From the NCBI GenBank assembly GCA_905372565.1, contig CAJPPK010000007.1:11997-75996 (forward strand): a DNA stretch of 64,000 nucleotides, read 5' to 3'. Positions 1-64,000 of the stretch are shown here, piece after piece; positions within the stretch are counted from its first letter, which is position 1; each line of letters starts with the position of its first letter. The notes beneath the pieces are model-generated. The model worked only from the letters and a program-made list of their open reading frames with translations. It made no database searches and was not told the DNA's origin. The translations under genes were made by a program, and so were the position numbers. Source of the stretch: an uncultured Porphyromonas sp. (GTDB taxonomy: Bacteria; Bacteroidota; Bacteroidia; Bacteroidales; Porphyromonadaceae).

Positions 1-131
1 CTCCTTGGGCTATTGCTTCTCTCTCTCATCCCCGATCTGGGGACGTAAATGAGCTGGGTCACTAGGGGATATTCCTCCTCGGGATAGCTGGGTGAAGCGT
101 GATGTAAAGCAAAGGTAGGGGAAGAATTAGC

Positions 132-139
132 TATCTTTG
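132..139 (+). promoter_or_regulatory. Bacteroidetes-type -7 promoter box (TATCTTTG, consensus TAnnTTTG) upstream of trpS
   Basis: Exact TAnnTTTG match 55 nt upstream of the trpS ATG, in an intergenic position. Confidence 0.5.
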
Positions 140-193
140 TATTCCATACTTAGCTAGTATGACCTACCTCAATAACAAGTAATAGTCAGTCAG

Positions 194-1183
194 ATGGAAA
201 CAGTAGTCAGCGGTATCCGCCCCACAGGAAATCTTCACCTCGGGAATTACTTCGGCGCTGTACGAGCCTTCGTACAGATGCAGCACGAGTATAATTGCTT
301 CTTCTTCATCGCTGACTGGCATTCCTTGACTACGCACCCGCACCCAGATGATATTATTCGCTCTACGAACACGATCCTAGCCGAGTATCTCGCCTGTGGC
401 ATTGATCCCGAGCAAGCGACCATCTATGTACAGAGCGATGTGCGTGAGGTGCTGGAGCTCTACCTCTATCTCAATATGAATGCTTACCTCGGTGAGCTAG
501 AGCGTACGACCTCCTTCAAGGACAAGGCTCGTCAGCAGCCTGACAATGTCAATGCAGGTCTTTTGACCTATCCCTCCCTCATGGCGGCAGACATCTTGAT
601 GCACAAGGCGATCAAGGTACCCGTAGGCAAGGATCAGGAGCAGAATATGGAGATGGCACGTAAATTTGCCCGTCGCTTCAATACGATCTACGGCGTGGAC
701 TTCTTCACGGAGCCTCAGTCCTTCTCCCTCGGGGATCGTGCCCTCAAGGTACCTGGTCTCGACGGCTCAGGTAAGATGGGTAAGAGCGAGGGCAATGCGA
801 TCTACCTCATCGACGATGAGAAGACGATCAGTAAGAAGGTCATGCGTGCTGTCACTGACTCGGGTCCTACGGAGCCAAATAGCGAGAAGCCCGAAGCGAT
901 CCAGAATCTCTTCACGCTCATGGAGATCGTCTCTACGCCCGATGTCTACCAGCACTTCCACGACAAGTACAATGACTGCTCCATCCGCTACGGCGATATG
1001 AAGAAGCAGCTCGCAGCAGATATCAACGCCTTCTGCTCGCCTATCCGTGAGTGTATCCTCGACATCCGTGAGGACAAGGAGCTCCTCTCCCGTGTCGCTC
1101 GTCTGGGCGCTGAGAAGGCCAGAGAGTCTGCCTCGAAGACGATCGACGAAGTTCGTCACATCATCGGCTTCCGCCCCCGTTAA
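194..1183 (+). CDS. trpS: Tryptophan--tRNA ligase
   Basis: 329-aa ORF with a class I aaRS HIGH-type motif (TGNLHLGNYFGA) and a KMSKS-type motif (KMGKS). Length is typical of TrpRS. Confidence 0.95.
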   Translation: METVVSGIRPTGNLHLGNYFGAVRAFVQMQHEYNCFFFIADWHSLTTHPHPDDIIRSTNTILAEYLACGIDPEQATIYVQSDVREVLELYLYLNMNAYLGELERTTSFKDKARQQPDNVNAGLLTYPSLMAADILMHKAIKVPVGKDQEQNMEMARKFARRFNTIYGVDFFTEPQSFSLGDRALKVPGLDGSGKMGKSEGNAIYLIDDEKTISKKVMRAVTDSGPTEPNSEKPEAIQNLFTLMEIVSTPDVYQHFHDKYNDCSIRYGDMKKQLAADINAFCSPIRECILDIREDKELLSRVARLGAEKARESASKTIDEVRHIIGFRPR

Positions 1184-1222
1184 TTTCCCCGTATATCCAC
1201 ATATAGACACCATAAGAGAATC

Positions 1223-1633
1223 ATGGAACTAATAGGCAAGATCATTCAGGTACTCCCCCTGCAGTCCGGTACATCAAAGGCAGGTAATGCCTGGAAGAAG
1301 CAAGAGTATATCCTAGAGACGCTAGGCACGCAGTATCCTCGTAAGGTCTGCTTCAACCTCTTCGGCGATAACGTCGATAAATTCCCCATGCAGGTGGGGC
1401 AAGATGTGACGGTCTCTATCGATATCGAGAGTCGTGAATTCAATGGTCGCTGGTACACGGATGTACGTGCGTGGAATGTGGTCAATGGAGTACAAGTCCC
1501 AGGAGTCGCTGCTCCTGCTGCTGGCTTCGCTCCAGCACCTGCACCAGGCTTTGCGCCTCAGCAACCCGTAGCACAGCCCGTGCAGAGCGCACCTGCAGCA
1601 GCTCCTACCACGGCTGACGACCTCCCCTTCTAG
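1223..1633 (+). CDS. DUF3127-family OB-fold-like protein with a Pro/Ala-rich linker and an SSB-type C-terminal tip (ADDLPF)
   Basis: 136-aa ORF. The N-terminal ~90 aa (MELIGKIIQVLPLQSG..KKQEYILET) resemble the DUF3127 family. The C-terminus is low-complexity PA-rich and ends in DDLPF. Confidence 0.7.
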   Translation: MELIGKIIQVLPLQSGTSKAGNAWKKQEYILETLGTQYPRKVCFNLFGDNVDKFPMQVGQDVTVSIDIESREFNGRWYTDVRAWNVVNGVQVPGVAAPAAGFAPAPAPGFAPQQPVAQPVQSAPAAAPTTADDLPF

Positions 1634-1750
1634 GCGCGAGGTGCTTACACTTCTGCCATCGCTACGATCCACTGAGTACTCCCTAGGCTTAGCTACCGGG
1701 GGGCTTGGTGGATCGTCTTTTTTGCTCTCCTCTTACTAGTCTCATTAGCT

Positions 1751-2224
1751 ATGCAGCTCGTACTCCTTGTCGTCGGGAAGACAGATAGTAAGCAGATCGA
1801 TGCACTCATCGAGCAGTATGCAGATCGGCTGAAGCATTACTTGCCCTTCTCTCTGCAGGTGATCCCCGATGTGCGACGCTCGGGGAAGCTCAGTGCTGAC
1901 GAGCAGAAGCGAGCAGAGGGAGCAGAGATCCTTCGTCTCCTCCAGAGCTCTGACCGCCTGGTGCTACTCGATGAGCGAGGGAAGGAGTTGACGAGTCGCG
2001 CCTTCGCTGGCTATATGGAGAAGGCGATGGCGTCAGGACTGCGTCGGCTAGTCTTCCTCATCGGTGGTCCCTATGGCTTCTCCGAGGAGGTCTATGGACG
2101 TGCTGACGATCAGGTCTCTCTAAGTAAGATGACCTTCTCGCACCAGATGGTACGGCTCTTCGCTGTGGAGCAGCTCTACCGAGCACAGACCATCCTGCGT
2201 GGCGAGCCCTACCACCATGACTAA
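1751..2224 (+). CDS. rlmH: 23S rRNA (pseudouridine1915-N3)-methyltransferase RlmH (SPOUT)
   Basis: 157-aa ORF with a C-terminal SPOUT knot motif (FLIGGPYGFSEEV). Size is typical of RlmH. Confidence 0.9.
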   Translation: MQLVLLVVGKTDSKQIDALIEQYADRLKHYLPFSLQVIPDVRRSGKLSADEQKRAEGAEILRLLQSSDRLVLLDERGKELTSRAFAGYMEKAMASGLRRLVFLIGGPYGFSEEVYGRADDQVSLSKMTFSHQMVRLFAVEQLYRAQTILRGEPYHHD

Positions 2225-2248
2225 TTGTCCCTCTAGCTTTCTCCTCTG

Positions 2249-3979
2249 ATGTCGCTACGCACACACCTTGAGAGCTTCTTCGCTCGTCTGAGCCAAACGA
2301 CCTATTATTACCTCCTCCTCTTCGCCCTCCTGCTCCCTAATCTCGTCCTCTCGGTCGTGATGCAGCAGCCGATGATCGGGCGAGTGCTGAACATCCTCGT
2401 GATGCTCCCTATCTATATGCTCGTGCTACTGATAGCGAAGCGTCCTGGGCGTGTCTACTGGGGGCTACTGGTACTGATCCTCCTCCATGCCTTTCAGTTA
2501 GTCCTCTTGACGATCTTCAGTGGCTCGGTGGTGGCGGTGGATATGCTACTTAACCTCTTTACCTCGGAGCCAGACGAGGCAGGTGAACTGCTCTCCAACA
2601 TCCTGCTACCCATCCTCTCTATCGGAGGCTTCTATCTCGTGTCTCTGGTCGTCGCTACAGCATCTGCAGTGACACAGGGCAGTCTACTACGCTCGTGGCG
2701 CATACGCATGGGCAAGATAGCCTGCGGTATCCTCCTGCTCGCCTTACCGATCTATATCGGAGCTAAGCAGCGCTTCCCCTACCTGCACCTACGTGCTGAG
2801 GTCTACCCGATGAGTGTCTTCTATAACATGTATCTGGCGACGAAGAAGCTCCGTGAGGTCCTGCGTTATGATCAGACCAGCGCAGAGTTCTGCTTCGGTG
2901 CTGCAAGCGAGCGGGATGAAGACCAGCCCGAGGTGTATGTGCTGGTGCTTGGAGAGACTTCACGGGCTCATAGCTGGAGTCTCTTCGGCTACCCACGTCC
3001 TACGACTCCACATCTAGAGCGCCTACCGAAGGAGGAGCTAGTCGCCTTCCGAGATGTGATGACGCAGTCGAATACGACCTACAAGAGTATCCCGATAATC
3101 CTCTCTCCGGCGGACGCAGAGCATGCCGAGGAGCTTCCTCGGGTGCAGGGCTTGCTGGCAGCATTCAGGGAAGCAGGCTTCTACACCGTCTTCGTCTCTA
3201 ATCAGCCAGCCAATCGTAGCTACATCGACTACTTTGCCCAGCAGGGGGATGAGCACCATGCTATCCGTAAAGAGCTACGTCACCCCAAGCGTCGTATCTA
3301 CGATGCCGATATGCTCCCCTACCTCAAGAGGGCTCTGGAGGCTAAGCATAAGAAGCTCCTCGTCGTCCTGCATACCTACGGCAGTCACTTTAGCTATCGA
3401 GACCGCTGCCCTCAGGCAGAGCAGACCTTCCCCGTGCCCAAGAGCTACTCGGGGTCGGCTAAGGATAGTCTAGCACTGCGCAATGCCTATGACAATGCCA
3501 TCGTCGCTACCGACCGCTTCTTGGCTTCGGTGATTGAGCTCCTTCGTGCCCAGGAGTGCCCTGCCTCGATGCTCTATATCTCGGATCATGGGGAGGACGT
3601 CTATGATGATGCTCGTGAGCGCTTCCTTCACTCTTCTCCCGATATTTCCTACTATCAGCTTCATGTACCGATGCTTTTGTGGATGAGCCCAGCCTATCGG
3701 GAGGCATATCCCCAGCTCGTCGCTACGGCGCAGGCCAATCAGCGCAGGCCGATCAGTACCAATGCTGTCTTCCCGACGATGCTAGAGCTGGCGGGTATCC
3801 AGACTCGTTACCGTCGAGATAGTCTCTCGGTCGTCAGTTCGTCTCTTCGCACGGGTACGCGCTATTACCTCAACGATCGCTATGCCTGCGTTCCGCTCGA
3901 AGCACTAGACCTAGCCGAGGAGGATGTGCATCTCTTCCAGCAGAAGGAACTTCAGCTACCTCTGCCCTCCTGTCCTTAG
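2249..3979 (+). CDS. Phosphoethanolamine transferase / sulfatase-family membrane protein (EptA-like)
   Basis: 576 aa. Multi-TM N-terminal half followed by a sulfatase-type domain (VLVLGETSRAHSW, LHTYGSHFSY, YISDHGE). Confidence 0.75.
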   Translation: MSLRTHLESFFARLSQTTYYYLLLFALLLPNLVLSVVMQQPMIGRVLNILVMLPIYMLVLLIAKRPGRVYWGLLVLILLHAFQLVLLTIFSGSVVAVDMLLNLFTSEPDEAGELLSNILLPILSIGGFYLVSLVVATASAVTQGSLLRSWRIRMGKIACGILLLALPIYIGAKQRFPYLHLRAEVYPMSVFYNMYLATKKLREVLRYDQTSAEFCFGAASERDEDQPEVYVLVLGETSRAHSWSLFGYPRPTTPHLERLPKEELVAFRDVMTQSNTTYKSIPIILSPADAEHAEELPRVQGLLAAFREAGFYTVFVSNQPANRSYIDYFAQQGDEHHAIRKELRHPKRRIYDADMLPYLKRALEAKHKKLLVVLHTYGSHFSYRDRCPQAEQTFPVPKSYSGSAKDSLALRNAYDNAIVATDRFLASVIELLRAQECPASMLYISDHGEDVYDDARERFLHSSPDISYYQLHVPMLLWMSPAYREAYPQLVATAQANQRRPISTNAVFPTMLELAGIQTRYRRDSLSVVSSSLRTGTRYYLNDRYACVPLEALDLAEEDVHLFQQKELQLPLPSCP

Positions 3980-3994
3980 GCGATCATTCCGCGA

Positions 3995-4088
3995 CCAACT
4001 AGTAGGCAACAGTAGTGCCCCTCAAGAGGCAACAGTATTACCCCTCGAGGGGCACTACTGTTGCCTCTTTTGTGTTGATACTGCTACC
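3995..4088 (+). repeat. Family-1 intergenic element, copy L1: four 15-bp GGCA-N7-TGCC-type units at a 23-bp period
   Basis: Units at 4005, 4028, 4051 and 4074 (GGCAACAGTAGTGCC / GGCAACAGTATTACC / GGCACTACTGTTGCC / degenerate). 3995-4023 and 4047-4066 form a perfect 20-bp stem followed by CTTTTG. The same element recurs at 16112, 21214 and 41009. Confidence 0.85.
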
Positions 4089-4323
4089 CCCATGGGATGA
4101 GCCTTGCTGATCGAGGTGTTTCCTCTCGCTAGGGAGGGGAAGAGGAGCTTGTTTAGCATACTTTAAGCCTAAGTCGCTGACATATTGACATATAAGTAAT
4201 CCTTCTTGTCGTATTTTAGTGGTGAAGTCTGCCACTTTGGCGGATTTCTTCGTTTAGGTATTCCCTTTGCATCTGCCTTTGACGAGAGCGATGTTGCTCC
4301 CAAGACAATACGAACACAAAAAG

Positions 4324-6915
<2,592 letters not shown>

Positions 6916-6952
6916 GCGGTAGGTGATTATTGATTAGTTAGGTTAGTTGTGT

Positions 6953-7002
6953 AGCGAGGCTACTTACAGGCTGTCGGCCTGTGGGTAGCCTCGCTTCCTT
7001 TT
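6953..7002 (+). terminator. Rho-independent terminator after clpB
   Basis: 11-bp stem (AGCGAGGCTAC / GTAGCCTCGCT) with an inner hairpin, followed by TCCTTTT. Confidence 0.7.
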
Positions 7003-7119
7003 CAGGGGCTTAGCTTAGTGGAGAGGAAGATAGGTGGAGCGCTCGGGAGAGAGGAGGGCTTCTCTGGAGGGATCGGTAGCTAAGGTAGAGGATAGCCGGT
7101 GTAAGTAGTGGGATTGGCG

Positions 7120-7127
7120 TATCTTTG
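7120..7127 (+). promoter_or_regulatory. -7 promoter box TATCTTTG upstream of the cca-like gene
   Basis: Exact TAnnTTTG match 40 nt upstream of the ATG at 7167. Confidence 0.5.
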
Positions 7128-7166
7128 CGCTCGGTAATTCATTTCGATACGACTAGATAAAGACGG

Positions 7167-8618
7167 ATGCTTAGCGACGAACAGATCTACGAAAAGGTAG
7201 ATACCCCTCTCTTCCATTTGATAGGCCAGTGTGCTGATCGCCTCGGCGTCGAGGCTTATGTCGTAGGAGGATATGTCCGAGATCTCTTCCTCTATCGACC
7301 AAGCAAGGACATTGATATCGTCTCCGTCGGGCAAGGTATTGACCTAGCCAAGGCGGTAGCTAAGGAGTTAGGGCGAGGAGCCCAGCTCGCTGTCTTCGCA
7401 CGCTTCGGTACTGCGCAGGTCAAGCAGGGAGACCTTGAGGTGGAGTTCGTAGGGGCAAGACGGGAGAGCTACACGCCTGACAGCCGAAAACCCTTTGTGG
7501 AGGACGGCACGCTGGAGGAGGATCAGGAGCGCCGAGACTTTACGATCAACGCTCTAGCTATCTGCTTAAATGAAGATCGCTTTGGTGAGCTCGTCGATCC
7601 CTTCGATGGTTTGACGGACATGGAGGAGCTGACTCTGAGGACACCGCTAGACCCTGACGTCACCTTCAGCGATGATCCGCTACGGATGATGCGTGCCATA
7701 CGCTTTGCTTCCCAGCTAGGTTTCTTCATCGAGCCCGAGACCTTTGCTGCCATTGGGCGCAATGCTTCCCGTATCGAGATCATATCTGCCGAGCGCATCA
7801 ATACGGAGTTAAATAAGATCCTGCTCTCTCCTCGTCCCTCGCTAGGTCTAGAGCTCTTCGAGCAAACGGGCTTGATGGGCAGGGTGTTCCCTGAGCTTCT
7901 GGAGCTCAAGGGTGCCGAAACTCGAGATGGAGTCGGCCATAAGGATAACCTAACGCATACCTATAAGGTCGTCGATAACCTAGCCAAAGCCCTACGGACA
8001 GCATCGGTTGACGAAGAGAAGAAGCTCTGGCTCCTATGGGCAGCTCTGCTTCACGACATCGGGAAGCCTAAGACCAAGCGCTTCGATAAGCGCCTTGGCT
8101 GGACATTCCATAATCACAACTTCGTCGGGATGAAGATGGTCTCTAAGATTTTCCGCCGTCTTCGCCTCCCGTTGGACCACAAGATGCACTACGTAGAGAA
8201 GCTGGTGGAGCTACATATGCGTCCCGCTACGCTGGTAGACGAGGGCGTGACGGACTCCGCAGTCCGACGTCTGCTCTTCGAAGCGGGGGACGACATCGAT
8301 GATCTGATGCTCCTAGTCGAGGCAGACATCACGAGTAAGAACCCTCAGAAGGTACGTAAGTATCTGGATAACTATACCCTCGTTCGGCAGAAGCTTGTCG
8401 ATCTCGAGGAGCGAGATCGCATTCGCAACTTCCAGCCCCCGATCTCTGGTCAGCTGATCATGGACACCTTTGCTCTCACCCCTTGCCGTGAGGTCGGACT
8501 AATCAAGGACGCTATCAAGGATGCGATACTCGATGGGACGATCCCCAACGAGTATGAGGCCGCCTATGGCTTGATGCTCGCTGAAGCCGAGAAGCTTGGT
8601 CTCCGTCCTCAAGCCTAA
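7167..8618 (+). CDS. cca: HD-domain tRNA nucleotidyltransferase (CCA-adding enzyme family)
   Basis: 483 aa. Pol-beta/PolyA-polymerase head (GGYVRDLFL..DIDIV) plus an HD motif (LLHDIGKP). Confidence 0.8.
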   Translation: MLSDEQIYEKVDTPLFHLIGQCADRLGVEAYVVGGYVRDLFLYRPSKDIDIVSVGQGIDLAKAVAKELGRGAQLAVFARFGTAQVKQGDLEVEFVGARRESYTPDSRKPFVEDGTLEEDQERRDFTINALAICLNEDRFGELVDPFDGLTDMEELTLRTPLDPDVTFSDDPLRMMRAIRFASQLGFFIEPETFAAIGRNASRIEIISAERINTELNKILLSPRPSLGLELFEQTGLMGRVFPELLELKGAETRDGVGHKDNLTHTYKVVDNLAKALRTASVDEEKKLWLLWAALLHDIGKPKTKRFDKRLGWTFHNHNFVGMKMVSKIFRRLRLPLDHKMHYVEKLVELHMRPATLVDEGVTDSAVRRLLFEAGDDIDDLMLLVEADITSKNPQKVRKYLDNYTLVRQKLVDLEERDRIRNFQPPISGQLIMDTFALTPCREVGLIKDAIKDAILDGTIPNEYEAAYGLMLAEAEKLGLRPQA

Positions 8619-8654
8619 TCATTAACCCAATCTACCCCTATATCTACGTAAATT

Positions 8655-9086
8655 ATGAAGCAACTTATGCTCCGCATAGCTCTGCTATGCTCACTCCTTT
8701 TCGCTCCTTCTCTTGCCTTTGCCCAGACGGGCGCCGACGCTATCCTCGGTACTTACCTCACCGAAGGTGGTAAGTCCAAGGTCGTCATCACTAAGCAAGG
8801 CAACACCTTCGTCGGGACGATCTCTTGGCTAAGGAAGGGCGATATCCTCGATGAGAAGAACCCTGATAAAGCAGAGGCTAGCAAGAAGCTCACCGGAAAG
8901 GTCATCCTGCGTGGCCTACAGTACGACGCTAAGAATGAATACAAGGGCGGTAAGATCTACGATCCCGAGAGTGGCAAGACATATAGCTGTAAGGCTACTG
9001 CTCAGGAGAATGGTGATCTCCGTGTACGAGGCTTTATCGGTGCGGCGCTCTTCGGCCGTACGACCACCTGGAAGCGTGTGAAGTAA
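8655..9086 (+). CDS. Secreted DUF2147-family protein
   Basis: 143 aa with a signal peptide (..PSLAFAQ). Carries the family-typical GKIYDPESGKTYSCK..LRVRGFIG..GRTTTWKR. Confidence 0.7.
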   Translation: MKQLMLRIALLCSLLFAPSLAFAQTGADAILGTYLTEGGKSKVVITKQGNTFVGTISWLRKGDILDEKNPDKAEASKKLTGKVILRGLQYDAKNEYKGGKIYDPESGKTYSCKATAQENGDLRVRGFIGAALFGRTTTWKRVK

Positions 9087-9130
9087 CGCCCTCCTACCCC
9101 GGGCATTTACCCGAGAGACCCCTACCCGAG

Positions 9131-9176
9131 AGGCACTGCTGGATGAGCTCACAGAGAGCGCCAGCGGTGCCTTTTT
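9131..9176 (+). terminator. Rho-independent terminator after the DUF2147 gene
   Basis: Stem GGCACTGCTGG / CCAGCGGTGCC (one mismatch) followed by TTTTTG. Confidence 0.6.
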
Positions 9177-9226
9177 GCTGGGACAGCGTGGATCGCCGTG
9201 CGGTGCAGTAGGCTATCCTCTGGGCG

Positions 9227-9314
9227 AAGGTATAGCTTGGAGGGAATGAAGGTATAGCTTTATGGGACTAGCGCCCTACCTTTTCTTGGGGAAAGGTAGG
9301 GCTTTCTTTTACCC
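9227..9314 (+). repeat. Family-3 array P: four 22-bp-period units with an AAGGTAnnnCTT core
   Basis: AAGGT starts at 9227, 9249 and 9293. The unit at 9271 carries the core inverted (CCCTACCTTTT). The 15-mer GAAAGGTAGGGCTTT is identical to one at 58476. Confidence 0.75.
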
Positions 9315-9463
9315 ACCGTTGGGCGTTCGTTGGATAGGCTTTTGCCTCCAGGTGAGAGCTAGGAGAAGTCTTGGATTGGATAGGTCACTGGGAGGTCACT
9401 CGGGAGGGGGAGCTTTCTCTTGTAGCCTTAGTCGGTGATGGGTTCTGAGTTAGGCGATTGTCG

Positions 9464-9471
9464 TACCTTTG
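9464..9471 (+). promoter_or_regulatory. -7 promoter box TACCTTTG upstream of glgP
   Basis: Exact TAnnTTTG match 41 nt upstream of the ATG at 9512. It lies inside the over-extended ORF-track start at 9458. Confidence 0.5.
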
Positions 9472-9511
9472 TGACACGAATATTCACTTTATCTCAATAG
9501 ACTTCAATCCA

Positions 9512-12085
9512 ATGATCATAACCAAGCGTGCTAATGAGCCCGTATGGACTAGCATCTACGCCTATGCTCAGCTCCCCGAAGAGCTCCGTCGCTTAGACGA
9601 ACTATCGCACAATCTCTGGTGGGTATGGAGCCCTAAGGCGCAAGCCCTCTTCCGTCGTCTCTCCCCCGAGCTGTGGGAGGCTACCGAAGGTAATCCTGTC
9701 GCTCTGACACGCCAGCTCTCTAGCGAAGAAATCTCCGCCCTCGTAGCCGATAAGAGCTTCATGAAGGAGCTCGACGAAGTATATGCCGACTTCCGTGCCT
9801 ATATGGACGAGTCTGCGGACAGCGTCCGCCCCTCGGTCGCCTACTTCAGTATGGAGTATGGACTGTCTAACGTCCTGAAGATCTACTCTGGTGGTCTCGG
9901 GGTCTTGGCTGGGGACTATCTCAAGGAGGCCAGTGACAGCAATGTCCGTCTCTCGGCTGTCGGCTTCCTCTATCGCTATGGTTACTTCACCCAGACGCTC
10001 TCCGCCGAGGGACAGCAGCAGGCTACCTACGAAGCCCAGGACTTCTCTCAGCTCCCTCTCGAGCAGCTCTTCGAGGAAGATGGGTATACCCCTATGGTGC
10101 TGGAGGTGCCCTATGCGACCCATACGGTCTACTGTCATGTCTGGAAGGTCAACGTTGGGCGCATTAACCTTTACCTCCTCGACACCGACATCCCGCAGAA
10201 CAGCGAGTGGGACCGCTCCATTACCCACCAGCTCTATGGTGGTGACTGGGAGAACCGTATGAAGCAGGAGTACCTCCTCGGTATCGGTGGTGTACTTCTC
10301 CTTAAGCGACTCGGCATTCAGAAGGACGTCTACCACATGAACGAGGGGCATGCCGCCTTCATGAATGCACAGCGTCTGGTCGATTACGTAGAGGCTGGCT
10401 CACCCTTCGACGAAGCTCTCGAGCTCGTACGTGCCTCGTCGATCTACACGGTGCACACCCCTGTACCTGCAGGGCATGACTATTTCGATGAGGAGCTCCT
10501 AGGTAAGTACCTCGGGCACTTCCCCTCTCGCCTCGGGATCTCTTGGCATGACTTCGTCAGCCTAGGACGTGAGAATCCGGAGAGCCAAGAGAAGTTCTCG
10601 ATGAGCGTCTTCGCTCTGAACACTTGCCAGGAGGCTAACGGCGTGAGTCTCCTACATGGCAAGGTCTCACAGGAGATGTTTGCTCCCGTTTGGAAGGGCT
10701 TCTTCCCCGAAGAGCTCCACGTAGGCTACGTAACCAATGGGGTTCACCTACCGACATGGGCTTCCCCAGCCTGGCAGGAGTTCTACCTCAAGCACCTCGG
10801 CAAGGGCTTTATCAAGAACCAGACGTCCGAGGATACGTGGGCGAAGATCCAGTCCGTACCCAACGAAAAGATCTGGGAGACGCACCAGCAGATTAAGCTT
10901 CATCTGATCGAGCACATCCGCTCCTTCTACGGAGAGAAGTGGATCAAGAGTAGTGGTGATCCCGAAACGACCGTATCGGTACTCGATGGGATCAACCCAA
11001 ATGCTCTTTTGATCGGCTTCGGTCGTCGTTTCGCTACCTACAAGCGCGCCCATCTCCTCTTTACCGACCTCGAGCGTCTGGAGCGCATCGTCAATAATCC
11101 GAAGTACCCCGTACAGTTCCTCTTTACAGGGAAGGCGCATCCTGCCGACGGGGGCGGTCAAGGCCTCATCAAGTATATCCTCGAGATCAGCCGTCGTCCT
11201 GAGTTCCTCGGTAAGATCATCTTCCTGGAGAACTACGATATGCGTCTGGCGAGCAAGCTCATCGCTGGCGTTGACATCTGGATGAATACCCCTACCCGTC
11301 CGCTAGAGGCGTCTGGTACCTCGGGAGAGAAGGCCGAAATGAACGGCGTGCTTAACCTCTCCGTCCTCGACGGCTGGTGGTACGAAGGCTATCGTAAGGG
11401 CGCCGGCTGGGCATTGACGGACAAACGTACCTTTACCGACCAGGGACTTCAGGACAAGCTCGATGCTACGACCATCTATGATATGCTTGAGAAGGAGATC
11501 ATCCCGCTCTACTTCGACCGTGGGGATAAGCCTTTCTCGGACGCTTGGGTACAGACGATGAAGAATTCAATGAACTTCATCGCACCACACTACACCATGC
11601 GCCGCATGATGGACGACTACTTCGCACGCTTCTACAGTAAGCTCGCTGAGCGCTCGGCACACCTCCACGCTGACGGACATCGGGTGGCGCGTGAGCTAGT
11701 CGAGTGGAAGCGTAGCACAGCGGAGCGCTGGGATGACCTGCGCATCCTATCTGTCGAGGATACGGCACAGACCAACGCCTTCGCTACCGACCGTCATACC
11801 GGTACGGAAGAGACGATCCGCCTGACGCTCGATCGTGGCGCTCTGGCCTGCGACCTCGCCGTAGAACTTGTAGATACGCAGGAAGGCGAAGGGGGCAAGC
11901 TACGTCTCGTTGGCAAGGCCCCGCTGAAGCTCGTCAGCAAGGAGGGCTCTCAGGAGACCTACGAGCTACGCTTCACGCAGTCTCGCCCAGGTCACTACAA
12001 GCGTGCCCTACGCATCCTCCCCACACACCCTGAGCTTCCTCACCGTATGGACTTCGCCCTCGTCCGCTGGGTAGCCCTACAGTAA
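9512..12085 (+). CDS. glgP: Alpha-glucan (glycogen/maltodextrin) phosphorylase, GT35 family
   Basis: About 857 aa with the PLP-lysine region EASGTSGEKAEMNGVLNLSVLDGWW. The start was moved to the ATG at 9512, downstream of the promoter box. Confidence 0.9.
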   Translation: MIITKRANEPVWTSIYAYAQLPEELRRLDELSHNLWWVWSPKAQALFRRLSPELWEATEGNPVALTRQLSSEEISALVADKSFMKELDEVYADFRAYMDESADSVRPSVAYFSMEYGLSNVLKIYSGGLGVLAGDYLKEASDSNVRLSAVGFLYRYGYFTQTLSAEGQQQATYEAQDFSQLPLEQLFEEDGYTPMVLEVPYATHTVYCHVWKVNVGRINLYLLDTDIPQNSEWDRSITHQLYGGDWENRMKQEYLLGIGGVLLLKRLGIQKDVYHMNEGHAAFMNAQRLVDYVEAGSPFDEALELVRASSIYTVHTPVPAGHDYFDEELLGKYLGHFPSRLGISWHDFVSLGRENPESQEKFSMSVFALNTCQEANGVSLLHGKVSQEMFAPVWKGFFPEELHVGYVTNGVHLPTWASPAWQEFYLKHLGKGFIKNQTSEDTWAKIQSVPNEKIWETHQQIKLHLIEHIRSFYGEKWIKSSGDPETTVSVLDGINPNALLIGFGRRFATYKRAHLLFTDLERLERIVNNPKYPVQFLFTGKAHPADGGGQGLIKYILEISRRPEFLGKIIFLENYDMRLASKLIAGVDIWMNTPTRPLEASGTSGEKAEMNGVLNLSVLDGWWYEGYRKGAGWALTDKRTFTDQGLQDKLDATTIYDMLEKEIIPLYFDRGDKPFSDAWVQTMKNSMNFIAPHYTMRRMMDDYFARFYSKLAERSAHLHADGHRVARELVEWKRSTAERWDDLRILSVEDTAQTNAFATDRHTGTEETIRLTLDRGALACDLAVELVDTQEGEGGKLRLVGKAPLKLVSKEGSQETYELRFTQSRPGHYKRALRILPTHPELPHRMDFALVRWVALQ

Positions 12086-12202
12086 GTGCTGCTCCCCTAC
12101 TCCCTTTGCGGATCTTTCGGTCTGCTTCTTCTAGCGCAGCTAGCTCTCACGTGGGGGCTGGCTACGCTAGAATTCAACATGGTAAGTATTAAGAATAAGC
12201 TG

Positions 12203-12780
12203 ATGAAAAGATTCTTTCTCGCCACAGGGCTTATCGCACTGCTGGCAACAAGCGGACTGCAGGCACAAGACTCTCGCGGACGCCTCGGGATCATCCTAGG
12301 GGGTGACAACGGGATAACCTATGACTATGCCCTCGGAAGCCACTTCGAAGTGGGTACAAAGGCTACTCTACGTCTCGGTGTGGGCTATAATGAAAGCACG
12401 AAGAGCATGCAGTTTGATGGTCTTATCCCAACACTAGAGGTCGCACCACGCTACTATTTCTCCCGTCGTAATGTAGGAGAAGTCTTCCATCGAGGTCTCT
12501 ATCTTTCCCTTCGCCTGAGTGCTGAAGTAGATCAGTGGACGCTCTTCCCAAGTCGCGACATACGCGAGAGCCCCCGTAATATCTCTATGCCCTAACTATG
12601 GCGGCGCCGACGATCGGGTGGAGTCTCCCCGTGGGTGAGACGAGTGCCTTCCGCTTCGGTGCAGGGATAGGCTTCTACCGGCAGAAGTACCGCGAAGCAG
12701 GTGTATCTGAATGGCGTAGCAATACCAGTCAAGCAGAGATACCCATTTACCTGGAGCTGACCTACACGCACGCACTCTAG
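12203..12780 (+). pseudogene. Frameshifted paralog of the small OM beta-barrel-like protein encoded at 21498-22073
   Basis: ORFs 12086-12595 and 12598-12780 align end to end with the intact 21498-22073 protein once a 1-nt deletion near 12578-12582 is restored (..FPSRDIRESPR(N/K)|YLYALTMAAPTIGWSLPVGE vs ..FPSRAIRESDRKYQYTLAFVPTFGWSIPVGE). The signal peptide MKRFFLATGLIALLATSGLQAQ starts at 12203. Confidence 0.7.
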
Positions 12781-12849
12781 CCTGAGCTCCTATCTCTCAT
12801 CCCATCCCCCTGCCTGCACGTTGCTAGGCGGGGGGTGGTCGCTTTTAAG

Positions 12850-12857
12850 TATCTTTG
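12850..12857 (+). promoter_or_regulatory. -7 promoter box TATCTTTG upstream of the thioesterase gene
   Basis: Exact TAnnTTTG match 34 nt upstream of the ATG at 12891. Confidence 0.5.
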
Positions 12858-12890
12858 TTTTCCGTTCAAAACGAGACAAAACGAGAGATA

Positions 12891-13295
12891 ATGAGTACGA
12901 AACCCTACCTTTTCAGCCTTGACCTTAAGGTGCGTGACTATGAATGCGATCTCCAAGGCGTAGTTAACAACGCCAATTACCAGCATTACATGGAGCATAC
13001 CCGTCATGAGTTCCTCGAAAGTCTAGGGGTCAACTTCGGGAAGATGCACGAAGATGGCCTAGACGCCTTCGTTACCAAGGTCTCCATTAGCTATAAGAAG
13101 AGCCTACGTAGTGGGGATTTCTTCCGCTCGGCACTACGCTGCGAGATGCACCCTCCGAAGCTCGTCTTCTATCAAGATATCTTGCATACCGATGGGACGA
13201 TGGCTGCCCATGGCGAAGTCGAGTGTGTCGTCGTGCAAGACGGACGTTTGACCCGTGGCGAGTTCTTCGCCAATCTGCTGAAGGACGTCCTTTAG
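12891..13295 (+). CDS. Acyl-CoA thioesterase, 4HBT/YbgC hotdog family
   Basis: About 134 aa with the N-terminal hotdog signature (VRDYECDLQGVVNNANYQHYMEH). Confidence 0.8.
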   Translation: MSTKPYLFSLDLKVRDYECDLQGVVNNANYQHYMEHTRHEFLESLGVNFGKMHEDGLDAFVTKVSISYKKSLRSGDFFRSALRCEMHPPKLVFYQDILHTDGTMAAHGEVECVVVQDGRLTRGEFFANLLKDVL

Positions 13296-13337
13296 TCCTT
13301 CTCCCTACCCTCTTTGCTCTCCCTTTCCCCTATCCCC

Positions 13338-15995
13338 ATGGCCAAGAAAATAGCTGAGACCCCCCTGATGAAGCAATATCTGGAGCTTAAAGGCAAGCAC
13401 CCTGATGCCTTGCTCCTCTTCCGTGTGGGGGACTTCTATGAGACGTTCAGCGATGATGCCATTATCGCTTCCGAGATTTTGGGGATCACGCTGACGCGTA
13501 GGGCTAACGGTGCGGCGATGCACATCGAGCTTGCCGGCTTCCCTCATCATGCTTTGGATGCCTATCTGCCTAAGCTCGTACGAGCAGGCAAGCGTGTCGC
13601 TATCTGCGACCAGCTAGAGGATCCGAAGCTAACGAAGAAGCTCGTCAAGCGAGGGATCACCGAGCTCGTCACCCCAGGCGTAGTCCTCGGGGACAATGTG
13701 CTAGAGAGTAAGGAGAATAACTACCTAGCTGCCGTCTGGCTTGACCCGACGGGGGAGCGAGGGAGCATTGCCTTCCTCGACATCTCTACGGGGGATTTTG
13801 TCGTCTCCGAGGGAGCAATAGCGCACTTAGATAAGCTCCTGACGACCTATCAGCCTAAGGAAGTACTGGTAGAGCGCTCGACCAAGGGACGCTTCGATCG
13901 GTGTTTCTCCTTCCGAGGCTTCCTCTTTGAGGTCGAGGACTGGAGCTTTGCCGTGGAGAATAACCGACGCAAGCTCCTCACGCACTTTGGCCTACAGAGC
14001 CTCAAAGGGCTAGGTCTGGAGAATAAGACTGCTTCGATCGCTGCCGCAGGGGCAATCCTTAACTATCTGGAGCTAACGAGTCACCATGAGCTGGGGCATA
14101 TCACCACGCTCAGAAGCATTGACCGCCTCGACTACATGCGCCTCGATAGCTTCACTTTCCGTAGCCTAGAGATCCTCTATCCGATGCACCGAGAGGAGGG
14201 GAAGAGCCTCCTTGACGTCCTGGACAAGACGGAGACGGCTATGGGAGGGCGTCTCTTGAGGCGATGGCTCTCCTTCCCTTTGCTTGACCTTGATGCGATC
14301 CATCGGCGCCAAGGGATCGTCGGAACGCTGGTCAAGGAGCATGAGCTTCGTCGCACATTTGGGGAGCTCCTTCGTGGTATCGGTGACTTAGAGCGACTGA
14401 GCTCCAAGGTCGCAGTCGGGCGTATCTCTCCTCGGGAGATGCGTCAGCTAGCTCTCTCCCTCCGTCAAGCAGAGATGTTGGTCGGGCTAACCGCTGGGGC
14501 TACCGTCCCAGAGCTAGCGAGCTATGCCACGAACTACACCTCCTGCACCGAGATCGTCGAGGAGCTGGAGCATACCCTGACAGAGGAGCCTCCTGCCGTC
14601 CTTGGGCGAGGACAGACCATTGCCACGGGGATAGATGCTGAATTGGATGACCTTCGTCGACTCTCTTCTCATGGTAAGGAGTATCTACTGGAGCTTCAGC
14701 GACGAGAGAGCGAGCGTACGGGGATCACTTCCCTCAAGGTCGCCTTTAATAATGTCTTCGGTTACTACGTCGAGGTGCGCTCTGCTCATAAGGATAAGGT
14801 CCCCGAGGACTGGACACGTAAGCAAACCCTTGTCAATGCCGAGCGCTACATCTTCCCCGAGCTAAAGGAGTATGAGGAGAAGATCCTAGGGGCAGAGGAG
14901 CGCATCGCTTCCCTAGAGCAGAAGCTCTATACTGCCCTAGTGCTACGTCTAGCACGCTATATCCCGACCTTACAGCAGAATGCCCGCCTCGTAGCGGAGC
15001 TAGACTGTCTCACTTCGCTAGCTAGTGTGGCTGTCGAGCAGCGCTATGTCTGTCCGGTGGTAGACGATGGAGACCGCTTGGATATTCGTCAGGGGCGCCA
15101 CCCTGTCATCGAGCTTCAGCTACCCTTCGGACAGAGCTATGTCCCCAATGACGTTCGTTTAGATACGGAGGAAACCCAAGTGATGGTCATCACCGGGCCT
15201 AACATGAGTGGTAAGTCTGCTCTCCTTCGACAGACTGCGCTGATCACCTTGTTGGCACAGATCGGCTCCTTCGTACCTGCAGAGGCAGCACATGTAGGGC
15301 TGGTAGATGGGATCTTCACCCGAGTCGGCGCTTCGGACAATATCTCTCGAGGGGAATCCACCTTCATGGTCGAGATGCAGGAGGCCTCAAGTATCCTCAA
15401 TGCTATCACGCCGAAGTCACTCATCCTCTTCGATGAACTCGGGCGTGGTACCAGTACGTATGACGGGATTTCGATCGCTTGGGCGATCATCGAGTATCTC
15501 CATGATAATCCCCATGGGAGACCTAAGACCCTCTTCGCGACACACTATCATGAGCTGAATGATCTGGAGAGTCGCCTCGCTCGCGTCAAGAACTTCAATG
15601 TCTCGGCACGAGAGATCGACGGGAAGATGCTCTTCCTCCGTAAGCTCGTCCCTGGGGGGAGTGAGCATAGCTTCGGGATCCAAGTGGCACGTCTTGGGGG
15701 GATGCCTGCAAGCATTACTGCACGTGCCAGCGAGATCCTCTCCCAGCTGGAGGAAGCGCATATCCACGAGGAGACGGGGCTAGGGAAGGAGGTCAAGGTC
15801 AGCCGAGCTACCTCGAATGAGGCTCTCCCTACGGAGAAGATTACGGGAGGGGTACAGATGAGCTTCTTCCAGCTCGATGACCCTGTCCTCTCAGACATTC
15901 GGGAGCGCCTACTGAAGGTGGATATCAACGCCCTCACTCCTCTAGAGGCGCTCAATAAGCTCAGCGAGATCCAGCGTCTCCTGCAGACCAGCTAG
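13338..15995 (+). CDS. mutS: DNA mismatch repair protein MutS
   Basis: N-terminal TPLMKQYLELKGKHPDALLLFRVGDFYE, Walker A GPNMSGKSALLRQ, and Walker B region LILFDELGRGTSTYDG. The ATG at 13338 is preferred. Confidence 0.95.
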   Translation: MAKKIAETPLMKQYLELKGKHPDALLLFRVGDFYETFSDDAIIASEILGITLTRRANGAAMHIELAGFPHHALDAYLPKLVRAGKRVAICDQLEDPKLTKKLVKRGITELVTPGVVLGDNVLESKENNYLAAVWLDPTGERGSIAFLDISTGDFVVSEGAIAHLDKLLTTYQPKEVLVERSTKGRFDRCFSFRGFLFEVEDWSFAVENNRRKLLTHFGLQSLKGLGLENKTASIAAAGAILNYLELTSHHELGHITTLRSIDRLDYMRLDSFTFRSLEILYPMHREEGKSLLDVLDKTETAMGGRLLRRWLSFPLLDLDAIHRRQGIVGTLVKEHELRRTFGELLRGIGDLERLSSKVAVGRISPREMRQLALSLRQAEMLVGLTAGATVPELASYATNYTSCTEIVEELEHTLTEEPPAVLGRGQTIATGIDAELDDLRRLSSHGKEYLLELQRRESERTGITSLKVAFNNVFGYYVEVRSAHKDKVPEDWTRKQTLVNAERYIFPELKEYEEKILGAEERIASLEQKLYTALVLRLARYIPTLQQNARLVAELDCLTSLASVAVEQRYVCPVVDDGDRLDIRQGRHPVIELQLPFGQSYVPNDVRLDTEETQVMVITGPNMSGKSALLRQTALITLLAQIGSFVPAEAAHVGLVDGIFTRVGASDNISRGESTFMVEMQEASSILNAITPKSLILFDELGRGTSTYDGISIAWAIIEYLHDNPHGRPKTLFATHYHELNDLESRLARVKNFNVSAREIDGKMLFLRKLVPGGSEHSFGIQVARLGGMPASITARASEILSQLEEAHIHEETGLGKEVKVSRATSNEALPTEKITGGVQMSFFQLDDPVLSDIRERLLKVDINALTPLEALNKLSEIQRLLQTS

Positions 15996-16023
15996 ACGTT
16001 ATCCCATCTCGACCCATCTTTAC

Positions 16024-16069
16024 AGCGGTCTAGTCCGTGTCATCAGGCACCGACTAGACCGCTTTCTTT
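16024..16069 (+). terminator. Rho-independent terminator after mutS
   Basis: 12-bp stem AGCGGTCTAGTC / GACTAGACCGCT followed by TTCTTTG. Confidence 0.7.
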
Positions 16070-16111
16070 GTGAGCCATGGGTGAAGTTTCGCCGAAGGGG
16101 AGATACAAAGG

Positions 16112-16205
16112 AGCATCAGTATTAACACAAAAGGGGCATCAGTAGTGCCTCTCCTGGGGTAATACTGTTGCCTCTGGAGAGGCACTACTGTTGCCTACTA
16201 GTTGG
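16112..16205 (-). repeat. Family-1 intergenic element, copy L2 (inverted relative to L1)
   Basis: Units at 16112, 16135, 16158 and 16181, exactly 23 bp apart, ending in TACTAGTTGG (reverse complement of the CCAACTAGTA that opens L1 and L3). The reverse complement aligns with L1 over about 95 bp. Confidence 0.85.
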
Positions 16206-16403
16206 ATTTTCGCTCCCCTCTCTCGAGGTCGCTCTGAGGAGGGGAGCGGAGGGGAAAGTATCCTGCTTGATCCTATGCTTTGGCTGTCGAATGAACTCCA
16301 GATTGACTTCCAGAAAGGAGGTGCTACCTGCCATGGAGAGATTTACAGGCTTAGACATTTTGTACAAAGATTTTAAGGAGCATGTATTGTAAGAGAGAAT
16401 ACA

Positions 16404-16411
16404 TACCTTTG
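16404..16411 (+). promoter_or_regulatory. -7 promoter box TACCTTTG upstream of hslR
   Basis: Exact TAnnTTTG match 20 nt upstream of the ATG at 16431. Confidence 0.5.
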
Positions 16412-16430
16412 TAGCACAATATTGTCGGAT

Positions 16431-16850
16431 ATGAACGAGGTACGTGTCGATAAATGGCTCTGGGCCGTCCGCATCTTCAAGACCCGAACGCTGGCTGCAG
16501 AAGCCTGTAAGAAAGGTCGGGTAAGTGTCGGCGGTACAGCCATCAAAGCCTCTCGTATGCTCCAGCGTGGCGATGTGGTTTCTGTGCGCAAGCCCCCGAT
16601 AGAGTACTCCTTTCTCGTGAAGGAGCTGCTGGGGAATCGTGTGGGGGCTAAGCTCGTACCAGAGTATATGGAGAATGTGACACCCCGCTCCCAGTATGAG
16701 CTACTGGAGATGCAGCGTATCTCGGGATTTGTCGATCGTGCTAAGGGACTTGGTCGCCCAACGAAGAAGGACCGCCGAGACCTGGACCAGTTCGCAGAAG
16801 ATCTGCCCACCGATATGGAGGTCTTCGACTGGGAGGAGGAGTGGGATTAG
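16431..16850 (+). CDS. hslR: Ribosome-associated heat shock protein Hsp15 (S4 RNA-binding domain)
   Basis: S4-domain signature VRVDKWLWAVRIFKTRTLAAEACKKGRVSV with an acidic C-terminal tail. Confidence 0.85.
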   Translation: MNEVRVDKWLWAVRIFKTRTLAAEACKKGRVSVGGTAIKASRMLQRGDVVSVRKPPIEYSFLVKELLGNRVGAKLVPEYMENVTPRSQYELLEMQRISGFVDRAKGLGRPTKKDRRDLDQFAEDLPTDMEVFDWEEEWD

Positions 16851-16923
16851 ACCGAACTTCCCCCTTGCACTTTTACTACTGAGACCTACCAAGCGAAGTA
16901 TATAACGATAAACGAGCTATAGT

Positions 16924-17190
16924 ATGAGAATTAAAGACCAGATATCTCTCCGTAAGATCGCTGACGAGTATATTATGATTGTCGGATCAGGAGACAGCCT
17001 GGACTATACCCAGGCGGTAAGCCTCAATGACAGTGCTGCCTATCTCATCGAGCAAGTACAGGGGCGTGACTTCACGGCTCAGGACTGGGTCGAGCTCCTG
17101 ACCGAGCGCTACGAGGTCGATCTAGAGCAGGCGGCAGCAGACGTTGAACAGCTTATCCAAATGCTTATTCAGGCAGAGATCGTCGTTTGA
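16924..17190 (+). CDS. PqqD-family (RRE-like) small protein
   Basis: 88 aa. The pattern is typical of PF05402-type peptide chaperones (..IADEYIMI.....LNDSAAYLIEQVQG.DFTAQDWVELLTERYEVD.EQAAADVEQLI). It is the first gene of a translationally coupled trio. Confidence 0.7.
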   Translation: MRIKDQISLRKIADEYIMIVGSGDSLDYTQAVSLNDSAAYLIEQVQGRDFTAQDWVELLTERYEVDLEQAAADVEQLIQMLIQAEIVV

Positions 17191-18332
17191 AAGCTCCTGT
17201 AACTACTTTGCCTCGTGCGGAGGCACTCTTTCTTACTCTCCTTCGTTCAGCGCTGCATGCTACGGAGCTAGATCCCGAGCCTTTCATTGGACTAGAAGAT
17301 GGAATCTGGCGTCGGGTACACCGACTTGCTACCCAGCATGCTGTCTCGGCCTTCGTGGGAGATCGGGTGCTTACGCTTCCCAAGGAGGCCCTCCCGAATC
17401 GCGATATGCGCTTGATGATCTTCTCGGAGGTCGAGCTCACCAAGCGTGCTAATACCTACTTGGCTAAAGCGCTCAGAGAGCTGACGGAGCTATACCAGCG
17501 AAATGGGCTGGACTTCCTCCTGCTCAAGGGACTTGCTGTCAGTAAATACTACCCCACACCCCTACTACGTGCGGGAGGGGATCTAGATATTCTCTTCTTC
17601 ACAGACGAAGCGTACGAGGAGGCCAATAATCTCCTACTCTATGCAGGCTATCACCTGCATGATGACTCCGAGGTGCGCTATGGACACACGGCATTCACCT
17701 ATGGACGTACGATCGTCGAGAACCATGCTCGTGCGGTCTTCTTTGACCACAAACGTCACAATGTAGCCTTTGAGAGGGTCTTACAGGACGCACTACAGAA
17801 GGGTGAGCTAGAGCACCTGACGATCGATGGCTTGGAGATGAAGACCCTGCCCCATGAGCTGAATGTCGTCTATATCTTTATCCACCTCTTCTTCCATTGG
17901 CTTCATTGGGGGGTCGGCTTCCGGCAGTACTGCGATTGGCTTCTGATGATGACTCGTCTGAAGGGAAGTCTTGATCTGGCAAAAGTCAAGCAACTGATCC
18001 AAGAGCTAGAGATCCTCTATCCTATGCAGCTTTTCGCCGAGGTCGCTATACGTTACCTTGATGTAGCTCCAGAGATCTTCCCCTTCCCGCTACTGGAGAA
18101 GGAGGATCCGAATACTGATCGCCTGCTCTGGGATGTTCTGCAGAGTGGTAACTTTGGATTCGCTCAGCGTCCAGCACCCAGTAAGAGTCGCTGGGTGACG
18201 AACTGGCGGAAGTTCTGGTTTAAGTACAAGCGTACTCGTCGTCTCTATCGTATCTCTCCGGTACATACCTCCCGTATCCTCTGGGGTTCGGTCTTGGGGC
18301 ATCTCCAGCTCCTCTTACGTCCACGACGATGA
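17187..18332 (+). CDS. Uncharacterised nucleotidyltransferase family protein (NTP_transf_5-like)
   Basis: 381 aa. The start overlaps the PqqD stop (TTGA) and its stop overlaps the ABC start (ATGA). The central GGDLDILF motif is consistent with a pol-beta-fold nucleotidyltransferase. The family assignment is from recollection of PF14907-type proteins that neighbour PqqD genes. Confidence 0.6.
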   Translation: MKAPVTTLPRAEALFLTLLRSALHATELDPEPFIGLEDGIWRRVHRLATQHAVSAFVGDRVLTLPKEALPNRDMRLMIFSEVELTKRANTYLAKALRELTELYQRNGLDFLLLKGLAVSKYYPTPLLRAGGDLDILFFTDEAYEEANNLLLYAGYHLHDDSEVRYGHTAFTYGRTIVENHARAVFFDHKRHNVAFERVLQDALQKGELEHLTIDGLEMKTLPHELNVVYIFIHLFFHWLHWGVGFRQYCDWLLMMTRLKGSLDLAKVKQLIQELEILYPMQLFAEVAIRYLDVAPEIFPFPLLEKEDPNTDRLLWDVLQSGNFGFAQRPAPSKSRWVTNWRKFWFKYKRTRRLYRISPVHTSRILWGSVLGHLQLLLRPRR

Positions 18333-19942
18333 TTGATTTGGTGCGCTTTATCCTACGAGGTCACAAGTGGAGCATCCTACTGATCCTCTTGCTGGGGTTA
18401 GGGACAGTAGTGACTAACCTGGCTTTCATTTGGCTCTCTAAGAGTGTCATTGATATAGCGTCGCACCAGCGAGGAGGCTCTATACACACCTTTTCCTTTG
18501 CCCTGGTTCTTACACTGGCCCTTCAGGTGCTCTGTCGTGTCGCCTCCGTGCGTCTGTCGAGCTATACAGGGGCAAAGATGAGTAATGATGTCCAGTCTAA
18601 GGTCTTCTCTCATCTACTCTATACTCGCTGGTCAAGTCTCGGGCACATACATAGTGGAGATCTCGTCGTCCGTATGTTGAAGGACACTGAGACCCTCGTG
18701 ACTTTCTTCGTCTCCTCGCTCCCTACAGCGATTATTTCCTCTGCACAGCTCATCGGGGCACTCCTACTCCTCTACTATTTTAGTCCTACACTGGCTCTAA
18801 TTTTAGGTGTCGGGATGCCACTCTTGGCTCTCTTCAGCAAGCTCTACTATAAGCGCATGCGTCGCTATACCGATGAGATGAAGCAGGCTGAGAGTGTGAT
18901 CACGGCACATGTGCAGGAGACCCTGATGAATCAGACAGTCATACGCACTTTCGAGCGTCAAGGCACCGCCATCGATCACTTACACATGCGTCAAGGGCAG
19001 TATCTGCGTGCTGTGGGGCGACAGACCGTCGTGTCCGTCTTTGCGAATCTACTGATGCAGGGGGCCTTCGCTGGGGGATATATCATCGCTTTCCTATGGA
19101 GCGCCCGAGAGCTCTTCGCTGGGGCGATTACCTTCGGACTCATGACGTCCTTCCTCCAGCTCGTAGCACGCATTCAGTCACCACTCAATACCCTCATCCT
19201 TCAGTTACCAGGGCTCATTAGCTCGAAGTCTTCCTTGGATCGTCTGGTGAATCTGCTAGAGTTCAAGACCGAGCAGATGGGTAGAGCTGTGCGACTGACA
19301 GGGAATAACTTCCGTCTCGAAGTCGAAGGGCTCTCCTTCCGCTATGAGGAGGATGAAGCCTGGGTTTATCGGAACTTCAGTCTCTCTGCTGGACGTGGAG
19401 AGATGATCGCCCTCATGGGGCGTACAGGAGCGGGGAAGACGACACTCCTTCGTCTCCTTCTCGGGCTGATCACACCGACTGAGGGACGTATCACGCTACA
19501 GACGCCTCAAGCGATCTACTCCGTCAATGAAGCTACTCGAGGGAACTTCGTGTACATACCGCAGGGAGGGAGTCTCTTCAGTGGGACGATCCGTGAGAAC
19601 CTCCTTCTCGGGGACGAAGATGCCTCGGAGGAGCGACTTCGTCGGGTCTTGTACTTAGCGGTCGCTGACTTTGTCTTCGACCTCCCGAAGGGACTAGATA
19701 CCCTGATCGGTGAGCGAGGTGTAGGCCTCTCCGAAGGACAGGCACAGCGCATTGCTATCGCCCGTGCTCTCCTACGCCCTGGTAAGATCTTACTCCTAGA
19801 TGAAGCAACTTCTGCTCTCGATCAGGAGACCGAGACACGCTTCTTAGAGCACCTTCGCCGTGAGGCAGGTGATCGCCTTATTCTCTTCATCACGCACCAC
19901 CCCGAGGTGGCTGCACGATGTGATCGCACGCTCCATATCTAG
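18329..19942 (+). CDS. ABC exporter, fused permease/ATPase half-transporter
   Basis: 537 aa. Six-TM N-terminal domain, Walker A GRTGAGKTTLL, signature LSEGQAQRIAIARAL, and Walker B ILLLDEATSALD. There is no C39 peptidase domain. Confidence 0.9.
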   Translation: MIDLVRFILRGHKWSILLILLLGLGTVVTNLAFIWLSKSVIDIASHQRGGSIHTFSFALVLTLALQVLCRVASVRLSSYTGAKMSNDVQSKVFSHLLYTRWSSLGHIHSGDLVVRMLKDTETLVTFFVSSLPTAIISSAQLIGALLLLYYFSPTLALILGVGMPLLALFSKLYYKRMRRYTDEMKQAESVITAHVQETLMNQTVIRTFERQGTAIDHLHMRQGQYLRAVGRQTVVSVFANLLMQGAFAGGYIIAFLWSARELFAGAITFGLMTSFLQLVARIQSPLNTLILQLPGLISSKSSLDRLVNLLEFKTEQMGRAVRLTGNNFRLEVEGLSFRYEEDEAWVYRNFSLSAGRGEMIALMGRTGAGKTTLLRLLLGLITPTEGRITLQTPQAIYSVNEATRGNFVYIPQGGSLFSGTIRENLLLGDEDASEERLRRVLYLAVADFVFDLPKGLDTLIGERGVGLSEGQAQRIAIARALLRPGKILLLDEATSALDQETETRFLEHLRREAGDRLILFITHHPEVAARCDRTLHI

Positions 19943-19975
19943 GAGCGTCTTAACCCTAACCCAACCCTACTACAT

Positions 19976-20305
19976 ATGTCAGAAGAACTAGAGAACGAAT
20001 ACCTCCGTATCGAAGAGGATATCGTCGCTGCCCTTCGTACAGTCTATGACCCCGAGATCCCTGTGAACGTATATGATCTTGGGTTGATCTATTGTGTCGA
20101 GCTCTCGGATGATAAGTCAGTGGCTATCACGATGACCCTAACTGCTCCTAACTGTCCTGCGGCGGACTTCATCCTAGAGGATGTCCGTATGAAGGTAGAG
20201 GATGTCGAGGGGGTCACGAGTGTGGAGATCCGCTTGACCTTCGATCCCGAGTGGAATAAGGATATGATGAGTGAAGAAGCCCTGCTTGAGCTAGGCTTCC
20301 TTTAG
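19976..20305 (+). CDS. sufT: DUF59 / SufT-like Fe-S cluster assembly protein
   Basis: 109 aa with YDPEIPVNVYDLGLIY and TLTAPNCPA motifs. Confidence 0.8.
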   Translation: MSEELENEYLRIEEDIVAALRTVYDPEIPVNVYDLGLIYCVELSDDKSVAITMTLTAPNCPAADFILEDVRMKVEDVEGVTSVEIRLTFDPEWNKDMMSEEALLELGFL

Positions 20306-20308
20306 ACG

Positions 20309-21112
20309 ATGAGTACGCGCTCCAAGGTCTTCTTCACGAGTGATGCCCACCTCGGCTCGGGCTACCATCAGGATCCTCATGCGGTGGAGTGCCGGCTAGT
20401 ACGCTGGCTGCAGCAGATCGAGCCAGAGGCTAAGGCGGTCTACTTCCTCGGGGATATGTTCGACTACTGGTTTGAGTATCGAGCGGTCGTCCCACGGGGG
20501 CATGTTCGCTTCCTTGGGCAAGTTGCCCTGATGCATGATGCCGGTGTGGAGATCCACTTCTTTGCGGGCAATCATGATGTTTGGTTTAGTGACTACCTCC
20601 AGACGGAACTGGGTGCGACGATTCATCACCACGCCTCGGTCGTCGAGCTGGATGGCAAGCGCTTCCGTCTCGCTCATGGCGATGAGGAGTATATGGGACA
20701 GCACTGGACGAATAAGTTCCTCTACAAGCTCTTCCGCAATCCGCTAGCCCGCTGGCTCTATGCCGGTGTCCATCCACGCTGGACGGTGGGACTAGCGCTA
20801 GGCTTATCCCTGCGTAGTCGTCAGAAGGGGATGAAGCGCCGTACGCTGGGGCAGATCCCTCACGCCTATCACAATGCCTACTTCGATGTCGAGAAGGAAT
20901 GGCTGGTGCGCTGGACGAAGAGCTATATGCCCGCTCACCCCGAGATCGACTATTACCTCTTTGGGCATCGTCACCTGCTCTTGGATCTCTCCTTGCGTGG
21001 AGGGAAGCGTCTGGTGATCTTGGGTGATTGGCTACAGTACAATTCGTTTGCTGTCTGGGACGGTGAAAACCTCTTCGTGGATCAGTTCGTCGAGGACGAA
21101 GAAGCGAGCTAA
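20309..21112 (+). CDS. lpxH: UDP-2,3-diacylglucosamine diphosphatase
   Basis: Calcineurin-like metallophosphoesterase motifs (FTSDAHLG, GDMFDYWFEY, GNHDVW, HGDE). Length of 267 aa is typical of LpxH. Confidence 0.8.
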   Translation: MSTRSKVFFTSDAHLGSGYHQDPHAVECRLVRWLQQIEPEAKAVYFLGDMFDYWFEYRAVVPRGHVRFLGQVALMHDAGVEIHFFAGNHDVWFSDYLQTELGATIHHHASVVELDGKRFRLAHGDEEYMGQHWTNKFLYKLFRNPLARWLYAGVHPRWTVGLALGLSLRSRQKGMKRRTLGQIPHAYHNAYFDVEKEWLVRWTKSYMPAHPEIDYYLFGHRHLLLDLSLRGGKRLVILGDWLQYNSFAVWDGENLFVDQFVEDEEAS

Positions 21113-21144
21113 TGCCCGCTCCTAGATCTGCAGATTGCATACTA

Positions 21145-21187
21145 CCCCACTTGAGAGGCTAGAGCCTTGACAAGTGGGGTCTTTTTA
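21145..21187 (+). terminator. Rho-independent terminator after lpxH
   Basis: Stem CCCCACTTG / CAAGTGGGG followed by TCTTTTTA. Confidence 0.7.
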
Positions 21188-21213
21188 TGCCCATTTTTCT
21201 CGCACATGAATTT

Positions 21214-21307
21214 CCAACTAGTAGGCAACAGTAGTGCCACCCGAGGGGCACTACTGTTGCCTGTGAAGAGGCACTACTGATGCCCCTTTTGAGGTAACAC
21301 TGTTACT
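21214..21307 (+). repeat. Family-1 intergenic element, copy L3
   Basis: CCAACTAGTA followed by units at 21224, 21247, 21270 and 21293 (23-bp period): GGCAACAGTAGTGCC / GGCACTACTGTTGCC / GGCACTACTGATGCC / GGTAACACTGTTACT. Confidence 0.85.
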
Positions 21308-21372
21308 CCCGAGGGGATGACCTCTTCCTGAGGGTGGGGATTACAGGCTTTGGATGAGGGGGAAACCCTGCC

Positions 21373-21462
21373 AGAGGTATAAATTGTGTAACTTCGTATG
21401 GGCGCATATAGACCTGCCTTAAGGGGGTGAAGGCTTAGACCTTCCACCTCGATCCTGGGCTT
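21373..21462 (+). repeat. Direct repeat DR1 (promoter/leader copy, G5 tract), upstream of the small OMP paralog
   Basis: These 90 bp are identical to 22219-22312 except for one C/T substitution in the -7 box (TAACTTCG here, at 21389-21396) and the G-run length (G5 at 21423-21427). Confidence 0.9.
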
Positions 21463-21497
21463 TGGTGGCTGGGTTGGATATAACTAACATGGTAATA

Positions 21498-22073
21498 ATG
21501 ATGAATATTCGTCTTGTAATTCTAGGGCTCATGGCACTTATCCTAGGGGGTAAGCTTTATGGGCAAGAAGGCTCACGAGGTCGCCTCGGTATATTGCTTG
21601 GGGGAATGAATGGCGTGAGCTATGACTATTCCCTCAATAGCCACTTCGAGGTAGGGGCATCAGCTCTATTAGGTCTTGGGTTAGGCTATGATAATGCCAC
21701 TGGGGGAGTCAGCTATAGTGGATTTACTCCAGCACTTGAAGTGACACCTCGCTACTTCTTCTCTCGTCGTCAGGATGGGGAGCTTTTCCACAAAGGCGCT
21801 TATCTTTCCGTGCGTTTTGAGGGACAGATGGATAAGTGGACTCTCTTCCCTAGTCGTGCGATACGTGAGAGTGATAGGAAGTATCAGTATACACTAGCTT
21901 TTGTGCCGACCTTCGGGTGGAGTATCCCTGTAGGAGAGAGGTGCTTCGTCCGTCTAGGCGCTGGTATTAGCTTCTATCGCCAAAAGTCTATAGAGGCAGG
22001 TGTCACCTTCTGGGACACTCGATCGGGTACGATACCTATCCAATTGGAGATGACTTATGGCATCGCTTTCTAG
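21498..22073 (+). CDS. Small secreted OM beta-barrel-like protein (intact paralog of 12203-12780)
   Basis: About 191 aa from MMNIRLVILGLMALILGGKLYGQ (signal peptide). Alternating beta-strand-like pattern with a C-terminal aromatic residue (..TYGIAF). Function unknown. Confidence 0.6.
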   Translation: MMNIRLVILGLMALILGGKLYGQEGSRGRLGILLGGMNGVSYDYSLNSHFEVGASALLGLGLGYDNATGGVSYSGFTPALEVTPRYFFSRRQDGELFHKGAYLSVRFEGQMDKWTLFPSRAIRESDRKYQYTLAFVPTFGWSIPVGERCFVRLGAGISFYRQKSIEAGVTFWDTRSGTIPIQLEMTYGIAF

Positions 22074-22120
22074 CTGACGATGCCTCCACCACTAGTAAGA
22101 GCGATCTTTTGGATAAACAG

Positions 22121-22158
22121 GTTAGCCAGCACCTTTTAAGGATGCTGGCTAACTTTTT
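22121..22158 (+). terminator. Rho-independent terminator after the small OMP gene
   Basis: Stem GTTAGCCAGCA / TGCTGGCTAAC followed by TTTTT. Confidence 0.75.
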
Positions 22159-22218
22159 ATCTCTAATGTTGCTCTTGCAGGTGGAATGCGCAAACAGCAA
22201 ATCTAGGTTGAAGAACCT

Positions 22219-22312
22219 AGAGGTATAAATTGTGTAACTTTGTATGGGCGCATATAGACCTGCCTTAAGGGGGGGGGTGAAGGCTTAGACCTTCCACCTC
22301 GATCCTGGGCTT
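22219..22312 (+). repeat. Direct repeat DR2 (promoter/leader copy, G9 tract), upstream of the PSP1-gldH-lon genes
   Basis: 94-bp copy of DR1. It contains a perfect -7 box TAACTTTG at 22235-22242 and a G9 homopolymer at 22269-22277. Confidence 0.9.
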
Positions 22313-22416
22313 AGAAGGTGTGCCACTTACCCTCCGTAGGGTGTAGGGAAAGATTCGTTCCCTCCCCGAACTAGATATACGACACCCCCAGTGGAGGGTG
22401 TCACAGCAAGATAAAT

Positions 22417-23724
22417 ATGGATTACAAGACGACGACGGCCAACATGGGATGCTGCGCCATGAGCCCCAGCGGATGTAGCGGTTGTGAGCGAGCGCAGATG
22501 AGCTCCTACGACTGGCTGAGTGACATCCCCGAGGCGCTACGTAGCTCCGATATGGTCGAAGTACAGTTCAAGAATACCCGCAAGGGATATTACCTCAATA
22601 CCGATAAGCTCGATCTCTACAAAGGCGATACCGTAGCGGTAGAGAGCTCTACGGGGCATGACATCGGCGAGGTCACCCTCACAGGCAAGCTCGCTGAGCT
22701 AGCGATGAAGAATCATCGCTTCCGCCCCGAGAAGGGAGAGTTTCAGCGTATCTACCGCCTAGCTCGCCCCGAGGATCTGGAGCGCTGGCAGGAGGCCAAG
22801 AAGCGCGAGGAGCCCACGATGATCCAGGCCAGGCAGATCGCTGTCTCCCTAGGTCTTGACATGAAGATCGGGGATGTCGAGTACCAAGGGGATGGGAATA
22901 AGGCCATCTTCTACTATATCGCTGATGGACGTGTGGACTTCCGTCAGCTGATCCGTGTGCTAGCGGATACCTTCCACGTGCGTATCGAGATGAAGCAGAT
23001 CGGTGCGCGTCAGGAGGCAGGACGTATCGGAGGGATCGGTCCCTGTGGACGTCAGCTCTGCTGTGCCTCGTGGATGAGTACCTTCTCCAGTGTGAGCACG
23101 GGGGCAGCACGTGTGCAGGACATCACGATGAACCCGCAGAAGCTCACGGGGCAGTGCGGGAAGATCAAGTGCTGTATGAACTTCGAGGTGAACACCTATG
23201 CCGAGGCACAGCGTAGCCTACCATCACGTGAGATCGTCCTCGAGACTGAGGGGGAGAGCTACTATCACTTTAAGACCGACCACTTCCAGCGCCAAGTGAC
23301 CTATAGCACCGTCAAGGGGGCTCCCATTCGTCTGGTGACGATACCTGCGGAGCGTGCCTTTGAGGTCATCGAGATGAACAAGCAGGGGCGTCGCCCAGAG
23401 AGCCTGCAGGAGGAGGTAGAGAACCCTCGTCGGGGATCTCGCTCTAGTGACATCTTGGCAGACAATAGCCTGACACGCTTTGACCGTTCGGGGCGTCGTC
23501 CTCGTAACGGCGAAGGACGACCTCGGCGTACCGAAGGGGGCTCCCCTCGAGGTGAGCGTCCGTCTCGCCGGGGGGACGTGCGACCCAATGCCGAGGGGGG
23601 AGGTGATCCCGCTGTCCGACAGTTCCGCTCGCCACGTACTCGTCGTCCCGAGCGTAGCGCTGATCCCAGTGTAGAGATGACCCCACGCATCCCTACAGAT
23701 CCCCGTCGAGAGAAGGAGGAATGA
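22417..23724 (+). CDS. PSP1-domain protein (RicT/YaaT-like) with a Cys-rich N-terminus and an Arg-rich disordered tail
   Basis: PSP1 core (GRVDFRQLIRVLADTFHVRIEMKQIGARQEA). N-terminus MGCCAMSPSGCSGC. The last ~100 aa are R/G/P/E-rich. Confidence 0.85.
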   Translation: MDYKTTTANMGCCAMSPSGCSGCERAQMSSYDWLSDIPEALRSSDMVEVQFKNTRKGYYLNTDKLDLYKGDTVAVESSTGHDIGEVTLTGKLAELAMKNHRFRPEKGEFQRIYRLARPEDLERWQEAKKREEPTMIQARQIAVSLGLDMKIGDVEYQGDGNKAIFYYIADGRVDFRQLIRVLADTFHVRIEMKQIGARQEAGRIGGIGPCGRQLCCASWMSTFSSVSTGAARVQDITMNPQKLTGQCGKIKCCMNFEVNTYAEAQRSLPSREIVLETEGESYYHFKTDHFQRQVTYSTVKGAPIRLVTIPAERAFEVIEMNKQGRRPESLQEEVENPRRGSRSSDILADNSLTRFDRSGRRPRNGEGRPRRTEGGSPRGERPSRRGDVRPNAEGGGDPAVRQFRSPRTRRPERSADPSVEMTPRIPTDPRREKEE

Positions 23725-24227
23725 GCCTATTTCGTCTCCCCTATCTACATCATCTAGGGTGGCTACTCCTACTCGTCCTATCGTCGTGCTCTACTGAGCA
23801 GGTGAAGGATGACTACTATGCCTTTCGTGCACCTCACGAGGGGCGCTGGAGCAGCGAGGAGCGCTATGCCTTTGACCTACTCTTCACTGAGCGTGAGGAG
23901 TCCCTAGCTACGGAGGTGATCCTGCGCATGGATAGCCGTCTGGATCGTCCGAAGGCTCGTGTAGAGACCCGCCTGAGCTTCCGAGGAGAAGTACTGCGTA
24001 TCGATACGCTCGACTTCTCCTTTGCGCCTCGCCAAGGGGCTTGGGAGCGCCCCGGTATCATCTATCATGATTTCAGTCGAGGTCTGGCACAGCCTTTGCA
24101 TACACCTCACACTGGCCTCTTCGTCTTAGAGGTCTCCCTGCTCGACATGCTCCCCTTAGAGGGAGTAGCGCAGCTGGGTATCCATACCCACCGCCAGCGT
24201 CCTCAGCAGGACATTATTAAGCAGTAA
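23721..24227 (+). CDS. gldH: Lipoprotein, probably GldH-family
   Basis: 168 aa with a lipobox (LVLSSC). The ATGA overlap with the PSP1 gene matches the PSP1-gldH arrangement common in Bacteroidetes. The family call rests on context and size only. Confidence 0.5.
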   Translation: MSLFRLPYLHHLGWLLLLVLSSCSTEQVKDDYYAFRAPHEGRWSSEERYAFDLLFTEREESLATEVILRMDSRLDRPKARVETRLSFRGEVLRIDTLDFSFAPRQGAWERPGIIYHDFSRGLAQPLHTPHTGLFVLEVSLLDMLPLEGVAQLGIHTHRQRPQQDIIKQ

Positions 24228-24242
24228 TTCTCTCACCGAGAA

Positions 24243-26702
24243 ATGAGTAAGAAGAAACAGAACGAAGAATTGACACCTGCAGAGGTTGCCCAGCACCATA
24301 CGGGCATGCCTGTCGTAGGAAGCTATAAAGCCGAAGAGACCTTCTCTATCCCCGAGGAGGAGCGTCAGGAAGTCCTGCCACTGATGGCCTTGCGCAACAT
24401 GACCATCTTCCCAGGTACGCTGATGCCCGTCCTCATTGGGCGTAAGAAGTCCATAGAGATCATCCGTATGGCAGATGAGAAGGAGGCTCTCTTCGGAGTC
24501 ATCACCCAGCGTGATGCTAGTGTGGAGGATCCGAGCAAGGAAGACTTCTATCCCATCGGTACCGTCGTCGAGATCACCCAGATCATTGAGCTTCCTTCAG
24601 GGGAGATCTCAGCGATCCTGCGTGGTATCCAGCGCTTTGAGCTCAAGGAGCTGGAGCAGACGGAGCCTTACTTGACGGGGCGGGTCGAGTACCTGCAGAG
24701 CGACGTAGAGCCCGAGGCGAGCCGAGAAGAGGAGTTCAAGGCGATCACGGAGCTGATCCATGAGCGTCTCCTTCGTCTGCTTCAGCACATAGTGCCTAGC
24801 TCTCCCTCTGGCTTCATCGATACGATACGAGGACTAAAGAATCCGATCTATATCATCCATCTGACGGCTTCGGTGCTGCAGATCTCTCCCGAGAAGCGCC
24901 AAGAGCTCCTCGAGCAGGAGACGCTCTTCGGCCGTGCGGTCGAGGTCTTGACTTGCCTACAGACGCAGCTTCAGGAGAGTGACCTCAAGGAGGAGCTTCT
25001 GGCGCGTACACGCCGAGAGATGGATCAGCAGCAGCGTGACTACTTCCTCCAGCAGCAGATGCGCACCATCCAGGATGAGCTAGGACAAGGGCAGGAGGAT
25101 GACGAGATCGAGGAGCTACGTAAGAAGGGTAAGGACAAGCTCTGGAGCAAGGAGGTCGGTGAGATCTTCGAGAAGGAGCTTCGTAAGGCTGAGCGCCTCA
25201 ACCCTCAGAGCCCCGACTTCTCTATCCAGATGCAGTATCTACGCACGATCGTTGAGCTTCCCTGGGGTGTCTACAGCCAAGATAATTTTGACCTCAAGGG
25301 GGCAGCAGAGATCTTGGAGCGGGAGCATTATGGCTTGGAGAAGGTCAAGGAGCGTATCCTTGAGCACTTAGCCGTCCTCAAGCTTAAGGGGGATATGAAG
25401 TCCCCTATCCTCTGCCTCTATGGCCCTCCAGGAGTAGGGAAGACTTCCCTCGGGAGAAGCATCGCTGAGAGCCTAGGACGTAAGTATGTCCGTATCTCTC
25501 TCGGAGGTGTGCATGACGAGGCGGAGATCCGTGGTCACCGCCGTACCTATATCGGGGCGATGAGTGGACGTATCGTTCAGAGTCTACAGAAGGCAGGTAC
25601 ATCTAATCCGGTCTTCGTCCTTGATGAGATCGATAAGCTCTCTAGTGACTACAAGGGAGATCCTGCTTCGGCTCTCCTAGAGGTGCTTGACCCCGAGCAG
25701 AACACGACCTTCCACGATAATTACTTAGACATCGACTACGACCTCTCCAAGGTACTCTTCATCGCTACAGCGAATAACATTGGGGCGATTCCCCAGGCGC
25801 TGCGTGACCGTATGGAGATGATCGAGGTCACAGGCTATATCGCAGAGGAGAAGCTACAGATCGCACAGAAGCATCTCCTGCCCAAGGAAGCCAAGGAGCA
25901 TGGACTTGATATCGAGAAGATTCACTTTGCACCAGGAGCCCTTGAGCTGATCATCGAAGAGTATACCCGTGAGAGTGGTGTGCGCTCCCTCACGAAGAAG
26001 ATCGCTGCGGTGCTCCGTAAGCTCGCCTGGGCGTCTGCCTCTGGTGAGGAGCTCCCTGCAGAGATCACCCCCGAGCAGGTACGTACTTATCTGGGGAAGA
26101 CCGTTTACTCCCGAGATAAGTACCAGGGGAATGAGCACCCTGGAGTCGTCGTTGGGTTAGCTTGGACAAGTGTTGGCGGAGAGATCCTCTTCATCGAGAG
26201 CAGTCTCCAGCCAGGGCAGACTGGCAAGCTTACACTGACAGGTAGCCTCGGTGACGTGATGAAGGAGTCAGCTACCATTGCTCTAAGCTATATCCGTGCC
26301 CATGCTCTGGAGCTGGGGATCGACCTTGAGCAACTCAAGGATAAGGAGATCCATGTCCACGTGCCCGAAGGTGCTATCCCTAAGGATGGTCCTAGTGCAG
26401 GGATCACCATGGTCACCTCTCTCGTCTCTGCCATCACCCGCCGTAAGGTGCGTGCGCATCTAGCTATGACCGGAGAGATCACACTACGAGGGAAAGTGCT
26501 CCCCGTAGGAGGAATCAAGGAAAAGATCCTAGCTGCTAAGCGCTCGGGGATCACCGATATCATCCTCTGCCGTGAGAATGAGCGTGATATTGAAGAGATC
26601 GATGCTCGTTACCTTGAGGGACTGACCTTCCACTATGTGGATGAGATCACAGAGGTGCTAGCCTTTGCCCTGCTCGATGAGGTGGTAGATCAGGTAAAGT
26701 GA
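24243..26702 (+). CDS. lon: ATP-dependent Lon protease (LonA)
   Basis: 819 aa with Walker [12 protein letters not shown] and the catalytic Ser region [11 protein letters not shown] plus Lys region [12 protein letters not shown]. Confidence 0.95.
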
Positions 26703-26704
26703 GC

Positions 26705-26712
26705 TAACTTTG
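26705..26712 (+). promoter_or_regulatory. -7 promoter box TAACTTTG immediately upstream of the DUF1599 gene (near-leaderless)
   Basis: Exact TAnnTTTG match that ends 6 nt before the ATG at 26719 and starts 2 nt after the lon stop codon. Confidence 0.45.
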
Positions 26713-26718
26713 TAACCC

Positions 26719-27279
26719 ATGAAGCAGACTATCCAGCACACAACGACCGAGCAGGAGTGCCGTGCAGAGCTGAACCATTGTCGAGAGCTTTTTGTCAAGA
26801 AACTCTATGACTATGGAGCTGCTTGGCGCATCTTGCGCCCAGAGTCGCTCACCGATCAGATCTATATTAAGGCTGAGCGTATCCGTACTATTCAGATGAA
26901 GGGAAAGGCTCAGGTTGCTGAAGGTATCCGAGAGGAGTTCGTCGGGATCGTTAATTATGGGATCATAGGGCTTATCCAGCTAGAGCGTGGGGTGGTGAAT
27001 ACTCCCGATCTGACTGCGGAAGAGGCTCTGGAGGCCTATGATCACTATAGCCAGCAGACGATCAAGCTTCTTCTAGCGAAGAACCATGACTATGGAGAAG
27101 TCTGGCGTCAGATGCGCCTCTCCTCCATCGTAGATATCATCCTATCGAAGATCTTGCGAACAAAGCAGATCGAAGACCACCAAGGGGAGACTATCGTCTC
27201 TGAGGGTATCGCTGCCAATTATATGGATATGGTGAACTATGCCCTCTTCTGCTTGGTCAAGCTTAATGCTTCTATTTAG
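26719..27279 (+). CDS. DUF1599-family protein
   Basis: 186-aa helical protein. The family call comes from recollection of the conserved Bacteroidetes arrangement DUF1599 - MauE/DoxX - tpiA. Confidence 0.6.
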   Translation: MKQTIQHTTTEQECRAELNHCRELFVKKLYDYGAAWRILRPESLTDQIYIKAERIRTIQMKGKAQVAEGIREEFVGIVNYGIIGLIQLERGVVNTPDLTAEEALEAYDHYSQQTIKLLLAKNHDYGEVWRQMRLSSIVDIILSKILRTKQIEDHQGETIVSEGIAANYMDMVNYALFCLVKLNASI

Positions 27280-28580
27280 TGAATCATTTACGTCACATCT
27301 TCGCTGAGTGTGCCCGAGTGATTGTGGGACTAACCTTCGTCTTCTCGGGGCTACTTAAGGCTATTGATCCGGTGGGGACAGCCTTGAAGGTGAAGGACTA
27401 TCTAGCGCCAGTAATCTCCTCTAGCTGGGAGGGAATGGAGTCGATGTCCTTAGTCATCTCCTTCCTCCTCTGTGGAGGAGAGTTTATCTTGGGGGCTTTC
27501 TTACTGGTCGGGATCTATCGTCGTCTATGTGCTCGTCTCTCTGTTTTGTTCATGCTTGGGATGACGGCGCTGACACTCTATATCCTGATCGCTAACCCGG
27601 TGAGCGACTGTGGTTGCTTCGGTGATGCCTTACAGCTAACGCATCTGCAGACCTTCCTGAAAAACCTTATTCTCCTACCTCTTACTATCTTTGTGCTCTG
27701 GCAAGCACGCTCTCTGCGACATCTCTATTCTCGGCGGGAGCGATGGGTGCCAGGGCTTCTTGCTGTCGTAGGGATAGGTTATTTTATGGCAGAGAACTAT
27801 CGACATCTCCCCTATCGTGACTTCCGACCCTATGCTATAGGGACGGATCTAAGACAAGCGATGACGGACGAACAGCTCCTCTTCCAGCAGAAGCTCCTAG
27901 AGGGGACTAAGTATATCTATCGCAAGGATGGGAAGGAACAGACTTTCTCTGCTACGACGCTTCCCGATAGTAGCTGGACTTTTGTCGAGGCTCGCAGTGG
28001 GAAGGAGGTCGAGACGCTTAAAGCGAAGTATGACTTCTCCCCCACGGACAGTCTAGGAGATCCAGTAGTTGATAAGATCCTAAATAATTCAGGGATTACG
28101 CTCCTTCTCTTGTCTCCCTCGTGGACGACGGCGAGCCAGGGAGCTATCGATGAGATCGCAGAGCTCTATAAGCAGAGTAACGATCTTGGTTATGCTTTCT
28201 ATGGAGTGAGTGCCTCCACTCCCGAGGAGACGAGTCGCTGGAGTTACCTCACAGGGGCGGCTTACCCGATGCTCCAGCTGGATGCGACTCCTATCCGTAC
28301 GATTATTCGTTCACAGCCTGGGCTTCTTGTCTTGCGAGATGGGAAGATCATTGACAAACGAGCTCCAGCAGACTTCCCTGAGGTCGAGGATGTCTCTACT
28401 TATTTGCGTGGTCTAGCTGATCCAGCACGTCCACTGCCGACACCTTCGGCTACGCGTACCTATCTTTTATGGGGATGGGTTGCGCTCCTTCTTCTAGGCT
28501 TCCTCCGCTTTTGGGCAAGGAAGCTCCATCTGACGGTGCATCTGCGCCTGCGTAAGCGTTTACATTTATCCAAATCATAA
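27279..28580 (+). CDS. MauE/DoxX-family membrane protein with a C-terminal extracytoplasmic domain
   Basis: 433 aa. N-terminal TM bundle carrying the DCGCFG motif ([12 protein letters not shown]), with one more C-terminal TM segment. The GTG start overlaps the preceding stop. Confidence 0.65.
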
Positions 28581-28596
28581 ATATCTACTTGACCCA

Positions 28597-29355
28597 ATGA
28601 GAAAGAATATCGTAGCTGGGAACTGGAAGATGAATAAGACCCTCTGCGAAGGTGTCTCCTTCATCGGCGAACTTAAGAATGCGCTGGCTGGTAAGAGCCT
28701 CAAGTGCGACGTGATCATCGGTGCTCCATTCATTCACCTAGCATCTATCGCTAAGGAAGCTGAAGGTAGCCCTGTGGCTATCGCTGCAGAGAATTGCGCT
28801 AACAAGGCTGAAGGCGCCTATACAGGTGAAGTATCGGCAGCTATGGTCGCTTCCACGGGGGCTCGCTATGTCATCCTTGGTCACAGCGAACGTCGTGCTT
28901 ATTACCACGAAGATGGTGCTGTGCTGACGGAGAAGGTTCGTCTCGCTCTAGACAACGGACTTGCTCCTATCTTCTGCATCGGTGAAGTCAAGGAAGAGCG
29001 TGAAGCTGGCAAGCACTTCGAGGTCGTCGAAGCACAGCTTGAGGAAGCCGTCTTCTCTCTCTCGGCTGAAGACTTCAAGAAGGTCATCCTAGCCTACGAG
29101 CCAGTATGGGCTATCGGTACGGGGCTTACAGCTTCGTCTGCTCAGGCACAGGAGATCCACGCTCATATCCGTAGCCTCATCGCTAAGAAGTATGGTGCAG
29201 AGATCGCTGAAGATACGACCATCCTTTACGGCGGTAGCTGTAATGGTGGCAATGCTAAGGAGCTCTTCTCTCAGCCTGATGTCGACGGTGGTCTCATCGG
29301 CGGTGCTTCACTGGCTGTAGACAAGTTCCTCCCCATCATCGAAGCCTTCAACTAG
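28597..29355 (+). CDS. tpiA: Triosephosphate isomerase
   Basis: Motifs [15 protein letters not shown] and [11 protein letters not shown]. Confidence 0.95.
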
Positions 29356-29443
29356 GCTCTCCCTCGAAGCTATCCTCCTCGCCCGATAGGGGTGAGGAGG
29401 ATGCTTTGCTTCTATCCCGATTCCATTTATCCGACCAGCTGTT

Positions 29444-29977
29444 ATGCTTAGACGTACTCGACGGGCACTCCTTGCCCTTCTCTGCAGTGGTGCCCTTCTG
29501 ACTGCCTCGGCGCAGACGGCTCCTGAGAAGACGCGCCCTCGCAATATCTTCGATGCCTTGGAGCAGATTGCCCCAGGTGAAGGTTTGGTGACCATTCTCC
29601 AAGCCTCAGAGCTTCGTAGTCGCATTGGACAAGCTGCGGCACCTCGAGGGTCGGGGGTCTTGGCTCGTGATGGTGCTTACTCTATCCTCAACGGCTATCG
29701 TATCCAGCTCTTCAATAGTAACCTGCCTAACGCTAAGACCGAGGCCTACGCTCGTGCCGAGATCCTACGCAAGGCAGCACCCACGCTCAGTGGCTACATC
29801 ACCTTCCGTGCTCCCTTCTGGAGACTCACGGTCGGCAACTTCCTCTCTCACGAAGAAGCACGTGCGGCGCGTGCTCGTCTTCTCCACCTTCTCCCAGCTT
29901 GGGGTAAGGAATCCTATATCGTCCGCGAACGTGTCCGCATCTTGAACTACACTGCGCCCCATGAGTCCGAAGAATAG
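29444..29977 (+). CDS. SPOR-domain protein
   Basis: Signal peptide plus a C-terminal SPOR-like repeat ([30 protein letters not shown]). Confidence 0.65.
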
Positions 29978-30581
29978 CCTATCTGCTGACCAGCTCACCT
30001 ACGTGAGTCAGGACGAGCAAACACGTGAGGAAACCCTCCGCTACCACTATCAGGAGATCCTGCGACTGCTAGGCGAAGACCCCGAGCGCGAGGGTCTTAT
30101 CAAGACCCCAGAGCGGGTTGCCAAGGCCATGCGCTTCCTCACTTCGGGCATGCAGCAAGACCCGATCGGGATCATCCATGGAGCGATGTTCAAGGAAGAC
30201 TATAGGCAGATGGTCATCGTCAAGGACATTGACTTCTATTCTCTCTGCGAGCATCACATGCTACCCTTCTTCGGTAAGGTGCATATCGGCTATATCCCCA
30301 ATGGCTACATCACGGGTCTGTCGAAGCTACCCCGTGTCGTGGATGTCTTCGCCCGTCGCCTTCAGGTGCAGGAGCGTCTGACGACCCAGATCAAGGACTG
30401 TATCCACGAGGCACTGAACCCCCTCGGTGTCATCGTCGTCATCGAGGCTCAGCACATGTGTATGCAGATGCGTGGGGTCGAGAAGCAGAACTCCTTCACC
30501 ACCACGAGTGACTTTACCGGAGCCTTCCGTGAGGCTAAGACCCGTGAAGAGTTTATGCAGCTCATCACGCACGGCCGCTAA
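29961..30581 (+). CDS. folE: GTP cyclohydrolase I
   Basis: 206 aa with the FolE active-site region [12 protein letters not shown] and the QERLT motif. Confidence 0.95.
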
Positions 30582-30604
30582 TCTTCCACTGAAGTATCAG
30601 ACCA

Positions 30605-30648
30605 TTCGCCCCGCCCTAGGATCTTCCTAAGGCGGGGCAAGTTTCTTT
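30605..30648 (+). terminator. Probable terminator after folE
   Basis: GC stem GCCCCGCC / GGCGGGGC followed by GTTTCTTT. Confidence 0.5.
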
Positions 30649-30723
30649 GAACCCAAAGAGGAGAGGAGTAGGTGAAGCGAGCTTCCTCTTTTTCGTGGAT
30701 GAAGCAAATGCCTTGCTCTCCCG

Positions 30724-30833
30724 AAGGTAGCTGTGTGCCGTGCTATAGGTATAGGTTTGAATGAGAAAAGGTATAGGTATCATATGGCGAACCTATACCT
30801 TTTCGGAGGGAGAGGTGGCTGTCTGGGAGGGCG
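30724..30833 (+). repeat. Family-3 array R: 22-bp-period AAGGTA-core units between the convergent folE and recG genes
   Basis: Cores at 30724 (AAGGTAGCTG), 30746 (TAGGTATAGG), 30768 (AAGGTATAGG), 30790 (inverted AACCTATACCTTTT) and 30812 (GAGGTGGCTG). Units 3 and 4 form a hairpin (30766-30803) that would serve as the recG terminator on the - strand. Confidence 0.65.
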
Positions 30834-30840
30834 TAGCTCC

Positions 30841-32952
30841 TTAGGAGATCAAGCTCCAGCCTGGTCGCTCGGCGTAGATGGCCTCTAGGCGGGAGCGAAG
30901 CAGGGTGTTTTCGGGGGCCAAGAGGTCAGGGTCGGCCTCGAGAATGCGCTCGGCGAGCTCTCGGGTATACTGCACCATGGCTCCATCTAGGGCGGGGTTG
31001 GCGATGCGTAGGCTCAACTGCTGTCCGCTCTGTCTCGTGCCTTCGATCTCCCCAAAGCCACGCATACGCATATCTTCCTCGGCGATGACGAAGCCATCGG
31101 TCGTCTCTACCATGATGTCGATACGTCGCTTGGCGTCGTCGCCTAGCTCGCTCCCCGTGACGAGGATGCAGTAGCTCTGGCTGGCGCCACGGCCTACTCG
31201 CCCACGGAGCTGGTGTAGCTGGGCAAGACCGAAGCGGTTAGCCCCCTCGATGACCATCACGGTGGCGTTGGGGACGTTGACCCCGACCTCGATGACGGTC
31301 GTAGCGAGGAGGATCTTGGCCTGACCGCTGATGAAGCGCTGCATAGCTTCGTCCTTGACGTCTGCCTTCATCTTGCCATGTACAGATACGACTTCCCAGT
31401 CTCGAAAGCGCTCGGTGTAGCGACGAAGACCTTCCTGCAGAGCTCGCATCGAAGCCTCTTCCTGCTCCTCGATCATAGGGAAGACGACGTAGGCCTGTCT
31501 GCCTTCGGCCAGTTGCTTATCGAGGAAGTTGTAGACAGCGTACATCTGGCTCTCGCTTTGGTGGTAGGTCTCGATGGGCTTACGTCCAGGGGGGAGCTCG
31601 TCAATGACGGAGATATCGAGATCTCCGTAGAGTGTCATCGCCAGCGTACGTGGGATCGGCGTGGCGCTCATGATGAGGATATGGGGGTGGAAGCTCTCCC
31701 CCTTCTGCCAGAGTCCCGAGCGCTGGACGACCCCGAAGCGGTGCTGCTCGTCGATGACGGCTAGCCCCAGCTGGTGAAACTGTACCGTGGGCTCGAGCAA
31801 GGCATGTGTCCCCACGATCAGCGGGAGCGATCCCGTGGCGAGGTCAGCTAGGAGCTTCCTTCGCTCAGCCTTCTTGGTGCTACCGATAAGCAAGCCTACT
31901 TCTAGCCCCAGAGGCTGGAGGTATTCGGAGAGAGAGGCATGGTGCTGACGGGCTAAGATCTCGGTCGGCGCCATGAGACAGGCTTGATAGCCATTGTCCA
32001 CGCTGAGTAGCATGGCGAAGAGGGCTACTAGGGTCTTCCCGCTACCTACATCTCCCTGGACGAGGCGGTTCATCTGCTTCCCGCCGATGACGTCCTGCTG
32101 GATCTCTCGCAGTACCCTCTTCTGTGCGCCCGTTAGGTCGAAGGGGAGGCTAGCGTAGAGTCCACGGAAGGTTTCCCCTACCTGGGGCAAAAGAACGCCT
32201 GGGATATGAGCCTTTCGCTCGGACTTCATCCGCAGAAGACGTAGCTGGATGAAGAAGAGTTCGTCGAACTTGAGGCGTCTGCGGGCAGCCTCTAGTCGCT
32301 CGTTGGTCTTAGGGAAGTGGATCTCTTCGATCGCCTCAGCGTAGCCCATGAGCCGTGCCGAGGAGATGATCTGTATCGGGAGAGTCTCCTGAAGGTGCGG
32401 GAGAGCAGACTCTTTGAGCAGATAGACGAGGTCGCGAAGCTGGCGATTCTGGAGGCCAGCACGCTTGAGCTTCTCCGTGAGGGGGTAGACAGGGACAAGC
32501 CCGCTAGAAAGTTGCTGAGCCTTCGCCGTATCATCCATCTCGGGATGGGTGATGGAGTAAGCGCCATTGAAGAAGGAGGGCTTGCCAAAGACGAGGTATT
32601 CTTGTCCGAGGGTATAGAGGTTGCGAATGATATGCAGTGCCTTGAACCAGACAAGCTCGATCGTCCCCGTGCCGTCACTGAAGTAGCCGACGAGCCGACG
32701 CTTCCTGCCTTCGCCCACTTCCTTGAACTCTCGGAGGTGACCACGTAGCTGGACGTAGGGCATTTCCCCTCTCAGCTCTCGGATCGTGTAGACCCTCGAT
32801 CGGTCGATGTAGCGAGTAGGGAAGTAATGGAGTAGATCAAGGTAGGTATATAGGTCGAGCTCCTCGGCGAGTAGCTTAGCTCGCTTGGGGCCGACCTGTG
32901 GGAGATAGATCAGCGGAGTGCGGAAGAAGTCTTGGGGGGAGGGCATCGGCAC
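30841..32952 (-). CDS. recG: ATP-dependent DNA helicase RecG
   Basis: 703 aa. Wedge/OB N-terminal region and SF2 helicase motifs GDVGSGKT and DEQHRFG. Confidence 0.95.
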   Translation of the reverse strand: MPMPSPQDFFRTPLIYLPQVGPKRAKLLAEELDLYTYLDLLHYFPTRYIDRSRVYTIRELRGEMPYVQLRGHLREFKEVGEGRKRRLVGYFSDGTGTIELVWFKALHIIRNLYTLGQEYLVFGKPSFFNGAYSITHPEMDDTAKAQQLSSGLVPVYPLTEKLKRAGLQNRQLRDLVYLLKESALPHLQETLPIQIISSARLMGYAEAIEEIHFPKTNERLEAARRRLKFDELFFIQLRLLRMKSERKAHIPGVLLPQVGETFRGLYASLPFDLTGAQKRVLREIQQDVIGGKQMNRLVQGDVGSGKTLVALFAMLLSVDNGYQACLMAPTEILARQHHASLSEYLQPLGLEVGLLIGSTKKAERRKLLADLATGSLPLIVGTHALLEPTVQFHQLGLAVIDEQHRFGVVQRSGLWQKGESFHPHILIMSATPIPRTLAMTLYGDLDISVIDELPPGRKPIETYHQSESQMYAVYNFLDKQLAEGRQAYVVFPMIEEQEEASMRALQEGLRRYTERFRDWEVVSVHGKMKADVKDEAMQRFISGQAKILLATTVIEVGVNVPNATVMVIEGANRFGLAQLHQLRGRVGRGASQSYCILVTGSELGDDAKRRIDIMVETTDGFVIAEEDMRMRGFGEIEGTRQSGQQLSLRIANPALDGAMVQYTRELAERILEADPDLLAPENTLLRSRLEAIYAERPGWSLIS

Positions 32953-32970
32953 AGAGCTGTCGGCTTAGGG

Positions 32971-33654
32971 TTACGCTTGGGTAAGTAGCAGCTCGGCCAA
33001 GGAGAGATCGAGCGGGGTCGTGATCTTGATATTGGTTCGCTCGCCTGGAACTAGGGCTGGGGCACCAAAGCCACTGGCCTCATAGACAGAGGCGTCATCC
33101 GTAAAGGTCGGCTGATAGGGCTGGAGGTAGGCTGTGTGGAGGCGCTCTAGAGAGAAAGTCTGGGGTGTCTGCACCCCGACAAACTGGCTTCGCTCGACGG
33201 CATGGCTGGAGCCTGTCTCGTCAAGCTGGCGGAGACTATCGGTCATCGGTAGAGCGGGTAGAGCAGCTCCGACTGCCTCTGCTTGGACGAAGCAGGCCTC
33301 GATCAGCTCTTGGCTTACGAGGGGACGGACGCCATCGTGTACGGCCACCCAGCCAGACTTAGGAAGCTGGTGGAGGGCGGAGAGCACGGAGTGAAAGCGA
33401 GTCTCACCTCCGAGGGCTAAGCGGATCGGGAGGGTGAAGCCATACTCTTGGCATAGACCCTCCCAATATGTAATATGGTCTTCGGGGAGGACAAGGATGA
33501 CTTCGTCTACGACACGAGCGAAGCGCTCGAGCGTATGCATGAGTACGGGGCGACCGGCTAGCGGGAGAAATTGCTTCGGTAGAGCACTACCCATGCGTAG
33601 TCCCTTGCCTCCAGCTACGATGATCGCATAGCGGGGTAGCTTAGAGGTCGGCAT
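32971..33654 (-). CDS. ispD: 2-C-methyl-D-erythritol 4-phosphate cytidylyltransferase
   Basis: 227 aa with the N-terminal IIVAGGKGLRMG motif. Confidence 0.9.
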   Translation of the reverse strand: MPTSKLPRYAIIVAGGKGLRMGSALPKQFLPLAGRPVLMHTLERFARVVDEVILVLPEDHITYWEGLCQEYGFTLPIRLALGGETRFHSVLSALHQLPKSGWVAVHDGVRPLVSQELIEACFVQAEAVGAALPALPMTDSLRQLDETGSSHAVERSQFVGVQTPQTFSLERLHTAYLQPYQPTFTDDASVYEASGFGAPALVPGERTNIKITTPLDLSLAELLLTQA

Positions 33655-33871
33655 CGGAAGAGTCCTCTGTGAGCTGGGCCATGAGGGAGGCTAACTGTTT
33701 GTCGGCTTTGGTGAGCTTCTCTCGGCAGAACTTCGTGAGCGCTACGGCTTCTTCGACGAGGCCCGTGAGCTCATCGACATCGGGATTCTCCTGCTCAATC
33801 AAACGAACGATGGTGTCGAGGCGAGTGGATGCCTCCTTGTAGGTCAAGTCGGACTTGAGTTGCTTAGGCAT
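33641..33871 (-). CDS. xseB: Exodeoxyribonuclease VII small subunit
   Basis: 76-aa helical hairpin protein (..YKEASTRLDTIVRLIE....VDELTGLVEEAVALTKFCREKLTKAD). It overlaps the ispD start by 14 nt. Confidence 0.7.
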   Translation of the reverse strand: MPKQLKSDLTYKEASTRLDTIVRLIEQENPDVDELTGLVEEAVALTKFCREKLTKADKQLASLMAQLTEDSSDADL

Positions 33872-33903
33872 AAGCGAATGTCTACATAGCTAATAATTAA
33901 GCG

Positions 33904-33911
33904 CAAAGTTA
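33904..33911 (-). promoter_or_regulatory. -7 promoter box TAACTTTG (on the - strand) for xseB-ispD-recG
   Basis: The + strand CAAAGTTA is TAACTTTG on the - strand, 33 nt upstream of the xseB ATG. Confidence 0.5.
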
Positions 33912-34083
33912 GTGATAATGCTACCAAAGGCTGGTCTTTGTGCTTTTATGGTCTCGTTTCCTAAAATTTTTATGCTATGGGTAGCTTTGTTGACTCCCTT
34001 CTTGTGCTCTGAATCGCTTACTGCAAAGTATATAAAAGGTTCATTCCAAGTTGTAATAATTTGTGTCTTTATAAGGAAAGTTA

Positions 34084-34091
34084 TATCTTTG
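34084..34091 (+). promoter_or_regulatory. -7 promoter box TATCTTTG upstream of the OmpA-family gene
   Basis: Exact match within an AT-rich 340-bp intergenic region, 120 nt upstream of the ATG at 34211. Confidence 0.4.
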
Positions 34092-34210
34092 CCCCAAATA
34101 AGTTGCAGGGACAGGCTGATGCGCCACCTTAGGAATCATCAGAATTACACTTTGGTCTAGCCCTAGTGATCGATAGGTCTGTCAATAAAAACTCGATAAT
34201 AAAGAAGATT

Positions 34211-35509
34211 ATGATTAAAAAAACTTTCGTAGCTGCAGTAGCTTGTCTCTTCGCTGGCTCTATGCTGCAGGCTCAGCAGACCACTGACTCCGTGTATACG
34301 GTAGAAGTGAAGAATGCTGACAAGTATCGTGTCGAAACCAATCGCTTCGGTGCAAACTGGTTCATCGGTATCGGTGCAGGTGCACAGATGTACTTCGGTG
34401 ACCACGACAAGCAGATGCGTCTCGGCGATCGTATCACTCCAAACTTCGAAGCTTACTTCGGTAAGTGGTTTACTCCAGGTCTTGGGGTACGTATCGGCGC
34501 TAACGGGTATAAGATCAAGGGTGTAGCTGGATTTGATGGTCATAAGGGAGGTGCTATTAACTACGGGAACTATGGTGGCTTCATCAAGGAACCTCGTGTG
34601 GTTTATCCTCACTCTGATCGTAACAAGGTTCCATACGACCTCTATGAGACTGAAATGGATTACATCCACGCTCATGCGGATGTCCTCTTCAATCTTTCGC
34701 AGCTCGTTTGCGGGTATAACGAAGATCGTTTCTACTCCTTCATCCCTTATGCCGGTCTAGGTTTTGCTACCAGCCTCAATAAGGCATCTCAGACGGGTCG
34801 CTACTCTCATGAAGTAACAGCTAGCGTTGGTCTTCTCAATCGCTTCCGTATCAACCGTGCTTGGGATATCAATTTTGATGTTCGTGGTGCTTATGTTTCT
34901 GACCACTTCGATCAGGAAGATGCTTCTATCGATCGTGCTACAGGTCGAATTGGCACTATCGCCGGTCACTGGGGTGAAGGTCTTCTGACGGCTACGCTTG
35001 GTGTTAGCTATAACATCCCTCGTCGTGGATGGGATCGTAGCACTATCACCACGATCCGTGTTAACGAGAATGTCCTCGAAGGTCTACGTAACCGCCTCGG
35101 TGAGCTAGAATCAATGAACAGCGACCTCCGTCGCCAGCTTGAAGAAGCTCTTAACCGTGAAGTTACTGTTGAGAACGTTACGGTGATGCCTCTTCTTGTC
35201 ACCTTCCCAATCAATCGTTGGGTTCTTTCTCACAAGGATCGTGTAAACCTTGGCTTCCTCGCTGAAGCTCTTAAGGCTAATCCTAAGCTTGTTTATGCTG
35301 TCTCTGGATTTGCTGATAAGGGTACGGGTAGCGTGAAGCGTAATATCTTCCTCGCTCGCAAGCGTGCAGAAGTTGTTTACGACTGCCTCGTTAAGGAATT
35401 CGGTGTCTCTGAATCACAGCTTAAGAAGGATTCTAACGGTGGTGTAGCTAACATGTACTACAACGACCCACGTTGTAGCCGTTCGGTCCTCGCTAAGATC
35501 GCTGAATAA
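34211..35509 (+). CDS. OmpA-family outer membrane protein (beta-barrel + coiled coil + OmpA_C)
   Basis: Signal peptide MIKKTFVAAVACLFAGSMLQAQ, a coiled-coil segment LEGLRNRLGELESMNSDLRRQLEEAL, and a C-terminal OmpA-like domain (..GFADKGTGSVKRNIFLARKRAEVV). Confidence 0.85.
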   Translation: MIKKTFVAAVACLFAGSMLQAQQTTDSVYTVEVKNADKYRVETNRFGANWFIGIGAGAQMYFGDHDKQMRLGDRITPNFEAYFGKWFTPGLGVRIGANGYKIKGVAGFDGHKGGAINYGNYGGFIKEPRVVYPHSDRNKVPYDLYETEMDYIHAHADVLFNLSQLVCGYNEDRFYSFIPYAGLGFATSLNKASQTGRYSHEVTASVGLLNRFRINRAWDINFDVRGAYVSDHFDQEDASIDRATGRIGTIAGHWGEGLLTATLGVSYNIPRRGWDRSTITTIRVNENVLEGLRNRLGELESMNSDLRRQLEEALNREVTVENVTVMPLLVTFPINRWVLSHKDRVNLGFLAEALKANPKLVYAVSGFADKGTGSVKRNIFLARKRAEVVYDCLVKEFGVSESQLKKDSNGGVANMYYNDPRCSRSVLAKIAE

Positions 35510-35603
35510 TTCTCACTCTTAATTTGCTTTCCTGTTACTCATGGATTTGCACTAATCGATGAACGATCTGTGACTCCACAGTAGTAACGTTAGCAGTCTT
35601 CTG

Positions 35604-35655
35604 AAGGCCTCCCTCTCTAGCAATATGATTCGCCAGGAGGGAGGCCTTTATTCTT
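35604..35655 (+). terminator. Rho-independent terminator after the OmpA-family gene
   Basis: 12-bp stem AAGGCCTCCCTC / GAGGGAGGCCTT followed by TATTCTT. Confidence 0.7.
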
Positions 35656-35682
35656 AATCTCCTCATCTAGCTCTCATCTCCG

Positions 35683-36558
35683 ATGAAACATGCCTACATG
35701 ATCCTAGCTCATGGCGAGCCTGAGCTATTGCAGCTTCTTCTAGAACGGCTAGATGATCCACGGAATGATATCTACATCCATCTAGATCAGAAGTGGACCA
35801 ATCCTCCTAAGCTGGCGACAAAGCAGGCTAAACTCTTTCTGCTAACTAAGCGAGTGGATGTTCGCTGGGCAGATGTGAGTATGCTTGAGGCGGAGTATGC
35901 GCTCTTTCATGCGGTAAAAGACTCTGGGCAGAGTTACGCCTATCACCATCTCCTCTCAGGAGTGGATCTTCCGATAAAGACGCAAGACTATATCCATCAA
36001 TTCTTCCTCGAGAATAATGGGAAGGAGTTTGTGGGAATTCATCAGCGCCCTATGAGCTTCCGAGCTGATCGGGCTCTGCATTATTGGCATCCTTTCACGC
36101 GCTCTTTTCGAGGAAAGGGAGTTGCGTTTCAGCTTAAACGTATCCTACGTTACCTCATTGTACAGGTGCAGGTGCTACTTGGCCTCCGACGTAATGTCTC
36201 CATCTCTTTCCAGAAGGGAGGACAATGGGTCAGTATCACTTCAGATCTTGTGGATTATCTCCTAAAGCATGAAGAGCCGGTCTTGTCTTGCTATGCTGGG
36301 ACATTTGGAGCCGATGAGTATTTTATTCCTACTCTTCTCTGGAATTCTCCGTTGCGAGAGCGTCTCTATTGTGCAACGGATGAGACGCTCGGAGCTATGC
36401 GTTATATAGGGTGGCGATCCGATGGTCAACTCCTCGCTTTTAGCTCAGAGGATTTACCTGAGCTCCAGCAGACCTCTTGTCTTTTTGCTCGTAAGTTTGA
36501 TCTTCGTGATCGATCTTTCTTAGAAAAGGTCCTTCTCCTTTCCAAGCCGACTCCTTAG
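35683..36558 (+). CDS. Glycosyltransferase family 14 (core-2/I-branching type)
   Basis: 291 aa. The N-terminus MKHAYMILAHGEPELLQLLLERLDDPRNDIYIHLD is typical of the bacterial GT14 family. Confidence 0.7.
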   Translation: MKHAYMILAHGEPELLQLLLERLDDPRNDIYIHLDQKWTNPPKLATKQAKLFLLTKRVDVRWADVSMLEAEYALFHAVKDSGQSYAYHHLLSGVDLPIKTQDYIHQFFLENNGKEFVGIHQRPMSFRADRALHYWHPFTRSFRGKGVAFQLKRILRYLIVQVQVLLGLRRNVSISFQKGGQWVSITSDLVDYLLKHEEPVLSCYAGTFGADEYFIPTLLWNSPLRERLYCATDETLGAMRYIGWRSDGQLLAFSSEDLPELQQTSCLFARKFDLRDRSFLEKVLLLSKPTP

Positions 36559-36571
36559 ATTTATCACTTCT

Positions 36572-37549
36572 ATGCTACCTCCCTTAGTCTCTATCATTAT
36601 TCCCGTCTATCGAGCAGAGAAGACTCTCCCTGCGTGCCTAGACCAGCTTAAGGCGCAGAGCTATCGTAGTCTCCAGTTGATATTCATTGATGATTGTAGC
36701 CCTGATGGGAGCTATGCTTACCTCACATCACAGCGGGGGGAGCTTGAAGCATTGGGGATGGAGGTGACCTTACTACGGCATGAGAAGAATCAGGGAGTTG
36801 CAGTAGCTCGTAATACAGGATTAGACGCAGCTCACGGAGAGTATATTTACTCTGTGGATGCAGATGACCGTCTTGCTGATAATGCGATTGAGTTGCTTGT
36901 GAAAGCAGCTGAGCAGAGCCAGATGGATGTGGTTGGTTGTGAGTACTACCTTGAGGAAGGCGCTCATGCACGTCAGATTCATCAGCCTGATGTTAAGACG
37001 GGGCAAGAGGCATTTCAACAGATCTGTTATGGGCGGATGAAGTGGAACCTCTGGCTCTTCTTATTCCGACGAGAGCTCATTGAGAAACCTGAGCCCTTAC
37101 GCTTCCTGCCGGGGAAGAATATGGGAGAAGATCTTATGCTTTTGGGGCGTCTACTTGATCGAGCCAATGGTGTTGAGATCATTCATCAGCCTCTATATAC
37201 ATATGTTCGCTCGGACGAACAGATCACAGGGTCTTACCGGCCAGAGCATTGGTCTCAGGTTTTTGCTAATCTAGAGATGCTTGATTCCTCACTCTCTTCG
37301 GAGGCTCGAGCTTATATCCCTTATCTTAAGCTGACTCTTAAACGCCCTCTTCTCGTCACGGGAAAGAAAGCTGACTATCATCGTTGGACAGATACTTATC
37401 GGGAGACAGATCCTTTTATCATGCAGAATCCTAGTCTTCCCTTTCGCTCTAAGATTCTTGAGCAAATGGCGGCTAAAGGACAATATTGGTATGTTGCCTT
37501 GTACTACCATGTCGTGATGCGTGGACTGTATTCACTTTTCTATCGGTAG
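36572..37549 (+). CDS. Glycosyltransferase family 2
   Basis: Motifs VSIIIPVYRAEKTL, DDCSPDGS and SVDADD (DXD). Confidence 0.85.
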   Translation: MLPPLVSIIIPVYRAEKTLPACLDQLKAQSYRSLQLIFIDDCSPDGSYAYLTSQRGELEALGMEVTLLRHEKNQGVAVARNTGLDAAHGEYIYSVDADDRLADNAIELLVKAAEQSQMDVVGCEYYLEEGAHARQIHQPDVKTGQEAFQQICYGRMKWNLWLFLFRRELIEKPEPLRFLPGKNMGEDLMLLGRLLDRANGVEIIHQPLYTYVRSDEQITGSYRPEHWSQVFANLEMLDSSLSSEARAYIPYLKLTLKRPLLVTGKKADYHRWTDTYRETDPFIMQNPSLPFRSKILEQMAAKGQYWYVALYYHVVMRGLYSLFYR

Positions 37550-37559
37550 AACATAGCCT

Positions 37560-38834
37560 ATGTGGAAGATTGTCCAGGTTCTGCTTATTGCAGTCTTAGT
37601 TAACTGCTCTTACTACTCTTTTAGCTTTGCGGCTTTCCCAAATGCGCCTAACACGAAGATGCTTTTGGCGATGCTGGGGCTTTTATGGTTCCTTTTTGAC
37701 TCCTGGCGCCGAGGGAAGGGGGTTCCTTTCTCTCCAACGATGCTTACAGGAACGATCTTTGCAGGGCTGTATTCATTAGTTAACCTCATCGCTATCGAAA
37801 TTAATGATACGAATGACTATAGTTATGCCAACTACCTAACGACTTTCTTCGTCTGGGTCTTCAGTGTCTATCCAGCCTTAAGTTTGATGCGTATCGTTCA
37901 TGGATCCATCACGATCCCACGCATAACTTATTACCTAACAGCTGTGACAGTCTTCCAGTGTATTACTGCTCTTCTTATTGATAATTACCCTGGGTTTGAT
38001 GACTTCTGTTCGAGCATTGTTTTTTGGAGCTTAGAGTTTTTTGCTAGTATTGATCGTCTACGCTGTTTCAGTACAGCACTTGATCCAGCAGGAGTACGCT
38101 TTGCTCTTGTTCTTATACTTATTGCCGCAACGATCTGTGTCGATGAGCAGGTGCAGCAAAGTTACCTGAGACTTTATCTGCTTTTCATTGCTTATCTTCT
38201 CATTTCAGGGATTGGAAATATGGTTGCGAGAACTACATCCTCAGGGATGGGACTTGGGCTTCTTATACTTTTGATTCACAGTAATGCTGTTGGACTGAAG
38301 GTGCGTTCCTCTATGGTGCGTACTATGTCCATTTTTGCAGGTTTGCTTCTCATCGCGTTTGGTGTAGGGATTTACTTGTATAACACGAGTGACTATTATC
38401 GTGGACTATTAGAGTTTGCATTTGAGGGATTTTTCAGCCTCTTCAATCAAGGGGAGTTTCAGACAAGCTCGACAGACGTTTTGGCTACGATGTGGATTTG
38501 GCCAACGGATATGCAAACTTGGATCATTGGCTCTGGGATTTATGGCAGTTTTGCCTTTGGATCTGATATTGGTTACTGTCGATTGATCCTTTATTCGGGG
38601 TTGGTGGGTTTTGGCTTATTTGCTCTTAGCTTTATTTACTATGCTTTTCATTTCGCTGGTAAGTATCGTCCCTATCGCTGGCTCTTCTTGGCCTACTTAG
38701 CCATGACCTTTATTATTTGGATGAAGGTGTCGACTGATATTATGATGATTTATGCGTTCTTCTTTTGGTTTACTAAGCAAGAGGAAGATGCGATTAATGG
38801 TCTCATCCCTTTGGCTCAAAATACTGACGTATGA
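37560..38834 (+). CDS. O-antigen/capsule polymerase (Wzy-like) polytopic membrane protein
   Basis: 424 aa with 10 or more predicted TM segments and a large loop (..QGEFQTSSTDVLATMWIWPTD..). This is the most AT-rich gene of the locus by eye. Confidence 0.6.
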   Translation: MWKIVQVLLIAVLVNCSYYSFSFAAFPNAPNTKMLLAMLGLLWFLFDSWRRGKGVPFSPTMLTGTIFAGLYSLVNLIAIEINDTNDYSYANYLTTFFVWVFSVYPALSLMRIVHGSITIPRITYYLTAVTVFQCITALLIDNYPGFDDFCSSIVFWSLEFFASIDRLRCFSTALDPAGVRFALVLILIAATICVDEQVQQSYLRLYLLFIAYLLISGIGNMVARTTSSGMGLGLLILLIHSNAVGLKVRSSMVRTMSIFAGLLLIAFGVGIYLYNTSDYYRGLLEFAFEGFFSLFNQGEFQTSSTDVLATMWIWPTDMQTWIIGSGIYGSFAFGSDIGYCRLILYSGLVGFGLFALSFIYYAFHFAGKYRPYRWLFLAYLAMTFIIWMKVSTDIMMIYAFFFWFTKQEEDAINGLIPLAQNTDV

Positions 38835-39982
38835 AGATCATCTATTGTATCCCAGCGACCTCTAACTCGGGAGGAATGGAGCGCGTCCTAGCGAGGAAGG
38901 TGAATTACCTAGCAGAGCGTGGCTATGAGCTAGCGATTATTACTACCGATCAGCGAGGGAAGGCTCCCTTTTTCCCACTCCATGCTAGCATCACGCAGTA
39001 TGATCTGGGGATCAATTACGATGAGAACAACGGTCAAGGGCTTCGGGCGAAGCTGAGAGCATATCCACGAAAGAAGCGCCTGCATCGTGAGCGACTCTCC
39101 AAACTATTAGTAGAGCTTCAGGCTGACATTGTCATCTCTATGTTTGGGGATGATGCGGACTTTCTGCCAAGTATTCAAGATAGCAGTCGTAAGGTGCTGG
39201 AGTATCACTTCTCAAAGCTCAAGCGCCTGCAATATGGTCGTAAGGGACTTTGGCGTATGATCGATCACTACCGCACGTGGCGTGATGAGTCTACGGTGCG
39301 AGGCTATGATCGCTTCGTTGTTTTGACGGCCGAAGATGCAGGATACTGGGGAAGCCTTCCAAATATCCAAGTGATCCCCAATCCTTTGCCATTTACTTCT
39401 GAAGAAGTCTCAGATTGTACCTCCAAGCGAGTCCTCGCTGCTGGGCGGTATGACTTCCAGAAGAATTTCTCCCTCCTTCTGCGGATTTGGTCTCAGATCG
39501 CTCCCAGCTATCCGGACTGGAAGCTGGAGATTATCGGGGATGGAGCGCTCCGTCCCGCCTTGGAGGAGGAAGTTGTACAGCTAGGACTCTCATCTTCTGT
39601 CGAGCTCTCTCGTCCGACCCAAGAGATGCAGGCGGTCTATCTGCATTCTTCTGTCTATGCGATGACTTCTCGCTATGAGGGGCTACCTATGGTGCTGATC
39701 GAAGCGCAACAGATGGGACTGCCTATTGTCTCTTTTGCTTGTCCTTGTGGTCCACGTGATGTGATCCATGAGGGCGAAGATGGATTCCTGATACCCTTAG
39801 GCGAGGAAGACGCCTTCGTCCGTGCACTACGTCTGCTCATGGACTCTGAGGCAGAGCGCCAGCGTATGGGACGGGCAGCTCGTCTCTCTTCTGCTCGCTA
39901 TGATGTAGACACGATCATGGCGCATTGGATCCAGCTCTTCGATACCCTCTCCGTTACTCCTTCTTCAACTCCTGTCTCATGA
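38831..39982 (+). CDS. Glycosyltransferase family 4
   Basis: GT-B C-terminal motif EGLPMVLIEAQQMGLPIVSF. ATGA overlap with the upstream gene. Confidence 0.85.
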   Translation: MKIIYCIPATSNSGGMERVLARKVNYLAERGYELAIITTDQRGKAPFFPLHASITQYDLGINYDENNGQGLRAKLRAYPRKKRLHRERLSKLLVELQADIVISMFGDDADFLPSIQDSSRKVLEYHFSKLKRLQYGRKGLWRMIDHYRTWRDESTVRGYDRFVVLTAEDAGYWGSLPNIQVIPNPLPFTSEEVSDCTSKRVLAAGRYDFQKNFSLLLRIWSQIAPSYPDWKLEIIGDGALRPALEEEVVQLGLSSSVELSRPTQEMQAVYLHSSVYAMTSRYEGLPMVLIEAQQMGLPIVSFACPCGPRDVIHEGEDGFLIPLGEEDAFVRALRLLMDSEAERQRMGRAARLSSARYDVDTIMAHWIQLFDTLSVTPSSTPVS

Positions 39983-41082
39983 AGCGAATAGTCATCTCTG
40001 CGGTCAATCTTCGCAAGGGAGGGACGCTGACTATCCTACGCCAATGTCTTTCGTTCCTCTCCGAGTGGGCTCCTAAAGCAGGCTACGAGGTCGTCGCTCT
40101 AGTGCATAAGCAGGAGCTCGCGGACTATCCTAATATTCGCTACATCGAGCTCCCTTGGGCTGCTACTGGCTGGCTCAAGCGTCTGTGGTGTGAGTATGTC
40201 ACCATGGGGAAGATCTCCCAAGAGCTGGGAGAGATCGATTTATGGCTGTCTCTTCATGATACAACGCCTCGAGTGAAGGCGAAGCGTCAGGCAGTTTATT
40301 GCCAGACGTCCTTCCCATTCTTGAAGTGGCGGTGGAGAGATTTTAGCTTTGATAAGAAGATCCCTCTCTTTGCGATGTTCACCCGCTTTGCTTACCAGTT
40401 CGGAATTCGGAGAAATAGTTACCTCGTTGTCCAGCAGGAATGGTTACGTGAGGGCTTTAGTCGCATGTTTGGCTTGCCTAAGGAGCGCTTTATCGTTGCG
40501 CCACCACCTCGAGAGCCTTTACCCAAGCTGGACCTTAAGAAAGAGGAGGGGGCACCCTTTAACTTCCTCTATGCAGCGACCCCTGATGGGCATAAGAACT
40601 TCGAGTTGCTCTGTGAGGCTACGCAGGAGCTGGAGCGACGTGTTGGGAAAGGGAAGTTCCGCACCATCCTCACGATCAGTGGACAGGAGAATAAGTACGC
40701 CCGTTGGCTCTATGAGCAATGGGGGACCTGCTCTAGTCTTGATTTCCGGGGATTCCTTTCCAAGGAGGAGCTACAGAAGACATACGCTTTGACGGACTGT
40801 CTGGTGTTCCCTTCACGTATCGAGACATGGGGGTTACCGATCTCGGAGTTCTTGCCTTATGAGCGCCCCATGCTCTTGGCAGACCTCCCCTATGCCCATG
40901 AGACCTCTCGGGGAGCGGTCGCTGTAGGCTTCTTTAATCCTACTCAAGTCAATGATCTAGTCGATGCTATGCAGGCTGTCCTGGAGGGGCATTTAGAAGG
41001 GCTAAAGGGGCAACAGTGTTGCCCCATCGGAGGCAATACTGTTGCCTCTTGGGAGGCACTACTGTTGCTCCTTTTGGGTTAA
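39979..41082 (+). CDS. Glycosyltransferase (GT-B, family 1/4-like)
   Basis: The ATG at 39979 overlaps the preceding stop (ATGA). Motif ETWGLPISEFLPYERPMLLAD. The last ~25 codons and the stop codon lie inside repeat L4. Confidence 0.75.
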   Translation: MKRIVISAVNLRKGGTLTILRQCLSFLSEWAPKAGYEVVALVHKQELADYPNIRYIELPWAATGWLKRLWCEYVTMGKISQELGEIDLWLSLHDTTPRVKAKRQAVYCQTSFPFLKWRWRDFSFDKKIPLFAMFTRFAYQFGIRRNSYLVVQQEWLREGFSRMFGLPKERFIVAPPPREPLPKLDLKKEEGAPFNFLYAATPDGHKNFELLCEATQELERRVGKGKFRTILTISGQENKYARWLYEQWGTCSSLDFRGFLSKEELQKTYALTDCLVFPSRIETWGLPISEFLPYERPMLLADLPYAHETSRGAVAVGFFNPTQVNDLVDAMQAVLEGHLEGLKGQQCCPIGGNTVASWEALLLLLLG

Positions 41083-41092
41083 CACTAGCAAC
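41009..41092 (+). repeat. Family-1 element, copy L4, overlapping the 3' end of a glycosyltransferase gene
   Basis: Units at 41009 (GGCAACAGTGTTGCC, self-palindromic), 41032, 41055 and 41078 (23-bp period). It lacks the CCAACTAGTA leader. The next ATG is at 41101. Confidence 0.8.
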
Positions 41093-41100
41093 ACTGAACT

Positions 41101-42225
41101 ATGAAGATATTACAACTAGGAAAGTTCTATCCGATCCGTGGTGGAGTCGAGAAGGTGATGGAGATCTTCACCGAAGGGCTAGCCGAGCGTGGCTATGCTT
41201 CGGATATGCTCTGTGCTTCTCATGATGGACGGGTCGATGACATCATCTTGGGCGACGAATCGAAGATCATGCGCACCAAGACGTGGATGAAGCTAGCCGC
41301 CACGATGATTTCACCAGCGATGATCTGGCGCCTACGTAAGATCTGCCGTGAGTATGACATTATCCACATTCACCACCCAGATCCGATGGCGACAGTGGCA
41401 CTCTTCTGCTCGGGCTATAAGGGGAAGGTTGTCCTGCATTGGCATAGCGACATCTTGAAGCAGAAGTTTCTTCTTCGCTTCTTTGCTCCCCTACAGAATT
41501 GGCTCATCCGTCGAGCTGACTTGATCCTCGGCACGACACCTGTCTATGTGAAGGAGTCTCCCTTCCTAAGTAAGGTGCAGTTGAAGACGGGCTACCTGCC
41601 TATCGGGGTCGATCCACACCCTTGGCTAGCCGATGAGATCCGTGAGATCCGCCAGCAGTATCCTGACAAGAAGATCCTCTTTAATATCGGGCGTCTAGTC
41701 TCCTACAAGGGGTACCAGTATCTCATCGAAGCCATGGTACACCTTCCTCAGGAATATGTCTTGCTTATCGGAGGGAAAGGTCCGCTCAAACAAGAGCTAC
41801 AAGAGTTCATCGATCGCTTGGGCCTCCAGGAGCGTGTTAAGCTTCTAGGCTTCATCTCGGATACGCTTAAGCCTGCCTACTTCGGAGCTTGCGATGTCTT
41901 CTGTCTCAGCTCCACGCTCAAGACCGAGGCTTATGCCATCGTGCAGGTCGAAGCGATGTCTCTTGGACGACCTATCGTCGCTACCGAGATCCCTGGGTCA
42001 GGTGTAGCATGGGTCAATGCCCACCAAGAGTCTGGCCTGAATGTCCCGATCGAAGATGCTCCAGCACTCGCTCAGGCCATTCAGAAGATTTGCCAAGATC
42101 CCGAGCTCTGGAGCTCCTATAGCAAGGGTTCACGCCAACGTTTCTTCGAAATCTTTACGAAGGATGAGATGATCAACCAGCTCATTCGTATCTATACAGA
42201 ACTCCTCCATCCTACCATCCCATAG
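41101..42225 (+). CDS. Glycosyltransferase family 4
   Basis: 374 aa with the GT-B motif KTEAYAIVQVEAMSLGRPIVAT. Confidence 0.85.
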   Translation: MKILQLGKFYPIRGGVEKVMEIFTEGLAERGYASDMLCASHDGRVDDIILGDESKIMRTKTWMKLAATMISPAMIWRLRKICREYDIIHIHHPDPMATVALFCSGYKGKVVLHWHSDILKQKFLLRFFAPLQNWLIRRADLILGTTPVYVKESPFLSKVQLKTGYLPIGVDPHPWLADEIREIRQQYPDKKILFNIGRLVSYKGYQYLIEAMVHLPQEYVLLIGGKGPLKQELQEFIDRLGLQERVKLLGFISDTLKPAYFGACDVFCLSSTLKTEAYAIVQVEAMSLGRPIVATEIPGSGVAWVNAHQESGLNVPIEDAPALAQAIQKICQDPELWSSYSKGSRQRFFEIFTKDEMINQLIRIYTELLHPTIP

Positions 42226-42235
42226 TACGGAATCT

Positions 42236-42832
42236 ATGAATACAATCGAACGATTTATCAAGCGAGCTTTTGACTTCTCGCTAGCACTTGTCTCTCTTGT
42301 CGTCTTCTCTCCGCTTATTGCCTTGATCGCTCTATTGATCAAGTGGGAGGATCCTCAAGGGGATGTCATCTATAAACAGGAGCGTATTGGCTATAAGGGA
42401 CGTCCCTTTATCCTCTACAAGTTCCGCTCCATGCGTATGGATGCGGAGGCAAATAACTCTCCTCAGCTTTTTACCGATGGCGATAGCCGTCTGACGAAGG
42501 TCGGAGCTTTCATCCGTGCTCACCACTTGGATGAATTCCCTCAGCTATGGAATGTGATCAAGGGAGAGATGTCCTTTGTTGGTCCTCGCCCCGAGCGTCA
42601 GTTCTTCATCGATCAGATCATGGAGCATAACCCCGACTATACTCGTCTTTATGCTGTGCGTCCAGGGCTCTTCTCCTATGCGACGCTCTACAATGGGTAT
42701 ACTGATACGATCGAGAAGATGCTGGAGCGCCTACGTCTAGACCTGAAGTATCTAGATAACTACTCCCTCTGGGTAGATGTGAAGATCATCTTCCTTACTG
42801 CCTTTTCTATTATATTTGGTAAGAAATTCTAA
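42236..42832 (+). CDS. Priming sugar-phosphate transferase (small bacterial sugar transferase / PGT family)
   Basis: 198 aa with one N-terminal membrane helix and the motif DEFPQLWNVIKGEMSFVGPRP. Confidence 0.9.
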   Translation: MNTIERFIKRAFDFSLALVSLVVFSPLIALIALLIKWEDPQGDVIYKQERIGYKGRPFILYKFRSMRMDAEANNSPQLFTDGDSRLTKVGAFIRAHHLDEFPQLWNVIKGEMSFVGPRPERQFFIDQIMEHNPDYTRLYAVRPGLFSYATLYNGYTDTIEKMLERLRLDLKYLDNYSLWVDVKIIFLTAFSIIFGKKF

Positions 42833-42844
42833 ACGACTCACGAT

Positions 42845-43708
42845 ATGATAATGATCAAAAGACTCTTTCGCTCGAGTGTGTTTGCTCTTGGCGCTTTGTT
42901 GACGCTGGCACTCTCCTCCTGTGACTCTGCATACCGTACGAACTATCTGCAGGATATCGAGACGGCCAAGGCTTATGGAGTTAAGTATAACTCGGAGATT
43001 GTGGTTCAGAAGGGAGACAAGCTACGTATCTTGGTCTCCAGTCTGCGTAATCCCGAGTTGACTCTACCTTTCTCCAATCGTACTATTGGAGTAGCAGTCC
43101 CTTCTGCTCTTCAGGGGGATAAGGTCGCTGCAGCAGATACGACATCGTCTTACCTAGTCGATGCTCAGGGGAATATCCAGTTCCCGATCCTCGGCAATCT
43201 CCCTGTCCAAGGCCTCAGCCTTGATCAAGTGAGTGAGCTCGTTCAGTCTCGCTTGATCGCAGGGAAGTATCTGGCAGACGCCCATGTGACGACCAAGTTT
43301 GATAACCTTCGTGTTTACCTTCTTGGTGCCTTCGAAGGAATTGTTACGGGTAGTGCAGGTAGCCAGGGGGTCGCTGATCGTGGATCTTTCCATCTTGATA
43401 ATCCACAGACCAATATCCTGGAGCTGATCGCCCGCACGGGTGGACTCTCCGAACGAGCAGACTTCTCAAAGGTGAATGTTATTCGCCGTGTCGGGAACGA
43501 GTATGTCTACTATCGCCTGGATATGCTCTCGAAGAATATCTTCGACTCTCCAGCTTTCTATCTGCAGCAGAATGACATTATCTATGCTGAGTATCGCTAT
43601 CGTACACGAGATACAGAGCAGAAGGTTCTCAGCACCGTGGGCTATGTCACGACGGCGATGTCTACCATCGTTTCCGCTGTTGCTCTTGTCACCCTTCTTA
43701 AGCGTTAG
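42845..43708 (+). CDS. Polysaccharide export outer-membrane lipoprotein (Wza/BexD-like)
   Basis: Lipobox LALSSC. Poly_export/SLBB-type motifs (VVQKGDKLRILV; PILGNLPVQGLSLDQVSELVQSRL). Confidence 0.8.
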   Translation: MIMIKRLFRSSVFALGALLTLALSSCDSAYRTNYLQDIETAKAYGVKYNSEIVVQKGDKLRILVSSLRNPELTLPFSNRTIGVAVPSALQGDKVAAADTTSSYLVDAQGNIQFPILGNLPVQGLSLDQVSELVQSRLIAGKYLADAHVTTKFDNLRVYLLGAFEGIVTGSAGSQGVADRGSFHLDNPQTNILELIARTGGLSERADFSKVNVIRRVGNEYVYYRLDMLSKNIFDSPAFYLQQNDIIYAEYRYRTRDTEQKVLSTVGYVTTAMSTIVSAVALVTLLKR

Positions 43709-46113
43709 TGGTAATGGCTAATCAAGATAATAGACCAGCGGTAAAGCAGGACTCGGCAAGTGAGATTAACCTGCTAGATATCTTCTTCTACCTACTCCGC
43801 TACTGGTACCTTTACGTGTTAAGCGTAGGACTTATCGTAGCCTTCGCACTCTATCGTAATGCTAAGCAGCCTTACGTCTATGAGTCTTCCGTGAAGATCT
43901 TCATCAAGGATGCTTCGCAGCGAGCCATGATGGATGCTGATGTGCTACGCTTTGCTCGAACCAATCGACTCAACATGGATAACGAGCAGATGCAGCTGAC
44001 CTCAAGGCGAGTCATCGAGCGCACCGTGAAGATGGCTAATGCCAATGTCTTTTATAAGGCACAGGAAGGCCTTCGCCAGATTGAGCTTTATAACGAGTCT
44101 CCTTTCTCTATGAAGTTCCTCGATACGCTTGATCGTGCGACCTCTTTTGTCGTGCGTTATAGTGATGCGGGACATGCTTTAGTCATCCCCGCTGGGCGGA
44201 AGAAGGCCATTACGGTACCTCTTAATGTCCCTGTCAAGATTGGAGAAGAACGCTTTATTATCGAGCCACGTGATAGTTACAACAGTCCATGGAAACATGC
44301 TTCGATACAGGTACAGAGAGCATCTTTCTCTCAGACTGTACGCTATTACCAAAAGGCCGTTACGATTACTCAACCAGTAAATCGTGCCTCTACGCTGACT
44401 CTTGATCTACAGGATCAGAATAAGAAGCGTGCACTAGATATTCTCTTAGCCCAGGTCGCAGCATACAACCAAGAAGAACTTGATATGCGCAATCAGGTCG
44501 CTAAGAATACGGCAGACTTCGTGAATGATCGTTTGGCTACCCTTAGCCAGGAGCTAGGTTTGGTAGAAGGCGACATGGAGCGTTTCCTCATCTCAAACCG
44601 AACGATTGACTTTGATAGCAAGGTGGGGCGCTTCAACTCTCGCTCCGCTGAGACCGAAACGCAGGTTCTAGAGATTGAGACCCAGCTCAAGCTCGTTTCC
44701 TATATGCTTTCACAGATCAATTCTGCTGGCAAGCAATACGGATATCTTCCGCTAAATATTGGAGCTCCTGATCCAGCCCTTGATGGCTATATCAATCAGT
44801 ATAACCAGCTCAAGTCTCAGCGTGATAAACTCATCGAGGGAGCGGGAGGAAGCACAGAGAATCCTGTGATTACTGAGTATGATCGTGCTCTAGATGAACT
44901 TCGTCGCAGTGCTGTCGAAAGTCTAAATCAGCGTGCTTCTCTCCTTCGTGCACGTCTTAAGGATACAGAGGGTATTCAGTCAAGCCTCCTCTCTAAACTT
45001 CCAGAAGTCTCTAATCAAGGTCGTGAAAAGGCCGATATCGATCGTCGCCTAGAGATCCGTCAGGCTCTCTATACCGAGCTCCTAAACAAAAGAGAAGAGT
45101 ATGCTCTACGTCAGGCAATGACGCAGGATAGCGCAACCATCCTTGATATGAATGATGCGCCAGCTCCTCCTATTAGCCCTAATACGACGCGAGCGGTTCT
45201 AATCGCCCTACTTGTAGGATTGGCTCTCCCATCGATCTTCTTGATCATTCGTCTTCTCTCCGATAATAAGGTGCGTAGCCGTAAGGATATCATGGATAGA
45301 GTCTCCATCCCCTTCCTTGGCGATATTCCTAAGGAAGAAGAGGCTCGTCGTGGTCATACACGTGGTGCTCGTGAGCAGGGCTCTGATGAGACTTCTGAGG
45401 CCTTCCGCGTCCTCCGTGAGAATCTCCGCTTCATGGTTAACTCTAGTGAAGGTGAGTCAAAGAAGAAGATCATCTTTACCTCGTTTGGTGAGTCTGCAGG
45501 TAAATCTTATGTGTCTTATAACCTAGCCAAGACGCTTGGTTTTGCTGGTTATCGAGTTGCCTTGGTAGACCTTGATCTGCGTAAGGGTACGCTATCTCGA
45601 CGTATAGGGCTCTCTGGAGTAGGGGTTACCGAGTATCTGGCTAATGGAGATATCCAGCTTGCTCAGATTATTCGTAAGGATCCTAATGATCCGAAGCTCT
45701 CTGTTGTGATTGCTGGTGCTGTGCCTCCTAATCCTGCCGAGCTCCTTCTTGGCCGTCGTTTAGATCAGTTGGCAGATGCACTCAGTGCTGAGTATGACTA
45801 TGTGATCTTCGATAACGTGCCCTTCGGTAGTGTCGCTGATGCTGCTATTGCTAACCGTGTGGCTGACCTAACGATCTTTGTTCTGCGTGCAGCTAAGCTC
45901 GATCGCCGCGCTCTGCCTGAGCTCCAGCGTCTCTATGATGAAGATATCCTTCGTAATATGGCTCTTGTCCTCAATGGTGCTACGGAGAGTGGTCATGGTT
46001 ATGGCTACGGCTACGGTTATGGCTATGGTTACGGCTATGGCTATGGTTATGGCAACAAGAAAAAGAAGAGCCCACTACGCCGTCTTCTTCGTCGCTTAGG
46101 TATTAAGCGTTAA
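43708..46113 (+). CDS. Polysaccharide co-polymerase / BY-type tyrosine autokinase (Wzc-like)
   Basis: 801 aa. Wzz-type N-terminal domain with coiled coils, a second TM segment, a P-loop FGESAGKS, DLDLRKG, Walker B YDYVIFDNVP, and a C-terminal (GY)9 cluster. The true start may be the ATG at 43714. Confidence 0.9.
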   Translation: MVMANQDNRPAVKQDSASEINLLDIFFYLLRYWYLYVLSVGLIVAFALYRNAKQPYVYESSVKIFIKDASQRAMMDADVLRFARTNRLNMDNEQMQLTSRRVIERTVKMANANVFYKAQEGLRQIELYNESPFSMKFLDTLDRATSFVVRYSDAGHALVIPAGRKKAITVPLNVPVKIGEERFIIEPRDSYNSPWKHASIQVQRASFSQTVRYYQKAVTITQPVNRASTLTLDLQDQNKKRALDILLAQVAAYNQEELDMRNQVAKNTADFVNDRLATLSQELGLVEGDMERFLISNRTIDFDSKVGRFNSRSAETETQVLEIETQLKLVSYMLSQINSAGKQYGYLPLNIGAPDPALDGYINQYNQLKSQRDKLIEGAGGSTENPVITEYDRALDELRRSAVESLNQRASLLRARLKDTEGIQSSLLSKLPEVSNQGREKADIDRRLEIRQALYTELLNKREEYALRQAMTQDSATILDMNDAPAPPISPNTTRAVLIALLVGLALPSIFLIIRLLSDNKVRSRKDIMDRVSIPFLGDIPKEEEARRGHTRGAREQGSDETSEAFRVLRENLRFMVNSSEGESKKKIIFTSFGESAGKSYVSYNLAKTLGFAGYRVALVDLDLRKGTLSRRIGLSGVGVTEYLANGDIQLAQIIRKDPNDPKLSVVIAGAVPPNPAELLLGRRLDQLADALSAEYDYVIFDNVPFGSVADAAIANRVADLTIFVLRAAKLDRRALPELQRLYDEDILRNMALVLNGATESGHGYGYGYGYGYGYGYGYGYGNKKKKSPLRRLLRRLGIKR
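45997..46050 (+). repeat. Hexanucleotide coding repeat (GGY-TAY)x9 encoding (Gly-Tyr)9
   Basis: The sequence reads ggt tat ggc tac ggc tac ggt tat ggc tat ggt tac ggc tat ggc tat ggt tat. Synonymous positions vary between units. Confidence 0.9.
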
Positions 46114-46128
46114 GCTTTTCTCCTTCAA

Positions 46129-47103
46129 GTGTCCTTTTCTTCCTCCCCGCTACTCTCGGTTATTGTACCCGTCTACAACGTTGCTCCCTATTTAGAGCAA
46201 TGTGTGGAGTCTATCCTTAGTCAGCCCTACAAGGCTCTAGAGGTGATTCTTGTAGATGATGGGGCGACCGATGGTAGCGGGGAGCTTTGTGATCGTCTTG
46301 CTCAGTCTGATGAGCGGGTACGTGTCCTGCATCAGCCGAATGCCGGGCTTTCTGCAGCGAGGAATGCTGCTCTAGAGCAACTCTCGGGAGAGTTCTTTAC
46401 GTGTGTTGACTCGGACGACTGGTTGCCTGAGGACGCGTGGATCTGTCCGATGAGCTACTTGGAGGAGCACTCTGAGGTAGACTTGTTAGAGCTCGGCTAT
46501 GTCGAGGTCGTGGAGCATACTGGTGCGGAGAAATGGATCCTGCACACAGGAGCTTCACTAAGTCCTCAGGAGGCCGTTGAGTCTTTGGCTAAGCTCTCAG
46601 GTGTGACCGGGATGGCCTGGGGGAAGATCTTCCGTACCTCTGTTCTGGGAGGTCTACGCTTCCCTGTCGGACGTCCCTATGAAGATATTTCTTTCGTCTT
46701 TGAAGCGCTGTGTCATACACGTAGCTATCGCTATATGTCATGGCAGGGATACTTCTATCGCATCGGGCGAGCAGGGAGTATTACAGAGCGTTACGATGCC
46801 CGCTTAGCTTATCTCTTTACGAATCTTCAGGAGCTGACGCCTATGGTTGAGAGAATCGCACCGGCCTATCTCCCTTGGCTGAATGAGACCCTCTATCGGC
46901 GACTATTGATTTTCTCTCTTTGGGGTATACGTCATCGGAAGGAATCTCCTGACCTACTCCCAGCTTTACTCCCTTGGGCTAGTCGACTTCGTGGGCTTAG
47001 TTATCCTCAAGCCTCGTGGAGGAATGTGCTTCGGAGGGAGTTATTTCTTCGCTTCCCTCGTCTCTTCCTAGCGGGGAAACGACTTACTTCTATATTATCC
47101 TAA
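46129..47103 (+). CDS. Glycosyltransferase family 2
   Basis: Motifs LSVIVPVYNVAPYLEQC, VDDGATDGS and VDSDD. GTG start. Confidence 0.85.
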   Translation: MSFSSSPLLSVIVPVYNVAPYLEQCVESILSQPYKALEVILVDDGATDGSGELCDRLAQSDERVRVLHQPNAGLSAARNAALEQLSGEFFTCVDSDDWLPEDAWICPMSYLEEHSEVDLLELGYVEVVEHTGAEKWILHTGASLSPQEAVESLAKLSGVTGMAWGKIFRTSVLGGLRFPVGRPYEDISFVFEALCHTRSYRYMSWQGYFYRIGRAGSITERYDARLAYLFTNLQELTPMVERIAPAYLPWLNETLYRRLLIFSLWGIRHRKESPDLLPALLPWASRLRGLSYPQASWRNVLRRELFLRFPRLFLAGKRLTSILS

Positions 47104-47118
47104 TACCTTATTACACCT

Positions 47119-47997
47119 ATGGATACCTCTTTGATCTATTGTGTAGCTCAAGAATATATCATCGTACATACTCCCTCTAAGGAAGCTACTCGTGCTCTCC
47201 TTCCTAATTATGAGCCCTTCCTCGTAGAGGAGCTCCCGGAGGGTAAGGAGCCTCTCTTTACGTTTGAAGGAGGGGCTGATCTGACGGCCTACCCACGGAA
47301 GGCTCTCCTAGAGGATAAGCTCTCCGAAGGTCTACGTGCTCGTGTCTACCAGACGACGAACTCGGAGATCCTCCTAGAGCTTACGGCTAATCAGCGTCGC
47401 CATGTGCTCCATGTCGATAAGTCATGGAGTAGAGTGATCTCCGATGTCCTACTTGACGATCCAAGCGCAGCCTACTTCATCAACCGACTCATCATGATCG
47501 TCTATGGAGTGGCTATCGCACCGTGGAAGATGCTGAAGATGCATGCTTCTGTCACGGAGCTCGATGGGAAGGCTCTACTCTTCCTCGGTGTTAGTGGCAC
47601 GGGTAAAAGCACCCATAGCCGTCTGTGGCGTAAGTTCGTCCTAGGAGCTACGCTACTTAATGATGATGAGCCTATCGTACGCCTATTGCCCAGTGGCGAG
47701 GTGCGTGTCTTTGGTTGTCCATGGAGTGGTAGTACTCCCTGCTATCGTCAGGCTTCAGCAGAGGTCGTGGCGTTTGTCCATCTTCATCAGAGCACTGAGA
47801 ACAAACTCACGAAGCTGCGCGGGCGCAATAGCTTTGATTCGATCTACTCCTCGACGGCCTTCCTGCATTCAGATAAAGCCCGTCATATGGCGACCTTTGA
47901 TACGATCGTGGATATCCTAGAGCGTATCCCTGTTTATCGCCTCGACTGTCGTCCAGATGAAGAGGCTGTCGCTCTCACACGTACCCTTCTACCCTAA
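47119..47997 (+). CDS. HPr-kinase-like P-loop protein (HprK C-terminal-domain-related)
   Basis: 292 aa. The P-loop GVSGTGKSTHSRLW is followed by NDDEP, as in HprK-related kinases. It starts 15 nt after the GT2 stop. Confidence 0.55.
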   Translation: MDTSLIYCVAQEYIIVHTPSKEATRALLPNYEPFLVEELPEGKEPLFTFEGGADLTAYPRKALLEDKLSEGLRARVYQTTNSEILLELTANQRRHVLHVDKSWSRVISDVLLDDPSAAYFINRLIMIVYGVAIAPWKMLKMHASVTELDGKALLFLGVSGTGKSTHSRLWRKFVLGATLLNDDEPIVRLLPSGEVRVFGCPWSGSTPCYRQASAEVVAFVHLHQSTENKLTKLRGRNSFDSIYSSTAFLHSDKARHMATFDTIVDILERIPVYRLDCRPDEEAVALTRTLLP

Positions 47998-48007
47998 TTA
48001 GAGTAAG

Positions 48008-48499
48008 ATGAAGCCAGATGTTCCTTCGATGGACGAGCGCCGAAGGCAACTGATCATTCGGAATGAGCTCTTCTTTACAGAGCTCCTCGCCCGCATCGCA
48101 GAGGGTAAGCGTCCCCGTATACGCCCTCGGGGATCGAGCATGCTTCCCTTCATCCGTGGAGGGAAGGATACGGTGGATCTAAGTGCACTCACAGAGGATT
48201 CGCTGCAGGTAGGACGCATTGTCCTAGCTCATATCCCCCAGGGCTACCTTGTGCATCGTATCGAGCGCATCGATGGTGACCGCTTCACGCTGCGGGGCGA
48301 TGGTAATCGTGAGCAACGTGAGTACTGCACCCGTGAGCAGATCCTTGCTGAGGTCGTCGAGGTGCAGCGTGGCAAGCGCTCTATCCGCCCAGGCGATCGC
48401 CTCTGGTGGTGCTATGAGCATCTGTGGACGAAGAGTCCCTTTTGGCGTCGCTGGATCCTAGCGGTCTATCGGCGTACACTCCTTCGCTGGGGCCTCTAA
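48008..48499 (+). CDS. S24/S26-family serine peptidase-like protein
   Basis: 163 aa with GSSMLPFI (Ser nucleophile context) and a downstream HRIERIDGDRFTLRGDGN block. It starts 10 nt after the preceding stop. Confidence 0.65.
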   Translation: MKPDVPSMDERRRQLIIRNELFFTELLARIAEGKRPRIRPRGSSMLPFIRGGKDTVDLSALTEDSLQVGRIVLAHIPQGYLVHRIERIDGDRFTLRGDGNREQREYCTREQILAEVVEVQRGKRSIRPGDRLWWCYEHLWTKSPFWRRWILAVYRRTLLRWGL

Positions 48500-48558
48500 G
48501 GGGAGGCCTATTGAGCCAAGGAGCTTTCCCTATCACCTTTTAATTCTCTTCCTTTTTG

Positions 48559-49362
48559 ATGAAGCTTTTAGCTCTTGATATTGATGGTACGCTCATCACC
48601 CGAGCGCACCAGCTGACCGATGGTGTTCGCTCTGCTCTGATTGATGCCCAGCGTATGGGCAAGGTGCGTGTGATCCTAGCATCCGGTCGCCCTACCCCTG
48701 CTCTGCATGCGCTGAGTGAAGCGCTCCAGCTAGCCCAGTATGGAGGCTATCTGATGCCCTTCAATGGGGGAAAGATCGTCGAGGTGGCTACGAAGCGTGT
48801 GATCTCTACTCAGCTACTCGATGCCGATCTTATCCCACAGCTCTACGCCCTGACGCAGGAGTTCGGAGTCAATATTCTGACCTACACAGAGGAGTATATC
48901 CTGAGCGAAATCGAAGGAGACCCCTATGCTGAGAAGGAAGTCACGCTGACAGGTATGCCGCTGAAGGTCGTACCTAGCTTCGTCGAAGCCGTCCAAGAGT
49001 TGGTCCCGAAGTGTCTAGCTGTGGGTCCCCTGGATCGCCTAAAGCCTTTGGCCGAAGCTGTAGAAGCTCGCTTAGGAGATCGTGTATCTGCCTTCCGCTC
49101 GAGCGACTTTTTCCTTGAGCTCGTACCGAAGGGTGTGAACAAGGGTGCATCACTGGAGCGTCTCCTTCCTCTGCTAGGTAAGACGCCAGCGGATCTGATC
49201 GCTATGGGGGATAACTACAATGATGTCGAGATGATTCGTCTAGCAGGCACAGGAGTGGCTATGGGCAATGCACCTCAGGATATCCAAGCTATAGCAGACT
49301 TCATCACCCGCTCCAATGAGGAGGATGGCGTAGCCTATGCCCTAGAGCAGCTACTCCCGTAG
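48559..49362 (+). CDS. Cof-type HAD-IIB phosphatase
   Basis: Motif I ALDIDGTL and motif IV GDNYNDVEM, with a cap-domain insert. Confidence 0.9.
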   Translation: MKLLALDIDGTLITRAHQLTDGVRSALIDAQRMGKVRVILASGRPTPALHALSEALQLAQYGGYLMPFNGGKIVEVATKRVISTQLLDADLIPQLYALTQEFGVNILTYTEEYILSEIEGDPYAEKEVTLTGMPLKVVPSFVEAVQELVPKCLAVGPLDRLKPLAEAVEARLGDRVSAFRSSDFFLELVPKGVNKGASLERLLPLLGKTPADLIAMGDNYNDVEMIRLAGTGVAMGNAPQDIQAIADFITRSNEEDGVAYALEQLLP

Positions 49363-49382
49363 CTTCTCTCACATAAGAGATA

Positions 49383-49433
49383 CAGCACCGCCCCCTGCTC
49401 GCTACTTCTGGTAGTGGGCAGGGGGCGGTGCTG
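49383..49433. terminator. Bidirectional terminator hairpin between the convergent HAD and DUF4248 genes
   Basis: 16-bp GC-rich stem CAGCACCGCCCCCTGC / GCAGGGGGCGGTGCTG. Confidence 0.7.
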
Positions 49434-49443
49434 TTGGGGAGGC

Positions 49444-49701
49444 CTATGCCTGACGGGAGATCTGGTCGAATTCCTCAGGTGTGCCTAGATGGCGCAGGAG
49501 CACCTGCACCATGCTGGGTGGTAGCATCCGCTGGCGAGGGCGGAATCCCAGCTTTTGTAGCTCCGAGAGCAGCAGGGGATCCTGGCGGATGAGTAGGCGG
49601 AAGTGGCGGCTGGCTAGGTCAGCTCGCTCCTCGGGGAAGTACAGACAGGCGAGCTCCTTCATTACATAGGTACGGAAGGCGATCGAAGGGGGAGTCTTCA
49701 T
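49444..49701 (-). CDS. DUF4248-family small protein
   Basis: 85 aa. The pattern ..ELACLYFP....ASRHFRLLI..DPLLLSELQKLGF....RMLPPSMVQVLLRHLGTPE is typical of Bacteroidales DUF4248 proteins, which are often found next to polysaccharide loci. Confidence 0.6.
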   Translation of the reverse strand: MKTPPSIAFRTYVMKELACLYFPEERADLASRHFRLLIRQDPLLLSELQKLGFRPRQRMLPPSMVQVLLRHLGTPEEFDQISRQA

Positions 49702-50000
49702 CGGTCTCTAGAGAATAAAAAGTGAGTAAATAAAGGGTATACAAGAGCACGAGGTATAGGTGGTGCTTCCCGTGGTCTTCTACAAAGGAACGACAATTCT
49801 TGCCCGCTGTCAAGCACTGTCACTAAATAAATTTCTTGCTCAAATAGGCTCCTCCGAGGCCTCCACATAGACTGGCTTTTCCTGATCGGAGAGAGGTGCG
49901 TGAGAGGTCTCACTAAGCCCTTGCTGGAGGTGTGCTTGGTTATGATCCTCCCTATCTGATAAGGGGGGCTAGCGGGATTCCTTATTGGGAGTGGGGCGGT

Positions 50001-50092
50001 CGCTATATACCCAACTGCACGATCACGATATACGTATTCGATGTGTCACAATATACCCAATGACGAAGTCAGAATATACGTAACCTGGTGGC
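50001..50092 (+). repeat. Family-2 array A: four 23-bp units with a CAnnATATAC core
   Basis: ATATAC occurs at 50005, 50028, 50051 and 50074, exactly 23 bp apart. About 14 bp is conserved and about 9 bp is variable per unit. Confidence 0.9.
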
Positions 50093-50189
50093 TCTAGATA
50101 ATGCTCTCTCTCTACGGAGCTAGGGTGTGTGTGGTAGACGGGGTGAAGGTGTGAGGTAAAACAGGGTAGCTCACACCATGCACTTCCTC

Positions 50190-50239
50190 GATAAAACAAT
50201 CAGGCTACCCATTAGGCTTGAGTGCCTATGGGTAGCCTG
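50190..50239 (-). terminator. Terminator for the lipoprotein gene (- strand)
   Basis: Stem CAGGCTACCCA / TGGGTAGCCTG, followed on the - strand by ATTGTTTTAT. Confidence 0.6.
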
Positions 50240-50276
50240 ACTGCTACTTCTTTAACTAGGAGTTCGGGAGGCTCCT

Positions 50277-50762
50277 TTAACGCCCCACCCGCTGGAGAGA
50301 GAAGGTCTTGTTCTTATCGAATGGATAGAAGGTGAGGAGCGTCTTCGACTCATTAAGGATCGCATCGGTGTAGAGCTGCTGTACGATGGGAAGCACCTCT
50401 GTGCCCGTCAAGACCTTCTCCGTAAGGGCGGACATGGAGGCAGGATTGATGTGCACCCCACCATTGTAGTAGCGATAGGTGGTCGTTAGCGTGGTCTCCT
50501 GCTCACGTCGCACGGTGTTAGAGCCGGAGCCGTTGGACTGACTTGTTATGGAGCCAAAGCCTACGGTGATGGTGGCCTTCCCTCCACGCTCGAAGGATAG
50601 GAGAATATCGGTCGTGGTTCTCCCTCCTCCTGCTTTGTTCTGGAGGTTGCGTAGCTGCCACTGGGTGCCCGTGATAGGCGTCGTGGCTGGGAGATCATCG
50701 CCACAGGAGCTGAGCCCGAAGGTGATCGCCATGAGGAGCAGGAGTGTCTTGAAGAGCTTCAT
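50277..50762 (-). CDS. Lipoprotein of unknown function
   Basis: 161 aa with a lipobox (FGLSSC). The mature part is rich in beta-strand-like segments. I recognise no family. Confidence 0.65.
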   Translation of the reverse strand: MKLFKTLLLLMAITFGLSSCGDDLPATTPITGTQWQLRNLQNKAGGGRTTTDILLSFERGGKATITVGFGSITSQSNGSGSNTVRREQETTLTTTYRYYNGGVHINPASMSALTEKVLTGTEVLPIVQQLYTDAILNESKTLLTFYPFDKNKTFSLQRVGR

Positions 50763-50889
50763 CGGATGTTTCTATTAAATCAAGTGAATAGCCCCCTGAG
50801 GGAGGGTTATGGGGATATATTGTTTACCTCTCTAACGTGCGAAGATACACCTTCTGTATATAAAGGGCTAGTTTAACCGATATTTACGC

Positions 50890-50897
50890 TATCTTTG
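50890..50897 (+). promoter_or_regulatory. -7 promoter box TATCTTTG upstream of the tandem ompA pair
   Basis: Exact TAnnTTTG match 54 nt upstream of the ATG at 50951. Confidence 0.5.
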
Positions 50898-50950
50898 TGG
50901 CATCCATAACTAGTACAATCAGTCACTATTTTAAATAGGTATTACGAATT

Positions 50951-52087
50951 ATGAAGCTAAAGCACACGCTGCTCCTCTTAGCCGGACTATCCAGTTTCGC
51001 AGCTAAGGCTCAAACGATGCAGCCCTCTATGACGGATGCTCCTGCTCACCGCGTTGCTTTCGAGCACAAGCCCGGAGCTAACTACTTCATCACCCTCGGT
51101 GGTGGGGTCGGTGCTATGTTCCTCGAGGGGAACAACAAGCCCTCACTCACAGACCGTCTCTCTTGGAATGCGTCACTGGCTATCGGCAAGTGGCACAATC
51201 CCTACTATGCTACTCGTCTGAAGCTCGTCGGTGGGGAAGCCTTCACCTATCAGAACTTCACGGGTCTGCGTAACAAGAACTACTTCGTCGGTGGTCACTA
51301 TGACTTCCTCTTCGATGTAGTCAACTACTTCTCCAGCTACCAGCAGGACCGTGTCTTCCACCTCATCCCCTTCGTCGGTGTAGGCTATGAGTACAAGTTC
51401 GATCACACGGATCCTAAGCTCACCAACACGCACCACGTGACGGCTAACGCTGGTCTCCAGCTGAACTTCCACGTCGCACCACGTGTAGATCTCTTCCTCG
51501 AGGGAGAAGCTAGCTACAGTGGTCTGAATGTGCGCTACCACTACCGTCCTAACTACTCCAATGCCTTCCGTGTATCTGCACAGGCAGGTATCGGATTCCG
51601 TCTCGGTAAGCAGGGCTTCAAGGCTGTAGAGCCTCTTGATCAGGCTTACATCGATGGCCTCCAGAATCAGCTCAATGCCCTCCGTGCAGAGAATGCAGAG
51701 CTCTCCAAGCGTCCTGCTAACTGCCCCGATGCATCTATGATGGCTCCTGTAGAAGCTGCCTCCGATCGCTTCGTAGCTGATAAGTCCATCCTCTTCGCTC
51801 AGGGTCAGTCTAAGGTCTCCAAGGATCAGCTCATCACGGTCTTTGACGCTGCTGACTTCGCTCTCAAGGGAGAAGGTAGCCTTGTCGTCACGGGCTATAT
51901 CGCTAAGAACGAAACTCGCTTCAAGGGTCTCGCTGAGAAGCGTGCTAAGGCTGTCGCTACCCTACTTACCGACCAGTATGGTGTCGCTGCTGACAAGATC
52001 ACGGTCGAATGGAAGGAAGCAGATGAAGCCCCTTATGGCTCTGCTCAGCTCGGCTGGAACCGTGTCGTGATCATCCGCTCTAAGTAA
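50951..52087 (+). CDS. OmpA-family major outer membrane protein, first of a tandem pair (Pgm6/Pgm7-like)
   Basis: 378 aa. Signal peptide ..FAAKAQ, beta-barrel N-terminal half, coiled coil LQNQLNALRAENAELSKRP, then an OmpA_C domain. Tandem paralogous OmpA-like genes are known from Porphyromonas gingivalis. Confidence 0.85.
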   Translation: MKLKHTLLLLAGLSSFAAKAQTMQPSMTDAPAHRVAFEHKPGANYFITLGGGVGAMFLEGNNKPSLTDRLSWNASLAIGKWHNPYYATRLKLVGGEAFTYQNFTGLRNKNYFVGGHYDFLFDVVNYFSSYQQDRVFHLIPFVGVGYEYKFDHTDPKLTNTHHVTANAGLQLNFHVAPRVDLFLEGEASYSGLNVRYHYRPNYSNAFRVSAQAGIGFRLGKQGFKAVEPLDQAYIDGLQNQLNALRAENAELSKRPANCPDASMMAPVEAASDRFVADKSILFAQGQSKVSKDQLITVFDAADFALKGEGSLVVTGYIAKNETRFKGLAEKRAKAVATLLTDQYGVAADKITVEWKEADEAPYGSAQLGWNRVVIIRSK

Positions 52088-52121
52088 TCCCTGCTAACCG
52101 CAATAGACAACCAACGCTCTA

Positions 52122-53282
52122 ATGAAGACGAAAATAATGACGCTCGCCCTAGCGGCTCTCGCTGCTAGTGCGCTTCAGGCTCAAGAGCCCGCTCAGAAGC
52201 CTGCATATAAGACTTCCTTTGTCAAGGATGGTAAGGCTCACTGGTTCCTCGAAGTCGGGGATGCTGCTACCATCAGCCTCGCAGGGAATAACCGCGATGT
52301 GAACTTTACTGACCGTGTGAGCCTGCTCAACCCTAGCTTGGCTATCGGTCGCTGGTCTACGCCTGCCTTCGGGATGCGTCTCTCGCTCCAGGGTGGTAAG
52401 ACCTTTGACTACGCTCGTCCTGCAGGTCTGTGGGCTGCTGCCACTACGACCAACGGCTACCTCCGTCATGATGTGACCTATGGTTTCGCTCAGTACGACT
52501 TCCTCTTTGACCTCGTTAACTACTTCGCTCCTTACAAGGAGAACCGCTTCTTCCACGTCATTCCCTTCCTCGGTGTCGGTCTTGGCTACAAGCATGAAGT
52601 AGAAGCTATCCATGTCAAGGACAAGAGCCATCGCTTCAGCCCACTCGCTGATGCTGGTCTCCAGCTCAAGCTCCGTCTCGCTCGCTTCGTAGACTTCAAC
52701 CTCGAAGGGAAGATCACGGCTTCTGATCTCCGTCTCCCATCACAGGAGGATCACGTGAAGTCAGGTACGGACTTCATCGCTCAGGCTGGTGCTTCGCTGA
52801 CCTTCCACCTCGGTCGTAAGGCTTTCGAAGCTATCACGCCTAATGACGAAGCGCTCATCGCTGACCTCAACGGACAGATCAATGCCCTCCGTGCAGAGAA
52901 TGCAGAGCTCGCTAAGCGTCCCGTTCGTTGCCCAGACGTAGAGATCCCTGTCGCAGACTCTAAGGTCATCGGTAATGTCATCTACTTCCGCCTCAATAGT
53001 GCTGTAGTCGACAAGAACCAGATGATCAATGTCTACAACATCGCTGAATACGCTAAGAGCAATACCGAGACGATCACGCTCGTAGGCTATGCAGACCGTC
53101 AGACCGGTAATCCTAACTACAACATGGCTCTCTCTAAGCGCCGTGCTGAAGCTGTAGCCGACATCCTCGTGAAGAAGTATGGTATCTCTCGCGATCGTCT
53201 TAAGATCGATTGGAAGGGTGATACGGTACAGCCTTACGCAGAGAATGTCTGGAACCGTATCGTCCTCATGAGCGCTGAATAA
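52122..53282 (+). CDS. OmpA-family major outer membrane protein, second of the tandem pair
   Basis: 386 aa with the same architecture as the first copy (LNGQINALRAENAELAKRP; GYADRQTGNPNYNMALSKRRAEAV). Confidence 0.85.
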   Translation: MKTKIMTLALAALAASALQAQEPAQKPAYKTSFVKDGKAHWFLEVGDAATISLAGNNRDVNFTDRVSLLNPSLAIGRWSTPAFGMRLSLQGGKTFDYARPAGLWAAATTTNGYLRHDVTYGFAQYDFLFDLVNYFAPYKENRFFHVIPFLGVGLGYKHEVEAIHVKDKSHRFSPLADAGLQLKLRLARFVDFNLEGKITASDLRLPSQEDHVKSGTDFIAQAGASLTFHLGRKAFEAITPNDEALIADLNGQINALRAENAELAKRPVRCPDVEIPVADSKVIGNVIYFRLNSAVVDKNQMINVYNIAEYAKSNTETITLVGYADRQTGNPNYNMALSKRRAEAVADILVKKYGISRDRLKIDWKGDTVQPYAENVWNRIVLMSAE

Positions 53283-53314
53283 GCAGCTCTTCGTAGACGG
53301 TATTCTCCGTATTC

Positions 53315-53366
53315 TACTCCCTCATCCGTAGGCGATCGCCTCGGGTGAGGGAGTACTCGTTTCTGT
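53315..53366 (+). terminator. Rho-independent terminator after the ompA pair
   Basis: 14-bp stem TACTCCCTCATCCG / CGGGTGAGGGAGTA (one G-T pair) followed by CTCGTTTCT. Confidence 0.7.
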
Positions 53367-53391
53367 AGCTGGAGAGCGTGGGTCTATCCCT

Positions 53392-53506
53392 AACTTAGTA
53401 TGATATATAGCCTGCTAGCGGAGTTAGGTATATTGTGACAGTGTGGTCGGGTATATTCTGACTCCTCGGTTACGTATATAGCAATGAAGCTGCCACATAT
53501 ATGGTG
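53392..53506 (-). repeat. Family-2 array B: five 23-bp units, inverted relative to array A
   Basis: GTATAT occurs at 53428, 53451 and 53474 (23-bp spacing), with degenerate copies one period either side. The - strand units read CACAATATACC.., CAGAATATACC.. and TGCTATATACGTAACC... Confidence 0.85.
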
Positions 53507-53590
53507 ACTAAAGAGTAGAGCTTAGATGGGTAGGCAAGTAGGATAGAGGAGCGCAGGGGACTGCAGGGTGAAGTACTCCTGCTTTTTGTG

Positions 53591-53598
53591 TAAGTTTG
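53591..53598 (+). promoter_or_regulatory. -7 promoter box TAAGTTTG upstream of the DUF805 gene
   Basis: Exact TAnnTTTG match 68 nt upstream of the ATG at 53666. Confidence 0.4.
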
Positions 53599-53665
53599 TA
53601 ATCATAAGTGGCAGTCCATCTTCTGGGAAGAAGCCCTGGACTACTGCAGTAAAAGTGTTTGTTTC

Positions 53666-54217
53666 ATGGATCAATATACCCTCTTCCAGCATTTCCAGAG
53701 GTGCTATAGTCAGAAGTTCCTCTGCTTTACAGGTCGTTCTCGGCGAAGAGAATTCTGGGGCTTTGCTCTCTATTATGGTCTTGCGACGCTTGCCACGATG
53801 CTACTGCTTCTCGGGGCTAGATTCTATATCCTCTATGCCAATAGCTCGGTGATGCTCTACGTGATGGTCATGCTCTGGGGAGTGCTACAGCTCTTTCAGG
53901 TGGCGTCGCTTCTCCCCTTGCTGGCGGTCACGACACGTCGGCTACATGATGTGGGACGAGCGGGCTGGTGGCAACTCATCGCCTATATCCCAGCTCTACT
54001 TCTGCTGGCCTTCTATGTGTGGATGACGTATGGGCTTTCTCCTTTACTACTAGTCGTCTTGGTTAGTAGTGGTGCTAAGGGAGTGCTATGGCTTGGAGGG
54101 ATCCTACTAGCACTTACCTTGGTTGGGGTCATCACTCTCCTTGTTTTCCTTGGTCGTCGTGGAGAGCAGACCGAGAACAGCTACGGTCTGAGTCCCTTGC
54201 TAGAGATAGCAAACTGA
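53666..54217 (+). CDS. DUF805-family inner membrane protein
   Basis: 183 aa. N-terminal GRSRRREFWGF motif and TM helices typical of DUF805 (YhaH-like) proteins. Confidence 0.7.
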   Translation: MDQYTLFQHFQRCYSQKFLCFTGRSRRREFWGFALYYGLATLATMLLLLGARFYILYANSSVMLYVMVMLWGVLQLFQVASLLPLLAVTTRRLHDVGRAGWWQLIAYIPALLLLAFYVWMTYGLSPLLLVVLVSSGAKGVLWLGGILLALTLVGVITLLVFLGRRGEQTENSYGLSPLLEIAN

Positions 54218-54297
54218 CCGATCTTATAGTTATAATAGACTAGAGCGTATACCTTCTATAGAAGAGTACTGCCAATTAATCATATCTCATTATCCTT

Positions 54298-56025
54298 ATG
54301 AAAAGCGTTTGTAATCGATTCTCTTGTTGGATAGATTATGTGACCCGTGTTTACGAGCTACGTATTGTAGCGCTTATTTTATTCCTTATCCAGCTTCTCC
54401 CTGTTGTCTATTATTACATAGAGCGTAGCCGTTTACCCTATGCCGGAGAGTTTGTTTATCAGGGAATTAGTTTAATATCATGGACGGTGATCCCAGTCCT
54501 ACTGATTGCTTTGTTCCCCTGGGGAAGATTACGTAAGGTGCTGACCGTGGTTGCCTTTATGCTCTATGCCTTCCTCATGCTCTTTGAGGTCTTTCTAGTC
54601 TATTCCTATAGTTCCCTCTATACAGACAGCATAGCCCTGAATATCTTAGCTACCAATCCGGGGGAGGCATCTGCATTCTTGGAGCATCTAAATTATCGAG
54701 TCTTTATTATCCCTCTAGCCGTCTTATTGCTATTAGGGATAGGCCTCTTTCGCTTCCATAGATGTCGTAGTAGGCTCTCTTCCAAGTGGTCTACGATCTT
54801 GACCTTGGTATGTTTTCTCCCGGTGCTATTAAGTGTCTTCATCGTACAGCCTACGCAGAGGAAGACGAACAGCTATCTCTTCATGGCACCCGTGGAGCGC
54901 TTCTATGTGGGGACGACTACGTGTATCCATGATGCACAAGAGCTAGAAGAGTATGCTCGTCAGATGACGCAGTTGGATTTGGGAAATATTCGGAAAACGA
55001 AGGATTTGAGAGGTGTAAATGTAGTGGTTGTCGTAGGCGAATCCATGCGTCGAGACTACATGCATTGTTATGGTTATCCATTAGCTAATACTCCAGCACA
55101 GGATTCCTTGATTGCCACGGGAGATCTGATCCCTTTCACCGATGTCGTCTCATCGGCATCTTGGACTACAGGGTCCGTCTCGCAGGCGATGAGTTTCTAT
55201 CGCCGGGATAAGGAGGATGAAGCATGGTATCACTACCCCAGTCTACCTTATGTGATGAGTAAGGCCGGTTACTACTCCTATTGGCTTAGTAACCAAGAGA
55301 AGCAGGGGGCAGGATTGCAGCCTATCGCTACGCTTACGACCACAGCAGACAGTGTGCGCTTTGCGAAGAATCGAACAGTCGGAGATTGGGATGCTGCGTA
55401 TGACCTAGACTTGATCCCATTACTCCCGAGATTTAATAAACTCCCTCAAGGAAAGCATTCGCTTTTCCAAGTGATTCATCTGATGGGATCACACACCCCT
55501 TACAACGTGCGCTCTATTCCTCAGCTATCTCCATTCAAGGTAGAAGATCTTCCCAGTACTTTGCCTAATGGAGCTCCGATGCCACAAGATATGAGGCGGC
55601 GCGAGATTATACGTGACTACGTAAATTCTATACGTTATAATGACGAGGTGATACGCCAGATTATTGCTCATTTCTCAGAGGAGCCCACACTGCTGATATA
55701 TTTCTCTGATCACGGGCAGGTACTCTTTGAGAATCCTAGTCGCCCTGACTATTATGAGCATGAGGTCTCTTTGCCAGGGGTTGTCGTCCCATTCTTAGTC
55801 TACTGTAGTCCTAGCTTACGTAAGGCTCATCCTGAGCTTTATGACATCATTCAGCGAGCTAAGGGGCGGAGAATTATGAATGATCTCTTCTCTAATAGTC
55901 TCTGCGGGCTACTCGGGATCCAGTTGAAGTACTATGAATCTCGGTATGATTTCTTCTCGGACGACTATGATGAAGGGCGTAAACGTCTTATCATAGGTTA
56001 TGATGGTACACCGATAGATCTCTAG
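54298..56025 (+). CDS. Phosphoethanolamine transferase / sulfatase-family membrane protein (second paralog)
   Basis: 575 aa with the same architecture as 2249-3979 (VVVGESMRRDYM, IHLMGSHTPY, YFSDHGQ). Confidence 0.75.
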   Translation: MKSVCNRFSCWIDYVTRVYELRIVALILFLIQLLPVVYYYIERSRLPYAGEFVYQGISLISWTVIPVLLIALFPWGRLRKVLTVVAFMLYAFLMLFEVFLVYSYSSLYTDSIALNILATNPGEASAFLEHLNYRVFIIPLAVLLLLGIGLFRFHRCRSRLSSKWSTILTLVCFLPVLLSVFIVQPTQRKTNSYLFMAPVERFYVGTTTCIHDAQELEEYARQMTQLDLGNIRKTKDLRGVNVVVVVGESMRRDYMHCYGYPLANTPAQDSLIATGDLIPFTDVVSSASWTTGSVSQAMSFYRRDKEDEAWYHYPSLPYVMSKAGYYSYWLSNQEKQGAGLQPIATLTTTADSVRFAKNRTVGDWDAAYDLDLIPLLPRFNKLPQGKHSLFQVIHLMGSHTPYNVRSIPQLSPFKVEDLPSTLPNGAPMPQDMRRREIIRDYVNSIRYNDEVIRQIIAHFSEEPTLLIYFSDHGQVLFENPSRPDYYEHEVSLPGVVVPFLVYCSPSLRKAHPELYDIIQRAKGRRIMNDLFSNSLCGLLGIQLKYYESRYDFFSDDYDEGRKRLIIGYDGTPIDL

Positions 56026-56115
56026 CGTATGCTGTGTGATCCTCAAATGGTGCGCTCCTATAAGTCGAAATATGAGGGAAGTTTGAGTGTATATCTTGTT
56101 AAGTTTTGAAGTAGC

Positions 56116-57177
56116 ATGCAGACGAGTACATTACCTAAGGCCTATTCACAGGCCTTGAAAGGTTTCCTTTCCCTCGTTATTGTGGGGACACATCTCCGAT
56201 CCTTCCTAGCTGTGTCCGAATCTGTACCCCTATGGCTTCGTTTGAGTAGCCTTCTCACACCTCTAGCGCTGGGGCTGTATTTTTTCTTCTCTGGCTTTGG
56301 TCTGATGACGCAGATGAAGATGAAGGAGGAGCGCTTGCCAGATGTCCAGCAGGAGGAACGTTGGCGTGGCTGGCTTCCACGACGTCTCTGGGGACTACTG
56401 AAGCCTTTCCTTTTCTTCTTTATCCTGAGCTTTTGCTTTGAATACGTATCCCAAGGGCTACACACCCTCTCGTGGGAGAGTCTGGGGAGCAAGCTGATCA
56501 ATGTCGTACGGATGAGCCGTTATGGGCTTTTTCGTTATCCTCCGACGGCGTGGTTCCTAGTGGAGCTGATGGTGCTGTATGTGCTTTTCTTCGTTTCCTT
56601 CCGCTGGATTCGGAGTAAACGCGTAGGGTTGCTGATCCTGACGTTGCTGATCGGGGTATTTATCTTCGTGATCGGGAGGCTGGACTTCCCTACTTTTTGG
56701 CTTAGATACCCGTTTGTTTTTGCCTTAGGGGCGTACTATGCTTATGCAGAGGATAAGGTTTATCGAAACTTGATGCGCTTCCTGCCCGTAGTTGTTATTA
56801 GTCTGATCCCACTAGGCTGGTGGTACGTTAAGGGGACCCAAGGGCTCACCTCTATTGATCCTACTCCTTGGAGTCAAGCACTAAGGTTCTTCCTCGCGAC
56901 GAACATCCTACCTCTCCTCGTCGTCGTACTAAGTAAGCGCTTGGGGATTACTGACTTTTTCATGCGAAAGGCTACGGGTTGGTGGCGCAAGGCACTTCTT
57001 TTCCTCGGGGATATCTCGCTGGCGGTTTATCTGCTACATATCTCCTTCGTTTATCTCTTCCGTGGTCCTTCGATTTATATCCAGTCTACGTGGGGATATA
57101 TCTTGGCCGTCTATGCCTGTACCCTACTTGGTGCCTATCTTTTGATGCGCTATTGCAAGCGCTTGGTGCGAGCCTAG
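56116..57177 (+). CDS. Acyltransferase family 3 integral membrane protein (O-acyltransferase-like)
   Basis: 353 aa with about 10 TM segments and the N-terminal KGFLSLVIVGTHL pattern typical of acyltransferase_3. Confidence 0.65.
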   Translation: MQTSTLPKAYSQALKGFLSLVIVGTHLRSFLAVSESVPLWLRLSSLLTPLALGLYFFFSGFGLMTQMKMKEERLPDVQQEERWRGWLPRRLWGLLKPFLFFFILSFCFEYVSQGLHTLSWESLGSKLINVVRMSRYGLFRYPPTAWFLVELMVLYVLFFVSFRWIRSKRVGLLILTLLIGVFIFVIGRLDFPTFWLRYPFVFALGAYYAYAEDKVYRNLMRFLPVVVISLIPLGWWYVKGTQGLTSIDPTPWSQALRFFLATNILPLLVVVLSKRLGITDFFMRKATGWWRKALLFLGDISLAVYLLHISFVYLFRGPSIYIQSTWGYILAVYACTLLGAYLLMRYCKRLVRA

Positions 57178-57191
57178 GGCTCGCTGATCCT

Positions 57192-57243
57192 ATAGCACTA
57201 CGCCCCGTGAGACGAAGCTTCGTCTCACGGGGCGTAGTGCTAT
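57192..57243. terminator. Perfect 52-bp palindrome between convergent genes (bidirectional terminator candidate)
   Basis: ATAGCACTACGCCCCGTGAGACGAAG | CTTCGTCTCACGGGGCGTAGTGCTAT, with no mismatches, centred on AAGCTT. Confidence 0.7.
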
Positions 57244-57265
57244 CTGGCGGGAGAGGAGCGCCTCC

Positions 57266-58339
57266 CTAGAGGCGAAGGTAGCTGGGATCGTCAGTGACCT
57301 CACGGATGACCTCGAGGAAGGGAGGGAATTTGATCTCTAAGTCTGGGGCGCAGCTGATCTCTAAGATCTGATAGTCACGGCGAGGCTCGATGAAATCGTC
57401 GATTTCGAAGTACTGTCGTGCCCAGACGAAGCTACGACGGAGCTTGTGAACTAGTACCTCTTCGGGATTAGGGATCGTGTTGAGGAAGGAAATGTATTCC
57501 TCGGGGCCGATCTGACGCTCGGTGATGATGGGCTGAGACTCTATGGGACTCTTGCGAGTCATAAAGTACACATAGTTGCCACGTAGACCTCGCTTTCGGA
57601 TACGGACGCTGCTTCCGTCCTCTAGATCAATGTATGCCTGATAGAGATCTGTCTCTACACCGAAGGGGAGGTCGCCCGTCAGGCGAACAAGGAAGCGACG
57701 ACGGACGTCGGTAAAGCTAGCTGCGTCATCGCCGAGGGACTCGTGGATGGCGTGCAAGACCTGACGTATCTTCACCTCAAAGTCAACGTTGTTCTCGACA
57801 ATGTGTAGCTGTGGGTGGCCTGTCCAGGCCTTCATGATGCGAGCGTCTAGCTCTCGAGCCTCCTCGATCGTCTCTCCGCGCAGACCATTGTTCTCCAGTG
57901 TGTAGAATTCCTCTGCTCCTTGGGCTGCCGTGACCATATGTATGACGGCGTCATAGCGTGCGTCTCGGAGCTTGATCTCAGAGAGTCCCAGCTCGTCGAG
58001 CATAGCTTGCCACATGGTACGCTCGATGTAGTTGGAGATATCCATCGTGCCTCGGTCAGAAATGATCAGCACGGGCTGGGGAGCGGCATTGGCTAGCTCG
58101 AGGAAGGTATCCTCCATCTGGAGCTGATACTTGAGGACTGCCTTCTCGATGTTATAGAAGTACTGGCGATCCTGCGTACCGAAGTTGATCGAAGCGTTAT
58201 TGAAGAGTGTCGGTGTCTCGGGCAGTGCGTAGACGAGATAGCCGAGGTCGCTGAAGTGCTCGATGATCTGTGCTAGAGCAGTCGTCTTGCCAGCACAGGG
58301 GCCCCCTGTGAGGGCGATACGGGTAATATTCTTGTTCAT
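57266..58339 (-). CDS. P-loop ATPase (AAA_28/NadR-kinase-like) fused to a CYTH-like domain
   Basis: Walker A GGPCAGKTT at the N-terminus. The C-terminal ~170 aa show a CYTH-like beta pattern (..RRRFLV...VRIRKRG...). The ATG at 58339 is preferred over the ORF-track start. Confidence 0.7.
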   Translation of the reverse strand: MNKNITRIALTGGPCAGKTTALAQIIEHFSDLGYLVYALPETPTLFNNASINFGTQDRQYFYNIEKAVLKYQLQMEDTFLELANAAPQPVLIISDRGTMDISNYIERTMWQAMLDELGLSEIKLRDARYDAVIHMVTAAQGAEEFYTLENNGLRGETIEEARELDARIMKAWTGHPQLHIVENNVDFEVKIRQVLHAIHESLGDDAASFTDVRRRFLVRLTGDLPFGVETDLYQAYIDLEDGSSVRIRKRGLRGNYVYFMTRKSPIESQPIITERQIGPEEYISFLNTIPNPEEVLVHKLRRSFVWARQYFEIDDFIEPRRDYQILEISCAPDLEIKFPPFLEVIREVTDDPSYLRL

Positions 58340-58477
58340 CAGAGGATGTGAGGGGGATATTCTAGTCAATAATCCGTGCAAAGATAAGGTATCCTACCCC
58401 ATTCTGTTCGTTTGGGCTCGCTAAGGACTGTCTGGAGGCTTCTCCCGAAGGGAGGAGAAGGGAAGATTTCGGCGTGA

Positions 58478-58565
58478 AAGGTAGGGCTTTACTCTAGTAA
58501 AGGTCTACCTTTCAGCGAGGAAAGGTAGACCTTGGGGGTGGCTAAGGTAGACCTTGATGGAAGGG
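58478..58565 (+). repeat. Family-3 array Q: four 22-bp units with a palindromic AAGGT-NN-ACCTT core in a divergent promoter region
   Basis: AAGGT occurs at 58478, 58500, 58522 and 58544, exactly 22 bp apart. The units are AAGGTAGGGCTT.., AAGGTCTACCTT.., AAGGTAGACCTT.. and AAGGTAGACCTT... Confidence 0.8.
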
Positions 58566-58675
58566 GAGATCTTCCTTGATCGCTCCGGAGCGTAGCCCGT
58601 TCGGTTGCTCGGGGGTACGCCGGAAGCGATGAGCATCGAGGTGAGGTGACTTTGGGATAGGTGCTTACATTGGCG

Positions 58676-58683
58676 TATCTTTG
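58676..58683 (+). promoter_or_regulatory. -7 promoter box TATCTTTG upstream of the MazG-like gene
   Basis: Exact TAnnTTTG match ending 14 nt before the ATG at 58698, which implies a very short leader. Confidence 0.5.
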
Positions 58684-58697
58684 TGAGAAAAGCGACT

Positions 58698-59039
58698 ATG
58701 GACAACCAACTTACCCTTCAGGAAGCACAGCAGCTCGTCGATGGCTGGATCAAAACCATCGGGGTACGCTACTTTTCTCCCTTAACCAATATGGCTATCC
58801 TCACCGAAGAAGTAGGTGAGGTCGCGCGACTCATATCTCGTCTCTACGGAGAGCAGAGCTTTAAGGAAAGTGACAAGCAGCGTGACCTCGGCGACGAGCT
58901 AGCCGACGTCCTCTGGGTCGTGCTCTGTCTGGCCAATCAGACGGGCGTCGATCTCACCGAAGCTCTAAGGAGAAACATCGAGAAGAAGACCCAGCGGGAT
59001 GCTACCCGCCATGCTTCCAATCCCAAGCTCCAGCCTTAG
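58698..59039 (+). CDS. MazG-type nucleotide pyrophosphohydrolase domain protein
   Basis: About 113 aa, all-alpha. The EEVGEV..LGDELADVLW pattern matches the MazG EEXXE/D motif. Confidence 0.8.
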   Translation: MDNQLTLQEAQQLVDGWIKTIGVRYFSPLTNMAILTEEVGEVARLISRLYGEQSFKESDKQRDLGDELADVLWVVLCLANQTGVDLTEALRRNIEKKTQRDATRHASNPKLQP

Positions 59040-59076
59040 TCCGCCCCAACGTATCTTACCTATCATCATTATAGCT

Positions 59077-59952
59077 ATGTCAGACGTAAATCTAACTAAG
59101 TTCACACAGGCTTTCGATGCCTTTTCCCCAGCGCTAAGTCCTGAGGTACTTGATGCTACCCTAGAGAAGATCCTCCAGGAGCGCTACCCTGCGGCTAATA
59201 ATCGTGAGGTGAAGAAGTTCCTTCACTCGACCATTGATCTGACGACCCTAGCTGGTGCAGATACCGAAGAGAAGGTCACGAAGCTCGTCGCCTCGGTCAA
59301 TGACTTTGAGGGGACAGAGGATATCCCCTCGGTAGCTGCTATCTGTGTCTACCCTAACTTCGTCAAGACCGTCCGCGAAGTCCTAACGGCGGAGGGCGTA
59401 CAGGTAGCCTGTGTCAGCGGAGCGTTCCCCGCTTCGCAGAGCTTCACCGAGGTGAAGATCGCTGAGACGGCGCTCGCTATCGCCGCAGGGGCTGACGAGA
59501 TCGACATCGTCCTTAACCTTGGCGCCTTCCTATCCGGTGACTATCTCGAGGCAGCGACTGAGATCGAGGAGCAGCGAGCTACGGCTCGTGGAGCGCATCT
59601 CAAGGTCATCCTCGAGACTGGGGCACTGAAAGATCCCGAGCTCATCCGTCGTGCCTCGATCCTAGCTCTATTCTCGGGGGCAGACTTCCTAAAGACTTCG
59701 ACCGGTAAGGAGTACCCTGGTGCTGACCTACGTGCAGCCTACATCCTCTGTACCGTGCTCAAGGAGTACTATGAGAAGTACGGTGAGCGCCGTGGAGTCA
59801 AGTTCAGTGGCGGTATCCGTACGCCCGAGGATGCGGTGAAGTACTACTGTATCGTCGAGGAAGTGCTGGGCAAGGAGTGGCTAGACAATAAGCTCTTCCG
59901 CATCGGAGCTAGTAGCCTCGTCGGTAGTCTCCAGCAGGAGCTCCTCGGCTAA
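59077..59952 (+). CDS. deoC: Deoxyribose-phosphate aldolase
   Basis: Schiff-base lysine context FLKTSTGKE and a class I aldolase TIM-barrel pattern. The ATG at 59077 is preferred. Confidence 0.85.
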   Translation: MSDVNLTKFTQAFDAFSPALSPEVLDATLEKILQERYPAANNREVKKFLHSTIDLTTLAGADTEEKVTKLVASVNDFEGTEDIPSVAAICVYPNFVKTVREVLTAEGVQVACVSGAFPASQSFTEVKIAETALAIAAGADEIDIVLNLGAFLSGDYLEAATEIEEQRATARGAHLKVILETGALKDPELIRRASILALFSGADFLKTSTGKEYPGADLRAAYILCTVLKEYYEKYGERRGVKFSGGIRTPEDAVKYYCIVEEVLGKEWLDNKLFRIGASSLVGSLQQELLG

Positions 59953-60031
59953 GTCTACCCTATTCCTCCATAAACTACCCCCTGAGGCGTGCCGAGCTAG
60001 CACGACTTCAGGGGGTAGCTGTATCTAGGGT

Positions 60032-60607
60032 GTGGCGGAGGATGAGGTTTATAGAAGAATGGGTATATTTGCTCATCAAGTAGTTGAGAGTCTAAGTGAT
60101 GTGACTCCCCTAGCCTACTTGATCCTTGGCCTAATGAAACAGCACTATACGTACTCGATCGCTGTGTATTGGATGACCGCTATCGGCCTCGTGGCCGAAG
60201 TCTGGATCGGCTATTCCCTGCTTTTTGAGTCACTTCCCATGTGGAGCTTAGTCTTGCACCTCGGTTGTTTTCTCTTGCTTCTCGTGCCGATCTACTTCTT
60301 CCCCCGAGCTTATAGTCTAGATCAGGCTGGGGTGACGGTGCATTGCCTAGGCTGTACGAAGACTTTTCCTTGGAGTCGCTATGCTCCTAGCCCTATCTCT
60401 GGTGAGACCTTGACGCGTGGTATCCGTGTCTGTGGCTCGGGTGGCTACTTTGGCTTCCTAGGTTTCTTCTGGCTACCCAAGCAGAGGGGGGCTTTGCTCT
60501 TAATGGCTAACGAGAAGAGCCCTCTGCTCCAGCTGAAGAATCGGCAGACGGGACGGACCTATATCATCAATGCTTCCCTTGAGGGAGCTCCGCCGTCAGA
60601 GGCCTAG
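60032..60607 (+). CDS. Hypothetical membrane protein (possible bacterial PH-like domain)
   Basis: The ORF has 2-3 TM helices and then a soluble domain. The start is uncertain (GTG 60032, ATG 60059 or ATG 60134). No motif is recognised. Confidence 0.4.
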   Translation: MAEDEVYRRMGIFAHQVVESLSDVTPLAYLILGLMKQHYTYSIAVYWMTAIGLVAEVWIGYSLLFESLPMWSLVLHLGCFLLLLVPIYFFPRAYSLDQAGVTVHCLGCTKTFPWSRYAPSPISGETLTRGIRVCGSGGYFGFLGFFWLPKQRGALLLMANEKSPLLQLKNRQTGRTYIINASLEGAPPSEA

Positions 60608-60674
60608 GATAAGCTCTGATGAATGGCTATCTTTGCCTTATAAGTCTACACAATACACCATATACTCTACGAAG

Positions 60675-61124
60675 ATGATTGATTTCCTCTCCACACTCCC
60701 AGTTTGGCAGCTGTGGCTCCTAGGGGCGCTGATGCTCTTTGCCCTAGAGATCTTCACCCCAGGCTTTATCTTAGCCTGCTTTGGGGTAGGTGCTCTGGTG
60801 GCTGTACCTGTGACGCTGCTACATGGTAGCTGGCTGGTGCAGGTCATAGCCTTCTGCGCTGGTAGCCTATTAGCCCTTTGGCTCCTCCAGCCACTGATGT
60901 GTAAGTGGTTTGCTACCCATGATGCTAAGACGGGGATGGATGCCCTTGTCGGTCGCCGAGTCGTACTGACTAAGGCGATCGCTGGTGAGGGCGAAGGCCT
61001 CGTGGCCGTCGATGGAGACGTCTGGCGTGCTACCTCCCCCGCTGGATCCGCTATCCCCAAGGGCACGGAGGTACGTATCACGGGCTATCGTAGTATAGTC
61101 CTCGAAGTAGAACCTATTCACTAA
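60675..61124 (+). CDS. NfeD-family membrane protein
   Basis: TM N-terminal half plus a C-terminal OB-like domain (GLVAVDGDVWRATSP..IPKGTEVRITG). It lies directly upstream of an SPFH gene, the classic NfeD-SPFH pairing. Confidence 0.75.
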   Translation: MIDFLSTLPVWQLWLLGALMLFALEIFTPGFILACFGVGALVAVPVTLLHGSWLVQVIAFCAGSLLALWLLQPLMCKWFATHDAKTGMDALVGRRVVLTKAIAGEGEGLVAVDGDVWRATSPAGSAIPKGTEVRITGYRSIVLEVEPIH

Positions 61125-61147
61125 TCCTCTTAATACCCTATCCTCCT

Positions 61148-62125
61148 ATGCCTATCGAATGGATCATCCCTCTAGCGATAGCCCTCTTGGTGATCTTCAC
61201 CATCTATCGTGGGCTATGTATCGTCCAGCAGTCGCAGACCGTAATCATTGAGCGACTGGGGAAGTACTACCGCACGCTCTCCTCGGGGGTCAATATCATC
61301 ATCCCCTATATCGACCGTCCTCGTCCCATGCGCTGGCGCTATACGCTACCTGGACCGAATGGCCAAACCTACGTGCGCTTTACGGAGATCACCCACATCG
61401 ACCTACGTGAGACGGTCTATGACTTCCCCCGCCAGAGTGTCATCACGAAGGATAATGTCGTCACCGAGATCAATGCGATCCTCTATTTCCAGATCGTCGA
61501 TCCTATGAGGGCGATGTACGAAATCCAGAACCTACCCGATGCTATCGAGAAGCTCACGCAGACGAGCCTACGTAATATCATCGGTGAGATGGATCTCGAT
61601 GAGACGCTCACCAGCCGAGATACGATCAATAACAAGCTACGTATCATCCTCGATGAGGCAACGAATAAGTGGGGCGTCAAAGTCAATCGTGTCGAACTCC
61701 AAGACATCGATCCTCCCCGTGAGATCCGTGATGCGATGGAGAAGCAGATGCGTGCCGAGCGAGATAAGCGAGCTCAGATCCTCAATGCCGAAGGACAGAA
61801 GGAAGCGACCATCCGAGAGTCCGAAGGACGTATGCAGCAAGCGATCAACCACGCCGAAGGGGAGCGCCAAGCGCAGGTGCTACACGCTAAGGCCGAAGCT
61901 GAGGCTAAGCTCCTGACAGCCGATGCCGAAGCTCAAGCTATCCGAAAGATCGCTCAGGCTGTCGAAGGCTCGGGTGCTAACCCCGCCCAATACCTCATCG
62001 CTGTCCGCTATCTGGAGACACTCAAGGAGATGACTTCGGGCAAGGACAACAAGACGATCTACCTCCCCTACGAAGCCTCTGGCGTACTCAGTTCGCTGGG
62101 TGGTATCAAGGAGTTGCTCAAGTAA
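61148..62125 (+). CDS. SPFH/band-7 (stomatin/prohibitin-like) protein
   Basis: 325 aa. N-terminal TM segment, PHB domain (..VITKDNVVTEINAILYFQIVDP..), and an Ala/Glu-rich coiled-coil C-terminus. Confidence 0.9.
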   Translation: MPIEWIIPLAIALLVIFTIYRGLCIVQQSQTVIIERLGKYYRTLSSGVNIIIPYIDRPRPMRWRYTLPGPNGQTYVRFTEITHIDLRETVYDFPRQSVITKDNVVTEINAILYFQIVDPMRAMYEIQNLPDAIEKLTQTSLRNIIGEMDLDETLTSRDTINNKLRIILDEATNKWGVKVNRVELQDIDPPREIRDAMEKQMRAERDKRAQILNAEGQKEATIRESEGRMQQAINHAEGERQAQVLHAKAEAEAKLLTADAEAQAIRKIAQAVEGSGANPAQYLIAVRYLETLKEMTSGKDNKTIYLPYEASGVLSSLGGIKELLK

Positions 62126-62178
62126 ACCTCTTCGACCTAGCTGACCGTGGAGTACACTAGTTAGTTAGTGTTTTCGTT

Positions 62179-62238
62179 ATAGCTCTAGAGCATCCTTCCT
62201 CCTGCTGTGAGGGATGTCTCTAGAGCTATTCCTTTTCC
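62179..62238 (+). terminator. Rho-independent terminator after the SPFH gene
   Basis: Long stem ATAGCTCTAGAGCATCC / GGATGTCTCTAGAGCTAT (one bulge) followed by TCCTTTTCC. Confidence 0.7.
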
Positions 62239-62407
62239 CCTTACCTCGTATGCTTATGACGCAAACTTACCCCCGTACTGACCGCGAGAAACTTGACCTT
62301 ATTGCCCGTGCTGCCTTTGAGCGAACACAACCACGTCACCAAGCTTCCTTGGAGCGTCTGCGCCTTCTCGCTACCCTCTTCTAACTCACTATACTAACTC
62401 CCCCTAC

Positions 62408-63073
62408 ATGGATCAAGAACTACTCATCTCTCCATCACTCCTCTCAGCTAACTTCCTCCGTCTGGAGCAAGATATCCAGCTGATCAATGAAAGTGAAGCT
62501 GACTGGCTTCACATTGATGTAATGGATGGGGTCTTCGTGCCCAATATCTCTTTTGGCTTCCCTATCCTAGAGGCAATTGTTCCCCTGCTGAAGAGGCCTC
62601 TAGATGTGCACCTAATGATCGTAGAGCCACTGAAGTTCGTCCGTGAACTCGCTGCCCTCAAGGTGGACACGATGAATGTCCACTACGAAGTGTGTCCTCA
62701 TCTCGACCGAGCGATCGGGGCAATTCACGATGCGGGGATGAAGGCTGCGGTGACTCTCAATCCTCATACTCCAGTAGAGCTACTGACGGACGTGCTAGAC
62801 AAGCTGGATATGGTACTCCTGATGAGTGTCAATCCTGGCTTCGGAGGTCAGCGCTTCATCCCTCGTACACTGGATAAGGTGCGCCGACTGCGGGCGATGA
62901 TCGATGAACGAGGTCTGAAGACCCGTATCGAAGTCGATGGTGGAGTGAATGCTCAGACTGGTGCCGAGCTAGTACAGGCTGGCGCTGATGTCCTCGTGGC
63001 TGGAAGCTATGTCTTCTCTCATGCTGACCCTAAGGCAGCGATCCACACCCTCAAGACGCTCCCTCGTCCCTAG
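62408..63073 (+). CDS. rpe: Ribulose-phosphate 3-epimerase
   Basis: Motifs SLLSANF, HIDVMDGVFVPNISFG, VNPGFGGQ and VDGGV. Confidence 0.95.
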   Translation: MDQELLISPSLLSANFLRLEQDIQLINESEADWLHIDVMDGVFVPNISFGFPILEAIVPLLKRPLDVHLMIVEPLKFVRELAALKVDTMNVHYEVCPHLDRAIGAIHDAGMKAAVTLNPHTPVELLTDVLDKLDMVLLMSVNPGFGGQRFIPRTLDKVRRLRAMIDERGLKTRIEVDGGVNAQTGAELVQAGADVLVAGSYVFSHADPKAAIHTLKTLPRP

Positions 63074-63089
63074 CCTGACGATCCAGAGT

Positions 63090-64000
63090 GTGCTATCACC
63101 ACGACTACGACTGAGCTTCGATCGCTGGTGGCATAGCCCTCTCTGTCAGCTCCTCTTCTTACTTTGCCTAGGCTATGCCTCGGCAGATCGTCTACCCCAT
63201 CCTGAGCTGAGCCTTGTGCTTGCTTTAGCTGGGGTAGCTTCTTTTCTCCTAGGGCTCGTGTTTGGCTGGAGAGAGGGCGAGCTTCGGTCTAGACGAGTGC
63301 ACGCTTGGACGCTTCGGCTAGGATTAAGCCTCCTGCTCCTTCTTGGCGGTAGAATGTACTACCAAGATACGCTGGAGCATCAACTCTCGACTGATGCCCT
63401 TAGGGCGCCAGCTCTGCGTGTGCGCCTTGTCACAAGTCATGATCTGGGCAATGGCTGGCGAAGCTATGATCTCTCGCTCCTAGAGACTTCCTCCGTTCGC
63501 CTCCGTCTTCGGCACCGAGAGATCGAGCGAGCTGTCGTGGGAGATACCCTACATCTGCAAGGGGTGAGGTGGATGGGGGTGAAGATGCTCCTTGGTCAAC
63601 GACCTCGTTGGGGGAAGTCTTTCCTTACAGGGGGCTATACCGCTCTAGGAAGTGGAGGGCAGGTGTGTGTTTATCCAGTTGAGGATCAAGATCTGTTGGC
63701 TCATCCTGTCCTCTTCGCTCGGCGGTGTCAAGGTCGGCTCTTGAACCAGCTTGAGGGGCTCGAACTGAAGCCTACGACGAAGGCACTACTAGGTGCGCTA
63801 GTGCTGGGTGAGCTCCCTAGTGATGAGCTGGGGCGGGAGCTACGTCAGTCGTTTGTAGCTGGTGGGGTGGCGCATTTACTAGCTGTGAGTGGGTTTCATC
63901 TGGGTATTATTGTGGCGCTCGTGATGGGGTTACTCCGTAGACTACCGTATTTCCGTGTCCATCTCTATGGGCGTTGGGTGGTAGTATTGCTGGTAGCTTG
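63090..64000 (+). CDS. comEC: ComEC/Rec2-family competence membrane protein (5' part; runs off the window)
   Basis: An open frame (codon phase 63075+3n) runs to the window end and is absent from the ORF track because there is no stop. It contains the ComEC signature ..LLGALVLGE....FVAGGVAHLLAVSGFHLGII... The start is uncertain (GTG at 63090 is one option). Confidence 0.65.
   Translation, partial: MLSPRLRLSFDRWWHSPLCQLLFLLCLGYASADRLPHPELSLVLALAGVASFLLGLVFGWREGELRSRRVHAWTLRLGLSLLLLLGGRMYYQDTLEHQLSTDALRAPALRVRLVTSHDLGNGWRSYDLSLLETSSVRLRLRHREIERAVVGDTLHLQGVRWMGVKMLLGQRPRWGKSFLTGGYTALGSGGQVCVYPVEDQDLLAHPVLFARRCQGRLLNQLEGLELKPTTKALLGALVLGELPSDELGRELRQSFVAGGVAHLLAVSGFHLGIIVALVMGLLRRLPYFRVHLYGRWVVVLLVA

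Follow-up and report, generated by a model that had tools for sequence, protein, structure and literature searches.

One uncultured Porphyromonas species shares with just two sister species (G050 and G070) a family of modular intergenic repeats. The element is old, fixed in position and not currently mobile, and divergent gene pairs flank it more often than expected. Two kinds of change occur in place: gain or loss of whole 23-bp units, and inversion of a spacer bounded by inverted repeats, the latter seen once between strains. Compared with the spacers and the flanking non-coding DNA, the sequences of the units diverge about six times more slowly. The family is probably best regarded as a lineage-restricted, non-coding modular repeat of the BrickBuilt class, separate from BrickBuilt itself. 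On this reading it is old and fixed, is remodelled by slippage and hairpin-templated inversion, and carries units that are putative protein-binding sites upstream of promoters.

The stretch of DNA analysed here (64,000 nucleotides, hereafter the window) covers positions 11997-75996 of contig C7 in G000, a Porphyromonas draft assembly of 1.79 Mb in 40 contigs with 53% G+C. ClpB of G000 is 87% identical to ClpB from a metagenome-assembled genome listed as 'uncultured Porphyromonadaceae'. The 15-mer GGCAACAGTAGTGCC, with up to three mismatches allowed, matches the window 15 times, against 1.26 +/- 1.08 times in shuffled sequences. Four copies of the element, reported in a first-pass annotation of the window, are recovered at the positions below by direct reading and by a repeat search, and the unit starts and the 23-bp register of that annotation are exact in all four. 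Its account of a copy as four 15-bp units of the form GGCA-N7-TGCC applies to the full units; the fourth is a degenerate variant (GTTACTACTGATGCC or GGTAACACTGTTACC). Orientation types are scored for units 1 to 3 (U1 to U3) with the terminal decamer set at the left. The copies and their neighbours are as follows:

2249-3979, EptA-like gene, stop 15 nt before copy 1
3995-4090, + strand, copy 1, type ++-: decamer 3995-4004, U1 4005-4019, U2 4028-4042, U3 4051-4065 (inverted), spacer 3 TCTTTTGT 4066-4073, degenerate U4 4074-4088; its letters are, in order, CCAACTAGTA, GGCAACAGTAGTGCC, cctcaaga, GGCAACAGTATTACC, cctcgagg, GGCACTACTGTTGCC, tcttttgt, GTTGATACTGCTACC
4267-6915, clpB ORF, 176 nt after copy 1
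13314-15995, + strand, mutS, one of the convergent pair around copy 2
16110-16205, - strand, copy 2, type ++- on the minus strand: decamer 16196-16205, U1 16181-16195, U2 16158-16172, U3 16135-16149, U4 16112-16126
16373-16810, - strand, 145-aa ORF, the other member of the convergent pair
20309-21112, + strand, LpxH-like gene, neighbour of copy 3
21214-21309, + strand, copy 3, type +--: decamer 21214-21223, U1 21224-21238, U2 21247-21261, U3 21270-21284, U4 21293-21307
21462-22073, + strand, 203-aa ORF, neighbour of copy 3
39925-41082, ORF whose final 24 codons and stop are supplied by copy 4
41009-41092, + strand, copy 4: units starting at 41009, 41032, 41055 and 41078, without the decamer and more diverged
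41101-42225, ORF whose ATG lies 8 nt from the end of copy 4

In the repeat search copy 2 is 89% complementary to copy 1. A scan of the whole window against Rfam 15 returns no family match at the gathering threshold.

The family extends far beyond the four copies of the window, with about 54 loci in the whole G000 assembly. Clusters of at least two units number 53, every one of them at the 23-bp period, and the decamer is present at 47 loci. The description as a dispersed, non-coding family with a 23-bp minisatellite core is upheld. An element is about 96 bp long and consists of the head CCAACTAGTA, usually three GGCA-N7-TGCC units and the degenerate fourth unit. The fixed part of the head reads (C)CAACTAGTA, the spacers are 8 bp long and near-palindromic (YCTCGAGR), and the 23-bp phase is rigid throughout. 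In aligned copies the left edge is sharp, with about 2 bits of information from position 1-2 and about zero before, and three or four A/T bases stand immediately ahead of it; on the right the boundary is fuzzy, information fading beyond about position 96. Exceptions in unit number within G000 are C3:88968 with two units and C4:3377 with five. Two copies are double-ended, with the decamer at both ends, and the other 45 of 47 carry it at one end only.

All 47 decamer-bearing loci are intergenic. Divergent intervals contain 17 of 46 loci, against an expected share of 21% if intervals are weighted by length (p=0.01) and of 9% if they are simply counted; convergent intervals contain only three. In tandem contexts the orientation of the element is unrelated to gene direction, with 35 units directed at the neighbouring gene start and 42 directed away from it (hand count). 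Outward-facing, promoter-like TAnnTTTG boxes lie 29-211 nt from either element end, with no constant distance between element and box.

Unit orientation differs between copies, as the first-pass annotation had noted, and six mixed or uniform patterns occur among the G000 loci: --- in 23 copies (one five-unit copy included), +-- in nine (both double-decamer copies included), -++ in six, ++- in five, -+- in two and --+ in one, with the single two-unit copy listed apart. All three units are co-directional in 24 of 47 copies. Reverse-complement pairs also exist among the spacers of different copies (ACCTGAGG/CCTCAGGT and TCTCCAGA/TCTGGAGA), and the neighbouring copies C32:10226 and C32:16034 carry ACCTGAGG and CCTCAGGT, respectively. 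In every case the unit cores are flanked by GGCA/TGCC and the spacers by TGCC/GGCA, so any core or spacer can be inverted without change of length or phase.

Opposed units pair into long perfect stems, in agreement with the earlier description: the window copies and the mixed types fold at -39 to -68 kcal/mol (z -4.0 to -10.8), and the stems of the mixed types are 20-30 bp long. Values for single copies are -54 kcal/mol (z -7.4) for copy 1, -43 and -55 kcal/mol for copy 2 and -47 kcal/mol (z -5.9) for copy 4. The all-same-direction consensus, which represents the commonest type (---), folds no better than shuffled sequences (z -0.96). Terminator-like hairpins had been proposed for three copies; among three scanned copies only copy 1 is flagged as terminator-like, and the reading finds no support as a property of the family. 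It is very unlikely that the family consists of RNA hairpins acting as intrinsic terminators or mRNA stabilisers at the 3' ends of genes, in the manner of REPs. Such a role would suit the 20-30 bp stems of the window copies, the location of copy 2 between convergent genes, and copy 1, which lies 15 nt past a stop codon, continues into TCTTTTGT and is flagged by the terminator scan. However, 24 of 47 copies are co-directional without a significant fold (z -0.96), convergent loci number three against 17 divergent ones, hairpin-forming copies in tandem contexts are co-oriented with the genes in ten cases and opposed in six (hand count), and just one of three copies in the scanned stretch is flagged. 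The idea fits only some copies, because half of them, with all units co-directional, do not fold. A predicted terminator hairpin, G+C-rich and with a T run on the sense strand, is present in copy 1, possible by type in about one third of the copies and impossible in the 24 co-directional ones; the U1:U2 hairpin of copy 3 has no T run after it.

Strain comparisons are based on 98 metagenome loci from about 15 assemblies, which have 90-98% identity to G000 (most 94-97.5%) and thus come from further strains of this species or of one very near to it. Mapping of the flanks gives 98 orthologous comparisons covering 38 loci, all made against the single reference G000 and hence non-independent. The retrieval pattern fixed the decamer and the U1 and U2 arms, which leaves the cores, U3, spacer 3 and U4 as unbiased parts. 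The element is present in all 98 comparisons (38 loci), without any presence/absence polymorphism, a count in which empty alleles may be under-sampled by the pattern-based retrieval. The orientation type is likewise unchanged in 98 of 98 comparisons, with no unit flip caught between strains; copy 1 has the identical type in strain L136 and copy 3 the same type in L140. Upstream of clpB, synteny is not conserved with L001, the nearest named relative, so a search for an empty site there carries no information.

Unit number is variable. The statement that every copy has exactly four units does not hold, since two to six occur across strains and loci; as unit number differs between strains, four is the mode of a variable-number locus and not a rule. 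Seven of 38 loci differ between strains in exact 23-bp steps within this range of two to six units. C3:88968 has two, four or five units depending on the strain, C15:11699 has four or six, and C4:3377 has five in G000 and four in six other strains. The sequence of contig C25 opens inside a run of tail units repeated perfectly at least 3.4 times; L151 and L181 have a normal four-unit copy there, and the perfect-repeat expansion at this locus broke the assembly. Such gain and loss of 23-bp units would proceed as in replication slippage or unequal exchange. The arrays are usable as variable-number markers for strain typing and are likely breakpoints of short-read assemblies.

The second mode of change is observed at C34:12444, where G000 has TCTCCAGG as spacer 1 and L110 has exactly its reverse complement, CCTGGAGA; this inverted spacer sits between inverted units. 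Among spacer substitutions, complementary transversions outnumber other transversions by 24 to 10, with their centre at spacer positions 4-5, an excess that strand switching at the tip of a palindrome would produce. The mixed orientation patterns may have arisen by hairpin-templated strand switching acting on the unit cores, in which case the long hairpins in half of the copies would be a by-product of the switching. A few of these hairpins have probably been taken over as terminators, e.g. in copy 1. The family offers a clear example from nature of the inversion of palindrome-bounded pieces, a few bases long, within a repeat family, with one such inversion caught between strains. For the inverted pair C16:21579/C16:23609 in L150, a swap of spacer 1 by inversion was considered and rejected: the intervening gene is not inverted, so this spacer change reflects conversion or parallel change.

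Outside the species, the strict pattern has no match in 40 related genomes, and plasmid and phage collections contain no match to the element. A BLAST search with the consensus against 61 genomes of the genus finds only G050 and G070, with about 15 diverged arrays each, besides one weak match in G069. Units of G050 and G070 read GGCRCTACTGNTRCC and usually occur as three or four at the 23-bp period; some are flipped, and some arrays have AACTAGT at one end. Eight of 26 examined arrays of these two genomes, at five distinct loci, match the arrangement in G000, in that they face the orthologous gene from the same end, compared with a chance expectation roughly estimated at about 10%. Proteins flanking the five loci common to G000 and the sister species are 64-96% identical. 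The shared placement of these five loci at the same orthologous gene ends implies that part of the family predates the species G000, G050 and G070. By eye, the genes at four of the conserved arrays encode a UvrD-like helicase, a glycine-tRNA ligase, an amidinotransferase-like protein and a copper ATPase, and the fifth array adjoins an ORF at C7:12190. As these genes have no common functional theme, a classical regulon is argued against.

The first-pass annotation took the element for a member of a REP- or MITE-like family, a label that finds no backing in terminal inverted repeats, target duplication, a Y1/RAYT gene or insertion polymorphism (98 comparisons). A selfish, non-autonomous element (MITE or REP/BIME-like) mobilised by a transposase in trans, with its uniformity due to recent bursts of copying, is an improbable explanation. 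It would account for about 54 dispersed, near-identical copies within 1.8 Mb, for the sharp, invariant head after three or four A/T bases, for the two copies with the decamer at both ends and for the clustering of copies (15 gaps below 6 kb against 8 expected, p=0.0045). A draft of 40 contigs could also conceal insertion sequences or a transposase gene lost at contig ends, and one fragment of a DDE transposase (DDE_Tnp_1, below the cut-off) lies at such an end as the sole DDE candidate partner in G000. Against mobility, terminal inverted repeats are lacking at 45 of 47 loci, which have the head decamer at a single end, and the right end is fuzzy. No k-mer of 2-8 nt is common to the flanks above permuted controls at any offset, as a target-site duplication would be. 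The Y1 (IS200-like) transposase family PF01797 has no match in G000 and matches six of 14 control genomes, and a search for an integrase partner yields just two Xer-type (XerC/D-like) tyrosine recombinases. Furthermore, the 98 strain comparisons, at about 96% identity, are without any presence/absence difference, and five loci are common to species whose flanking proteins are 64-96% identical. Local duplication finds no significant support, as neighbouring copies are not significantly more alike than distant ones (p=0.057 overall, 0.40 within type). One of the XerC/D-like genes lies 221 nt from an element, a distance compatible with chance.

A role in recombination is suggested by two of the 38 loci, at which other strains possess a cassette of 1.9 kb (488-aa ORF) or 3.0 kb (735-aa lipoprotein), one per locus. 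Each cassette is located between two copies in direct orientation, and the locus in G000 consists of a single copy without it; either cassette occurs in at least two assemblies and neither anywhere in G000. Chimeric double-ended copies and a 58-bp palindromic half-element, the latter at a synteny break in one strain, likewise mark rearrangement joints. That the elements are recombination sites for the entry and exit of accessory cassettes, either attC-like or as mere portable homology, nevertheless earns little credence. G000 has no integron-type (IntI) integrase and only the two Xer-like recombinases, the positions of the two junctions within unit 4 do not coincide, other strains lack none of the segments that lie between adjacent copies in G000, and only these two loci are concerned. 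The copies flanking a cassette have common, locus-specific spacers, which fits a deletion by homologous recombination in G000. Homologous recombination between copies most simply explains the rearrangements at the cassettes and at the synteny break.

Rates of change differ between the parts of the element. Between strains, U3, which is without bias from the search pattern, differs at 1.0% of positions, the 7-nt cores of U1 and U2 at about 1-1.4%, U4 at 2.7%, the spacers at 4.5-8% and the flanking non-coding DNA (up to 60 nt) at 6.2%. On this conservation, the units are putative recognition sites for a host DNA-binding factor that would read them as double-stranded DNA and independently of direction, a proposal whose chances we place somewhat short of even. 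The alternative is that the uniformity of the units is kept solely by gene conversion and unit turnover, without function. Several spacers differ at three or four positions together and match forms common in other copies; since they shift in this concerted way into forms found elsewhere, block turnover or conversion is also operating. Such turnover or conversion, and not selection, could alone make the units look conserved: if blocks of unit plus spacer were swapped, apparently 'conserved' units and 'fast' spacers would result. Slow evolution of the units together with their placement across species is unexpected for junk DNA and makes the binding-factor hypothesis testable.

One orientation of the unit, GGCAC-N5-TTGC, equals the -24/-12 core of sigma-54 promoters in exact sequence and spacing (TGGCAC-N5-TTGC). 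Of 42 loose sigma-54-like matches in the genome 28 are inside elements, with only three other intergenic ones, and rpoN is present along with one activator (Walker A GESGVGKE, GSFTGA loop, C-terminal HTH). Enhancer sites would be consistent with a position upstream of genes and with the lack of an orientation preference. A function as sigma-54 promoter arrays, or as enhancer sites of the single sigma-54 activator, is still highly improbable, and the orientation counts speak against it: in tandem contexts the hand count gives 35 units toward the gene start and 42 away, and co-directional copies face away from it in five of ten. The sister species lose TTGC and often GG and keep the central CTACTG, which is spacer in sigma-54 terms. 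Three holoenzymes cannot fit the 23-bp spacing, and the flanking genes are unrelated housekeeping genes. A literature search found only the BrickBuilt papers as relevant and none on sigma-54 sites in Porphyromonas.

The element is not the only array of its step in the genome. In G000, Tandem Repeats Finder (TRF) counts 95 arrays at period 23 and 41 at period 22, with one to three each at periods 20, 21 and 24, and at least five unrelated unit sequences are recognised among the arrays of period 22 or 23. A putative host system might build or maintain arrays at a 22-23-bp step, the element being one sequence family among them, with the 15-bp units kept by purifying selection as direction-blind sites of a DNA-binding or chromosome-organising factor upstream of promoters and the arrays as preferred joints where accessory genes come and go; this broader proposal is speculative and rather unlikely. 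The present family is a well-resolved example of the unexplained intergenic arrays of Porphyromonas with a fixed length of two turns.

BrickBuilt is a minisatellite/MITE of Porphyromonas gingivalis and P. gulae with a 23-nt consensus unit, AGACCATAGTATCCTCTCATATG, arranged head-to-tail in one direction in 1 to 22.8 units (Klein et al. 2015, PMC4596501). Its units are framed by a leader (at most 285 nt) and a tail (at most 318 nt), with IS5-like terminal inverted repeats, GAGACCTTTGCA / TGCAAAGGTCTC (PMC4596501). The present family is like BrickBuilt in genus, unit length of 23 nt, intergenic location, tens of loci, strain-variable unit number, predicted stem-loops and lack of an Rfam match, and loosely in the frame GAGAGG..ACTA..TG..TCTC. 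It differs in having usually four units, in both directions, and in lacking leader and tail, information being zero to the left of position 1 and by about position 97. Kinship with BrickBuilt, raised in the first-pass annotation, was checked against the published sequences and is not borne out: leader, tail and end repeats are absent and the similarity of the units is marginal and not significant (best alignment p=0.025 with G000 and p=0.15 with the consensus of the sister species). Within the GTDB genus of the window, G046 and G048 alone contain the BrickBuilt 23-mer, which identifies the genus as Porphyromonas; the 23-mer is absent from G000, and conversely, BLAST with the element consensus finds nothing in G046 or G048. 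The BrickBuilt end GAGACCTTTGCA has nine one-mismatch matches in G000, against five for the reversed control, which is no more than chance, and none of the nine is at an element border. Positional orthology was also rejected, as none of 12 genes flanking six BrickBuilt loci matches a gene flanking the element. One BrickBuilt array lies one unrelated gene beyond the syntenic block of C34:12444, an observation too weak to count. Without the transposon-like ends of BrickBuilt, the family is a separate element that has the genus and the 23-bp step in common with it.

The BOX element of Streptococcus pneumoniae is a modular, dispersed intergenic repeat with fixed ends, variable internal tandem modules of 45-59 bp and the capacity to form a stable secondary structure. 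To our knowledge it has no transposase, and neither a strict two-turn period nor unit flipping has been described for it. Compared by description, the present element has the modular plan, the fixed ends and the variable tandem core of BOX, with unrelated sequence. Enterobacterial REP/BIME repeats are short palindromic units that occur in both orientations, are clustered, are positionally conserved between strains and serve in some cases as terminators or protein-binding sites; REPs are found mostly at the 3' ends of genes, are transcribed and are normally accompanied by a Y1 RAYT gene. The present element differs from them in the lack of a Y1 gene, in its rigid 23-bp phase and fixed head decamer, and in favouring divergent promoter regions rather than 3' ends or convergent intervals (3 convergent against 17 divergent of 46 loci). 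The closest parallels to its inversions are the hairpin-associated 'minute inversions' of chloroplast non-coding DNA and the quasi-palindrome template-switch mutations of Escherichia coli, in which the short loop between two inverted repeats gives way to its own reverse complement at unchanged length. The spacer flip at C34:12444 is exactly of this kind; those cases concern isolated hairpins, whereas here the inversion would recur within a dispersed family and give rise to its orientation subtypes.

A histogram of tandem-repeat periods in the whole draft assembly shows large peaks of 95 arrays at 23 bp and 41 at 22 bp, and 1-3 arrays each at 20, 21 and 24 bp. At least five unrelated unit families are recognised among these arrays.

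Unit families of tandem arrays in the assembly, and examples of period-locked arrays in the window
GGCACTACTGTTGCC, unit family
GTCACAATATACCyAACC, unit family
AAGGTATAGCTT, unit family
TGGGACAAnnGTCCCA, unit family
AACGTATACGTT, unit family
9227-9314, period-locked tandem array
50001-50079, period-locked tandem array
53405-53483, period-locked tandem array

Copy 4 of the dispersed element (window 41009-41092), which lacks the decamer, encodes the final 24 codons and the stop of a 385-aa ORF (39925-41082) and ends 8 nt before the ATG of the next gene. Downstream of copy 3, a small ORF is bracketed by a 90-bp direct repeat (21373-21462 and 22219-22312, 98-100% identical).

One unit orientation resembles a sigma-54 -24/-12 promoter core, and the assembly encodes RpoN, with the RpoN box RRTVAKYR, as well as a single activator-like AAA+ protein, which carries the motifs GESGVGKE and GSFTGA and a C-terminal HTH and is devoid of an N-terminal sensor domain.

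Sigma-54-related genes of the assembly
C20:4032-5585, RpoN; an element lies 67 nt downstream
C36:348-1634, AAA+ activator-like protein

Outside the elements, just three intergenic sigma-54-like sites occur in the assembly (C4:1973, C8:33327 and C16:21241); in one example, TGGCATACTCTTTGCT, a small ORF (C4:2037-2330) follows 48 nt downstream of the site.

Contigs of other strains of the same or a very close species (L-numbers) reveal several rearranged forms of the element. Contig C25 of the assembly begins (1-78) within a perfect tandem array of ATTACTACTGATGCC+CCTTTTGT that is at least 3.4 copies long; because L151 and L181 possess an ordinary four-unit copy at this locus, it is expanded in the assembly, which was probably broken there by the expansion. 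A 1.9-kb insert with a 488-aa ORF, flanked by two direct element copies, one per side, is present in L148 (1117-3139) and also in L103, L156 and L130. The orthologous locus of the assembly (C13:29908-30001) contains a single element copy, and the ORF, whose product, read by eye, may be an AlbA_2/ATPase-like protein, is absent throughout the assembly. L116 (1430-4503) and L107 possess a 3.0-kb insert with a 735-aa lipoprotein-like ORF, at a locus that in L116 is orthologous to C34:3038-3131. It is likewise bounded there by two direct element copies, which have locus-specific spacers in common, with its junction inside unit 4 (GGTAAYACTG|). A paralogue of this ORF (69% identity) adjoins another element in L161.

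In the same L161, the element orthologous to C34:12444 is a 58-bp perfect palindrome (6125-6182), beyond which the sequence is unrelated to the assembly.

Order of the L161 palindrome
decamer
unit 1
spacer
inverted unit 1
inverted decamer

The assembly itself contains two double-ended copies, C12:22595-22698 and C20:1189-1292.

BrickBuilt, the published minisatellite/MITE of P. gingivalis and P. gulae, offers a comparison. In a P. gulae-like genome (G048, C8:57768-57804), one BrickBuilt unit reads AGAGGATACTATCC in place of AGACCATAGTATCC. Since a portion of this variant unit is in reverse-complement form, its sequence suggests that small inversions like those of the element also happen in BrickBuilt.

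Follow-up and report, generated by a model that had tools for sequence, protein, structure and literature searches.

An orphan PqqD–nucleotidyltransferase–exporter trio in Porphyromonas is probably one half of a conserved Bacteroidales five-gene cassette for peptide tailoring and export

The closest described systems are lasso peptide clusters that carry a kinase and a nucleotidyltransferase. In lasso peptide leaders, a YxxPxL motif at positions −17 to −12 is read by the PqqD-type protein B1, which also stimulates the kinase BsfK (PMC10368454). In the pseudomycoidin cluster, PsmK phosphorylates the lasso peptide, and the nucleotidyltransferase-fold protein PsmN, which was also modelled on the aminoglycoside nucleotidyltransferase ANT(2″) (5cfs), is needed to add a hexose to the phosphate (PMC6993621). 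The Bacteroidales, an order that dominates the human gut and is important in the mouth, have yielded few known ribosomal peptide products. Here we analyse a 64-kb stretch of DNA from an oral Porphyromonas (hereafter, the window) and find that a trio of genes within it is probably one half of a five-gene kit for tailoring and exporting peptides. Conserved and widespread in Bacteroidales, the kit is kin to the lasso accessory genes B1, K, N and D but includes neither a lasso cyclase nor a B2 protease. Searches of the searchable literature with the gene combination, the leader motif and the name ScmC returned nothing relevant, and we found no description of the cassette there.

The trio occupies positions 16924–19942 on the forward strand and encodes an 88-aa PqqD-type RiPP recognition element, a peptide-binding chaperone (16924–17190); a 381-aa nucleotidyltransferase-fold enzyme of family PF14907, starting at TTG (17187–18332); and a 537-aa ABC exporter that combines permease and ATPase in one chain and has no C39 domain (18329–19942). 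The original prediction described three translationally coupled genes, and we recovered the same reading frames, sizes and 4-base overlaps, TTGA at 17187–17190 and ATGA at 18329–18332; the −4 overlap between the PqqD and nucleotidyltransferase genes is also found in eight sister Porphyromonas loci. The surroundings were likewise as first described. The 73-bp forward-strand gap 5′ of the PqqD gene (16851–16923) contains no ATG and no small open reading frame, and our leader hidden Markov model (HMM) has no match in it. Housekeeping flanks were borne out by profile searches, which matched an S4-domain protein (hslR-like), an FeS_assembly_P protein (SufT-like) and, weakly, Metallophos (LpxH-like), and no lasso cyclase, radical-SAM or YcaO family was found among the other large window frames that were profile-scanned.

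Profile searches confirmed the families proposed for the first two genes. The PqqD protein matches PF05402 (E = 7.9e-14) and has no predicted transmembrane segment. Of the NCBIfam models, it comes closest to the lasso PqqD chaperone NF033530 (9.6e-8, under the cut-off), and PqqD equivalog HMMs score 17–20 bits against cut-offs of 46–101. The gene is not part of a PQQ biosynthesis operon: its neighbours encode the S4-domain protein, the PF14907 enzyme, the exporter and the SufT-like protein, in place of PqqA, PqqB, PqqC and PqqE. The nucleotidyltransferase matches PF14907 (NTP_transf_5) with E = 1.4e-38 and 133 bits, above the cut-off of 31, and keeps the hG[GS]…DxD metal-binding motif of the family. 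Across 30 sequences of 26–71% identity, K114-G115, D132-x-D134, H180, H233, H237 and D250 are invariant. Its AlphaFold model (pLDDT 92.6) matches the nucleotidyltransferase-like structure 5uvd, ANT(2″)-Ia (5cfs, TM score 0.67) and FKRP in Foldseek searches. The comparison with lasso-type tailoring made in the original prediction was apt, but the accessory role that it implied needs amending: the PF14907 protein is probably the core modifying enzyme itself, and it and the PqqD protein are the cassette members most closely tied to the candidate precursor peptides described below.

The exporter matches ABC_membrane (3.9e-37) and ABC_tran (1.4e-28) and no other domain along its 537 residues, with its transmembrane segments confined to residues 13–280. 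The N-terminal C39 peptidase domain that characterizes peptidase-containing bacteriocin exporters is absent, as had been proposed: all NCBIfam exporter models score under their cut-offs, and alignments to the C39-bearing models begin past the peptidase region of those models. The four non-transporter proteins of the cassette are predicted to be soluble.

The other two members lie 27 kb away, on the same strand, at 47119–48499, so that the window holds all five cassette families in a 3+2 split. The original prediction assigned this pair to an HprK-like P-loop protein and an S24 peptidase; both genes are real, but the first has no match to PF07475 and the second matches PF00717 weakly (E = 0.013). 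The first gene (47119–47997) encodes a 292-aa kinase-like protein of the family that Pfam names ScmC (PF27840), which is present on all of its homologues. Its other matches all fall under cut-off (ScmC, 8.7e-7; HprK_rel_A, 1.3e-4; PEPCK P-loop), including the ScmC equivalog TIGR04249 at 28.6 bits versus 125 and TIGR04352 at 21.2 versus 200, and we rejected its assignment to PF07475 or to the HPr-rel-A family. A Walker A motif (G157-x-SGTGKST165) and L179-LNDDEP185 are invariant. On the evidence of its AlphaFold model (pLDDT 94.8), which matches PEPCK (E = 5e-8) and HprK/P (E = 2e-5) in Foldseek, the protein is a PEPCK/HprK-fold P-loop protein, related to the HprK families at the level of fold and P-loop only.

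The second gene (48008–48499) encodes a 163-aa, S24/S26-type serine peptidase with no predicted transmembrane segment. Matches to PF00717 at E < 0.01 are found for 13 of 18 orthologues (best, 1e-8), and the invariant residues are G42, S44, M45, P47, H83, R84, G97, D98 and N100. Ser44 sits in an invariant G-x-S-M motif, and the base position, a Lys in LexA-type enzymes, is taken by the invariant His83; no Lys is invariant. This protein is the probable leader peptidase. PDB sequence searches with the kinase-like protein, a nucleotidyltransferase profile and the S24-type protein gave no match.

The link between the trio and the distant pair comes from comparative genomics. The nucleotidyltransferase scan of genomes used an 8-sequence alignment, the 30-sequence one being too diverse. 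Of 80 Bacteroidales loci, 26 have the complete set of five within 6 kb, corresponding to 21 of the 42 loci with enough flanking sequence, and at least six gene orders are represented. Petrimonas, Porphyromonas macacae and many other Bacteroidales carry the set contiguously, which answers the question of whether they are neighbours elsewhere and contradicts the possibility that the trio never occurs together with the HprK-like/S24 pair. PqqD orthologues adjoin the nucleotidyltransferase in 63 loci, and an adjacent exporter gene is seen at 13 loci of the trio type and 26 of the five-gene type. Additionally, PF14907 is found fused to a PqqD domain (L015) and to an S24 domain (P0325; hhalign probability 99.7%), and in related loci the S24-type peptidase gene takes the place beside PqqD. 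Clustering of reading frames of at least 70 aa across related loci gave no sixth recurrent family except lipoproteins, and neither lasso cyclase, B2 protease nor radical-SAM genes recur near the cassette in 84 loci. In Bacteroides proper, the PqqD and nucleotidyltransferase genes are the only cassette members found near the peptides, and the five-gene set is therefore not universal. A 582-aa gene between the peptide and PqqD genes of Bacteroides ndongoniae (L058) was considered as an exporter and rejected, its length and context resembling the AAA-ATPase_like/PDDEXK_9 type, as at a second locus (L089).

Relatives of the window also carry candidate precursors. With a leader HMM, 21 of the 80 loci yielded 29 peptides and the P. 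macacae locus one more, with E-values down to 1e-15. The peptides beside cassettes are 33–50 aa long and belong to a family of at least 1,234 database clusters (33–87 aa), all unnamed, for which neither Pfam nor NCBIfam has a model. Each consists of an acidic leader with a Y-x-x-P-x-[V/I] motif, the Tyr and Pro being invariant in our alignment; an A-x-S junction of small residues (Ala or Leu at −3; Ser, Gly or Ala at −1); and a hypervariable, acidic core of about 15 aa that is rich in Gly, Asp and Pro and often ends in Trp or Phe. In the window itself, three successive leader HMMs found no YxxP-leader peptide, manual reading upstream of its lipoprotein genes revealed no precursor, and in sister oral Porphyromonas no such peptide lies within about 8 kb of the trio (eight loci) or of the pair (four loci), so this clade may use a different substrate. 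The original statement that no substrate could be seen thus stands for the window and fails in general, given the candidates beside relatives’ cassettes.

We consider it reasonably probable that the trio and the pair are two halves of one leader-dependent peptide maturation and export pathway, related to the lasso pathways but not itself one, that is split in this genome. The PqqD protein would bind the YxxP leader as a β-strand and present the peptide. The kinase-like protein would phosphorylate a Ser or Thr, with the junction Ser, which is nearly invariant, or a residue of the core as the likely site, and the PF14907 enzyme would attach a nucleotide-derived or sugar group, by analogy with PsmK and PsmN, which yield first a phosphate and then a hexose. 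The Ser/His peptidase would cut off the leader at the A-x-S junction, the ABC exporter would carry the product across the inner membrane, and the exported product may act with, or on, a cognate lipoprotein. The cores do not end in Ser, the site used by the lasso kinases, so the chemistry is proposed by analogy only. In this genome, an exopolysaccharide operon would have captured the kinase/peptidase pair at its 3′ end; precursor genes, if they exist at all, would lie outside the window.

The proposed lipoprotein partner comes from the arrangement of the peptide genes. Of 31 peptide genes, 27 have a gene for a protein with a lipoprotein signal 13–111 bp downstream, and the encoded lipoproteins are 320–1,100 aa long, some with fimbrillin-like or Fib_succ_major domains. 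The pairs form tandem arrays in which each hypervariable core is accompanied by a variable lipoprotein. This arrangement, together with a dedicated exporter and a single enzyme set serving many precursors, would also fit a polymorphic bacteriocin system in which the same maturation pathway makes a peptide toxin or signal and the lipoprotein is its cognate immunity protein or receptor. We regard this role as unlikely: lipoproteins of such size, some of them with the domains just named, are unlike known immunity proteins, and the strongly anionic cores, which lack Cys and contain hardly any Lys or Arg, are atypical of membrane-active bacteriocins.

The polysaccharide setting of the pair raises a different explanation, in which the enzymes perform glycan or envelope chemistry and do not act on a peptide. 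The nucleotidyltransferase-fold enzyme would place a phospho-sugar or phospho-alcohol on a polysaccharide or lipid, with the kinase-like protein and peptidase serving the exopolysaccharide locus and the ABC protein flipping or exporting the product. In the window and in three sister oral Porphyromonas lineages, the kinase-like and peptidase genes follow a GT2 glycosyltransferase gene at the end of a Bac_transf–Poly_export–Wzc operon; in the window this gene (46129–47103, forward strand; PF00535, 1.3e-33) ends 15 bp before the kinase-like gene. PF14907 genes that are more distant occur singly in glycan loci, beside epimerase, GT1 and WecA-like genes, a GT2–PF14907 fusion is known (P0388), and the nucleotidyltransferase fold resembles that of FKRP, a ribitol-phosphate transferase. 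Against this, the five genes sit together without glycan genes outside the oral Porphyromonas clade, a PqqD recognition element adjoins or is fused to the nucleotidyltransferase, YxxP-leader peptides co-localize with the cassette, and a peptidase has no obvious part in glycan synthesis; we judge glycan chemistry to be quite improbable. Whether the GT2 protein belongs to the peptide system is uncertain. No window-type GT2 was found beside the cassette outside the oral Porphyromonas clade, and its resemblance to the GT2–PF14907 fusion is generic (32% identity, in the Rossmann-like part), so it was not accepted as a certain member. The HAD phosphatase gene downstream of the pair (48556–49362) was rejected because it is not kept in sister loci.

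It is also conceivable that the small reading frames are not substrates of the cassette but regulatory upstream frames of the lipoprotein genes, or independent small proteins, with the real substrate still unseen. Their position ahead of lipoprotein genes would be expected on such grounds, many peptide–lipoprotein pairs are far from any cassette, and none was found near the cassette genes in the window’s own clade. However, differences between leaders concentrate at third codon positions and the junction Ser is encoded by AGT as well as by TCT or TCA, which shows that selection acts at the protein level; the family is, moreover, large. Further, the invariant YxxP-x-[V/I] exactly matches the motif bound by lasso-type PqqD domains, and in one locus (L076) 10 bp separate a peptide gene from the nucleotidyltransferase gene downstream of it. 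The peptides are also enriched at cassettes, as measured by proximity only: they are present in 17 of 36 loci with at least four cassette families versus 1 of 15 with the nucleotidyltransferase alone. On this evidence the peptides are very unlikely to be unrelated to the cassette. Finally, although the window lacks a precursor, a cyclase and a B2 protease, it is extremely improbable that the trio is a decaying, functionless remnant of a former lasso cluster, given its intact frames, overlapping junctions kept in sister species, catalytic residues invariant down to 26% identity, a cassette kept across Bacteroidales with the cyclase nowhere, and a G+C content equal to that of the window, which indicates native origin.

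Building on the preferred reading of a split, leader-dependent peptide pathway, we tentatively propose an undescribed class of ribosomal peptides, very widespread among the Bacteroidales of gut and mouth: linear, strongly acidic products about 15 residues long, recognized through a lasso-type YxxP leader, tailored by the kinase and the PF14907 enzyme, released in the cytoplasm by the Ser/His S24-type peptidase and exported, each genetically paired with its own surface lipoprotein, in some cases a fimbrillin-like one, as presumed specific ligand or modifier. If this is true, one unnamed five-gene kit serves more than 1,000 distinct hypervariable peptide genes, each tied to a surface lipoprotein, that annotation pipelines miss or label ‘hypothetical’. 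It would also give RiPPs a new type of leader peptidase, assign a function to PF14907, a large family of ‘uncharacterised nucleotidyltransferases’, and possibly add a new layer of strain-specific surface biology. The question would become testable as well, now that precursor, enzymes and partner have been identified as candidates for co-expression.

Among known systems, the lasso clusters with a kinase and a nucleotidyltransferase (pseudomycoidin psmCAK-B1B2-N-D, Bradymonas bsf and paeninodin) share with the cassette a discrete B1-type PqqD protein, a PEPCK/HprK-fold kinase, a nucleotidyltransferase-fold enzyme and a C39-less ABC exporter, and relatives’ precursors carry the same type of leader, Y-x-x-P-x-[L/V/I]. 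The window enzyme models on ANT(2″), as PsmN did. Unlike the lasso clusters, cassette loci have neither an Asn-synthetase-like cyclase nor a transglutaminase-like B2, their peptidase being a soluble Ser/His enzyme of S24 type; the junction is A-x-S in place of Thr(−2); and the cores are hypervariable, do not end in Ser and come from precursors paired with a lipoprotein gene. In the window, the B1-type PqqD protein is present, whereas a YxxPxL precursor, the cyclase C and the Cys peptidase B2 are absent. The HPr-rel-A system (TIGR04352/TIGR04353) and SynChlorMet (ScmC/ScmD/ScmE/ScmF), both defined bioinformatically, likewise combine an HprK/PEPCK-like P-loop protein with a PqqD homologue, and Pfam uses the ScmC name for the family of the window protein. 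The cassette differs from them in being Bacteroidales-specific and in having S24, PF14907 and ABC proteins and no radical-SAM/SPASM enzyme; no radical-SAM family recurs in its loci, and the TIGR04249 and TIGR04352 scores given above are far under the family cut-offs. S24/S26 peptidases such as LexA/UmuD and signal peptidase I share the G-x-S-M nucleophile motif followed by V-[K/H]-R-[I/L], and the predicted cassette cleavage site resembles that of signal peptidases in its small residues at −1 and −3. Ser/His ‘ER-type’ S26 peptidases are represented by SipW/Sec11. The cassette peptidase differs from the S24/S26 enzymes in lacking a DNA-binding domain and a membrane anchor and in having His for the LexA-type Lys, and it would work in the cytoplasm on a RiPP-type leader. 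In prochlorosin-type RiPP libraries, many precursors with a conserved leader and hypervariable cores are served by a single enzyme set. The cassette peptides share this organization, with many precursor genes per genome for one enzyme set, but the enzymes and chemistry are different and each precursor is individually paired with a lipoprotein gene.

The five genes that the original prediction grouped together were found in two places in the window. Three overlapping ORFs lie at the predicted coordinates, with both predicted overlaps, and profile searches support the families named for them: an 88-aa PqqD protein (16924–17190, + strand; PF05402, E 7.9e-14), a 381-aa nucleotidyltransferase with a TTG start (17187–18332, +; NTP_transf_5, PF14907, E 1.4e-38) and a 537-aa ABC exporter (18329–19942, +) with ABC_membrane and ABC_tran domains and no C39 domain. 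Both junctions are 4-base overlaps, TTGA then ATGA, and the 73-bp gap 5′ of the PqqD gene, which had been described as free of ATG-initiated small ORFs, contains no ATG. The trio is flanked by genes for an S4-domain protein, an FeS_assembly_P protein and a protein with a weak Metallophos match. The top NCBIfam match of the PqqD protein is a lasso-peptide PqqD chaperone, below the cut-off, and no NCBIfam model covers the nucleotidyltransferase. Both genes of the predicted distal pair are also present, but fit the named families only loosely: the kinase-like protein (47119–47997) gives sub-threshold matches to ScmC, HprK-related kinase A (HprK_rel_A) and the PEPCK P-loop, and the S24-type protein (48008–48499) matches Peptidase_S24 at E 0.013. 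G+C is 0.53–0.54 in both gene groups, the same as the window's 0.53.

The active sites of these enzymes are intact. In the nucleotidyltransferase, K114-G115, D132-x-D134, H180, H233, H237 and D250 are invariant across 30 sequences of 26–71% identity, and the predicted model (pLDDT 92.6) matches nucleotidyltransferase-fold proteins, among which are ANT(2″)-Ia (5cfs, TM 0.67) and FKRP, a ribitol-phosphate transferase. In the kinase-like protein the Walker A motif, G-x-SGTGKST, is invariant, and there is an LLNDDEP motif as well; the protein's predicted model (pLDDT 94.8) matches PEPCK (5e-8) and HprK/P (2e-5), and all of its homologues carry Pfam PF27840, ‘ScmC’. For the S24-type protein, 13 of 18 orthologues match PF00717, and G42, S44, M45, P47, H83, R84, G97, D98 and N100 are invariant. 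No Lys is invariant in this alignment, in which a V-H-R-I motif aligns with the V-K-R-L of LexA-type enzymes; the protein resembles SipW and Sec11, which are signal peptidases of the Ser/His ‘ER-type’.

Several lines of evidence connect the two gene groups. First, homologues of the kinase-like protein led to contiguous operons in Petrimonas and Porphyromonas macacae that encode ScmC-like, S24, PqqD, PF14907 and ABC proteins. Second, a neighbourhood scan of one genome per species, with ORFs sorted by HMMs built on the window proteins, gave 80 loci, nearly all labelled Bacteroidales, and all five families lie within 6 kb in 26 of them (21 of the 42 loci whose flanks reach 4 kb or more). Gene order varies, with at least six arrangements, such as ABC(−)/NTP–ScmC–S24–PqqD, ScmC–PqqD–NTP–S24–ABC and PqqD(−)/NTP/S24(−)–ScmC(−)–ABC(−), where NTP is the nucleotidyltransferase gene. 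The persistence of linkage despite this shuffling argues for a common function of the five genes. Third, the families occur as fusions, PqqD with PF14907 (locus L015) and S24 with PF14907 (protein P0325, hhalign 99.7%). Adjoining the L015 fusion ORF, on a MAG contig, the kinase-like gene is in three ORF fragments (1316–2185), which could reflect assembly error or decay. Clustering of all locus ORFs of at least 70 aa yielded no sixth recurrent enzyme family, including any cyclase, B2 leader protease or radical-SAM enzyme.

A candidate substrate emerged from the relatives. The first example was a 38-aa ORF in locus L076, 10 bp 5′ of the nucleotidyltransferase gene; pattern and HMM searches found 29 related small ORFs spread over 21 of the 80 loci, and one in the P. 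macacae locus, with E values down to 1e-15 (for example, L003 8592–8774; L076 7874–7990 and 2553–2681; L058 9929–10036 and 4932–5057; L065 14932–15057; and many others). The P. macacae candidate precursor is MKTKKNPSVEYIAPDIDILNMELEQNILGGSSDIPETGDGGLLD. These ORFs are coding: most differences fall on the third base of a codon, and both AGT and TCT/TCA are used for the Ser of the junction. The leader follows the pattern Y-[VIT]-[AST]-P-x-[VI]-[EQD]-[VI]-x-[ED], then A/L-x-S, and reads Y-V-A-P-E-V-E-V-L-E-V-E-V-E-K-G-F-A-G-S; 97% of sequences have its Tyr and 100% its Pro, and the alternation of hydrophobic residues and Glu suggests a β-strand. Where leader and core meet, position −3 is A/L and position −1 is S/G/A. 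The hypervariable core that follows has a median length of 15 aa; it is rich in Gly (25%), Asp (14%) and Pro (11%), without Cys and almost without Lys/Arg, and ends in Trp or Phe in 36% of cases. Such peptides are enriched beside cassettes: of the 36 loci that hold four or more cassette families, 17 encode one, versus 1 of 15 nucleotidyltransferase-only and 0 of 13 trio-only loci. When 5.8 billion proteins were searched with a profile, at least 1,234 peptide clusters of 33–87 aa were returned; among the matches listed, none had a name, and every source label given was Bacteroides or Bacteroidales. No Pfam or NCBIfam model covers the family, and its leader strings were not found in the searchable literature.

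The peptides are paired with lipoproteins. For 27 of 31 peptide genes, a same-strand gene 13–111 bp downstream encodes a protein with a signal peptide and lipobox Cys, and the acidic residues after this Cys resemble the Bacteroidetes surface-export signal. The partners (among them L003 8791–9864; L058 10087–12687 and 1561–4875; L031 320–2665, 3032–5326 and 5697–7994; L042 10770–12425 and 12849–14834) are 320–1,100 aa long and share only their N-terminal 70–190 residues; some have a fimbrillin-like Mfa_like_1 N-terminus or a Fib_succ_major C-terminus, and most have no Pfam match. The units are often repeated in tandem, and in B. ndongoniae two of them flank a PqqD–nucleotidyltransferase pair alone. 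In Bacteroides rodentium, pairs of peptide and large protein form arrays distant from any cassette. Among the pairs of such arrays, at least four in B. rodentium and metagenomes (L089, L090 and L091), lie AAA-ATPase_like/PDDEXK_9 genes, a 64-aa ORF that recurs, a transposase and a phage-type integrase. These stretches may represent a surface-protein region that is variable or mobile.

The leader is of the type read by PqqD domains, and its junction fits the small-residue rule that S24/S26-type peptidases follow. In lasso systems the recognition element B1 binds the leader through a Y-x-x-P-x-L motif at −17 to −12, and B1 stimulates BsfK, a lasso kinase, as well (PMC10368454). In pseudomycoidin, a kinase places a phosphate on the peptide; hexose addition to this phosphate requires PsmN, a protein of nucleotidyltransferase fold that becomes inactive on mutation of its D134/D136 pair (PMC6993621). 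By analogy with PsmK/PsmN, we infer that PqqD would present the peptide, the kinase-like protein would phosphorylate a Ser or Thr, the PF14907 enzyme would decorate the peptide, the S24-type peptidase would cut off the leader and the ABC protein would export the product, which would then meet its cognate lipoprotein. The cores have no terminal Ser, so the lasso precedent is not directly transferable. The four non-transporter proteins lack any hydrophobic segment strong enough to span the membrane, which would place every step that precedes export in the cytoplasm.

The split arrangement of the window is common to its clade (oral taxon 278, P. pasteri, P. catoniae and related MAGs), in which the trio lies between an S4-domain gene and SufT-like and LpxH-like genes, and the ScmC–S24 pair lies 3′ of a GT2 gene at the end of a Bac_transf–Poly_export–Wzc operon. 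Leader HMM scans found no YxxP-leader peptide in the 64-kb window or near the cassette genes of sister species. At least in this clade, a glycan-related role therefore stays a live rival: the window's kinase/peptidase pair sits inside the exopolysaccharide operon, glycan loci elsewhere hold more distant PF14907 genes that stand alone, and P0388 is a fusion of GT2 with PF14907. Those distant genes (26–31% identity; L056–L057, L064, L066 and L068) have no accompanying PqqD, kinase or peptidase and directly follow WecA/MraY-like transferase, epimerase and GT1 genes, as in L056 (glycan genes 2776–7970, nucleotidyltransferase gene from 7974). The window's own long co-directional exopolysaccharide locus (35683–47103; G+C 0.49, lower than the window's 0.53) encodes several glycosyltransferases, a Wzy-like membrane protein, Bac_transf, a Poly_export lipoprotein and an 801-aa Wzc-like protein that ends in a (GY)n tail. 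Elsewhere in the window are two paralogous EptA/EptB-type phosphoethanolamine transferases with Sulfatase and EptA_B_N domains (2249–3979 and 54298–56025), a DUF4248 protein (49444–49701, −) and a 161-aa lipoprotein (50277–50762, −), the last two separated by 575 bp with no convincing ORF.

The observation in the original prediction is confirmed, and its interpretation is supported and extended. We rate the system as leader-dependent maturation of the RiPP type, several features of which are without precedent. The window shows only a split enzyme set, yet leads to a system that is widespread, has no name and can now be tested; in the searchable literature, neither the cassette nor the peptide family nor the peptide–lipoprotein pairing was found described. 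Among known PqqD and HprK-like cassettes, the HPr-rel-A and SynChlorMet families have cut-offs far above the scores of the window's kinase-like protein. Unlike lasso clusters, the cassette contains neither the cyclase nor the B2 protease that define them, but its recognition, tailoring and export part is like that of the lasso clusters that bear a kinase and a nucleotidyltransferase.

What the first reader, a model, noticed from the sequence alone, without database searches (positions are those of the whole stretch)
47119..48499. HprK-like P-loop protein + S24 peptidase appended to the 3' end of the Wzy-type polysaccharide locus
Right after the last glycosyltransferase (stop at 47103) come two tightly packed genes, with gaps of 15 and 10 nt. 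The first is a 292-aa protein whose only clear motif is an HPr-kinase-style P-loop (GVSGTGKSTHSRLW ... NDDEP). The second is a 163-aa S24/S26-type peptidase (GSSMLPF ... LRGDGN).

Neither activity belongs to a canonical Wzx/Wzy capsule pathway. The packing argues for co-transcription with the locus. Together with the PqqD/nucleotidyltransferase/ABC trio at 16.9-19.9 kb, they complete a gene set that resembles a peptide-tailoring cassette.

Two readings are possible. One is that a peptide-modification system was split by rearrangement. The other is that a kinase/peptidase pair was recruited to regulate or modify polysaccharide export, in addition to the Wzc tyrosine-kinase circuit. I do not know either reading to have been characterised experimentally.
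Basis: partly seen in the sequence, partly recalled or inferred. Interest (0 to 1): 0.6.

Follow-up and report, generated by a model that had tools for sequence, protein, structure and literature searches.

The report
Split phosphopeptide-maturation genes in capsule operon
The two genes are the kinase and the leader-cutting protease of a peptide-modification system first described in 2026 and only in Bacillota; in this Porphyromonas the system is split, with this half sitting at the end of a capsule-export gene run and its three partner genes 29 kb away.

Summary
Both ORFs, their motifs and the 15-nt and 10-nt gaps are real. The 292-aa protein is a HprK/PEPCK-fold P-loop kinase with an intact His / P-loop / Asp set. 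It is homologous to LppK (hhalign 96%). The 163-aa protein is a soluble SipW/Sec11-type peptidase with a Ser-His pair, not Ser-Lys. It is homologous to LppS (hhalign 98%).

Together with the PqqD / PF14907 / ABC trio at 16.9-19.9 kb, they make up the enzyme set of LPP (linear polyphosphorylated peptide) clusters (Popov et al. 2026, PMC13381572), which that paper calls restricted to Bacillota.

In other Bacteroidales the five genes usually lie together. In this Porphyromonas clade the cassette is split, and the kinase-peptidase pair follows Wza-Wzc in 21 of 26 carrier genomes. Across 86 family genomes, kinase and peptidase co-occur 26/26, and PF14907 occurs only in carriers (24/26).

Linkage to Wza-Wzc arose at least twice in Bacteroidales and is also reported for Bacillota.

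Two candidate YxxP precursor peptides lie elsewhere in this genome, each just after a lipoprotein gene. Their family is found in 24 of the 26 carriers and in one of the 60 others.

Chemistry and co-transcription are inferred, not shown. Verdict: a new variant of a recently described kind.

The parts
47119..47997 (+). LppK-like kinase (HprK/PEPCK-fold P-loop phosphotransferase), 292 aa
   Evidence: ORF confirmed. Invariant K140, H142, the P-loop G157-T165 and N181-D182-D183-E184-P185. AlphaFold2 model has pLDDT 93.8. Best PDB fold matches are ATP-PEPCK (E 1.5e-7), then HprK/P (E 4e-5). hhalign against LppK: probability 96.2%, E 2.6e-9. Single copy in the genome.
48008..48499 (+). LppS-like leader peptidase (soluble SipW/Sec11-type S26 peptidase, Ser44/His83), 163 aa
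   Evidence: ORF confirmed. Invariant S44, H83-R84 and G97-D98-G99-N100. Profile search against PDB sequences is best for SEC11A/C. Fold matches are LexA, UmuD, SEC11 and SipA. hhalign against LppS: probability 98%, E 2.4e-13, with S44 aligned to S29 and H83 to H68.
16924..17190 (+). LppB-like RRE (discrete PqqD-family peptide-binding protein), 88 aa
   Evidence: PF05402 E 7.9e-14. Best NCBIfam match is the lasso PqqD chaperone. N35 and D73 align with LppB N33 and D70, the residues that fix the YxxP leader. Both are invariant in 50 of 50 sequences.
17187..18332 (+). LppN-like PF14907 nucleotidyltransferase, 381 aa
   Evidence: PF14907 E 1.4e-38. LppN itself matches PF14907 at E 7.7e-26. In the family this gene is present only in genomes that carry the kinase-peptidase pair: 24 of 26 carriers against 0 of 60 others.
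18329..19942 (+). LppD-like MsbA-type ABC exporter (TMD + NBD), 537 aa
   Evidence: ABC_membrane plus ABC_tran. MsbA and LssB-type NCBIfam hits at about E 1e-71, below their cut-offs. It travels with PqqD and PF14907 as a unit in relatives.
35683..47103 (+). Polysaccharide locus that carries the pair at its 3' end: GT14, GT2, Wzy-like, three GT4, priming sugar transferase 42236-42832, Wza 42845-43708, Wzc 43708-46113, GT2 46129-47103
   Evidence: Pfam assignments. All intergenic gaps from 35683 to 48499 are between -58 and +18 nt. No Wzx gene lies in the locus.
49382..49434 (+). Perfect 25-bp GC-rich hairpin after the HAD gene; the likely end of the transcription unit
   Evidence: Free energy -59.1 kcal/mol, z-score -9.1, and none of 200 shuffles folds as well. 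No comparable structure lies between the GT2 gene, the kinase and the peptidase.

Best explanation
**What it is.** The pair is the kinase (LppK-like, 47119-47997) and the leader peptidase (LppS-like, 48008-48499) of an LPP-type RiPP pathway (ribosomally made, post-translationally modified peptide). LPP stands for linear polyphosphorylated peptide. The other three proteins are the trio at 16924-19942: an RRE (the peptide-binding adaptor, PqqD family), a PF14907 transferase and an ABC exporter.

**Inferred mechanism, by homology to the P. alginolyticus system:**
1. The PqqD protein binds the YxxP leader of a short precursor peptide.
2. The kinase puts one or more phosphates on a Ser of the peptide.
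3. The Ser/His peptidase, to which the PqqD protein presents the peptide, cuts off the leader.
4. The PF14907 enzyme may add a further group to the phosphate.
5. The ABC pump exports the product.

**Candidate precursors.** This genome has two likely precursors outside the window. They are G000 C16:6668-6808 (46 aa) and C23:601-768 (55 aa). Each lies 27-28 nt after a lipoprotein gene.

**Genome history.** In this Porphyromonas clade the ancestral five-gene cassette was split. The kinase-peptidase half now sits at the 3' end of the Wza-Wzc operon, so peptide maturation is probably expressed together with the polysaccharide export genes.

**Shown here:** homology, conserved catalytic residues, gene linkage and co-occurrence.

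**Inferred:** the chemistry, the identity of the precursors and co-transcription.
For: **Homology to the characterised Lpp enzymes**
- Peptidase family against LppS: hhalign probability 98%, E 2.4e-13.
- Kinase family against LppK: probability 96.2%, E 2.6e-9.
- The Lpp proteins give the same Pfam pattern as the window's proteins: PF14907, PqqD, weak PEPCK_ATP and weak S24 (compared).
- The residues that hold the YxxP leader in LppB (N33, D70) are invariant in 50 of 50 PqqD sequences, the window's PqqD and LppB itself included.
- The biochemistry of LppK, LppS and LppB comes from PMC13381572.

**Gene linkage**
- In 80 loci the peptidase follows the kinase in 72, PqqD is near in 63, and all five genes are contiguous in 20.

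**Co-occurrence across 86 family genomes**
- Kinase 26 genomes; peptidase in the same 26.
- PF14907 in 24 of those 26 and in 0 of the other 60 (naive Fisher p = 3e-19).
- Outside the main clade: 4 of 4 carriers against 0 of 58 others (p = 2e-6).

**Candidate precursors**
- The A3 peptide profile hits 25 genomes, and 24 of them carry the cassette.
- This includes G174 and G201, which lie outside the main clade.
- The same kind of peptide, next to a lipoprotein gene, sits beside contiguous cassettes in Dysgonomonadaceae. The two peptide families align at E 2.3e-4.

**Operon**
- Gaps are -58 to +18 nt from 35683 to 48499.
- No promoter or terminator lies before the pair.
- A strong hairpin lies at 49382-49434.
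Against:
- LppS's catalytic D93 aligns with R104 here. Only the neighbouring E105 (conserved in at least 90% of sequences) and the invariant D98 could supply the acid.
- The candidate precursors are on other contigs, not next to either half of the cassette.
- Their similarity to LppA is limited to the YxxP motif (probability 3%).
- They have no conserved Ser at core position +3. Their invariant Ser lies 21 residues after the Tyr, against 18 in LppA.
- Most cassette-positive genomes form one clade, so much of the co-occurrence is a single evolutionary event.
- Two cassette-positive genomes (G215, G230) show no such peptide, and one peptide-positive genome (G170, 79% complete) shows no cassette.
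- LppN was inactive in the published heterologous system, so the role of PF14907 is unknown even in the model system.
Confidence: 0.75

Rival explanations
1. The kinase-peptidase pair was recruited to act on the polysaccharide machinery itself. For example, it might phosphorylate or process Wzc, Wza, a glycosyltransferase or another envelope protein as an extra regulatory layer. On this view it works independently of any small RiPP precursor.
For: - The pair is packed into the Wza-Wzc operon.
- It follows a Wzc orthologue in 21 of 26 carrier genomes.
- A second, independent clade has PqqD-PF14907-kinase inserted between the priming transferase and Wza.
- Glycosyltransferase genes flank contiguous cassettes in L022, L029 and L095.
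- LPP clusters of Bacilli are also embedded in capsule loci.
Against: - The pair never occurs without the PqqD / PF14907 partners in the genome.
- Most cassettes (about 64 of 80 loci) are not near any polysaccharide gene.
- Four carriers in the family keep the cassette away from Wzc.
- The homologous LppK and LppS act on a peptide presented by the RRE.
- The RRE keeps the residues that bind a YxxP leader.
Confidence: 0.12
2. The split cassette is a decaying remnant. After the rearrangement the two halves no longer work together and are kept only by drift or by read-through transcription.
For: - The halves are 29 kb apart and no precursor gene is adjacent.
- The genome is small, 1.79 Mb.
Against: - Both ORFs are intact with invariant catalytic residues.
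- The split state persists across about 22 genomes whose kinases are only 43-75% identical. Both halves are retained in every one of those genomes that is near-complete, except G197.
- No stop codons lie inside the matches, apart from one TAG in the open frame reported for the G167 peptidase match.
Confidence: 0.05
3. The P-loop protein is a small-molecule kinase of the PEPCK/HprK superfamily, for example acting on a sugar or a lipid-linked intermediate of the polysaccharide. On this view the peptidase is an unrelated neighbour.
For: - The best PDB fold matches are PEP carboxykinases.
- Pfam gives only a weak PEPCK_ATP hit.
- The gene sits inside a glycan locus.
Against: - LppK gives the same weak PEPCK_ATP hit, yet it is a peptide Ser kinase.
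- Kinase and peptidase are adjacent in 72 of 80 loci and co-occur 26/26.
- The protein is less than 300 aa and aligns with PEPCK only at TM about 0.5.
Confidence: 0.05

Closest known systems
LPP (linear polyphosphorylated peptide) clusters, lppA-K-B-S-D-N of Paenibacillus alginolyticus DSM5050 (Popov et al., Nat Commun 2026, PMC13381572)
   Same: - The same five enzyme types are present: HprK-like kinase, SipW-type Ser/His leader peptidase, discrete PqqD RRE with the N33/D70 pair, PF14907 transferase and MsbA-like exporter.
- There is no lasso cyclase.
- Precursor candidates have a YxxP leader and a variable C-terminus.
- The clusters tend to sit in capsule / BY-kinase loci.
   Different: - The phylum is Bacteroidota; the paper calls LPPs restricted to Bacillota.
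- The genes are split into a K-S pair and a B-N-D trio 29 kb apart.
- The K-S pair lies inside the Wza-Wzc operon.
- Precursor candidates are unlinked, multi-copy and paired with lipoprotein genes.
- The leader differs beyond the YxxP motif.
- LppS's catalytic D93 is not conserved in the same column.
- Sequence identity to LppK and LppS is only about 21-25%.
Phosphorylated lasso-peptide clusters (paeninodin pade, pseudomycoidin psm; review PMC8498205)
   Same: - An HPr-kinase homologue phosphorylates a Ser of the precursor.
- A nucleotidyltransferase adds hexose(s) to the phosphate.
- A PqqD-type B1 protein and an ABC exporter are present.
   Different: - There is no lasso cyclase (C) and no Cys-protease B2.
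- A Ser/His S26-type peptidase removes the leader instead.
- The product is presumably linear.
HPr kinase/phosphorylase (HprK/P) and ATP-dependent PEP carboxykinase
   Same: - The P-loop fold and the His ... GxSGxGKS(T) ... DD catalytic layout are shared.
- Foldseek matches: E 1.5e-7 to PEPCK and 4e-5 to HprK/P.
   Different: - No HprK or PEPCK family model is reached at its cut-off.
- The N-terminal domain is different.
- The gene partners point to a peptide substrate rather than HPr or oxaloacetate.
SipW / Sec11 (S26B, ER- or archaeal-type signal peptidase I)
   Same: - The motifs GxSMxP ... HR ... GDxN are shared.
- It has a Ser-His pair instead of Ser-Lys.
- The best sequence-profile matches in the PDB are SEC11A and SEC11C.
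   Different: - There is no N-terminal membrane anchor. The N-terminus is charged and forms a helix that, in LppS, contacts the RRE.
- It acts on a cytoplasmic leader peptide, not on a secretion signal.

Membership tests
LPP-type RiPP cluster (Popov et al. 2026) | SipW/archaeal-type Ser/His leader peptidase homologous to LppS | tested here: met
   hhalign of A2 against LppS: probability 98%, E 2.4e-13 over 118 columns. S44 aligns with S29 and H83 with H68, with the same 39-residue spacing. Caveat: LppS D93 aligns with R104; E105 and D98 are the only conserved acids nearby.
LPP-type RiPP cluster (Popov et al. 2026) | HprK-like kinase homologous to LppK | tested here: met
   hhalign of A1 against LppK: probability 96.2%, E 2.6e-9 over 143 columns. 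The LppK sequence was read from the paper's Supplementary Fig. 23 as machine-read text. H142, the P-loop and D182 are conserved.
LPP-type RiPP cluster (Popov et al. 2026) | Discrete RRE with the Asn and Asp that fix a YxxP leader (LppB N33, D70) | tested here: met
   PF05402 E 7.9e-14. The window protein has N35 and D73 in those columns, which are invariant in 50 of 50 sequences.
LPP-type RiPP cluster (Popov et al. 2026) | PF14907-type NTP transferase (LppN) and MsbA-like exporter (LppD) | tested here: met
   The window protein matches PF14907 at E 1.4e-38 and LppN matches it at E 7.7e-26. Pairwise BLASTP of the two is not significant. The ABC protein has ABC_membrane plus ABC_tran, and MsbA-type NCBIfam hits at about 1e-71 that are below their cut-offs.
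LPP-type RiPP cluster (Popov et al. 2026) | Precursor peptide with a YxxP leader encoded in the cluster | tested here: inconclusive
   No precursor lies in the window or next to either half. Two candidates lie elsewhere in the genome, at C16:6668-6808 and C23:601-768. Their family occurs in 24 of 26 cassette genomes and in 1 of 60 others. Similarity to LppA is confined to the YxxP motif.
LPP-type RiPP cluster (Popov et al. 2026) | Core genes form one contiguous cluster | tested here: not met
   Here the K-S pair is at 47119-48499 and the B-N-D trio at 16924-19942. The genes are contiguous in 20 of 80 related loci and in 4 of the 26 family carriers.
LPP-type RiPP cluster (Popov et al. 2026) | Polyphosphorylation of a core Ser and RRE-dependent leader cleavage | not testable with these tools
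   This needs mass spectrometry of the products. It has been shown only for P. alginolyticus genes expressed in B. subtilis.
Lasso-peptide cluster | Asn-synthetase-like macrolactam cyclase (C) and transglutaminase-like leader peptidase (B2) next to the RRE | tested here: not met
   All-against-all clustering of ORFs from 80 loci gives no recurrent family other than the five cassette genes, lipoprotein and peptide genes, a secreted protein, rpoD and polysaccharide genes.
HPr kinase/phosphorylase and the NCBIfam relatives HprK_rel_A (TIGR04352) and ScmC (TIGR04249) | Score above the family's curated cut-off | tested here: not met
   TIGR04249 scores 28.6 bits against a cut-off of 125. TIGR04352 scores 21.2 bits against 200. 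There is no Hpr_kinase Pfam hit. Similarity to HprK/P is at fold level only.
Peptidase S24 (LexA/UmuD type) | Ser/Lys catalytic dyad | tested here: not met
   The Ser (S44) is present, but the base position holds an invariant His83 in an HR motif. PF00717 scores 15.7 bits against a cut-off of 23.3. The fold is clan SF.
S26B signal peptidase I (SipW/Sec11) | Ser/His active site plus an N-terminal membrane anchor; acts on secretory signal peptides | tested here: inconclusive
   The Ser/His motifs are met. No hydrophobic N-terminal segment is visible in the sequence; residues 1-40 are charged and the model has a helix at 19-31. No transmembrane predictor was run.

The most novel reading that the evidence does not exclude
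LPP-type phosphopeptides are functionally tied to Wzc-dependent capsule or exopolysaccharide production. One possibility is that the phosphorylated peptide is further glycosylated by enzymes of the locus. Another is that it acts as a surface or export factor for the polysaccharide, or for the lipoproteins whose genes pair with the precursor genes. On this view selection has repeatedly placed the maturation genes in Wza-Wzc operons, at least twice in Bacteroidales and again in Bacilli. This Porphyromonas, whose kinase-peptidase pair lies at the 3' end of the operon, would be a natural system in which to test what LPPs do.
Probability: 0.3. Interest if true: 0.8.

Novelty: new variant of a known kind. 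Interest (0 to 1): 0.6.

Why it matters
- The only paper on LPPs (May 2026) states that they are restricted to Bacillota and that their role is unknown.
- This locus belongs to a very large Bacteroidales family: more than 4,000 kinase homologues at 90% clustering, from oral, gut and rumen species. That extends the pathway to a second phylum.
- The split architecture gives a natural co-retention test showing that all five genes belong together.
- The repeated insertion into Wza-Wzc operons in two phyla turns a passing remark in the paper (co-localisation with capsule loci, possible biofilm role) into a testable hypothesis.
- The multi-copy YxxP peptides paired with lipoprotein genes give concrete substrates to test.

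Tried and rejected
- **PF27840.** This is the precomputed Pfam label of every kinase homologue. It is not in the local libraries, so its name is unknown.
- **Literature searches.** Searches for HprK-related kinase, PF14907, SynChlorMet and ScmC found nothing useful. The LPP paper was reached only through earlier notes of this scan.
- **First precursor search.** A strict pattern taken from Dysgonomonadaceae peptides found nothing in this genome, although it worked on its positive controls. That was a false negative; a looser [YW]xxPx[LVIFAM] scan of intergenic small ORFs found the two candidates.
- **Other peptide and lipoprotein families.** The c8/c27 peptides, the c5 secreted protein, the c6 fimbrillin-like lipoproteins and the L003 peptide-lipoprotein pair have no BLAST homologues in this genome.
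- **Precursor-linked lipoproteins.** They match no Pfam family.
- **LppN and LppB.** Pairwise BLASTP against the window proteins is not significant. Their family membership rests on Pfam.
- **ABC exporter as the missing flippase.** I considered that the trio's ABC exporter might replace the Wzx that is absent from the locus. This is weakened because Polysacc_synt-family genes exist elsewhere in the genome.
- **HAD/Cof gene 48556-49362.** It is not conserved next to the pair in any related locus, so it is not part of the system.
- **rpoD next to Prevotellaceae cassettes.** This is plain synteny: the gene is 82% identical to the housekeeping gene.
Full report
**1. Observation**

The window holds ORF 47119-47997 (+, 292 aa) and ORF 48008-48499 (+, 163 aa), directly after a GT2 gene that stops at 47103. 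The gaps are 15 nt and 10 nt.

Upstream on the same strand lie, in order:
- Wzc 43708-46113
- Wza 42845-43708
- a priming sugar transferase 42236-42832
- three GT4 genes
- a Wzy-like gene with no Pfam hit
- GT2 and GT14 genes, back to 35683

All gaps from 35683 to 48499 are between -58 and +18 nt.

- PqqD, 16924-17190
- PF14907 nucleotidyltransferase, 17187-18332
- ABC exporter, 18329-19942

**2. The two proteins**

*Kinase-like protein.*
- It reaches no curated family cut-off. The hits are ScmC at 28.6 bits, HprK_rel_A at 21.2 bits and a weak PEPCK_ATP hit.
- It has more than 4,000 homologues, all from Bacteroidales where named, and all labelled with a Pfam accession (PF27840) newer than the local library.
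- Across 14 diverse members, K140, H142, S144, the P-loop G157-H166 and N181-D182-D183-E184-P185 are invariant.
- An AlphaFold2 model is confident (pLDDT 93.8). It matches ATP-dependent PEP carboxykinases (E 1.5e-7, TM about 0.5) and then HprK/P (E 4e-5).
- So the HprK-style assignment holds at superfamily level, with the catalytic His / P-loop / Asp set intact.

*Peptidase-like protein.*
- Invariant residues are G42, S44, M45, P47, H83-R84 and G97-D98-G99-N100.
- Its profile best matches SEC11A and SEC11C among solved structures.
- Its model (pLDDT 84.7) matches LexA, UmuD, SEC11 and SipA folds.
- Read directly from the sequence, it lacks an N-terminal membrane anchor.

**3. Gene context elsewhere**

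A scan of species-representative genomes returned 80 loci. tblastn with the window's proteins gives the following:

| Feature near the kinase gene | Loci (of 80) |
|---|---|
| Peptidase gene directly after the kinase | 72 |
| PqqD gene within about 3 kb | 63 |
| PF14907 nearby | 33 |
| ABC exporter nearby | 35 |
| All five genes contiguous | 20 |

The usual gene order is kinase, peptidase, PqqD, PF14907, ABC.

Several variants exist:
- **Prevotellaceae type.** Only kinase-peptidase-PqqD lie together, but a PF14907 gene is present elsewhere in the genome in all 14 such genomes searched (all 19 genomes in that search were positive).
- **Embedded type.** The order is priming transferase, PqqD, PF14907, kinase, Wza, Wzc (L046, L051, L055, L071, L078). 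The peptidase gene lies elsewhere in 4 of these 5 genomes.
- **Porphyromonas type.** This is the arrangement in the window.

**4. Phylogenetic profile in the window's family (86 genomes)**

- The kinase is in 26 genomes, and the peptidase is in exactly the same 26.
- PF14907 is in 24 of those 26 and in none of the other 60. The two exceptions are G197 (94% complete) and G199 (54% complete).
- In 21 carriers the pair lies 0.1-2 kb downstream of a Wzc orthologue (at least 43% identity where the whole gene is held; G198 holds only fragments). The count is 22 if a contig break in G176 is bridged.
- In those genomes PF14907 is on another contig or 86-156 kb away where both lie on one contig (29 kb in the window's own genome).
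- In 4 carriers (G174, G201, G215, G230) the cassette is contiguous and not next to Wzc.

A RecG identity ranking shows that the split carriers form essentially one clade, with RecG at least 62% identical to the window's. The four contiguous carriers are scattered among non-carriers.
- The split and the move next to Wzc are therefore most simply one ancient event.
- Both halves have been retained ever since, although their distance varies.
- Outside the main clade, PF14907 is present in 4 of 4 carriers and 0 of 58 others (Fisher p = 2e-6).

**5. Link to polysaccharide loci**

A maximum-likelihood tree of 75 kinases was built.
- The after-Wzc clade (7 rows) and the embedded clade (4 rows) each have 100/100 support.
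- They fall in opposite halves of the tree, each next to cassettes that are not linked to polysaccharide genes.
- Linkage to Wza-Wzc therefore arose at least twice.

Glycosyltransferase genes also flank contiguous cassettes in L022, L029 and L095, and lie near L013.

In all, 16 of 80 loci have polysaccharide genes within -6 to +9 kb. About 10% of this genome meets the same loose criterion, and a rough estimate for Wza/Wzc alone is under 1%, because the genome has a single such locus. This enrichment is suggestive, not decisive.

**6. What is known**

Earlier notes of this scan pointed to Popov et al. 2026 (PMC13381572). I read the paper and its supplements. It reports the following.
- LPP clusters in Bacillota were found through an archaeal-type signal peptidase.
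- In B. subtilis, LppK puts up to four phosphates on Ser3 of the core.
- LppS (catalytic S29, H68, D93) removes the leader only when LppB presents it.
- LppN was inactive in that heterologous system.
- Leaders carry the motif YxxPxVLxHQxIxFETxxS.
- The authors state that LPPs are restricted to the Bacillota, that the clusters often sit in capsular polysaccharide loci, and that their role is unknown.

Going by accession numbers and locus tags, the BY-kinase gene of P. alginolyticus is only a few genes from lppA. This is my inference.

**7. Direct tests against the Lpp proteins**

| Comparison | Result |
|---|---|
| Peptidase family vs LppS | hhalign probability 98%, E 2.4e-13; S44 = S29, H83 = H68 |
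| Kinase family vs LppK | hhalign probability 96.2%, E 2.6e-9 |
| LppN | PF14907, E 7.7e-26 |
| LppB | PqqD, E 2.4e-14 |
| LppK, LppS | the same weak PEPCK_ATP and S24 hits as the window's proteins |

- LppS's D93 aligns with R104 here, next to the conserved E105.
- LppB's N33 and D70, which fix the YxxP leader, correspond to N35 and D73 here. They are invariant in all 50 aligned PqqD sequences, the window's and LppB among them.
- No lasso cyclase or B2 family recurs near the cassettes.

**8. Precursors**

Beside contiguous cassettes of Dysgonomonadaceae and some Bacteroides there are 45-75-aa peptides with a YxxP motif and an acidic, Trp-ending tail. The Dysgonomonadaceae ones each lie next to a fimbrillin-like lipoprotein gene.

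In this genome a strict pattern found none. A looser scan of intergenic small ORFs found two:
- C16:6668-6808: MKKLAYERPELTPLLLKTNLSLLLDFSINGSTDDIEYEGDWDSIQD
- C23:601-768: MNKIYKESYQAPEAKTFVLPQSLHLLVGFSFDGDLEDPEFDDNWGRPGTRGTNNL

Further evidence on these two:
- Each lies 27-28 nt after a lipoprotein gene.
- They hit each other at E 1.5e-4 in a genome-wide search.
- Homologous lipoprotein-peptide pairs exist in relatives.
- The family alignment has invariant K, Y, P, L, F, S and D columns.
- Its profile hits 25 of the 86 family genomes, with 1-10 copies per genome. Of these 25, 24 carry the cassette, including the out-of-clade carriers G174 and G201.
- The exceptions are G170 (incomplete genome, peptides only) and G215 and G230 (cassette only).
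- The family aligns end to end with the Dysgonomonadaceae peptides at E 2.3e-4.
- It aligns with LppA only over the YxxP motif.

I rate these as probable substrates, at about 60%.

**9. Transcription**

- No sigma-70-like or Bacteroidetes-type (TAnnTTTG) promoter motif, and no terminator-like hairpin, lies between Wzc and the pair.
- The first strong structure is a perfect 25-bp hairpin at 49382-49434, after the HAD gene.
- Co-transcription of the pair with the polysaccharide locus is therefore likely.

**10. Verdict**

- The pair is the kinase and leader peptidase of an LPP-like pathway, which is a known kind since 2026.
- The new elements here are the phylum, the split architecture, the position at the 3' end of the Wza-Wzc operon, and unlinked precursor candidates that are paired with lipoprotein genes.
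- The chemistry, the substrates and any role in capsule biology are inferences.

Noticed in passing
window 48500-48511 and 49436-49447: The 12-mer GGGGAGGCCTAT occurs exactly twice in the window (0.01 expected by chance). One copy lies right after the peptidase stop codon and the other right after the big hairpin. Together they bracket the HAD gene plus the hairpin. The HAD gene is not found after the pair in relatives, so this segment may be an insertion or a duplication junction.
   Followed up: partly
window 49382-49434: A perfect 25-bp GC-rich hairpin lies after the HAD/Cof gene (free energy -59 kcal/mol, z-score -9). It has no clear T-run. It could be a terminator or a REP-like element.
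   Followed up: partly
window 35683-47103; G000 C19:14486-15277 and C3:49957-50781: The polysaccharide locus has no Wzx flippase gene. Polysacc_synt-family (PF01943) genes exist elsewhere in the genome and could serve in trans.
   Followed up: partly
G000 C16:6836-8107 and C23:797-2209 (outside the window): Two lipoprotein genes (423 and 470 aa) have no Pfam match. Each is followed after 27-28 nt by a YxxP peptide gene. Relatives carry up to 10 such peptide genes, those inspected lying next to a large, mostly lipoprotein, gene. The peptide lies downstream of the lipoprotein gene in the main clade and upstream of it in G174.
   Followed up: partly
L051 16886-19528 (Phocaeicola plebeius): An 881-aa protein combines a fimbrillin-like (Mfa_like_1) domain with a CotH kinase domain. 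It lies between Wzc and the LppS-like gene in the embedded type of locus, followed by an OmpA-family gene.
   Followed up: no
PMC13381572, Supplementary Data 1, SSN cluster 8: Paludibacter propionicigenes and a Porphyromonadaceae MAG encode proteins of about 745 aa in which an SpI-like peptidase is fused to an ABC exporter, with an RRE gene nearby. This is a further Bacteroidota variant that the paper did not pursue.
   Followed up: no
L071: This contig is labelled as an uncultured Rickettsiales MAG. Its kinase is nearly identical to that of Phocaeicola plebeius (branch length 0.015), so the contig is probably misbinned.
   Followed up: no
L033-L044, L050, L058, L060, L070, L079, L080: In Prevotellaceae-type loci a conserved secreted protein of about 150 aa, with no informative Pfam match, sits directly upstream of kinase-peptidase-PqqD, in several of these loci next to rpoD.
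   Followed up: partly
G170 (same genus, 79% complete): Five peptides of the YxxP family are present, but no kinase, peptidase or PF14907 gene was detected. The cause is either genome incompleteness or recent loss of the cassette.
   Followed up: no
window 47119-48499 compared with 35683-46113: The G+C content of the pair (0.52 and 0.58) is close to the window average (0.53). The polysaccharide genes upstream are lower (0.48-0.49). The pair may therefore have a different history from the serotype-specific part of the locus.
   Followed up: no
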